Source of the DNA: Caldivirga maquilingensis IC-167 | GTDB lineage: Archaea; Thermoproteota; Thermoprotei; Thermoproteales; Thermocladiaceae | Reading direction: 5' to 3' | NCBI RefSeq assembly: GCF_000018305.1 | Contig: NC_009954.1 | Coordinates: 60,001-92,000, forward strand | DNA length: 32,000 nucleotides | Shown: positions 1-32,000 of the stretch, piece after piece | Layout: each line of letters opens with the position of its first letter | Position numbering within the stretch: the first letter of the stretch is position 1 | Position numbers and translations under genes: made by a program | Notes under the pieces: model-generated | Databases searched by the model: none | What the model saw: only the letters and a program-made list of their open reading frames with translations | Told to the model about the DNA's origin: nothing

Positions 1-257
1 ATTAATACGCTGGCATTATTTTTAAGTAGTTGATAAGCATCATAGAATCTTGAGGTACAGCCGTTGACGCATCCATTATATGGTTCACTGTAGTTTAATG
101 CATTAATAACCTTAAGCATTGTGTACTCAAGGGTGTTAATAAGCCTACTGCATTCATCATTATACCTATGGGTGGGTATGTAAACTATGATTAATGCGAT
201 AATTAAGGCAATCACAGTCACCAGAATCCAAGCCAACGCACTACGCATCACACTCAT
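1..257 (-). CDS. Hypothetical membrane-anchored protein, N-terminal fragment; the gene runs off the left edge of the window
   Basis: My manual reverse translation from ATG (257-255) is open for 85 codons to position 1: MSVMRSALAWILVTVIALIIALIIVYIPTHRYNDECS... It shows one N-terminal hydrophobic anchor followed by a Cys-containing tail. An A/T box (catatattaagg on the minus strand) lies about 21 nt upstream. It is absent from the ORF track because it is truncated. Confidence 0.35.
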   Translation of the reverse strand, partial: MSVMRSALAWILVTVIALIIALIIVYIPTHRYNDECSRLINTLEYTMLKVINALNYSEPYNGCVNGCTSRFYDAYQLLKNNASVL

Positions 258-351
258 TAAGTAGTACCCCTTAATATATGCAGTGGTGCATGAGCTGCAG
301 TGAATACTGAATAAGCCTGCGGGCACTAGTCATTGATATCATTGAATTTCA

Positions 352-1539
352 TTAACCCTCCATCTGCCTATAAAGGTAAGCCTTCTGGGGATTCGTTAAT
401 TGAAGAAGCGTATTAATTAATTCCCTGACATTATCATTACTTGTACTTAACCCAGCGTACTTAGTTAAAAGTGATTTAACATAGTCAAGTAACCGGGAAT
501 CAACCCTAACATATGTATCCACTAAATCGAGTAAATACGGGTAACCTGTGTTAGTTGTCTGTGATGATAAGTACCCAACAATGTTAGGTGCACCTATTCC
601 ACCTAGGTCAAGTACCTCTAGTTTAGTTGCAACAGCAGTTATTGGGGCCTTGTAGAATATGAGTTCCGTGTTCGCTATCTTAGGTATTCCACTTAACCTT
701 CCCCCATCTCCACTGAAAACCCTCTTCAAATTCTCAACACCCTCACTGAGTCTCCGTTCAGCCTCCTCCCTACTCATACCCCTCTTAATCTCGCAATCCA
801 TGTAATTAACTTGAAGCCACTGCGGCAGTAAATTACCGTAATTACCTAGGCTAATGTACTCACCCTTATTGAGGAGTAGGCTAGCCATGAGTTTATCATT
901 TGTTGATAAGCAGTGGCCAGTGTAAATGGAAAGGTACCTTGATCTAACCCTCTTAACGACACCAATTATGGTTGTTCTGGTTTTTTCAGCAAGGTTAAGC
1001 ATTCTCTCTAATACATCCTCAACCCTCCTCCTAACACCCTCATAGGCGGGTAGATTATACGGTAATGGGTGAATGTAAATCTCCCCATCAAGTATTACTA
1101 AGTCTATGTTCTTCCTACCCTGCATCTTATCCTTAAGTAGTTTAATCACCATTTCCCTTTCCCTTATCTTTGACAGTATTTCAATTGACCTACTGATTTC
1201 ACTAGTGTCCTCGTAAAGTATGTCACCTGTAACATACCTATCTGACTTACCTCCAACCTGGCCAACATAACCATAGGCTATTACCGTTAAGACACCTCCA
1301 ACTAACTCAAGTGGTGACGGTGGGAAACTTGAATCTACGGCGTATGCGAAGTACCTGCTTCCACTAATATTGGGTATTGGGCCTATTCTACCTGAGACCT
1401 TGGCCTTAAGTTCATTAACCTCATTCATAACTGAGGTTAAGTTAAGCCTATTAGCAATACTCTTAGCGTCCTCAAATAATGCATTAAGTAGGGGTGGATC
1501 AACCCAGAGGTCTATGGTGAGGTCTTCATTATTAAACAA
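352..1539 (-). CDS. nurA: NurA-type nuclease (RNase-H-fold 5'-3' nuclease family)
   Basis: 395-aa ORF. It carries NurA-like acidic motifs: YAVDSS near residue 69 and LVILDGEIY near residue 151. The TTG start (1539-1537) lies 1 nt after the upstream HerA-type gene's stop codon and is preceded by AAGGAGGTGAGGTGA, an SD-like motif. Pairing with a HerA-type ATPase is the classic NurA context. Confidence 0.7.
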   Translation of the reverse strand: MFNNEDLTIDLWVDPPLLNALFEDAKSIANRLNLTSVMNEVNELKAKVSGRIGPIPNISGSRYFAYAVDSSFPPSPLELVGGVLTVIAYGYVGQVGGKSDRYVTGDILYEDTSEISRSIEILSKIREREMVIKLLKDKMQGRKNIDLVILDGEIYIHPLPYNLPAYEGVRRRVEDVLERMLNLAEKTRTTIIGVVKRVRSRYLSIYTGHCLSTNDKLMASLLLNKGEYISLGNYGNLLPQWLQVNYMDCEIKRGMSREEAERRLSEGVENLKRVFSGDGGRLSGIPKIANTELIFYKAPITAVATKLEVLDLGGIGAPNIVGYLSSQTTNTGYPYLLDLVDTYVRVDSRLLDYVKSLLTKYAGLSTSNDNVRELINTLLQLTNPQKAYLYRQMEG

Positions 1540-1540
1540 T

Positions 1541-3007
1541 TCACCTCACCTCCTTAACCTTAATTAACAATGGTTTCCGTAATGGATTCATTAGACCTGT
1601 TACGAAGAATTCCCTAACACTTAACTGTGTTAATACTGAGTCATTAACATCAGCTAAATCCATGTAGCCACCTAATTCCCTTAAATCACCCTGCGTCGGT
1701 AATCTACTGAAGAACACTGTACCAATATTAGCCCTGACATTGGCGGCGATATCCCTAGCCATTCTTTGACTAGCTAGTATTAGGCTGAGTCCCCATTTTC
1801 TACCCTCCCTTGATGTTGTCTCTATTGGATCCTTGCATATTGTCCATGAGTCCTCAGGCACGTAATTCTGGGCCTCATCAATTATGAAGACTAACCTAGC
1901 TGGTACATTGATTTCACCGCGCTTAACCATGTCCCATGCCTCACTTATAACATCAGCAACAATTGCCTGTTTAACAACTAAGTCAGTGTCTTGACTCATA
2001 TCGATTACCGTTAATCCACGTTCAAGGGAATTCCTAACCACATCACTGGGCTTCACCGACCTCTTATTCAACTCCTCGAAGAACTCATCATCAACGAAGT
2101 AATCTATGAAGAGGCTTGCCTTATGAACCGTAGCCTCCCTGGCACTCATTTTACTCATGCTTTGCCTAAGGTGCCTTAGGAATTCCTGCTTATTCCACTT
2201 CTCAAACTTCCTATTCATTAAACCCCCCTTATCATTATCCCCCATTACATACGTTAACACCGCAACATCAAGGTACTCACCGTAGCTTTGCCAAGGTAAC
2301 TTAGCCTTCGACGCTAGGACTGAGGCTATTGTGGGTGGGCTTATTGATATTACCTTAGACCCCACTGTGTAATCCTTATAATACGTAGTGTAATCCACAC
2401 CGCTATGATCAAATACAATAATCCTATACTCACTTTTAATTAACTCATCAATTAAACCCCTAATGAGCCTTGACTTACCCATACCGGTTGCCCCAAAAAC
2501 ACCAATATGGTATTGAACGTACGTTGGATCAAGCGGCACCTCCCATCCACTATACTTATGTGAACCAATGATTACCTTACCATTAGCCTTAATGAAATTA
2601 CCTAGAAATGAACCATCCTTAATCACGTAAACCTTAGAACCAGGTGTAACAACTTGAGTTACCTCATCCATTGTATTCTTATGAACATTAAGCATACCGT
2701 AGAACCTAACTATCGCTGACGTATAGGGCATTAGTAATGATGGATCCATTATCTCCGGCCTATCTATGAATGGGTTCCTAACCCTATCCTTAACTATTGG
2801 TTCAAGCTTAGTGACCCTCCTTATTACACCGAAGAATAACCCCTCATGAATACTATCATCCTTAATCACAGCTAACTGCTCTTCCACGGCGTAGCCCTCA
2901 GCCCTTTTATAGAATTGAATCGGTGCATAAACAGTAGTGGATCCACTGGTCACTATACCAACCTCCACACAGCATTTACGCAGTAGGTTATCTGTAAGCA
3001 TAAGCAC
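1541..3007 (-). CDS. herA: HerA-type (FtsK/HerA superfamily, DUF87-like) hexameric ATPase/helicase
   Basis: 488-aa ORF. Walker A GATGMGKS is at nt 2471-2494 and Walker B VFIIDEAQ at nt 1868-1891; I verified both by back-translation. An N-terminal barrel-like region and a C-terminal ASQR...FFSRL segment are typical of HerA. A TTTATAT box (3028-3034) sits about 24 nt upstream of the ATG. Confidence 0.8.
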   Translation of the reverse strand: MLMLTDNLLRKCCVEVGIVTSGSTTVYAPIQFYKRAEGYAVEEQLAVIKDDSIHEGLFFGVIRRVTKLEPIVKDRVRNPFIDRPEIMDPSLLMPYTSAIVRFYGMLNVHKNTMDEVTQVVTPGSKVYVIKDGSFLGNFIKANGKVIIGSHKYSGWEVPLDPTYVQYHIGVFGATGMGKSRLIRGLIDELIKSEYRIIVFDHSGVDYTTYYKDYTVGSKVISISPPTIASVLASKAKLPWQSYGEYLDVAVLTYVMGDNDKGGLMNRKFEKWNKQEFLRHLRQSMSKMSAREATVHKASLFIDYFVDDEFFEELNKRSVKPSDVVRNSLERGLTVIDMSQDTDLVVKQAIVADVISEAWDMVKRGEINVPARLVFIIDEAQNYVPEDSWTICKDPIETTSREGRKWGLSLILASQRMARDIAANVRANIGTVFFSRLPTQGDLRELGGYMDLADVNDSVLTQLSVREFFVTGLMNPLRKPLLIKVKEVR

Positions 3008-3027
3008 GGTTACTGTCCGTGGGAGGC

Positions 3028-3034
3028 ATATAAA
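3028..3034 (-). promoter_or_regulatory. TATA-like box (TTTATAT) for the HerA-NurA transcription unit
   Basis: It is centred about 24 nt upstream of the HerA ATG (3007), inside the 77-bp vWA-HerA spacer. A second candidate, TTTAAACC, lies at 3066-3073. Confidence 0.4.
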
Positions 3035-3084
3035 CTTAGTGAGTAGGGTGAGTTAGCTGAAGCTTGGTTTAAAGTTTTAGTTAA

Positions 3085-4509
3085 TTATAGACCCAACTTA
3101 TCCATTATTAGAGCCTTATCGAGGTTTGATATGTCGTTTATCTTTATGAATAAGCCATTACCAATCTTAGATAACCTCATGAGTAGGTCAAAGTCACTAT
3201 TATCACCCACAGCTACTGTTGATAATGTCACACCCATGCGTCTCAACTTCACAGCCTCCTTAATGCAACTACTTGCGTTAACAGTCCTACCATCAGTAAT
3301 ACATATTATGTGTTTATTAGGGTAATTAGACTTACTTAAAATAATCCTAGCCTTCTCAAGGGCATTAGCTATGTTAGTACCACCACCTGGGTAAATGTAC
3401 CTGCTCATCTCCTCCATTTCATTAATGTACTTCTTAACTGAATGAGGACCCCATAGTATGTCGGCCCTAAAATTGAATAACACCATTGATAACCTATCAT
3501 TAGTCCTAGATAAGTACCTTATGTACTTTACAATAGCCTCCTTGGCTATGTCCATCTTCATGTAAGCCCCACTGAACTCCTTCATGCTTCCTGAGGTATC
3601 AAGACAGAGTACAATATCCATTAACTTAACATCCGCGTACTCCCTAACCACAATATCCCTTGTACTCATTGGCTTATTGAGGAATGTCTTCCTAACCATA
3701 TTCATTGAAGTCTTATCCAAGTCAATCCTATAAGCTGGGTCACCAATCCTATATTCCCTAACCCCCGTTATGTAGGTTGGGTAATTAGAATGCTCAGTGA
3801 ACCTGGAGACCCTAAGTGCATTACCTATAGTGGGTTCACGGGCCACATTATCAAGAGCCTTAAAGACCCTTGAACCACCCTTACCCTGATGTGGAAGTAA
3901 CCCATAACTAGCTAAGTATCTCGCCAACTTCCTAAGCACCTTAACCTTCTCAGTAATGTGCGCCATTGGGTTCACGAACATGTTAAGTAATTGAGCCAGG
4001 TTAATGAAATTCATGGTACCTACACTACCGTAGAAAACATCATATATGACGTTAGCCACATCATCACTTGACTCATTACCTGTACCTAATTCCTGGTTGA
4101 TTAATTGCCCGGTTCCACCATCCTTACTATCATTATTAGGACTTAACTGTGACTTACCTACATTACCCTTAACTAATCCCTCTTCATCAGTGTTTATTTC
4201 ATCATCATTACGCATATTCAAGTCATTAACGAGAGATAAGGCATACTTAAACGCCTCCTCAAGGATTTCACGCTTATCCGCACCATTGTTAACATTAACT
4301 GATGTGTAAAGATTCTCAACACCAACTCTAATTAACCTCTCTTCAATATTCCCACCACCACTAATAAGTATGTTAGCCACAATGTCCCTAAGCGCATACT
4401 CATAACTCCTCACTGAACCTGGGCTTACAACGTCCCGGTGGTTAACTAGGTATTGGTAAACCCTACTCAGTACCATTGATATGAACTTCTCAATATCATT
4501 CCCCTCCAC
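3085..4509 (-). CDS. von Willebrand factor A (vWA) domain protein with a complete MIDAS motif; the N-terminal ~290 aa are uncharacterised
   Basis: 474-aa ORF with a GTG start. MIDAS D-T-S-G-S is at nt 3586-3600 (verified), followed by GGGT and ICITDG. The segment RIDLDKTSMNMVRK upstream of the vWA domain resembles CoxE-type vWA proteins. An Asn/Asp/Gly-rich low-complexity linker covers residues ~97-150 (nt 4060-4221). Confidence 0.85.
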   Translation of the reverse strand: MEGNDIEKFISMVLSRVYQYLVNHRDVVSPGSVRSYEYALRDIVANILISGGGNIEERLIRVGVENLYTSVNVNNGADKREILEEAFKYALSLVNDLNMRNDDEINTDEEGLVKGNVGKSQLSPNNDSKDGGTGQLINQELGTGNESSDDVANVIYDVFYGSVGTMNFINLAQLLNMFVNPMAHITEKVKVLRKLARYLASYGLLPHQGKGGSRVFKALDNVAREPTIGNALRVSRFTEHSNYPTYITGVREYRIGDPAYRIDLDKTSMNMVRKTFLNKPMSTRDIVVREYADVKLMDIVLCLDTSGSMKEFSGAYMKMDIAKEAIVKYIRYLSRTNDRLSMVLFNFRADILWGPHSVKKYINEMEEMSRYIYPGGGTNIANALEKARIILSKSNYPNKHIICITDGRTVNASSCIKEAVKLRRMGVTLSTVAVGDNSDFDLLMRLSKIGNGLFIKINDISNLDKALIMDKLGL

Positions 4510-4529
4510 TTGATTAACACCCAGGCCAG

Positions 4530-4537
4530 TTTATAAA
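4530..4537 (-). promoter_or_regulatory. TATA-like box (TTTATAAA) for the vWA gene
   Basis: An A/T palindromic octamer is centred about 24 nt upstream of the GTG start at 4509. The same spacing recurs at many first genes in this window. Confidence 0.45.
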
Positions 4538-4772
4538 CCGTACCTAAAACCTAATTTTAAAGATAATTAAGCCTCCACTTAAATGGGTAATTAATATTGA
4601 GGAGCAGCAGCTTGAAACGCTGACTTATGCATGGTTAATTTACTCTTAAGTCCATTAATCATCAGCTGTAGAACGCGTTAGTAATCCATGTGGCGCAATA
4701 CCCTCCTTTTACATTATGTGATATGGTTACTTTTTTAAGGGTCTCTGTTGCATAAATATTTACTGGACCCTA

Positions 4773-6455
4773 ATGGAGTACAAGTGGGTTGTATTAACTA
4801 ATACAACTCTAGGAGTCATAATGTCATCAATAAACATGTACATAGTCCTCATCTCCCTACCAACAATCTTCAGGGGGTTGAACATTAATCCATTCCTACC
4901 CGGGGAGTTTGATTATCTGCTTTGGGTGTTAATGGGGTATAGTATAGTGCTGGCAAGTGTCCTCGTAACCTTTGGAAGAATCTCAGACCTATATGGTAGG
5001 ACTAGACTTTACACGCTTGGGTTCATAATATTCACCATAGCTTCTATTTTACTCTCAGTGATACCGAGTGGTTCAGGTAATTTAGGTGCATTACTACTTA
5101 TAGTATTTAGGATGATTCAGGCAGTGGGTGGTGGCTTCCTAATGGTTAATAGTACCGCATTATTAACTGATGCCTTCCCACCAGGTGAGAGGGGTAAGGC
5201 ATTAGGGTTGAATCAAACAGCCTTCATAATAGGGTCGTTCCTAGGTATAATACTTGGCGGCTTATTATCGAACTATGACTGGCACCTACTCTTCCTAGTT
5301 AATGTACCATTCGCAGTGGCTGGGGCACTTTGGTCAGTGTTTAAGTTAAGGAGGGTGAGCAGTAGTGGTATTAAAGTGAAGATTGATTACTGGGGTAACG
5401 TAACCCTAGCAGCGGGCCTTGTGTTAATATCCCTTGGCTTCACCTATGCATTAATGCCCTATGGTAATTCTGAAATGGGGTGGCTTAACCCATACGTAGT
5501 ATTATCATTCATAGTCGGGGTAATTATGCTGGTTGCCTTCATACCAATAGAGCTTAGGCAGGAGGCGCCCCTCTTTAATCTATCATTATTTAAGGTGAGG
5601 CCATTCACCTACGGCATAATGGCATTATTCCTCTCATCACTGGCGAGGGGCGCCTTAATGTTCCTATTAACAATCTGGCTTCAAGGCATATACCTACCGC
5701 TACATGGTTTCAGTTACGCTGAAACACCATTTTGGGCAGGCATATACATGCTTTCAATGCTCATTGGAATGGTAATAATGGCGCCAATAGGAGGTGCCTT
5801 AACTGATAAGTATGGTGCCAGGATAGTGGCTACAGTGGGTATGATAATAATTGCAGCATCACTCTACCTACTCACTCTCCTGCCTTATAATTTTAACTTA
5901 ACATCATTTGAATTAATACTATTCCTAAATGGCCTCGGTAATGGTTTATTCAGTTCCCCTAACACAACATCAATAATGAATGCACTTCACCCTAAGGATA
6001 GGGGTGCTGGTAATGGTATGAGGCAAACCTTCAGTAACGTAGGCTCCACGATAAGTATGGCAATGTTTTTCTCAATAGCAATGAGCATCTTCTCCCAATA
6101 CGTACCCGTTAGGATTCATGAAATGGCGTTAAGCTACGGTTTACCCGCAGACATAGCATCCTCCCTCTCAAAGATACCTGCATCAAGCCTACTCTTCGCC
6201 GCATTCCTGGGAATTGACCCGGCATCAGTATTACCAAGCACCCTAACGGCTAACCTGCCGGCAAGCATAATGAAGGTCCTGGATTCAAGCACCTTCCTAC
6301 CGAATGTACTTGGATCACCATTCATGATGGGTTTAAGGATTTCCCTATACATATCCATAGTACTGGTGGTGATAGGAGCAGTACTCTCATACATGAGGGG
6401 AGGCAGGTATGTTTACGAGGAAGCTAAGGGGAAGGAAGAAGCCTATACGGCGTAG
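4773..6455 (+). CDS. MFS transporter, DHA2/EmrB-QacA-like (14-TM type) drug:H+ antiporter family
   Basis: 560-aa polytopic protein. MFS motif A GRISDLYGRTRLY sits after TM2. Its length and number of hydrophobic segments fit the 14-TMS subfamily. Confidence 0.9.
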   Translation: MEYKWVVLTNTTLGVIMSSINMYIVLISLPTIFRGLNINPFLPGEFDYLLWVLMGYSIVLASVLVTFGRISDLYGRTRLYTLGFIIFTIASILLSVIPSGSGNLGALLLIVFRMIQAVGGGFLMVNSTALLTDAFPPGERGKALGLNQTAFIIGSFLGIILGGLLSNYDWHLLFLVNVPFAVAGALWSVFKLRRVSSSGIKVKIDYWGNVTLAAGLVLISLGFTYALMPYGNSEMGWLNPYVVLSFIVGVIMLVAFIPIELRQEAPLFNLSLFKVRPFTYGIMALFLSSLARGALMFLLTIWLQGIYLPLHGFSYAETPFWAGIYMLSMLIGMVIMAPIGGALTDKYGARIVATVGMIIIAASLYLLTLLPYNFNLTSFELILFLNGLGNGLFSSPNTTSIMNALHPKDRGAGNGMRQTFSNVGSTISMAMFFSIAMSIFSQYVPVRIHEMALSYGLPADIASSLSKIPASSLLFAAFLGIDPASVLPSTLTANLPASIMKVLDSSTFLPNVLGSPFMMGLRISLYISIVLVVIGAVLSYMRGGRYVYEEAKGKEEAYTA

Positions 6456-6460
6456 TTTTT
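6456..6460 (+). terminator. Oligo-T tract immediately after the MFS stop codon
   Basis: TAG (6453-6455) is followed directly by TTTTT and further T-rich sequence. Archaeal termination commonly occurs at oligo-T. Confidence 0.3.
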
Positions 6461-6480
6461 AGTGTTGTGTTTTGTGTGGG

Positions 6481-7356
6481 TTAGTTGTTTGGGTTTTTCA
6501 TTATTATGAACATTGGTGTTCCTATGCTGCCTTGGAGGTTCTTAGGTATGAGTAATGATGCTATATTATTGACTTGACTCCATGCACTACTAGTCATGTT
6601 TACTGCTTGCGTGGGATTTAACGTTACCTTGCATTCTGGGTAGTATGTACTGTTGAGTAGGCGGTAGGAGAATATTGGGTAGTAGATTAAGTATGCTTGA
6701 TTATTATACTCAACGTAGGGTACTAAACCATACATGAAGTCGGCGATGTATGTTTCATTTATGGCACTCAATGTTTGAGTGGCATTAACACTACTAATGC
6801 ACTTCCATTGAAGCCATAAGGCGACACTATCATTGAATGCTTGAAGAAGAACAGTGGCATTAGGCTGTTGTTGATAAGCCTGGTAGTAGCCTAATGCATG
6901 AGTGGGGAAGTACACCGCAATATAGTAGACTCGCCCACTCTCAATTAATGGCGTTATCTGACTGAAATTATAAACATCAAATATAGCGCAGTATGGGCAG
7001 ACTGGGTCTAGGAACTCAATAAGCCACACAGGGGCCTTGGGGTTACCGTAAGTTATCACATAATCATTACCACCCTCAACAAGCCTCAAAACATACTGAA
7101 CAGCATTAGGCGTTAATGAACCAACACCCTCACCACTACCCAAACCACTCAACCCATAACCATAAACAACATCACGAACCAAAGTAGGAACATTAGGATA
7201 AGCACCAATAACATAAACAAAACCATTACTGGGTAGTGACTTACCTATGCTTAATCCAGGAATTCTTAAAGGTATTATACCTAGTATTGATGTTACTAAC
7301 ACTACCGCCACTACAGCAACCACTACTGCTACTATGATTATTACTTTGCTATTCAT
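6481..7356 (-). CDS. Membrane-anchored thioredoxin-fold / DsbA-like thiol:disulfide oxidoreductase (CPYC active site)
   Basis: 291 aa with an N-terminal signal-anchor (IIIVAVVVAVVAVVLV). CPYC is at nt 6988-6999 (verified) in the context LDPVCPYCAIF. By my count there are 7 N-x-S/T sequons, suggesting an extracytoplasmic glycoprotein. Confidence 0.65.
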   Translation of the reverse strand: MNSKVIIIVAVVVAVVAVVLVTSILGIIPLRIPGLSIGKSLPSNGFVYVIGAYPNVPTLVRDVVYGYGLSGLGSGEGVGSLTPNAVQYVLRLVEGGNDYVITYGNPKAPVWLIEFLDPVCPYCAIFDVYNFSQITPLIESGRVYYIAVYFPTHALGYYQAYQQQPNATVLLQAFNDSVALWLQWKCISSVNATQTLSAINETYIADFMYGLVPYVEYNNQAYLIYYPIFSYRLLNSTYYPECKVTLNPTQAVNMTSSAWSQVNNIASLLIPKNLQGSIGTPMFIIMKNPNN

Positions 7357-7501
7357 TAACGTACCCCAACTAAAAGGCTAAATAAATTTTATTCCGATTC
7401 ATTATTAATGAGATTACTTAATTCCCAGCATCAACGCTAGTAAGAACGCATTGATGCACATGCAATTTATCTATTAGTTAATTAGGAATTAAAAACATTG
7501 A

Positions 7502-8584
7502 TCATTGATTATTCAACTCAATTACCTTTGCATCATTTACCCTCGGCCTTAGTCTACTTGAGGCTATTATCTGAAGATCCTTAGATTTAGCATACTTACC
7601 CACTGCACTTAATACGTTTTCCAGTGATTCCTCATTAAGCCCTATGTCCACTCCATCAATTATTATAGTGGAGCCTCTGGGGGCTAGGACTAATTGAACG
7701 ATAAGCGGTAGTATTGACCTTACCCCTAACCCAGCATTGTAGAGTACCCCCCATGATCCCTTAGCCTTTATGAAACCCATTAACCTATTAGGTGCTATGA
7801 AGCCGGCTGTTACATCCTCAACATTTAAGGACTGCATCTCGCTCAGAATTTCCTTAACCTGCTCCCTATAGCTTGGTACAGTGAGCATTCTTGATAATTG
7901 GTGAACAGTATACTGTGCATCACCACCCACTGAGTAATCTGGTAGTAAGTCAACTGTTGTTTCAAAGGTCCTCTTCCACCATGCTAACCTATTCTCCCCT
8001 ATGAAGAAGAACCTATCTCTTAATCCCTGTCTTAGTGAGAATAAGACGGCCTTAGCCACCTTAACTGAATCAGGTGGATCACTGCATGTCTCTAAGGCAT
8101 CTTCATGCATAATGTGGTATGGGGTTATGCATAAGTCTATGATTTCAGGCTTAAGTATCATGTTCTTATCATTAATCCTACCGAAGGTAACTAAGAGATT
8201 ATCATTAAGCCAAACCTCCTGCTCAACATTACCTGAGGAGTGAATAAAACTGTAACTATAGGTTATGCTCCCTGAATTAGCATTAATGCCAGTATCCTTT
8301 AGGAAACTTGAAATCTGATCATCAATACTGAACCTTAGGCTAACAGTAACCCTACTACTGGTATCCAGGTTCCTTAACACATCAACCACATCATGAATCA
8401 TTAATAACCTACCTTCAATAATTAATGCATCCTCACCCCTTGACTGCATTATGAGTGTAATCGCCTCAAGCATTGATGACTTCCCACTGGAAGGGGGACC
8501 GACAATTACGTTCAAGCCCTCACTGAACTCCACGCATGCATTCCCAATAGCCTTGAAATTACCTACACACGCCTTAATTATCAT
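7502..8584 (-). CDS. SMC/ABC-like (AAA_15/AAA_21-type) ATPase with a non-canonical Walker B
   Basis: 360 aa. The N-terminus NFKAIGN...LNVIVGPPSSGKSSMLEAI carries Walker A at nt 8477-8500. An internal FFIGENR...VGGDAQYTVHQL segment and a C-terminal NAGLGVRSILPLIV...IIIDGVD (nt 7646-7666) match the layout of this ATPase family. Gly replaces the usual catalytic Glu. Confidence 0.7.
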   Translation of the reverse strand: MIIKACVGNFKAIGNACVEFSEGLNVIVGPPSSGKSSMLEAITLIMQSRGEDALIIEGRLLMIHDVVDVLRNLDTSSRVTVSLRFSIDDQISSFLKDTGINANSGSITYSYSFIHSSGNVEQEVWLNDNLLVTFGRINDKNMILKPEIIDLCITPYHIMHEDALETCSDPPDSVKVAKAVLFSLRQGLRDRFFFIGENRLAWWKRTFETTVDLLPDYSVGGDAQYTVHQLSRMLTVPSYREQVKEILSEMQSLNVEDVTAGFIAPNRLMGFIKAKGSWGVLYNAGLGVRSILPLIVQLVLAPRGSTIIIDGVDIGLNEESLENVLSAVGKYAKSKDLQIIASSRLRPRVNDAKVIELNNQ

Positions 8585-8606
8585 TAATGATGCTGCCTAG
8601 GCTTGG

Positions 8607-8613
8607 TTTAAAA
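8607..8613 (-). promoter_or_regulatory. TATA-like box (TTTTAAA) for the ATPase gene
   Basis: It is centred about 26 nt upstream of the ATG at 8584. Confidence 0.4.
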
Positions 8614-9096
8614 CATTAACACACCATATCACTAAGATTCCCTAATGATAATTACCTCAGCTTGATTAACGCATTAAACTCCTCATAACAATCATTGCGT
8701 GTTAATTATATAAAATAAACATAGAGGAGGCTTAATTTAAATAAAATCTAAATCCAGTAGTAAATAATAAGACTATATATTGAATAAAATTTATTAACCC
8801 CTATAGCGTTATAATAGGGATGAGGTGCCTAGCATGCATTCGTTTAATTGAGAGAATTCTCACCCCTAGCCTTATTCCTGACTTAGGATCCTTATGGAGT
8901 ATTTTAATGAACCTGGTGAACACTAGGATTACTATCTACACTATGGCATTTGTTAATAATTTTAAGTTAATTAATTTAAGGTCAATAATAGCTGAATTAG
9001 GGTTAACTGCATTATATACCTCCAATTCTAGTGCGAATAATGAGGATTTAAGATACGTAATGTTGATTTATGAAGCAAATAATAATGATTAAGGAT

Positions 9097-10116
9097 TCAA
9101 CTCCAAATTAACATTGATGTAGTCGTGTATGTTATTGGAATTACCGCAGTTTCCTGTGTTCCATTGATAATGTAGGTTACTTGTAGTTGGTAATGAATAA
9201 GGGGCATTGAGAATAGTATGAAGGAACCCATGCATGCGGCTGTGACATTGTAAGCAAATGTATCCCAGTAGCCGCTTAGCCAGTAATGTATTGTAGTTAC
9301 TGCTGATGCATTATAGAGGGGTAGGTATAATTGACCAATGGGGGTGGGAATATAGTTGACACTGGTTCCATTAGGGAAGGCTGTTTTCGAAATTGAGGTA
9401 CATGTTAGTAATACTGTTCCATTGGGTGCAATAAGCCTATAACCAATTACAGAGAAGGGTAATGGAGCCAGGTAGGTTAAAAGCACTTCAGATGGCCATG
9501 AATCACTGGCTGCGGCATAGGCGTAAATGGAGTTTTGAAGCGTGGTGAAATTAGTGACTATGTATGAGTAAGTGCGCGTTGATCCATTAACCAGGGTGTA
9601 GCTTAGGGTTATTGTGGAGCCAGGTAAGGTACTTAATGCATAGTACACAGGTCCTATAACAGTGCTTCTAATGGTCTCTGAACCACCAGCCACCTGATTG
9701 AAATTATATATAGTGCTTACTGCTAATATGGTGCTATTGAAGTAAACGAACACTGGGTATGTTATGGTGCTTAAGGGTGGTATTGATACAGTACCCACGT
9801 AATATGTACGGGCAGAGTAAGGTAGCATTGTTATATCTAAGTCATATAGGAATTGCGTATAATTCTCAGGGTTACTTATCGTAAACACTATAGCGTATCC
9901 ATCTTCAGTGGCGTAAATTGCAGAGACATTAATCATGGGTAATTGCCCGTACTTATTATTAATAAGTTGAAGATTAGTTAAGGATTCAAGTAAGTTACTA
10001 TACCTTGAATTAACCGTACCTAAGGTAGCCTTCATGGTAAGGTACATGTACACGAAGAATACGGCCACTGCTAGGGCTATTACCATTACTGTAATGTAAA
10101 TGTACTGCCTCATCAC
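9097..10116 (-). CDS. Hypothetical membrane-anchored, heavily sequon-bearing extracellular protein
   Basis: 339 aa with an N-terminal anchor (ITVMVIALAVAVFFVYMYL). The composition is rich in Tyr, Thr and Ser. By my count there are 10 N-x-S/T sequons. I recognise no catalytic motif. Confidence 0.65.
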   Translation of the reverse strand: MMRQYIYITVMVIALAVAVFFVYMYLTMKATLGTVNSRYSNLLESLTNLQLINNKYGQLPMINVSAIYATEDGYAIVFTISNPENYTQFLYDLDITMLPYSARTYYVGTVSIPPLSTITYPVFVYFNSTILAVSTIYNFNQVAGGSETIRSTVIGPVYYALSTLPGSTITLSYTLVNGSTRTYSYIVTNFTTLQNSIYAYAAASDSWPSEVLLTYLAPLPFSVIGYRLIAPNGTVLLTCTSISKTAFPNGTSVNYIPTPIGQLYLPLYNASAVTTIHYWLSGYWDTFAYNVTAACMGSFILFSMPLIHYQLQVTYIINGTQETAVIPITYTTTSMLIWS

Positions 10117-10380
10117 CCTGGTTACTTAGTAGCGAATTTAAGCATTATTCACATGAATATAGCTGAATCTCTACGTGGATTAATTACGTTAGTGAATGCA
10201 CCCTTACTAATTACACAGCATGAAGCAGTGGTAGTTGCATTTAGGGGAGTAATCATGATTAATGGAGTAAGCCCTAATTACACTGCGTGTAATTATATTG
10301 ATAAAAGTACACCGCACCTAATTAATGCCTCTTATATATGCGGTGCAAAACTTATTAGCATCGATTCATGAAGGATACCT

Positions 10381-11232
10381 ATGGGTAATGAAACACAATA
10401 TAAGGCAGCCTTCCCAGACTTAAAGGGTAAGGTAGTGATTGTTACCGGATCCACTAGAGGGATCGGTTACGAGATAGTTAAGTTGTTTAAGGAAATGGGC
10501 TCTAGAGTGGTGGTTAATGCTAGAAGTGCTGATGAGGTTCAAACCGTGGTGAAGAAGCTTAATGATTATGTCAGTGACGGTGAGGCAATAGGTGTGGCAG
10601 GTGACGTAAGTAAGTATGAGGATTGCGAGAAAATAGTCAACGAGACCGTGGATAAGTACGGTAAGATAGATGTACTTGTTAATAATGCTGGTATAAACAT
10701 GATACGTGACAGCCTCAACTTAAGTATTGATGACTGGGAGAGGACACTTAGAATAGACTTATTCAGTGCCTTCTACATGTCTCAATTAGTTGCCAGAACC
10801 ATGGTGGCTAAGAAGGTTAAGGGATCAATAGTTAACATAGCTTCCATGGTTGGTCCAATAGTGGCTTTACCTAAGCGCGCAGCATACGCAGCGGCTAAGG
10901 CTGGCTTAGTTGGATTAACTAGGGTTCTTGCCGTGGAGTGGGCTCCATTGGGGATTAGGGTTAATGCAATAGCTCCCGGTTACATATGGTCCTCAGCCCA
11001 GGAGGTTAATATAGCTAGGGGTGAGTACACTAGGCAGGATATCGAGGGTAGGGTACCAATGGGTAGGTATGGTGATGCTAGGGAGGTTGCCTATGTAGCA
11101 GTCTTCCTAGCTTCAGAATTAGCCTCATATGTGACCGGCGCGTTAATAACTGTTGATGGTGGCTGGACAATTTATGGTGGCTGGGAAAGATTACTGAGAC
11201 AGATACAGGAATCCGCAAGGCAATTAATCTAA
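10381..11232 (+). CDS. Short-chain dehydrogenase/reductase (classical SDR, FabG-like)
   Basis: TGSTRGIGYE (the TGxxxGIG cofactor motif), NNAG and YAAAKAG (catalytic YxxxK) are all present. An in-frame stop lies 12 nt upstream of the ATG. Confidence 0.9.
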   Translation: MGNETQYKAAFPDLKGKVVIVTGSTRGIGYEIVKLFKEMGSRVVVNARSADEVQTVVKKLNDYVSDGEAIGVAGDVSKYEDCEKIVNETVDKYGKIDVLVNNAGINMIRDSLNLSIDDWERTLRIDLFSAFYMSQLVARTMVAKKVKGSIVNIASMVGPIVALPKRAAYAAAKAGLVGLTRVLAVEWAPLGIRVNAIAPGYIWSSAQEVNIARGEYTRQDIEGRVPMGRYGDAREVAYVAVFLASELASYVTGALITVDGGWTIYGGWERLLRQIQESARQLI

Positions 11233-11441
11233 AACATAGTGTAATAATGCCCTTTCTATTAAAGACCCGTAACTGTATTACTCTATGATAAATTAAAGAG
11301 ATACACATTATTGAGTTATGCTCCTTTAATACCAGCATTTAGGGGGAATGATTAAATCCAGGTGGTGAACCTAGAATCCTATAGATCCTAGGATTAATCT
11401 TAGTGAGTAATGTTTAAAAGATTGTGGTTCATGGGTTAAGT

Positions 11442-11681
11442 ATGGATTACCTTAAGGTGATAGTATCCGTAACAAAGTACTATAATGTAGTGTACGCTGG
11501 AGCCATGGTAGGTTTCCTAGCCTGGTTCATAATGCTACTAACCAATGGTTATCATTATGGCGCTAACATGAGCCCCATAATGCTTGCAGTAATAGTAATA
11601 TCAGTATTAACGGTTATTTTCGCGGCATTGAATATATACGTTGATGAGTTAATAAAGGGAAGCCGTCAACGTTCAAGGTAA
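11442..11681 (+). CDS. Small two-TM membrane protein (hypothetical)
   Basis: The ORF track begins at GTG 11424. I prefer ATG 11442 because a TTTAAAAG box (11413-11420) lies about 25 nt upstream of it. Two hydrophobic helices are followed by a basic tail. Confidence 0.5.
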   Translation: MDYLKVIVSVTKYYNVVYAGAMVGFLAWFIMLLTNGYHYGANMSPIMLAVIVISVLTVIFAALNIYVDELIKGSRQRSR

Positions 11682-11706
11682 GCATTAAACCATACGGTAC
11701 CTATCC

Positions 11707-11822
11707 TACTCACCATGCATAATCCTCTTCATTCAGCACTAGCCCTTATGTTGATTAAGAATTAACCTGTAACATGGTGAGTATTAGCTAATTGCAAGTG
11801 AATTTACTCACCTGTGGTGAGT
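11707..11822. repeat. Cluster of four TACTCACC / GGTGAGT(A) half-sites (two inverted-repeat pairs) ending 4 nt before a TATA box
   Basis: TACTCACCATG (11707-11717) and its exact reverse complement CATGGTGAGTA (11773-11783). ACTCACC-TGT-GGTGAGT is at 11806-11822, followed by gcaGTTTATATTTT. Confidence 0.6.
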
Positions 11823-11856
11823 GCAGTTTATATTTTGCGGGGTTAATAACCCATGA

Positions 11857-12648
11857 ATGAATATTGGTGCTGTGGTTACGGCTGCAGGCTTAGGTACTAG
11901 GGATGGACCTTGGACACTTATCTTCCCAAAGGCCCTGCTCCCCCTTGTCGTTAAGATAAATGGTATTACTCATATAAGACCTATGCTTGACCTAATAATA
12001 ACAACACTAACCAGGGTTGGCTGCAGTAAAATATGCATAACCAGGAGGAGCGATGATGATGCAATAGTCAAATACACTAAGGCGCTTTGGGGTACGTTTA
12101 ACGTAGATTTCACCATCCAGGATGAACCAAGGGGTTTCGGTGACGCCGTATATAGGGGGTTAGGGTGCCTTAATAATGTTGATTGGGTTATAGTTCATTC
12201 TGATGATGGATTCATGATTAATGAAAGCTCAATACTAATGAATTCCATTAAATTCGCCGCCGATAGTAATATTGATGGATTAGTATTCGTTAGGAGGGTT
12301 AATGACCCAAGCAGGTACGGTGTACTGCAGGGGTTTGTTGAGGAGGGAACAGGCCTCTACAGGGTTACTGAGATTGAGGAGAAGCCTAAGGTACCTAAGT
12401 CAAACTTAGCCTTAACAGCAGTGTACTTATTCAAGTACAGCATATTAACTGAGACGTTAAGGAAGATTGAGGATGAGGGTAGGCCAATCATTGAATTCAC
12501 CGATGCCATTAAGCAAATGGTACAAGGTAAAGCCAAGGTAATGGCTATGGAAGTGGGGCCGAAGACCTGGTTCAGTATAGGTACACCAAGCGAGTACACT
12601 GTGGTTCATGAGATTGTGCGCGATAGGGATTTACTGGAGATTATTTAG
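11857..12648 (+). CDS. Sugar-phosphate nucleotidyltransferase (NTP_transferase family)
   Basis: 263 aa. The N-terminus VVTAAGLGTR has the GxGTR pyrophosphorylase signature, followed by GFGDAV and a Rossmann-like layout. TTTATATTTT lies about 25 nt upstream. Confidence 0.85.
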   Translation: MNIGAVVTAAGLGTRDGPWTLIFPKALLPLVVKINGITHIRPMLDLIITTLTRVGCSKICITRRSDDDAIVKYTKALWGTFNVDFTIQDEPRGFGDAVYRGLGCLNNVDWVIVHSDDGFMINESSILMNSIKFAADSNIDGLVFVRRVNDPSRYGVLQGFVEEGTGLYRVTEIEEKPKVPKSNLALTAVYLFKYSILTETLRKIEDEGRPIIEFTDAIKQMVQGKAKVMAMEVGPKTWFSIGTPSEYTVVHEIVRDRDLLEII

Positions 12649-13648
12649 CCATAATACTTAACCTCCTCCCCTCCCGCTGTAGCCTAGTGGATAAAGGTAG
12701 AAGAACCAGTATTGCGGAGAGGGCTAGGACAAGGTACTTATTGTAGTGGAAGAAGAATGGCATAATTGACTCCCCTGTTGAGGTACCTGCAAAGGCAGCA
12801 TTAATACTGGTGACAGGGTCCTTACTTCCCCTTCCAGCAGTCATAGTTACTAATGGGTAGACTAGGGAGTAGGGTGCAATGAAGATTAATGCAGTTACTA
12901 TACTTGGGTAAATAGTGTAAACCACGAAGGCTACACCGGTTAAAGCTACGCTAACCCATAACGCGTTATCAACGTATCTGTCTGAAACCCACCTAAGTAC
13001 ACCCATTAAACCAGCGGATAATGCCAGGATCAGTCTCCCGTAGTCACCGAAGCTCGGTATCGTTGATAAGTAGACGGTGTATAACCCACCCACTATGAAC
13101 GTGACTATTGTATACGGTATAACACTTAAGAAGTCTAGGTTAACTACGAACTTAACCATGTATCTAGTAACCTCCTTAGCCTCACGGTTAATTGGTGGGA
13201 GTAGGGTTAACAATGCTGTCACCAGTAGTGGTATTGGGGTCTTCGTGAAGTAGATAACTAGACCCGACACCAGGTAGGCCACTGATGATGCCGTGTAGGA
13301 TTTAGCAACACCACGATTACCGAAGAGCGAGTAGGCATTCGGCACTATTACTGAGTGAAGTGCACCCAGGAAGGCAAGTAATGGTAATAGTGCCTGTTTA
13401 AACGGTATGGTTAATACTGATAATATAATCGTGGGTATTATGAACCATTTCTTGAATCCAAATAAGTAGCCTATGAAGCCGCCAATGGCTAATGACGCAT
13501 AGCTCAATGAAACCCATAGGTATGTTGATTCCCTGAAGGCTAATGGTATATATAAGGTCGCGTAAAGTAGGCTAAACCTCTGTACTCCAACAAGTATTGA
13601 GTAAATGTTATCATTAACCGCATTAAGCACATTGCTGATTAACACCAC
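12641..13648 (-). CDS. Polytopic integral membrane protein (possibly transporter-like; function unknown)
   Basis: 335 aa with about 9-10 hydrophobic segments and a GTG start. Its 3' end overlaps the convergent nucleotidyltransferase gene by 8 nt. Confidence 0.65.
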   Translation of the reverse strand: MVLISNVLNAVNDNIYSILVGVQRFSLLYATLYIPLAFRESTYLWVSLSYASLAIGGFIGYLFGFKKWFIIPTIILSVLTIPFKQALLPLLAFLGALHSVIVPNAYSLFGNRGVAKSYTASSVAYLVSGLVIYFTKTPIPLLVTALLTLLPPINREAKEVTRYMVKFVVNLDFLSVIPYTIVTFIVGGLYTVYLSTIPSFGDYGRLILALSAGLMGVLRWVSDRYVDNALWVSVALTGVAFVVYTIYPSIVTALIFIAPYSLVYPLVTMTAGRGSKDPVTSINAAFAGTSTGESIMPFFFHYNKYLVLALSAILVLLPLSTRLQREGRRLSIMAK

Positions 13649-13734
13649 CCTTTAAGTGTGTAACTCACTTTAGGTTAATTTGAGTGAAGCTGGATTATTT
13701 AAGTTAACGCCTATGTGGAAAATATTCCTAGGTA

Positions 13735-13746
13735 GAAATATTTATA
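13735..13746 (+). promoter_or_regulatory. BRE/TATA-like element GAAATATTTATA upstream of the fur-family gene
   Basis: The 12-mer ends 26 nt before ATG 13772. An identical 12-mer occupies the equivalent position upstream of the rubrerythrin gene. Confidence 0.45.
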
Positions 13747-13771
13747 TCCCTATATGTTAAAACCACACTGA

Positions 13772-14176
13772 ATGAGTGAAGACTTGGCAAATCTCCTACG
13801 GAGTAGAGGATTGAAGGTGACGCCGCAGAGGATTGCCATACTTAAGTTACTGAGCAGTGGTGGGCACTACACTATTGAGCATGTTCATGATAAATTAAGG
13901 GATATTGAACCTGGTATAAGTATCTCTACTGTCTATAATACTTTAAGCACATTAACCAGGCTTGGTGTTCTAAGGTCCTTTGAAGCTAATGGTAAGACCT
14001 GGTACGAAATAGCTAAGCACCCGCATTTAAACGTCATATGTGAGAACACTGGGCAAATAATTGATATTGATGTTGACTTAACTTGGATTATGGATGAATT
14101 AATGCGTAGGGGGATTAAGGTTAAGGACCTAAACATTATTGTTAATGGGGACTGCTCTAAGATGGAGGGGAAGTAG
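13772..14176 (+). CDS. Fur-family (Fur/PerR-like) metalloregulator
   Basis: 134 aa. The N-terminal wHTH LKVTPQRIAILKLL...STVYNTLSTL and the dimerisation-domain segment HPHLNVICENTGQIIDID are typical of the Fur family. Confidence 0.8.
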   Translation: MSEDLANLLRSRGLKVTPQRIAILKLLSSGGHYTIEHVHDKLRDIEPGISISTVYNTLSTLTRLGVLRSFEANGKTWYEIAKHPHLNVICENTGQIIDIDVDLTWIMDELMRRGIKVKDLNIIVNGDCSKMEGK

Positions 14177-14196
14177 TTTAATAATACTTCTAACCC

Positions 14197-14208
14197 GAAA
14201 TATTTATA
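14197..14208 (+). promoter_or_regulatory. BRE/TATA-like element GAAATATTTATA upstream of the rubrerythrin gene
   Basis: The 12-mer ends 24 nt before ATG 14232. It lies in the 55-bp gap after the fur-family stop codon. Confidence 0.45.
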
Positions 14209-14231
14209 AACTGCTATTCCGTACTCCAGTT

Positions 14232-14702
14232 ATGGCGAATAAAATCCCTAAGGGTACGAAAACGTATGAAAACCTGAAGGCCGCATTCCAAGGTGAATCA
14301 ATGGCAAATAGAAGATACCTATATTACGCTAGGCTAGCTAGGCAGAAGGGGCTTAATGATATCGCCGAGGTCTTTGAGAAAACAGCTAATGCTGAAACCG
14401 GGCATGCGTTTGGTCACTTAATGTACCTAGGTGTGGATCCAGTGGCTGAGATTGAGATAAACACCATTGAAGATGCCTTAAAGGCATCAATATATGGTGA
14501 AACCTACGAGTGGACTCAAATGTACCCGGCTTTCGCTAAGGTTGCCAGGGAGGAGGGATTCCTAGAGGTTGCTGAGTGGCTTGAGGCTGTGGCTAAGGTT
14601 GAGAGATTCCACGCAAACAGGTTTAATGAGGCACTTGAGAAGTACTATAAGTCAGCTGGAGTTAAAACTGAGGTAGAGGACGAAACATTAGGTAGACTGT
14701 AA
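14232..14702 (+). CDS. Rubrerythrin-family diiron protein lacking the rubredoxin domain (sulerythrin-like)
   Basis: YENLKAAFQGESMANRRYLYYA is present, along with two ExxH motifs (ETGHAFGH and ERFHANRF). The protein contains no Cys, so it has no rubredoxin module. I chose the start at ATG 14232 because the 31-codon extension in the ORF track overlaps the fur-family gene and reads as nonsense. Confidence 0.9.
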   Translation: MANKIPKGTKTYENLKAAFQGESMANRRYLYYARLARQKGLNDIAEVFEKTANAETGHAFGHLMYLGVDPVAEIEINTIEDALKASIYGETYEWTQMYPAFAKVAREEGFLEVAEWLEAVAKVERFHANRFNEALEKYYKSAGVKTEVEDETLGRL

Positions 14703-14718
14703 TTGAGGGTAATTTTAA

Positions 14719-15321
14719 ATGCAGAGTAGATTAATGAACCTTATTTCAAAAATATACACCCCCTCCCAATACTCATCAATCAGGGAGGAGGTTTACAGGC
14801 TTATCTCAGAGTATAAGAGGAGTAGGTATGTTCCAATCAATGAAAGGGTAACCGTACTCTTCGAGGATGCGGCAACAGTCTGGTTCCAAATAGAGGAGAC
14901 GGCTTACTTAGAGGGTGTTGATGATATTAACGTTGTTAGGGAGGCTGTTAAGACATATGCTCCCATGGTGCCGGGAAGTAATGAATTAACTATCACGGTT
15001 TTCATAAACATAAATAATTACGATGAATTAAGAAACCTACTACCGAAGTACAATGGTATTGAGAAGTCAATTAAACTAGTAATCAATAACGTTGAATTAG
15101 AGGCGACTCCAATTTATCCTGAGGATTACGCACCAGGATCATTACCAAGGAGTATTCATTACCTTAAGGTCACTGGTAAAGGACTTGATGATTTAATTAA
15201 ATCAAGCAATAGTGTTAAACTTAGGATTACTCATCCAATGGTTAATAAGGAGGTTACCTTAAGTAATGACTCATTAGAGGCTATTAGGGCGTCATTAAAG
15301 GGCATTAACTGGGTCATTTAA
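14719..15321 (+). CDS. DUF3501-like protein (family commonly encoded next to rubrerythrin)
   Basis: 200 aa. The segment VTVLFEDAATVWFQIEE matches what I recall of the DUF3501 N-terminal signature. The gene starts 16 nt after the rubrerythrin stop, with GAGGGT upstream of the ATG. The family assignment is from memory only. Confidence 0.55.
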   Translation: MQSRLMNLISKIYTPSQYSSIREEVYRLISEYKRSRYVPINERVTVLFEDAATVWFQIEETAYLEGVDDINVVREAVKTYAPMVPGSNELTITVFININNYDELRNLLPKYNGIEKSIKLVINNVELEATPIYPEDYAPGSLPRSIHYLKVTGKGLDDLIKSSNSVKLRITHPMVNKEVTLSNDSLEAIRASLKGINWVI

Positions 15322-15443
15322 CCCAACCTAAATACATAAACTATAGTTAATTTTACTTAAAATCTAGGTAGTTAAGACCTTATCCCTCAAGTCAGGTGAA
15401 TTAAATGAGGATCACCACTTCTAAGCATTGGGTAATGGAGTCA

Positions 15444-16061
15444 TTAAGCCTCATCCCAAGCCTTAACAAACCTCTTAGCCATTTCCAAGGGATCCTTTGC
15501 CGCTAATATTCCTGAAATCACTGCGGCACCCCAAGCCCCAGTGGCCTTTATGGCTGGTATGGATTCTAAGGTTACACCACCTATTGCGTATACCGGTATA
15601 CTAACGGATTGGACGACTCTTCTTAATCCCTCAAGTCCAAGTATCCTGTAGTCCGGTTTAGTGGGGCTTGGGAATATGGAGCCTGCACCTAAGTAATCTG
15701 CACCAGCCTTCTCCCCCTCCTTAGCCTCATCAACAGTGCTTGCGCTTGCCCCGATTATAATTCCACTAAACCTCCTCTTAACCTCATCCACTGGTGCATC
15801 CTCCAAACCCACGTGGACGCCGTCAGCATCAGAGAGTACCGCTATGTCAACCCTATCATCAACTATCATTACTGCTCCATATTGATTACACAGTTTCCTA
15901 ATCTCCTTAGCCTCATTAAGCATCTGCCTTATGCTACCCTCCTTACGCCTATACTGAATTATCCTCACACCCCCCTCTAGGAACACCTTGGCTGCATCCA
16001 CATGGTTCTTAACATTATATGAGTCATCAGTTATACCGTATATGCCCTTAGGTAATCTCAC
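15444..16061 (-). CDS. thiE: Thiamine-phosphate synthase
   Basis: 205 aa with GIYGITD, the TIM-barrel pattern IIQYRRK...VDDRVDIA...GVHVG, and a C-terminal IGGV. The GTG start overlaps the thiM stop (caGTGA), with GAGGTGG upstream. Confidence 0.9.
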   Translation of the reverse strand: MRLPKGIYGITDDSYNVKNHVDAAKVFLEGGVRIIQYRRKEGSIRQMLNEAKEIRKLCNQYGAVMIVDDRVDIAVLSDADGVHVGLEDAPVDEVKRRFSGIIIGASASTVDEAKEGEKAGADYLGAGSIFPSPTKPDYRILGLEGLRRVVQSVSIPVYAIGGVTLESIPAIKATGAWGAAVISGILAAKDPLEMAKRFVKAWDEA

Positions 16062-16858
16062 TGAACCACCTCTACCTTAGCCATTTTAACGTAATCGTCA
16101 CCGGTTAGGTTAAATAACTCATCAATTAGGTACTGTTTAAATGTACCAGGTGCCTTACTCTTAGCCTCAGCCTTCTCAGCAGCTATTTCAAAGGCAACCA
16201 GTCCCTCTACTGAAGCCTTAACGAAATCCCTGTTAATCGCCATGAAGCTTGCTATAACTGAACCAACCATGCAGCCGGAGCCGGTTACGTATTGGAGTAG
16301 TGGTGTACCATTCTTAACAATGACCTTCCTAACACCATCTGATACGTAATCCCATGGACCAGTAATCACTGCTGTTACACCGTATTCCTCAGCAATCTTA
16401 ACCGCCGTATCCATTGTTGCGTTGACTATTGAATCAACCCCCTTGACGCCACCTGTTACACCGGCTAGGGCTAGCATTTCACCTCCATTACCCTTAACCA
16501 CTGATACCTCAGTTTCACTTAATATGCGTTTAACAACCTCAGTCCTATACCTAGTGGCCCCAGCGCCCACTGGATCTAGGAGTATTGGAACATTATTTCT
16601 ACTAGCTGCCTTGCCTGCAATTATCATTGATTCAACCCAATACTCATCTAGTGTGCCTATGTTTATGTATAGTGCATTAGCCTTACTGGCTAATTCCTCA
16701 ACCTCCTCCTTTGCATGAGCCATTATTGGTGATGCACCTATGGCTAAGGTGACGTTGGCTGCATCATTCATTACAACGAAGTTCATGAAATGATGTACCA
16801 GTGGTTTCCTATCCCTAAGGGTTTTTAGGTCCCTTGGAAACTCGTCGCTTAACCACAT
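16058..16858 (-). CDS. thiM: Hydroxyethylthiazole kinase
   Basis: 266 aa. PLVHHFMNFVVMNDAANVTLAIGASPIMA, ILLDPVGAGATRYRT and VTGSGCM align with bacterial ThiM as I recall it. Confidence 0.9.
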   Translation of the reverse strand: MWLSDEFPRDLKTLRDRKPLVHHFMNFVVMNDAANVTLAIGASPIMAHAKEEVEELASKANALYINIGTLDEYWVESMIIAGKAASRNNVPILLDPVGAGATRYRTEVVKRILSETEVSVVKGNGGEMLALAGVTGGVKGVDSIVNATMDTAVKIAEEYGVTAVITGPWDYVSDGVRKVIVKNGTPLLQYVTGSGCMVGSVIASFMAINRDFVKASVEGLVAFEIAAEKAEAKSKAPGTFKQYLIDELFNLTGDDYVKMAKVEVVQ

Positions 16859-16937
16859 TGGTGGATTCTTGAGTGTCCTCTTTTTAAATCATTCGCAAGT
16901 TATTAATAATCAATAAATTAATTATAGTTAACACACC

Positions 16938-18329
16938 CTAGTACTCGCTTGAGTAAACGTAGGGTATACCTAAGGCTGAGGCTAAGTCCTTATTAAGTGA
17001 AGCCAAGTCCTCCGGGGCCAGGTCCTTAATATCGTACTTGCCTAATGCTGAAACAACCATTTGCGTCTCCACGCGGGTTGCCTCAATAAAATTCCTAACA
17101 CCAACCTCACCCTTAGCCATGGCGGCCACTATGAATGGCCTACCAGCGTAAATCGCTGATGCCCCTAATGCCCTTGACTTAGCTATATGGGCGCCGTTAA
17201 ACAACCTACCTGCAAGCAGTAGGCTAACCTTATCATCAATACCCATTAACCTAGCCTTCCTAATCTTAATTAAACCCACTATGGTTGGGTAACCCAACTC
17301 CTTCATGGCCACTGAGGGAGCCATGCCTGTTCCACCCTCTTTACCATCAATCACCACGGCATCAGCACCCTCCTCGTAGGAAACCTTAATGACATCTAGT
17401 ACATCCCTATAGGGGCCAACCTTAACCCACACCTTGGCTCTTGGGTAACTCGTTTTCATTAACCTAATCATCCCCCTTAATATGTCTGCGGTGTATGTTC
17501 CCGGTACTGAATACCTCTCAACCTCCTTCCTACTCGTCTTCTCAGGATCCTCCAGGAAGTGGTACTTCTCCTTAACCTTAATAGCCTCCTCCCTCCTCAT
17601 TTTTATTACCCCACCTAAACCTGGCTTAGCGCCTTGACCAACCTTAATTTCGAAGGCAACCCTACCTTCATCAATGTATGGTTCAAGGTCCTTATCACTA
17701 TACACCTTATTCCAATGCTCATCATACGCATCCTCAACGTTCTGCTGAATGAAGACGCCACCGTACTTATCAATATTAGTTAAGTACGCCATAACCCTCT
17801 CCTTGAAGCTTGGATGCCCGTGAGTCAACCTCTTATCATACCCCCTAACAGTGTGTACATTCTCCCCTATACCATATGGGATACCCTCCTTTGCCGCAGC
17901 CTTAGCTATCACTATACTGTACCTGCTGGCTATGTCGGTTGACCCCATTGACGCCACTACAAGGGGCATTGATGACTTTAAGCCACCTATGTTAGTCTCA
18001 AGGTTAACATCAGTGAATACAGGTTCCCTAAGTAACTCAGCCATCTTCTCAAGTCTCTTTGGAGTGAAGGCTGGTGGAACAAGGATTAAGTCATCTATTG
18101 TTAGGAACCTTGGGTATGACCTTCGATTAATAGGTGCCCCTAGTAGAGCTGCCCCATATGATGCTAATTCACCAAATGGGTAAACACCCTCCTTACCTTT
18201 AATTGCCTTAAGCAGTATCTCATCCAGTGGGTAATCATTAATGAAGTCGCTAATACCTCTAAGCATTATTAGGCTTGCCTTCACCCTGAGGGCAAGTTCA
18301 CTAACCTTTAATGCAAACCACTCAAACAT
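16938..18329 (-). CDS. Glutamate synthase-related FMN-binding protein (stand-alone GltB synthase domain)
   Basis: 463 aa. GQGAKPGLGG and GADAVVIDGKEGGTGMAP are signatures of the Glu_synthase domain. The ATG is preceded by TAGGTGGTTTA, in which the stop of the upstream gene is embedded in an SD-like motif. Confidence 0.85.
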   Translation of the reverse strand: MFEWFALKVSELALRVKASLIMLRGISDFINDYPLDEILLKAIKGKEGVYPFGELASYGAALLGAPINRRSYPRFLTIDDLILVPPAFTPKRLEKMAELLREPVFTDVNLETNIGGLKSSMPLVVASMGSTDIASRYSIVIAKAAAKEGIPYGIGENVHTVRGYDKRLTHGHPSFKERVMAYLTNIDKYGGVFIQQNVEDAYDEHWNKVYSDKDLEPYIDEGRVAFEIKVGQGAKPGLGGVIKMRREEAIKVKEKYHFLEDPEKTSRKEVERYSVPGTYTADILRGMIRLMKTSYPRAKVWVKVGPYRDVLDVIKVSYEEGADAVVIDGKEGGTGMAPSVAMKELGYPTIVGLIKIRKARLMGIDDKVSLLLAGRLFNGAHIAKSRALGASAIYAGRPFIVAAMAKGEVGVRNFIEATRVETQMVVSALGKYDIKDLAPEDLASLNKDLASALGIPYVYSSEY

Positions 18330-18337
18330 TAAACCAC

Positions 18338-19384
18338 CTATGGCGCCGGTCCTACACCAGCTACCTTAGGGTATGGTCTAGCCTCCCAAACAGCCCTAAG
18401 GCCGCAAATATACCTAGTGAACCTCTCAACACCTATGCCGAAGCCCGCGGTTTTTAATGGGTAGAAGTCCTTAAGCATTTCAAGGAACCACCTGTACTTA
18501 TTTGGATCCTCCCCAGCCTCCCTTATCCTACTAATTACCTTAACAGGCTCATACTCACGTTCACCGCCTGAAATAGCCTCACCAAAGCCCTCTGGGTAAA
18601 GCATGTCGAAGTCCCTTAAGTAACCTGGCTTACCTGGATCCTCCCTATTATAGAATCCCCTGGATCCCTTAGGGTACTCGTAGATGAAGAGTGGACTATC
18701 GTGGTGAGCTGAAAGCACTTTTTCGCATTCCCAAAGTATCTCAGTATTCCTTGGGTTACTGCAACCAAGCTTATTAACAAGCTCCACAGCCTCCGCGTGA
18801 GTGTAGCGGGTGAAGGGGGTCTTATAATGCGGTAGTTCCCTTCCCATTTTCTCAAGGTCCTTGCCGTGAACATCCCTAATGTACCTAGTAACATACATGA
18901 ATAAACCCTCGGCAACATTCATAGCATCATCAAGTGTACCGTTAAGTATCTCTAAGTCAACTTGGAAGAATTCAACAAGATGCCTACCAGTGAATACGCT
19001 ATCATTCGGCTCAAACCTAATGTTTGGGGACACGAAGTATACTTTACCAAGCACTGCAGCCATATACTGCTTATACAGTATTGCACTGGACATTACCTTA
19101 TACTCATGACCATAGAAGTCCACTGTGGCTTGCTTAGCACCCCTTATTCCAGGGTCGGTGACAGGCCCTATTATTGGTGGTAGAACCTCTGTGAAACCCT
19201 GGGAATCTAAGTATTCTCGAATAGCGTGAAGTATGGAGGCTTGGATTTTAAACACTGTAACGTACTTACTCTCCCTAGCCCACTTCCAAGAGTACTTAAC
19301 CCACTCATCAATGAACTTTAAGTACGATTCCTTATCCTTAACCATCTTCTCAAACTCGAGTATAGCTGAATGAACCTTGCTCAT
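18338..19384 (-). CDS. asnA: Archaeal asparagine synthetase A-type protein (class II AsnRS/AspRS catalytic core without the anticodon-binding domain)
   Basis: 348 aa. Class II motifs are present: motif 1 GFTEVLPPII, motif 2 GRHLVEFFQVDLE and motif 3 GFGIGVERFTRYICG. There is no N-terminal OB domain. Confidence 0.8.
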   Translation of the reverse strand: MSKVHSAILEFEKMVKDKESYLKFIDEWVKYSWKWARESKYVTVFKIQASILHAIREYLDSQGFTEVLPPIIGPVTDPGIRGAKQATVDFYGHEYKVMSSAILYKQYMAAVLGKVYFVSPNIRFEPNDSVFTGRHLVEFFQVDLEILNGTLDDAMNVAEGLFMYVTRYIRDVHGKDLEKMGRELPHYKTPFTRYTHAEAVELVNKLGCSNPRNTEILWECEKVLSAHHDSPLFIYEYPKGSRGFYNREDPGKPGYLRDFDMLYPEGFGEAISGGEREYEPVKVISRIREAGEDPNKYRWFLEMLKDFYPLKTAGFGIGVERFTRYICGLRAVWEARPYPKVAGVGPAP

Positions 19385-19547
19385 ACTTTCACACCCATTG
19401 CCGTAGTCTACTTATACACCTTATCATCAATTTAACAATATATTAACGTGAATTAACGGTTAATCAGCCTAATAATTTAGGTAATAGATAGAATAGTTAC
19501 CATAATACTACGTTTAATTTCAGTCACTTAGCCCTATAATTAGTACC

Positions 19548-20807
19548 TCACCTAGTGGTCACAATTCTTACAATAGATCTATGCTGAAGCCTCTCATTAA
19601 GGCCAATCCTCCTACCACTTAAGGCATCTACAGCAAACATAGCCCTCTTAGCAATATCACTGTGTATTGCTGATGCTAAGTCAAGTACAGTTGCGTTCCT
19701 GGGAAGCAGGTATACGTCAGGTAGGACCCTACCCTCAGTGTCAGTTAGCCTCTTCTCATCGGCCACTGGGTAAACAGCTATCATGCCTAACACATCAAAC
19801 ACCGCTGTGTTAAGGGCCTTAACAACCCCGGTTCCACCCCATTTCCTCATAATTGACCTAATTCTCTCAAGGGCCTTAACCTGCTCAGGCATTAGGTTAC
19901 CTACTATTGTGAAGTCTTGATCCCCGGGAATGTACTTTATTAAACCCTTATTGGCCGCTCTCCTCAACGCTAACTCGGCATCAGCACTAGTTGGTATTAC
20001 CCTATACCCCTTAAGTTCATTAATCATCCTCTTTATGTTATCCTCAGCCTCAGGTATATCAGCCTTATTGGCTGCAATAACCATGGGCTTACCGATGGAT
20101 CTAATATACTTTACAAGACCCATAATAGCCTCCTCACCCCATAAATGCGGTTGCTTATTAATTAATGATAATTGAGTCAAAGCCTCCTCAATAATAGCCC
20201 TAGTTATGCCTAATCCACTTAACATACTGTAGAGTACATCCTCGATCTTCTGCTTAGAGTACTCCACCTGTCTAACCACCTTATCCCACTCCTTCTTAAC
20301 TATCTGAAGCATCCACATGTCGACCTCATTCTCAAGGAACTTAACATCAAGTAGGGGATCATGAGTACCAGGCTTAACAATCCTACCCTCCTCATCAGTA
20401 CCACCTGAGGCGTCAACAACATGAATCAGTACAGGCGCCCTCCTGAGGTGGTCTAGGAATTGGTTGCCAAGACCCCTACCCTGCCATGCACCAGGTACTA
20501 GGCCTGCCACATCAATTAACTCCACTGGAATTAACCTAGTCCCATCCATGCATATTGAATTCCTTGGATTGTCCTTAACCCCAAGGTCCCTGCAAACACA
20601 TGGTATTGTAACATAACCCACACCCACGTTAGGTTCAATTGTAGTGAATGGGTAAGGCGCAATCTTAACATCAATTAAGGTTGATGCAGCGAAGAAGGTT
20701 GACTTCCCGGCATTAGGCTTCCCAACAATACCAACCTGCACGTGCGTTTGAGTGAGCACTATTAAGTATGGTTTAGGTTTAATTAAAGCTTTGCTGTTGA
20801 TTATCAT
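19548..20807 (-). CDS. ychF: YchF/OLA1-type (Obg-family) GTPase/ATPase with a C-terminal TGS-like domain
   Basis: G1 motif GIVGKPNAGKSTFF, then DVAGLV, then NKAD. The true start is probably GTG 20759, because a palindromic TTTAATTAAA box (20778-20787) lies about 24 nt upstream of it and inside the maximal ORF. Confidence 0.85.
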   Translation of the reverse strand: MIINSKALIKPKPYLIVLTQTHVQVGIVGKPNAGKSTFFAASTLIDVKIAPYPFTTIEPNVGVGYVTIPCVCRDLGVKDNPRNSICMDGTRLIPVELIDVAGLVPGAWQGRGLGNQFLDHLRRAPVLIHVVDASGGTDEEGRIVKPGTHDPLLDVKFLENEVDMWMLQIVKKEWDKVVRQVEYSKQKIEDVLYSMLSGLGITRAIIEEALTQLSLINKQPHLWGEEAIMGLVKYIRSIGKPMVIAANKADIPEAEDNIKRMINELKGYRVIPTSADAELALRRAANKGLIKYIPGDQDFTIVGNLMPEQVKALERIRSIMRKWGGTGVVKALNTAVFDVLGMIAVYPVADEKRLTDTEGRVLPDVYLLPRNATVLDLASAIHSDIAKRAMFAVDALSGRRIGLNERLQHRSIVRIVTTR

Positions 20808-20902
20808 AACTTAGGCGGCTGAATAATCATCACTAACTCAGCCCCAGCCTTCTCCGCATGATTACCTTAAGTCGATGAGGTGATTTATTTAAGTATTGCT
20901 TC

Positions 20903-21235
20903 TCATTCACTTAAGGCTTCCTTAAGTCTCATAATCATTAACGATAAAGCCCCCTTATCCACTACGTAAATGCATTTATCCTTGTTAATTCTTCTCGCGT
21001 TAACATCAGTAATAATACTACTAAGCGTACTCTTGATCATTGACTTATCCTCATTACTTAACTTCCTATGATGCTGAATAATACCTATTATACGTCTATA
21101 ACTTATGTACACTACATTACCCTTTGATGAAGAATCAACGTACTCAAGCACCCTTAATAATTCACGAATAACCATTACCTTACCCCTCTTTACTCCATTA
21201 ATATCAGTGATAAGATCAAATATACTCTTAGCCAC
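20903..21235 (-). CDS. Hypothetical 110-aa protein
   Basis: GTG start with CTATTTAACAA about 27 nt upstream. It is divergent from the stomatin gene. I recognise no motif. Confidence 0.45.
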   Translation of the reverse strand: MAKSIFDLITDINGVKRGKVMVIRELLRVLEYVDSSSKGNVVYISYRRIIGIIQHHRKLSNEDKSMIKSTLSSIITDVNARRINKDKCIYVVDKGALSLMIMRLKEALSE

Positions 21236-21314
21236 ATACCACTGCTGGCTATTATTGTTAAATAGTTTACGTATATTGACTAAAAGTTTTAAAATCCTAG
21301 AATTAAGTTAACCT

Positions 21315-22127
21315 ATGAGCACAATTTCCTTAATTGTGGATATAGTTATTGCAATAATAGTGCTTATAATAGTCATCCCTATATTAGCCTCAGCAATAAG
21401 GATTGTTCCAGAGTATCAAAGACTCGTTAAGCTTAGGTTGGGTAAGTTTAAGGGGGTTTATGGACCTGGTTTAGTACTGGTTATACCCTTCATAGATAGG
21501 GTAATAACCATAGACTTAAGGACTATAATGCTTGATATGCCTTCACAAAGGGCTTTAACCAGGGATAATGTTGAAGTCTCAGTGGATGCATCAGTTTACT
21601 TAAGGGTTCTTGACGCTAAGAACGTGGTATTATCAATACAGGAGTATAGGAGCGCAGCGGCAACAATAGCTGCAGCAACATTAAGGGACGTGGTGGGTAT
21701 GGTGGATTTAGACACCCTCCTAACCCAGAGGGAGGAGGTTGCTAAGAGAATCGCATCAATTGTCGATGAACATGTGGAGCCCTGGGGGCTTAAAATATCC
21801 AGTGTCGCTATAAAGGACATTAAGCTCCCTGACACCTTGGTTAGAGCCATGGCTGCCCAAGCAGAGGCTGAGAGGATGAGGAGGGCTAAGGTAATACTGG
21901 CCCAAGCCGACTACGAGGCTTCTCAAATGTATCTTAAGGCAGCTGAAACATATGTTAAGAACCCAACAGCCTTAACCCTCAGGCAACTTGATACTCTCCT
22001 TGAGGTTGCTAAGGAACATAACCTAATACTAGTCGTTCCAAGTAACCTAGAGCCAGTCACAGCCGCAGCCTTAGCATTGAAGGCTAGGGGAGGACAGGAG
22101 GGGCAGGGTTCATCAAGTGCCAGCTGA
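21315..22127 (+). CDS. SPFH/Band-7 stomatin-family protein
   Basis: 270 aa. An N-terminal hairpin anchor is followed by IVPEYQRLVKLRLGK...TRDNVEVSVDASVYLRV...AEAERMRRAKV. A TTTTAAAA box lies about 25 nt upstream. Confidence 0.9.
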   Translation: MSTISLIVDIVIAIIVLIIVIPILASAIRIVPEYQRLVKLRLGKFKGVYGPGLVLVIPFIDRVITIDLRTIMLDMPSQRALTRDNVEVSVDASVYLRVLDAKNVVLSIQEYRSAAATIAAATLRDVVGMVDLDTLLTQREEVAKRIASIVDEHVEPWGLKISSVAIKDIKLPDTLVRAMAAQAEAERMRRAKVILAQADYEASQMYLKAAETYVKNPTALTLRQLDTLLEVAKEHNLILVVPSNLEPVTAAALALKARGGQEGQGSSSAS

Positions 22128-22151
22128 GGGCTTTGAAAAAGGGTTAAATAC

Positions 22152-23516
22152 ATGTACTTAAAATTAAGTAAAGGTGTAGGTGAAGTGAAGGCACTATTAC
22201 TTGCATTAATTATACTCACCTTAGCATTACCCATGATTGTTCATGCAGCATCCAGCGGCATTATTAAGGTAACCCAGGTCTACACTTATAATTTGAATGG
22301 AGAGATAACTGATAATACTTATGACGAATTAAAGAGCGTTATTAATCAACTCCCACCTGGTAGTGTATTAGTCATATACATGGAAACACCAGGTGGCTTG
22401 CTTGATGCAGCCTTAAACATAGTTAGTCTCTTTGAAACATCAAGTGTAGTGACTGTTGGATTCGTTTACCCAGTGGGCTCATATGCCTGGTCAGGGGGCA
22501 CGTTAGTCCTCCTCTCAACTACAATAGCCGCCATGGCTCCAGGAACCGTAATTGGTTCATGTCAACCAGTGGAGATCAATGAGGTTACTGGGCAGGAGGT
22601 TTTCATAACTGAGCCTAAGATACTTAATGCAGTGGCTAAGTACTTCGTTGAGGCCGCTGAGTTCAGGGGTAGGAACACTACCTTCGCAGCATCCTGCGTA
22701 TACAATGACACTAATCTAGGGCCTGAGGAGGCGCTTAGGTATGGTGTTATTAATTATGTTGCAAGTGATATTAATCAGTTATTATCCATGATGAATGGTA
22801 CCACTGTTAACGTTAATGGAGTTAACTACACGTTAATAATGGAGAACCCGACTATAACTCAATTAACGCCACCCATCAGTTACCAACTTTACGATGCTTT
22901 ACAAAACTCAGTGATTGAGAATATCCTCTCCATACTGGGTGTATTGCTTATCCTGGCAGGTTTAATAACCGCCCACGTATACTTAGCTGGCATAGGTGCA
23001 GCATTACTAGTTGTATTAGCCTTACTTGGCTTACCAATAAACTACGCTGGCTTAGGCTTAATGGTGACTGGTGCCTTATTAATGGCCCTTGAGTGGCATA
23101 GTGGGGGTAAGTTACATGGTGTATTAATAGCCGTTGGTGCGGTGCTTATTGCAGTGGGTTTAATACTACTCATACCAAATGTCACGCCACCCCAGTATGC
23201 ACTTAAATATAACCCAACAACACTTAGAATAATACTTTACAGTGAAATAGTAGGGATTGGAGGCTTATCAGCCTGGATAGTAATGCTAATAGTTAGGGCT
23301 GTTAGGGCTAAGCCAATATCAACAGTAATATATTACCCAGTAACAGGGTTAATTGGAGTAGCTACTGAGGATATTAAGGCTGGGCAAATGGGCATTGTTA
23401 AGATTAGGGGAGAGTACTGGAAGGCAATAGCACTGGAGGATGTTAAGGAGGGTGATAGGGTTACTGTGGTATCGTATGAGAATAATATTATAAAGGTGAA
23501 GAAGGCTAATCAATAG
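22152..23516 (+). CDS. NfeD-family membrane-bound ClpP-class serine protease (stomatin-specific protease type)
   Basis: 454 aa. It has an N-terminal ClpP-like domain (ETPGGLLDAA...GSYAWSGG), central TM helices and a C-terminal OB-fold NfeD domain (GIVKIRGEYWKA...GDRVTVV). An alternative start at GTG 22185 is preceded by GGTGTAGGTGA. Confidence 0.85.
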   Translation: MYLKLSKGVGEVKALLLALIILTLALPMIVHAASSGIIKVTQVYTYNLNGEITDNTYDELKSVINQLPPGSVLVIYMETPGGLLDAALNIVSLFETSSVVTVGFVYPVGSYAWSGGTLVLLSTTIAAMAPGTVIGSCQPVEINEVTGQEVFITEPKILNAVAKYFVEAAEFRGRNTTFAASCVYNDTNLGPEEALRYGVINYVASDINQLLSMMNGTTVNVNGVNYTLIMENPTITQLTPPISYQLYDALQNSVIENILSILGVLLILAGLITAHVYLAGIGAALLVVLALLGLPINYAGLGLMVTGALLMALEWHSGGKLHGVLIAVGAVLIAVGLILLIPNVTPPQYALKYNPTTLRIILYSEIVGIGGLSAWIVMLIVRAVRAKPISTVIYYPVTGLIGVATEDIKAGQMGIVKIRGEYWKAIALEDVKEGDRVTVVSYENNIIKVKKANQ

Positions 23517-23733
23517 TATTTAATGCGCACTGCGTTAGTATCATTAAGACTCTAAGTGACTAATCAACTCACTAAAATTAATTCATGCAATGAATCATGG
23601 GTAACATTCTGTAGAATAATTACCTAAGTGAAGCATGCCCGCTCAAGTTAGGTTGGTAATACACGTATTGCCATCACATCCCAGTGAAGTGACTTATGAT
23701 TCTATTTGAATGCATAAAGCTTATTTAACCTAA

Positions 23734-24060
23734 GTGCGGAGTCCTCATGTGGCGTTCAGTGATTTAGGTAAGAAGCTGCGTGGATTACTTAAGGATACTG
23801 CGTGGATATTTAAGAGGGCTAAAAAGCCTGATAGGGAATCATACTACACCATAGTTAAATTAAGTTTACTAATAATATTCGTCCTTGGGTCATACTCACT
23901 TATCTTCAGTTTCCTGGGTTATGCATTAACGAGTAGATCATCATTACTCGTCGTACCTTACCCTGAGAACATAATAATAATAGTAACCATAGTAATCATA
24001 ATAATAGCCGCATTAGCCTACCTACTGGTAACAACTAGGAGTATTGGTAAAGGTCGCTAA
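23734..24060 (+). CDS. SecE/Sec61-gamma-like membrane protein with an extra C-terminal TM helix
   Basis: LLKDTAWIFKRAKKPDRESYYTIVKLSLLIIFVLGSYSLIF matches the SecE pattern: an amphipathic helix, then KKP-x-x-E-Y/F, then a Gly-containing TM. The start is uncertain; GTG 23734 and GTG 23749 are both candidates. The stop TAA overlaps the ATG of the next gene (TAATG). Confidence 0.5.
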   Translation: MRSPHVAFSDLGKKLRGLLKDTAWIFKRAKKPDRESYYTIVKLSLLIIFVLGSYSLIFSFLGYALTSRSSLLVVPYPENIIIIVTIVIIIIAALAYLLVTTRSIGKGR

Positions 24061-25028
24061 TGACCATACTTGAACCAGGCATATTAATGTTCAGTAATGA
24101 GTTACTGAACCAATACGCACTGCATGTTATTGAGAAAATTAATGAAATTAAACCACTTAATGCTATTGATGAATTAATGTTAAGCATGATTGGGGTGAAG
24201 AGCGGTAGCTTATTAGCTAATGCACTCATGTGGCCTGGTCCAATGCCTGAAATCAACCTTAACTCACTAAACCCCTGTGAAGCCTACCCGCTGGCTAAGA
24301 TACTTCTATTAAATTGGCCCGCTGGTTTTAATTTAAGTGAATTAAGGTTAATGAGGGAAAGAGCACTAAGGGAGTGCCCTAGTGACCTTGATAAGCTGCA
24401 GTTAAGGTTAATTAAGCATAATGATGCCATTAGACTCCTCACTAAGCTATACTATAATGCTGTTACCGGTAAACGTAATGAATTAGATTTACCAGGGTTA
24501 ATTTACGCACTTACTGTATATGGATTATACGACAAGGCCCTTAGGTTACTTAAGCTTAAGGCGCCTGAGGTCATTAGTAATCCCTTAATGATACTTAGAA
24601 TACTGTTGAGGGGATTCCTGAATATTACACCCTGGCATAGGGGTCTCATATTATCCACCAGTATACTGAATGTTTCAGATTGGGCATTAGTTACCGTTAG
24701 GTACAGGAATAATACCTGCATAATTACTCAGTTTAAGAGCCTTGAATCCCCATACACGGTCTCCAACTGCACCGTTCAGGTTGAGGGTGGTAGATTAGTT
24801 GTTGAGAATACTGAACCAGTAATAAGCCTTAAACCACTGATTGTTGAATTAATAATGAAGTCAAGCAACTGGGGTGTGGTATTCATAGCCAACAACACCA
24901 ATAACCCTATCACATATGAACCAAGGGCGAGAAACGGGTGCTTAATTAAGGCTAAGGATTATGAAACCAATGAGTGCAATGAACTTTACCTTGACGTAGG
25001 TGAGTACGCATCAATACACTTTACGTGA
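24060..25028 (+). CDS. Hypothetical 322-aa protein (helical N-terminal half, beta-rich C-terminal half)
   Basis: A long ORF translationally coupled to the SecE-like gene. I recognise no motifs. Confidence 0.6.
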   Translation: MTILEPGILMFSNELLNQYALHVIEKINEIKPLNAIDELMLSMIGVKSGSLLANALMWPGPMPEINLNSLNPCEAYPLAKILLLNWPAGFNLSELRLMRERALRECPSDLDKLQLRLIKHNDAIRLLTKLYYNAVTGKRNELDLPGLIYALTVYGLYDKALRLLKLKAPEVISNPLMILRILLRGFLNITPWHRGLILSTSILNVSDWALVTVRYRNNTCIITQFKSLESPYTVSNCTVQVEGGRLVVENTEPVISLKPLIVELIMKSSNWGVVFIANNTNNPITYEPRARNGCLIKAKDYETNECNELYLDVGEYASIHFT

Positions 25029-25033
25029 ATTAA

Positions 25034-25513
25034 TCATGAATTAGCCCTACGCCTACGACCAAGCACAAAACCAACCACTGCAGTGATTATACCTAGTATG
25101 AATAGTATGCCGCCTAGGAGTATTAGGTAACCTGATGTTATGAATGGGCTACTTGCCGCTGAGGTTGAGAAGGACTTATACCTAAGCATTATATTAAACG
25201 TGCAATTATTCATTATGTTTATCGTGGATGTTTGATTATAAACTATAATGGTTATATTGGCTGTTGTCCTGGAGGCGTACGGTACTGGGCTTGGTGAGAT
25301 ACATGATGCGTTACTGGACTCTATTATGAGTACTGAGGTTGGGTAGATTGAAAGACTAATGAAGTTTCCTGGACTTAATGATGATAGTGGAGCATTCTTT
25401 AATTGATTAAATAGACTTAAGGCACTATTAGTTGCCGTGACGGATCCTATTATAGCTAATATAAGGCCTATGACTAAGACTATTACTCCAGATACCGTAA
25501 TTTTATTAACCAT
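25034..25513 (-). CDS. Hypothetical bitopic membrane protein with a sequon-rich ectodomain
   Basis: 159 aa with N- and C-terminal TM helices. The central segment is Ser/Thr/Asn-rich and carries several N-x-S/T sequons. The C-terminus is basic (GRRRRANS). Confidence 0.55.
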   Translation of the reverse strand: MVNKITVSGVIVLVIGLILAIIGSVTATNSALSLFNQLKNAPLSSLSPGNFISLSIYPTSVLIIESSNASCISPSPVPYASRTTANITIIVYNQTSTINIMNNCTFNIMLRYKSFSTSAASSPFITSGYLILLGGILFILGIITAVVGFVLGRRRRANS

Positions 25514-25553
25514 AATGGTTTAGCCTAATTAGGGCTAATAAATATTTCTGAAA

Positions 25554-26165
25554 TTAATCAACCCAATAGTAATGCTCAATGCTTCTTTTACTTGAATTAT
25601 CAATCATTGATATTTCATAGTAATTACTGACCACGTATTCCTCAGGCATTATTCTACGTTCAACCACAATAACCATGTTCCTAGGCTCCTCCACGGTATC
25701 CTCAATCATCTCAAGTACAATACTGGGCTGGGGTAATTCCTTCCCAGTGAATTGTTGAGCAATCTTCTTCTCATCATTGATTATAGCCATATTCCTTAAC
25801 TCAATTAAATCCCAGTGATCCTCAATATTCTCAAGTGACCAAGCCCTACGGGCGATAACCTTAGGGTAAGTGTGCTTACCTGATATTACGCTGCACCTCT
25901 CAGCATCAGGGTCTGTGTGGTCACTGGCAACTGTTATGAATACATCCTCCCTATTCTTAATGAGTAAGGCGTAGGCTATGTTACTGCCGTATGATGCCGT
26001 GATTTTCTTAACGTAGTTACTCGTGGTTATTAAGTATGGTTGAAGGGCTATTGTTGATATGCTTCCTGAATCCTGCTGAACCAATAGGAGTGAACCAACC
26101 GTTATCTCAATATCCTTCTCAGTTCTATTACCGTACTCTGCAATAATGTTTACTCTATGCATCAA
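25554..26165 (-). CDS. Conserved hypothetical protein, DUF2848-like
   Basis: 203 aa. ITVASDHTDPDAE...GKHTYPKVIARRAWSLENIEDHWDLIELRNMA resembles the GSDHTDR...K..PK...W...HWD.LELR pattern I recall for DUF2848; this is from memory only. TTTATAAACC lies about 24 nt upstream of the ATG. Confidence 0.55.
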   Translation of the reverse strand: MMHRVNIIAEYGNRTEKDIEITVGSLLLVQQDSGSISTIALQPYLITTSNYVKKITASYGSNIAYALLIKNREDVFITVASDHTDPDAERCSVISGKHTYPKVIARRAWSLENIEDHWDLIELRNMAIINDEKKIAQQFTGKELPQPSIVLEMIEDTVEEPRNMVIVVERRIMPEEYVVSNYYEISMIDNSSKRSIEHYYWVD

Positions 26166-26230
26166 TACACAGACGCAGTCCGGTTTATAAACTATAATGC
26201 TAATTTAACACGTGAGGATTAGGCTTAACT

Positions 26231-27637
26231 TCAATCTAATGTGTAAGATATAACCTTAACTTCACTCATCTCAATCATAGTATCCCTAACACTCTCACGT
26301 CCAATACCAGACTTCTTAAATCCACCAAAGGGTAGGTTATCAAACCTGAGCCTAGTGGTATCATTAATGAATATGGTTCCTGCCTTAATCCTAGTGGCTA
26401 ACTTATATGCCCTTGAGAAATTCCTACTGAATATTGATGCGTCAAGCCCATACTCAGTCCTATTGGCTAATTCAACAGCCTCATCATCATCCTTAACCCT
26501 AGCAACAGGTAATACTGGGCCGAAAACCTCCTCAATCCACACCGCTGAGTTAAACGGAGCCTCCAGTATTGTTGGTGGATAATAGAACCCCCTTTCCGGA
26601 ACCCCACTGACCCTATATATGATTCTCCCACCCTTACTTAAAGCATCATTAACGAAGAACTCCATAGTCTCCACAGCCTCCCTACTTATTAATGGACCAA
26701 CATCAGTATCCTCCCTTAATGGATCACCTATCTTAAGTTTCGAAACACTCTCAGTAAGCCTTTTAATGAATTCATCATACACCTCATCCCTCACTATTAA
26801 CCTCTTGGTGGCATTGCAGAATTGCCCAGCGTAATCAAACCTACCCACTGTGGCTGCTTGGACAGCCTTATTTAAGTCTGCATCCTCCAGGATTATCATT
26901 GCATCACTACCGCCAAGCTCCATAATAACCCTCTTACCCATTAATATTGCCCTACTGGCTAAATTAAGACCAACCTTAGATGAACCAGTGAACGTTATTA
27001 ATGATACCTTAGGGTTATTAACGAATTCATCACCAATCATTGATGAATCACCAGTAACCACGTTAATTGAACCCTCAGGGAACCCCACCTCAGTAATTAT
27101 CTTAGCTATCTCAGTTTCCGTTAATGGTGAATTCCTACTCGGCTTAAGAACCACAGTATTACCTATTGCCAAGGCTGGGGCAACCTTATGAGCCATACTG
27201 TCTGGTGGAAAATTAAAGGGTGTTATAGCACCCACCACACCCACTGGTTCCCTTCTAATGAAGGCTATTCTCTTCTCATTACCTGCCGGGTAATCATAAG
27301 CCTCAAGGGGTATGAATTCACCGGTTAAGACATGGGGTAATTCCTGGGCTGCTAATTCATAAATCCTAGCCGTCCTCTCGAGGATTAACCTAGTGCTCTT
27401 AATTGGTCTACCAATCTCCCTTGTTAGTAACCTAGCTAACTCCTCCTTACGTGCCCTAATAGCCTGAGCAACCTTCATTAGTAGCTTAGCCCTCTCGTAG
27501 GCCGGTATCGACTGTATCCTGGGTAATGCGTCATATGCCTTACTTATTGCATCCCTAACTTCATTAATACTCATGTCCGGTACATAGGCTAAAACCTCAC
27601 CGGTCGCTGGTTCATATACTGGGATTTGACGCTGCAT
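26231..27637 (-). CDS. NAD(P)+-dependent aldehyde dehydrogenase (ALDH superfamily)
   Basis: 468 aa. It carries VVLKPS, FTGS, ELGGSDA (catalytic Glu), AGQFCNATKR (catalytic Cys) and EEVFGPV. Substrate specificity is not determinable from sequence; glyceraldehyde and 2-oxoglutarate semialdehyde are candidates from context. Confidence 0.9.
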   Translation of the reverse strand: MQRQIPVYEPATGEVLAYVPDMSINEVRDAISKAYDALPRIQSIPAYERAKLLMKVAQAIRARKEELARLLTREIGRPIKSTRLILERTARIYELAAQELPHVLTGEFIPLEAYDYPAGNEKRIAFIRREPVGVVGAITPFNFPPDSMAHKVAPALAIGNTVVLKPSRNSPLTETEIAKIITEVGFPEGSINVVTGDSSMIGDEFVNNPKVSLITFTGSSKVGLNLASRAILMGKRVIMELGGSDAMIILEDADLNKAVQAATVGRFDYAGQFCNATKRLIVRDEVYDEFIKRLTESVSKLKIGDPLREDTDVGPLISREAVETMEFFVNDALSKGGRIIYRVSGVPERGFYYPPTILEAPFNSAVWIEEVFGPVLPVARVKDDDEAVELANRTEYGLDASIFSRNFSRAYKLATRIKAGTIFINDTTRLRFDNLPFGGFKKSGIGRESVRDTMIEMSEVKVISYTLD

Positions 27638-27717
27638 ACATTAGTTACCTGCCTTGGTTTAATAACATTATCTTCATTTAATTCCAATTCGTATACCTTT
27701 AAGCCCACGTAGTCTCA

Positions 27718-28905
27718 CTAGGAGCCACCAGTGGTCCCCTTAACAATCCACGATAAACCACCCTTAATGGTAATCTCAGTCTCATTAATCCTAAGCCTCT
27801 CAATAAGCTTCTCATTAACATCAACCCCTAAACCAGGCTTAGTGGGAACCTTAACGTAACCATTCTCCACAGGCATTGAGTCACCCACAAGATCCCTCTT
27901 CCACTGGGGCCAGTAATCGTAGAATGATTCCTGAACGGCGAAGTTGGGTATTGATGCATCAAGCTGTATTGTGGCTGCGTGGAGTATTGGGCCGTTAGCG
28001 TTGTGAAATGCCATGGGTACACTGAAGGCTTCAGCCATTATTGATGCCTTTCTAGCTTCAGTTAGGCCACCGAATCTGCCCACATCAGTCTGTAGGTAAT
28101 CAACAAGGCTGAGTTTAAGGTATTGAATTAAGTATCCCTTATTAATTATGCGTTCACCTAAGGCAACCCTAATTCTAGTACTGTTCCTAAACCTAATTAA
28201 GCCCTCAATATCCTCTGGGTGAACGGGCTCTTCCATGAATAATGGGTTATAGGGCTCCAAAGCCCACGCTGCCCTAATTGCTGACTCAGCGTTAAACCTA
28301 CCGTGGGCTTCAATGAGTATGTCCACTCCATCACCAACAGCCTCCCTAACAGCCTTAACCCTCTCAGCGGCATCCTTAATGCCTGCCGAATCAATCATGT
28401 CGAAGTATGGGCCAAAGGGGTCGAATTTAAGAGCCGTATAACCCCTCCTAACAGTCTCCTTAGCCTTCTCAGCGAAATCCTCAGGCTTAACTGCATTTGA
28501 ATACCAGCCATTAGCATAAACCCTAACCCTATCCCTAGTTAAGCCCCCAAGCAACCTATGCACCGGTGCACCAAGCTCCCTACCTATTATGTCCCATGAA
28601 GCAATATCAAAAGCACTATAGGCGGCTGTGGACTCTAGGGAAACAGGCATATTGAAGTCCTGTCTATACCACTCAAGCCTATTACCCTCAAGGTTAAACA
28701 CATCCCTACCCCTCATGACACTGGATAATACCTTAATTAATTGAACCAATGCATTAACTCTAATCGAACTAAGAGTTTCCCCCCAACCAACTCCACCATC
28801 CTTAGTAACAACCCTAACTAAAACCATATATGACGCCCAAGGCGCTGGGTCATCAGGCCTAGGGTTATATAGTATTATAGGCTCCACTTCACTTATCTCC
28901 GGCAT
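27718..28905 (-). CDS. Enolase-superfamily sugar-acid dehydratase, gluconate/galactonate dehydratase-like
   Basis: 395 aa. DIASWDIIGRELGAPVHRLLGG, VYANGWY, GYTALKFDPFGPY, VDILIEAHGRFN, FMEEPVHPED, RVALGER and FHNA closely match my recollection of the Sulfolobus gluconate dehydratase of the branched Entner-Doudoroff pathway. Confidence 0.8.
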   Translation of the reverse strand: MPEISEVEPIILYNPRPDDPAPWASYMVLVRVVTKDGGVGWGETLSSIRVNALVQLIKVLSSVMRGRDVFNLEGNRLEWYRQDFNMPVSLESTAAYSAFDIASWDIIGRELGAPVHRLLGGLTRDRVRVYANGWYSNAVKPEDFAEKAKETVRRGYTALKFDPFGPYFDMIDSAGIKDAAERVKAVREAVGDGVDILIEAHGRFNAESAIRAAWALEPYNPLFMEEPVHPEDIEGLIRFRNSTRIRVALGERIINKGYLIQYLKLSLVDYLQTDVGRFGGLTEARKASIMAEAFSVPMAFHNANGPILHAATIQLDASIPNFAVQESFYDYWPQWKRDLVGDSMPVENGYVKVPTKPGLGVDVNEKLIERLRINETEITIKGGLSWIVKGTTGGS

Positions 28906-28924
28906 GCCTATGCTTCACAATGCG

Positions 28925-28933
28925 TTTTTTAAA
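28925..28933 (-). promoter_or_regulatory. TATA-like box (TTTAAAAAA on the minus strand) for the dehydratase gene
   Basis: It is centred about 24 nt upstream of the ATG at 28905. Confidence 0.4.
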
Positions 28934-28987
28934 CCATTCCGTATGCAACTAAGTATAAAAACGTGGAATCCAATGTTAAGAAGAACA

Positions 28988-29002
28988 TGCATCAATGATG
29001 CA
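28988..29002. repeat. Perfect 15-bp palindrome TGCATCA-A-TGATGCA in the dehydratase/lactonase divergent intergenic region
   Basis: I verified it base by base. It lies 83-97 bp upstream of the dehydratase start. Confidence 0.5.
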
Positions 29003-29364
29003 GTAATAATTAAGTTAAGGCATAACGCCTCTTTTTCATTAATGGAATTGCCGTTAAAAAGATTAAAGGAGAGCAGCCTAAATTCAAATTGATTCAAGCA
29101 ATATATTGCATGAGTAAGGAATCACCTAAACCTGAGATTAAGGGATTTACAGGTTACATAGCCTACCTAGGATTACATGAAGGGTACATTAAAGAGTATT
29201 ACGAAACCTAAATGATTTCAATGATTATACGTCCTCTACTGAAGTTCAATAAACCAATAGAGCTGGTGTTTCAAGCCCAAGGGAATAATCTTAGGTGTTA
29301 CATTTAATTAATTCATGTGGGTATACAATTTAAAAACTAGGTGAAGGCAGTAAAATTGATCAAT

Positions 29365-30234
29365 ATGAGTTCAGAATCCGCAACACCGTTGATTAACTTA
29401 CCTCGTTCCAGGCTTGGTGAAGGGCCTATTTGGGATCACGTTAATGAAACATTGTATTGGGTTGATATTAATGGGGATAGGGTACACATGTATAAGCCTA
29501 AGGATGGTTATGTTAATTCAATTAAACTTGGCCCAATGCCCAGTTGCATCGCACTTAACAGTGATGGTAATTTAGTCGTCACAATTAAGAATAAGGTGAT
29601 TCTAGTTAATCCTAATAATGGTGTCATTTTAAAGACCCTGGCTAATGTTGATGAAGGTGCTGATAATAGGTTTAATGACTGTAGGTGTGATCCATTTGGA
29701 CGTTTAGTTGCTGGCACAATGTACATGCCCATGCCTAGGAAGCCTCAAGCATCGCTTTATATTATTGATCATGATTTAAGTGTTAGGAGACTTTTAAGTG
29801 GGGTTATGGTTTCTAATGGCTTAACATGGTCACTTGATGGATCAATAATGTACTATATAGATAGCCCAACTAGGAGGGTGGCGGTATACGGTTATGATGT
29901 TAAGCATGGTGAATTAACTGGTTTAAGGGATGTAATCGACTTGTCAAACCTACAGGGTAACCCGGATGGTATGACTATTGACTCAAGTGGTTACCTTTGG
30001 ATTGCATTATGGGGTGGTGGTAGGGTTATTAGGGTTAATCCATTTAATAAAACTATTATTAATTCAATAACAGTTAACGCAAGATACACTAGCTCATGCA
30101 CTTTTGGTGGAGGTGACTTATCAACATTATTCATAAGCACTGCAATGGGTGAACCACCCCTTGAGTATGAGGGTTACTTATTCACCACCAGTACCAATGT
30201 TAAGGGTGTTAGGCAATACATGTGTAGGTACTGA
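29365..30234 (+). CDS. SMP-30/gluconolactonase/LRE-family sugar lactonase (six-bladed beta-propeller)
   Basis: LGEGPIWD, NDCRCDPFGRLVAGTM, SNGLTWSLDG and PDGMTIDSSGYLWIALWGGG are present. I prefer the ATG at 29365; the ORF track uses GTG 29341. An ATTTAAAAA box lies at 29328-29336. Confidence 0.85.
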   Translation: MSSESATPLINLPRSRLGEGPIWDHVNETLYWVDINGDRVHMYKPKDGYVNSIKLGPMPSCIALNSDGNLVVTIKNKVILVNPNNGVILKTLANVDEGADNRFNDCRCDPFGRLVAGTMYMPMPRKPQASLYIIDHDLSVRRLLSGVMVSNGLTWSLDGSIMYYIDSPTRRVAVYGYDVKHGELTGLRDVIDLSNLQGNPDGMTIDSSGYLWIALWGGGRVIRVNPFNKTIINSITVNARYTSSCTFGGGDLSTLFISTAMGEPPLEYEGYLFTTSTNVKGVRQYMCRY

Positions 30235-30265
30235 ATCCATAATTTAAACCTGATGCTAGTGCCAC

Positions 30266-30931
30266 TCACTTCTTAATAATTACCTTAAATCCAAATAAGT
30301 CAGTACCAGTGTTTTCCCATAACCTAAACCATAGCGGTACCAGTAGTTCCATAGCCCTAGCAGCCCTTATATCACCTAAATCCACCACAGTCCTCCAGCC
30401 GAACCATTCCTTTAAGATGCTGGTGACAAGCTGCTTAGCATCCTTATTATTCCCGCTCACGAACATATCAATCTCACCTCCCAGTAGCCCAGGATTAACC
30501 ATTAACCTATAGCTAACGAAGTTAAGGGTCTTAACAACCTTGGATTCAGGGAAGGCCTCCTGAATCCTCTCACCCAGGGACTTACCCTCAGGCATAATCA
30601 CAGTGGGTTCACCTGAGGAGAAGTCTACGGCGTTAGCAACGTCAATGATTATCTTCCCCTTAAGATTCTCATAACCCGCTGACTTAAGGGCATCTAGGGA
30701 GTATAGGCCATTAGTACAATTAAAGATTATCTCGCCGAATTCTGCAGCATCCCTGAAGGTTCCATGGGATGCTAATGATCCATTACTCCTAGCCCAATTC
30801 CTAGCAGCCTCATTATCCCTACTACGTGAACCCATGCGAACCTCATTACCTAATTCAACAAGCTTGGTTGCAATAGCTTGACCAACCTCACCAGTACCCA
30901 ACACACCTATTCTCATTTTCCTCAGGGACAT
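30266..30931 (-). CDS. NAD(P)-binding oxidoreductase of the F420_oxidored / NpdG-like family
   Basis: 221 aa. The N-terminus has a Rossmann motif, IGVLGTGEVGQAIATKL. Size and layout match NADPH-dependent F420 reductase-like proteins. TTTTTAAATT lies about 25 nt upstream. Confidence 0.75.
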   Translation of the reverse strand: MSLRKMRIGVLGTGEVGQAIATKLVELGNEVRMGSRSRDNEAARNWARSNGSLASHGTFRDAAEFGEIIFNCTNGLYSLDALKSAGYENLKGKIIIDVANAVDFSSGEPTVIMPEGKSLGERIQEAFPESKVVKTLNFVSYRLMVNPGLLGGEIDMFVSGNNKDAKQLVTSILKEWFGWRTVVDLGDIRAARAMELLVPLWFRLWENTGTDLFGFKVIIKK

Positions 30932-31222
30932 AGCCTATGTACGCATTAGTAATTTAAAAACTTTACAATGTAATCTAATCCCTCATTTGAATAGTCGTCA
31001 GGAGACTCAAGGAGACCTACTGCATCACTGCCTTCCTCAGAATTCAAAAATACTCCCTAGAAATAAATGAGGCTTAAGGTTTCTTTCATCTCTTCTATTC
31101 ATCTATGTGAGTATCTTCATTAAAGTATGGGTAAACTAGCATTGACCTATTGAAGCCGTGCACTAGGTTACTCCTACTGAGAAGCCTCTATATTTATAAA
31201 TACTTATTTTAGGGTTTAAACT

Positions 31223-31576
31223 ATGTCTCAGGTTAGTATTGATGAACTTAATTGGGGTTTAGTGGCTTGGATAATACCATTAGCTGGTGGAATACTGGGG
31301 TTCATAATTAGGCCTGAATCTAATTACGTTAAGCATTGGTCGTATTTAAGTATTGCATTCGGTATAGTGATAATAGTGGTTTCGGTAATACTTGACTTAT
31401 TGTCCTTAGCAACAATGATTCTTCCACCCTTGTTCATAATCATTAAGGCTTTAAGCATACTGGTAGGGCTTGTCTTCGTGATAATTTGGATAGTGGGGAT
31501 AATTAGGGAACGTAATTCAATATACTGGAAGCCAGCCTTAATATATGATGTTGCAAAGATGCTTGGATCACCGTAA
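31223..31576 (+). CDS. Small 3-4 TM membrane protein (hypothetical)
   Basis: 117 aa and strongly hydrophobic. TATATTTATAAATA lies about 25 nt upstream of the ATG. Confidence 0.55.
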   Translation: MSQVSIDELNWGLVAWIIPLAGGILGFIIRPESNYVKHWSYLSIAFGIVIIVVSVILDLLSLATMILPPLFIIIKALSILVGLVFVIIWIVGIIRERNSIYWKPALIYDVAKMLGSP

Positions 31577-31626
31577 TTAAATCAACAAGATAATTGACTT
31601 AATTCACCATCTTTACCGCATCCTCC

Positions 31627-32000
31627 TCATGCACAATTATTACTACTCATTATGCAGTGGGCCAAGCCGTAGAGGTTAGATAAGTAACCTAACTGTGAAA
31701 CTACAATTCTGCTTCTCCTAAGGGAGTGTGGTTGAGCTACCTTAACAGACTTCAGAATAGTATTCATGAATCTTCTCCCAATTTCCACCCCCACACCACC
31801 ACTTAATACTAATACCTCAGGATTTATTAGACTAATTAAGTTAGCCGCAGTAATACCCACTATCGTCGCCGCCTCCTCTAGCACCGGTTTAATTAATGCT
31901 ACCCCTTGATCAAGCATTTGGAAAATGCAGTGGGCATTGTGTGTGTTACAGTTCCTAATAATGTTGAGGCAGGATTCATCGCGTATACGTAGGCAGTACC
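31627..32000 (-). CDS. ROK-family protein (sugar kinase or regulator), C-terminal part; the gene continues beyond the right edge of the window
   Basis: IGITAANLISLINPEVLVLSGGVG...LGYLSNLYGLA is the typical ROK C-terminal region. By my manual translation the frame stays open upstream of the Met at 31917 to the window end. Confidence 0.6.
   Translation of the reverse strand, partial: YCLRIRDESCLNIIRNCNTHNAHCIFQMLDQGVALIKPVLEEAATIVGITAANLISLINPEVLVLSGGVGVEIGRRFMNTILKSVKVAQPHSLRRSRIVVSQLGYLSNLYGLAHCIMSSNNCA

Follow-up and report, generated by a model that had tools for sequence, protein, structure and literature searches.

The vWA, herA-like and nurA-like genes that lie side by side on the Caldivirga maquilingensis chromosome are best explained as two independent units which a rearrangement within the Caldivirga lineage made neighbours; we put the probability of this reading at about 0.7. 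One unit would be an operon of the herA-like and nurA-like genes (352-3007), and the other the vWA gene. The window, i.e., the whole stretch of chromosome that was analysed, is 32 kb long. The trio is co-directional on its minus strand and encodes a vWA protein with a complete MIDAS, a HerA-family ATPase and a NurA-fold nuclease. The preliminary description of this DNA had proposed the same three genes, and its gene models were confirmed by open reading frames, by Pfam matches and by gene calls made independently on public contigs of identical sequence. The spacer between the vWA and herA genes is 77 nt. Neither Mre11, Rad50 nor Cas proteins were found among the other open reading frames of the window, in line with the earlier observation of a HerA/NurA pair without Mre11/Rad50. 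The remaining genes of the window are housekeeping genes. PCNA, FEN1 and a Clp1-like kinase lie near the trio.

Table 1. Positions in the window of the three genes and of the sequence elements at their borders.
Feature	Position	Strand	Description
nurA-like gene	352..1539	-	395 aa, TTG start; divergent NurA-family RNase-H-fold nuclease
herA/nurA junction	1541..1555	-	AAGGAGGTGAGGTGA (1555-1541) with SD-like GGAGGTGA (1553-1546) in the last herA codons, both read from the sequence; herA stop TGA (1543-1541), 1-nt spacer, nurA start TTG (1539-1537)
herA-like gene	1541..3007	-	488 aa from GTG at 3007; 486 aa from ATG at 2999-3001, the likelier start
herA TATA-like box TTTATAT	3028..3034	-	20 nt 5' of GTG, 26 nt 5' of ATG
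vWA gene	3085..4509	-	474 aa, GTG start
vWA TATA-like box TTTATAAA	4530..4537	-	20 nt 5' of the vWA GTG; read from the sequence

The HerA-like protein matched the Pfam DUF87/HerA central domain with 71.7 bits (cut-off 23.2) over residues 147-353. Its Walker A (GATGMGKS, residues 172-179) and Walker B (FIIDEAQ, residues 374-380) motifs had been described as intact and were found invariant in the family alignment, which has a mean column identity of 64%. S. solfataricus HerA (4d2i) is colinear with residues 59-471, scoring 42 bits with the single sequence and 61.6 bits with the family profile. Against this profile, SsoHerA ranks below at least 150 representative clusters (the best 150 all reach at least 72.9 bits, and 46 clusters match at E<=1e-30). 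With the NCBIfam model for the canonical Thermoprotei HerA equivalogue (HerA_Thermprot, NF040937) the protein scored 48.7 bits, compared to a cut-off of 800. From its sequence we predict a hexameric ATPase of the FtsK-HerA superfamily, in a subfamily distinct from canonical HerA.

The NurA-like protein matched Pfam NurA with 61 bits (cut-off 21) over residues 66-346. The best fold match of its AF2 model (pLDDT 87.9) was the NurA of the T. kodakarensis HerA-NurA complex (9x1m_G, E 2.6e-11), with S. solfataricus NurA (2ygk) and P. furiosus NurA (3tal) among the other leading matches. The family alignment shows no variation at residues D69, E127, D151, D338, and D341. Identity to the solved NurA structures is about 12-14% in structural alignment, and none of these structures was found by sequence with the family profile.

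The nurA gene is predicted to be translationally coupled to herA, as had been proposed from the 1-nt spacer and the SD-like GGAGGTGA. Caldivirga spp., Thermocladium, P. aerophilum and one MAG all keep GAGGTG at the junction, where the two genes either lie 0-2 nt apart or overlap at stop and start; the nurA orthologues have ATG or GTG where C. maquilingensis has TTG. The TATA-like box upstream of herA is also conserved: (G/C)TTTATAT or TTTAATA is found at the same distance in all six Caldivirga-lineage spacers, the flanking sequence of which diverges. Because the box is conserved, herA-nurA would be an operon of two genes transcribed from a TATA-type promoter of its own, which agrees with the two adjacent transcription units suggested previously. 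Both motifs are rare, TTTATA occurring 21 times and GGAGGTGA four times on both strands of the window (64 kb). The herA upstream spacer had also been described as carrying a tandem GTGAGT repeat at 3043-3056. Two copies do exist, but they are located at 3039-3044 and 3048-3053 with AGG between them. The two copies are probably due to chance, since the hexamer is common (the window has 23) and Caldivirga sp. UBA161 does not keep the second one.

Pyrobaculum and Vulcanisaeta have at least three nurA-herA paralogue pairs, one of which is the CRISPR-associated nurA-csm6-herA (Bernick et al., 2012, PMC3396285). Another pair is linked neither to CRISPR nor to homologous recombination (PAE2154/2155), and its Vulcanisaeta members (Vdis_1272/Vdis_1306) are not collocated (Bernick et al., 2012). 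The P. aerophilum orthologue of the Caldivirga HerA fits this PAE2154/2155 group, because NurA adjoins it, csm6 is absent and its similarity to SsoHerA is weak (E 9e-8). Sister genera carry a separate pair that is far closer to SSO2251 (E 1e-34 to 5e-40) than the Caldivirga-type group is (about 1e-5 to 1e-12). These comparisons mark the Caldivirga pair as a divergent paralogue that belongs neither with the recombination pair of Mre11-Rad50 type nor with the CRISPR-associated set. It appears to fit the second, uncharacterised Thermoproteales nurA-herA group, an assignment made by elimination and score pattern rather than by a tree that includes the named locus tags. The paralogy anticipated by the preliminary description is thereby upheld, but an extra HerA-NurA copy had already been noted in Thermoproteales and is not new. 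A canonical herA-nurA-mre11-rad50 set in C. maquilingensis itself is extrapolated from sister taxa.

It is very improbable that the pair represents the main HerA-NurA of homologous recombination in this organism, with a diverged sequence and no linkage to mre11-rad50. The full-length colinearity with SsoHerA, the NurA fold of the nuclease, the proximity of PCNA, FEN1 and the Clp1-like kinase, and the name given by PGAP to orthologues of the nuclease ('DNA double-strand break repair nuclease NurA') would all suit such a role. They are outweighed by the equivalogue score, far below its cut-off, by the SSO2251-like pair of the sister genera, and by the solved NurA structures escaping the family profile.

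HerA identity falls with phylogenetic distance, from 62% in Thermocladium to 58-59% in Vulcanisaeta and 52-53% in Pyrobaculum, which argues for vertical inheritance of the pair in a core-genome-like manner. The herA and nurA genes are adjacent (0-2 nt apart or overlapping), without vWA and in housekeeping contexts, in P. aerophilum, Thermocladium UBA166 and one MAG, while the orthologues of all three genes are dispersed in Vulcanisaeta. This pattern bears on whether the pair serves in defence against viruses or plasmids, like Sir2-HerA, DUF4297-HerA or the HerA/NurA-like TdpAB of thermophiles, which we consider unlikely. Conservation tracks phylogeny, whereas defence genes have a patchy distribution, and the neighbourhoods are of a housekeeping type, including tRNA synthetases, SHMT, PCNA and FEN1. 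A different Thermoproteales nurA-herA paralogue is CRISPR-associated, but no cas, csm6, dnd, tdp, mobile-element or modification genes were adjacent at the loci examined. PADLOC gave matches of the HerA-like protein to the generic HerA and mad8 models (57-71 bits), and bacterial defence HerA ATPases are among its best PDB sequence matches; PADLOC had no match for the NurA-like and vWA proteins, however. The NurA-like model did match TdpB (8wfd_G, E 6.4e-7), although less well than the canonical NurA structures. The suggestion that the locus is an immune module thus found no support.

Because the pair behaves as core genome, a housekeeping role in DNA processing (repair, replication-fork or imported-DNA processing) would be expected rather than mobile immunity. 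If the products assemble like the solved HerA-NurA complexes, as they should, a NurA dimer would cap a HerA hexamer, and the complex would thread a DNA end and degrade one or both strands using ATP, i.e., the paralogous pair may be a DNA-end translocase-nuclease.

The vWA protein matched Pfam VWA with 60.8 bits (cut-off 23.8) over residues 298-464, and also VWA_CoxE (43 bits) and DUF58 (23.1 bits). The MIDAS previously described as full is indeed so, residues D304, S306, S308, T378, and D406 being invariant in the family alignment. The C-terminal vWA domain is preceded by an N-terminal helical domain (residues 1 to about 95), a linker (97-150) and a conserved region (about 160-295). The linker corresponds to the Asn/Asp/Gly-rich low-complexity stretch already noticed at nt 4060-4221; its length varies within the family and it is disordered in the AF2 model (pLDDT <50 at residues 100-147). 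Pyrobaculum members lack both the helical domain and the linker. Fold matches of the model were to generic vWA proteins, including the NorQD MoxR-vWA complex.

The preliminary description pointed out that the usual partner of a vWA protein is a MoxR-type ATPase, and this is what proved to explain the locus. A MoxR-type AAA+ gene (AAA_5 78.8 bits, AAA_3 71.7 bits) is located directly upstream of the vWA orthologue at 35/35 non-Caldivirga Thermoproteales loci examined, and overlaps it by 8 nt in P. oguniense. At 24 of these loci the primase gene PriL follows downstream. In metagenomes, vWA was also found downstream of MoxR at 38 loci. The vWA gene is accordingly placed, by gene order and sequence, as an orthologue of an order-wide MoxR-associated vWA family. 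The MoxR-vWA-PriL linkage is the more intriguing by-product of the analysis. The neighbours of vWA are DNA-metabolism genes, namely PriL and AGOG elsewhere and HerA-NurA, PCNA and FEN1 in Caldivirga; their presence in all lineages could hint at a shared pathway.

No herA or nurA gene was found within 10 kb of the vWA orthologue at the 35 non-Caldivirga loci, and in Thermocladium UBA166 herA-nurA and MoxR-vWA are on different contigs. Adjacency is therefore not conserved in related genomes, the outcome named beforehand as counting against a three-gene module. In such a module vWA would sense or recruit and HerA-NurA would degrade nucleic acid, as a Caldivirga innovation with HerA replacing MoxR; we regard this as a poor bet. 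The genes are co-directional across a short gap, vWA is separated from MoxR in the Caldivirga lineage, and vWA lies beside herA-nurA at seven loci there (among them locus L008 of Caldivirga sp. MU80), with vWA identity down to 62%. The trio is intact at every Caldivirga-lineage locus seen, even where the downstream genes have changed (locus L010), and a selective or regulatory link within this lineage is conceivable. However, a Trx-like gene upstream shows synteny equal to that of the trio, so that its conservation looks like block synteny, and the conserved promoter element belongs to herA itself. The Caldivirga vWA protein also keeps all family-invariant residues and shows no unusual divergence, and a highly conserved MoxR gene is retained: in Caldivirga sp. 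MU80 and further members of the genus, orthologues named 'MoxR family ATPase' lie on contigs that carry neither vWA nor PriL. That C. maquilingensis itself has this gene is extrapolated from its sister taxa. Consequently neither the vWA adaptor or sensor formerly proposed to recruit or regulate HerA-NurA, nor a new three-part nucleic-acid-targeting system, is supported. Under the preferred reading of two independent units, the Caldivirga vWA gene would have split off from a MoxR(-PriL) operon, and its product most likely still works with the MoxR ATPase from another locus, as an adaptor or chaperone partner that depends on the MIDAS.

Compared to known systems, the pair resembles Sir2-HerA, DUF4297-HerA, TdpAB and nurA-csm6-herA in coupling a HerA-family ATPase with a nuclease, in its generic PADLOC HerA matches and in the likeness of its NurA model to the TdpB fold, but differs in its core-like vertical inheritance and in having no defence island, csm6, CRISPR array or modification gene. 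With canonical HerA-NurA (S. solfataricus 4D2I/2YGK; T. kodakarensis 9X1L-P) it has in common colinearity with SsoHerA, intact Walker motifs, the NurA fold with invariant acidic residues, and adjacent, translationally coupled genes. It differs by the missing mre11-rad50 linkage, by 48.7 against 800 bits, and by a NurA too distant (12-14% identity) for its profile to find a solved structure. The vWA protein resembles those of MoxR-vWA pairs (CoxD/CoxE, NorQ/NorD, RavA/ViaA) in its VWA_CoxE and DUF58 matches, complete MIDAS, NorD fold match, and orthologues encoded directly after a MoxR-type (AAA_3/AAA_5) gene. In contrast to these pairs, MoxR does not adjoin vWA in the Caldivirga window or lineage. 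An N-terminal helical domain and a disordered linker, both peculiar to the family, are present except in Pyrobaculum, and the third gene that is conserved encodes the primase subunit PriL, not known to be a client of MoxR-vWA. With PAE2154/PAE2155 and Vdis_1272/Vdis_1306 (PMC3396285) the herA-nurA pair shares the archaeal order, an intermediate NurA Pfam match, weak HerA similarity to SSO2251, adjacency in Pyrobaculum but separation in Vulcanisaeta, and vertical inheritance; the Caldivirga pair differs from these by having gained an upstream vWA neighbour.

The window represents chromosomal DNA of a thermoacidophilic archaeon of the order Thermoproteales. The preliminary description placed three open reading frames on the minus strand at its beginning, and the same gene models were obtained when genes were called independently on identical contigs in public databases. 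Pfam profiles agreed with the names given to the three products. The 395-aa nuclease matched NurA (PF09376) over residues 66-346 with 61 bits against a cut-off of 21, the ATPase matched the DUF87/HerA central domain with 71.7 bits, which places it in the FtsK-HerA superfamily, and the third protein matched VWA (60.8 bits) and VWA_CoxE (43 bits). The gene junctions, the 77-nt spacer between the vWA gene and herA, the SD-like element and both TATA-like boxes were read from the sequence as claimed. The only inaccurate detail was a "tandem" GTGAGT repeat, which consists of two spaced copies; this hexamer is common (23 occurrences in the window) and not conserved in the closest relative, and it was dropped as a feature. 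The remaining ORFs of the window were housekeeping genes, encoding an MFS transporter, a DsbA-like thioredoxin, SDR, Fur, rubrerythrin, thiamine enzymes, a tRNA-synthetase-like protein, an Obg-like GTPase, stomatin/NfeD and an aldehyde dehydrogenase. As stated earlier, no Mre11, Rad50 or Cas protein was found among the other ORFs of the 32-kb window.

Table. Coordinates of the three genes, their sequence elements and neighbours in the window, and of related features at orthologous loci (L-numbers) on public or metagenomic contigs.
Feature	Locus	Coordinates	Strand	Remarks
Gene for small predicted membrane protein	window; L001	1-257; 14253-14684	-	143 aa, runs past window start; no Pfam match
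nurA-like gene	window	352-1539	-	start TTG 1539-1537
herA-like gene	window	1541-3007	-	stop TGA 1543-1541; start GTG 3007 or ATG 3001
SD-like element	window	1553-1546	-	GGAGGTGA
TATA-like box, herA	window	3034-3028	-	TTTATAT
GTGAGT copies	window	3039-3044; 3048-3053		rejected
AAA(A/G)(C/T)TTTAA(A/G)C-like element	window	~3062-3084	-	right after vWA stop
vWA gene	window	3085-4509	-	
87-aa ORF	window	4046-4309	+	antisense to linker region of vWA
TATA-like box, vWA	window	4537-4530	-	TTTATAAA
DsbA-like thioredoxin gene	window	6481-7356	-	membrane-anchored; Thioredoxin_4
ABC/SMC-type ATPase gene	window	7502-8584	-	360 aa; AAA_15, AAA_21
Next minus-strand ORF	window	9097-10116	-	no Pfam match
Clp1_P-type kinase gene	L001	17078-18343		
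Clp1_P-type kinase gene	L037 (P. oguniense)	7283-8572		112 bits
Clp1_P-type kinase gene	L012 (Vulcanisaeta)	c2		upstream of MoxR
MoxR, vWA, PriL cluster	L037	8659-12461		co-directional; one of L011-L045
MoxR, vWA, PriL cluster	L012	5060-9002		co-directional
Region of lone herA-like gene	L004 (V. moutnovskia)	9452-17455		toxin-antitoxin pair on opposite strand
vWA-herA-nurA	L001, L002, L007-L010, L089			7 loci: Caldivirga spp., one 62%-identical MAG, one metagenomic contig
MoxR-type gene directly upstream of vWA	all other Thermoproteales			35 loci; no herA/nurA within 10 kb

The ATPase is HerA-like and distinct from the canonical enzyme. Its Walker A (G172-S179) and Walker B (D377/E378) motifs, noticed earlier, are invariant in the HerA family alignment, and residues 59-471 are colinear with residues 39-449 of HerA from S. 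solfataricus (SsoHerA; 4d2i), at only 42 bits. The NCBIfam model for the canonical Thermoprotei HerA of double-strand break repair, NF040937, scored 48.7 bits against a cut-off of 800, and NF040819 scored 17 bits against a cut-off of 970. No clustering with mre11 or rad50 was found, either in the 32-kb window or within 8-10 kb at the four orthologous loci L001, L003, L087 and L088. In an exhaustive search of 1.84 billion representatives with the HerA family profile, 46 clusters matched at E ≤ 1e-30, and the best 150 clusters all scored at least 72.9 bits, above the 61.6 bits of SsoHerA with the same profile. Together with the low NF040937 score, this places the window ATPase in a HerA subfamily distinct from canonical HerA. 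The subfamily reaches at least Ignisphaera, Ignisphaera aggregans being the one name obtained for its more distant representatives.

The nuclease is similarly divergent. Its orthologues scored 56-114 bits with the NurA profile, and neither the single sequence nor the family profile matched a solved structure. The NurA fold was therefore established from an AF2 model (pLDDT 87.9), which shows the RNase-H-like fold and for which the top 10 Foldseek matches in the PDB were all NurA structures with a TM of about 0.5. The best matches were 9x1m_G (E 2.6e-11; NurA in the T. kodakarensis HerA-NurA complex), 2ygk and 3tal/3tai/3taz, and the matched structures represent NurA from T. kodakarensis, S. 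solfataricus and P. furiosus. Five acidic residues are invariant in the family. Strand 65-71 contains D69, helix 115-139 contains E127, strand 147-151 ends with D151, and helix 335-344 contains D338 and D341. In the model these secondary-structure elements are the ones expected to carry an RNase-H-type active site. The protein is a divergent but genuine NurA family member.

The herA and nurA genes were found adjacent in all Caldivirga lineages, in Thermocladium and in an uncultured Thermoproteales genome, with a spacer of 0-2 nt or a stop/start overlap and with GAGGTG kept in the last herA codons. In all six spacers from the Caldivirga lineage, a (G/C)TTTATAT or TTTAATA element precedes the herA start by 26-28 nt. 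Because this element is retained while the surrounding spacer diverges, it supports an independent herA-nurA transcript, which on the sequence would probably be leaderless, possibly with some read-through from vWA. Its distance makes the ATG at 3001 the likelier herA start. The AAA(A/G)(C/T)TTTAA(A/G)C-like element behind the vWA stop codon is also conserved in the Caldivirga-lineage spacers and may serve as an oligo-T terminator or as a regulatory site.

The contexts of herA-nurA consist of housekeeping genes, and sequence identities drop with phylogenetic distance. We conclude that the pair is a vertically inherited and, from its sequence, translationally coupled HerA-NurA paralogue operon. 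By analogy with the solved canonical complexes it would form a hexamer-dimer DNA translocase-nuclease. A canonical herA-nurA-mre11-rad50 set would be located elsewhere in C. maquilingensis, as predicted from the sister genera and the model scores; literature on Caldivirga together with Mre11, Rad50 or HerA gave nothing usable. The proposal of a paralogous HerA-NurA machine independent of Mre11/Rad50 was upheld, and such a group of paralogues is already present in the literature as uncharacterised. The suggestion of an immune module was not. PADLOC gave generic HerA and mad8 matches only for the ATPase and no match for the NurA and vWA proteins, and the housekeeping context and vertical pattern of conservation make a role in chromosomal DNA processing more likely than one in defence.

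The third gene has a different history. The vWA protein has a vWA-type fold in the structure model and a complete MIDAS (DxSxS...T...D), with D304, S306, S308, T378 and D406 invariant in the family. Searching the PDB with the model returned generic vWA-domain matches only, and none for the N-terminal domain. The Asn/Asp/Gly-rich linker described earlier (residues 97-150) varies in length across the family and is disordered in the model. The 87-aa ORF on the opposite strand is almost certainly spurious, because it mirrors this repetitive coding sequence.

The vWA family is confined to the Thermoproteales. We surveyed 39 Thermoproteales loci, one genome per species, which were searched for the window proteins and had their neighbours clustered. 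The MoxR-type gene next to vWA in the 35 non-Caldivirga loci (Vulcanisaeta, Thermocladium, Pyrobaculum, Thermoproteus and MAGs) is co-directional, very strongly conserved and matches AAA_5 (78.8 bits) and AAA_3 (71.7 bits); in P. oguniense it overlaps the vWA gene by 8 nt. At 24 loci vWA is followed by PriL; in Pyrobaculum the gene for AGOG, an 8-oxoguanine glycosylase, comes next and overlaps that of PriL. When metagenomes were scanned with the MoxR alignment, MoxR was paired with vWA at 38 additional loci. The same scan identified contigs without nearby vWA or PriL that carry a separate MoxR lineage, with 67-68% identity to Thermocladium as well as to Vulcanisaeta. An exact-sequence look-up identified this lineage as the MoxR family ATPase of Caldivirga sp. 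MU80 and other Caldivirga spp., and MU80 itself has the vWA-herA-nurA arrangement. Whereas MoxR is adjacent to vWA in 35 of 35 other loci, this was not the case in the window or any Caldivirga-lineage locus, so that membership in the MoxR-associated vWA group rests here on orthology and not on local context.

Thermocladium UBA166 carries herA-nurA and MoxR-vWA on separate contigs. Taken with the 35 MoxR-vWA loci and the unlinked Caldivirga MoxR, this indicates that MoxR-vWA(-PriL) and herA-nurA were ancestrally at separate loci. In the Caldivirga lineage the vWA gene would then have moved beside herA-nurA, while MoxR remained elsewhere. A module in which vWA serves as adaptor for HerA-NurA, as first proposed, is not supported since the adjacency is not conserved in related genomes, and nothing relevant on a vWA-HerA-NurA system was found in the literature.

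We consider it improbable that the Caldivirga link is real, that is, that MoxR-vWA is a DNA replication or repair factor and that the vWA protein acts as an adaptor loading or regulating the paralogous HerA-NurA end-processing machine. The vWA gene has DNA-metabolism neighbours in every lineage, which leaves this reading a small chance: PriL, AGOG in Pyrobaculum and a nearby Clp1-type kinase at MoxR-vWA, and HerA-NurA, PCNA and FEN1 in Caldivirga, where the trio is kept together throughout the lineage. Under this reading the MIDAS protein would have a counterpart in the vWA domains that Ku and TFIIH p44 contribute to DNA repair in eukaryotes. The thioredoxin gene is, however, equally conserved upstream of vWA. 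It was seen at every Caldivirga-lineage locus with an upstream flank, including the 62-67% identical L010 and L089 (L009 starts inside vWA), and the adjacency in Caldivirga therefore reflects block synteny.

Most Thermoproteales have the Clp1_P-type polynucleotide kinase gene in divergent orientation upstream of MoxR-vWA. The Caldivirga gene was found about 5.6 kb downstream of vWA, beside PCNA and FEN1, a position consistent with an ancestral DNA-metabolism neighbourhood having been inverted or rearranged.

Some neighbouring genes deserve mention on their own. The 360-aa ATPase, conserved in Caldivirga spp., had a full-length PADLOC match to NsnB (68.9 bits) and many N-terminal matches of Gabija, PARIS and AbiL type; no nuclease partner was recognisable. 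The gene for the 143-aa predicted membrane protein lies about 95 nt after nurA, and beyond it come genes for a thioredoxin and for an unknown protein of 215 aa, a block conserved in Caldivirga spp. and not in the 62%-identity relative L010. Behind the lone herA-like gene of V. moutnovskia, the opposite strand carries a toxin-antitoxin pair of HepT/MNT type and six ORFs of 186-741 aa without Pfam match.

Altogether, if the vWA gene was moved beside a paralogous herA-nurA operon, the locus does not belong among new defence or nucleic-acid-targeting systems, and represents an artefact of rearrangement in which two units of known kinds were joined. The paralogous pair is strongly conserved and vertically inherited across the Thermoproteales, with relatives in Ignisphaera, and shows that at least two or three HerA-NurA machines operate separately in these organisms. 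The most interesting observation, though outside the window, is the order MoxR-vWA-PriL, which is almost invariant across the Thermoproteales and suggests that MoxR-vWA is an AAA+ chaperone linked to the iron-sulfur primase subunit PriL; no literature on MoxR-vWA with primase was found.

Compared to HerA-effector or TdpAB-type defence systems, the pair differs in its housekeeping context and vertical conservation. At least three nurA-herA pairs have been described in Pyrobaculum and Vulcanisaeta: a CRISPR-associated nurA-csm6-herA set, the putative recombination orthologues PAE2902/2903, and PAE2154/2155, for which the Vulcanisaeta members are not collocated (Bernick et al., 2012; PMC3396285). 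The window pair departs from the first of these in lacking csm6, as neither the window ORFs nor the flanks of L001 gave a profile match to csm6 or to a cas family. Its orthologues behave like the third group. The P. aerophilum orthologue pair is adjacent, is without csm6 and has a HerA that matches SsoHerA only at E 9e-8, and in Vulcanisaeta the herA-like and nurA-like genes each stand alone at separate loci.
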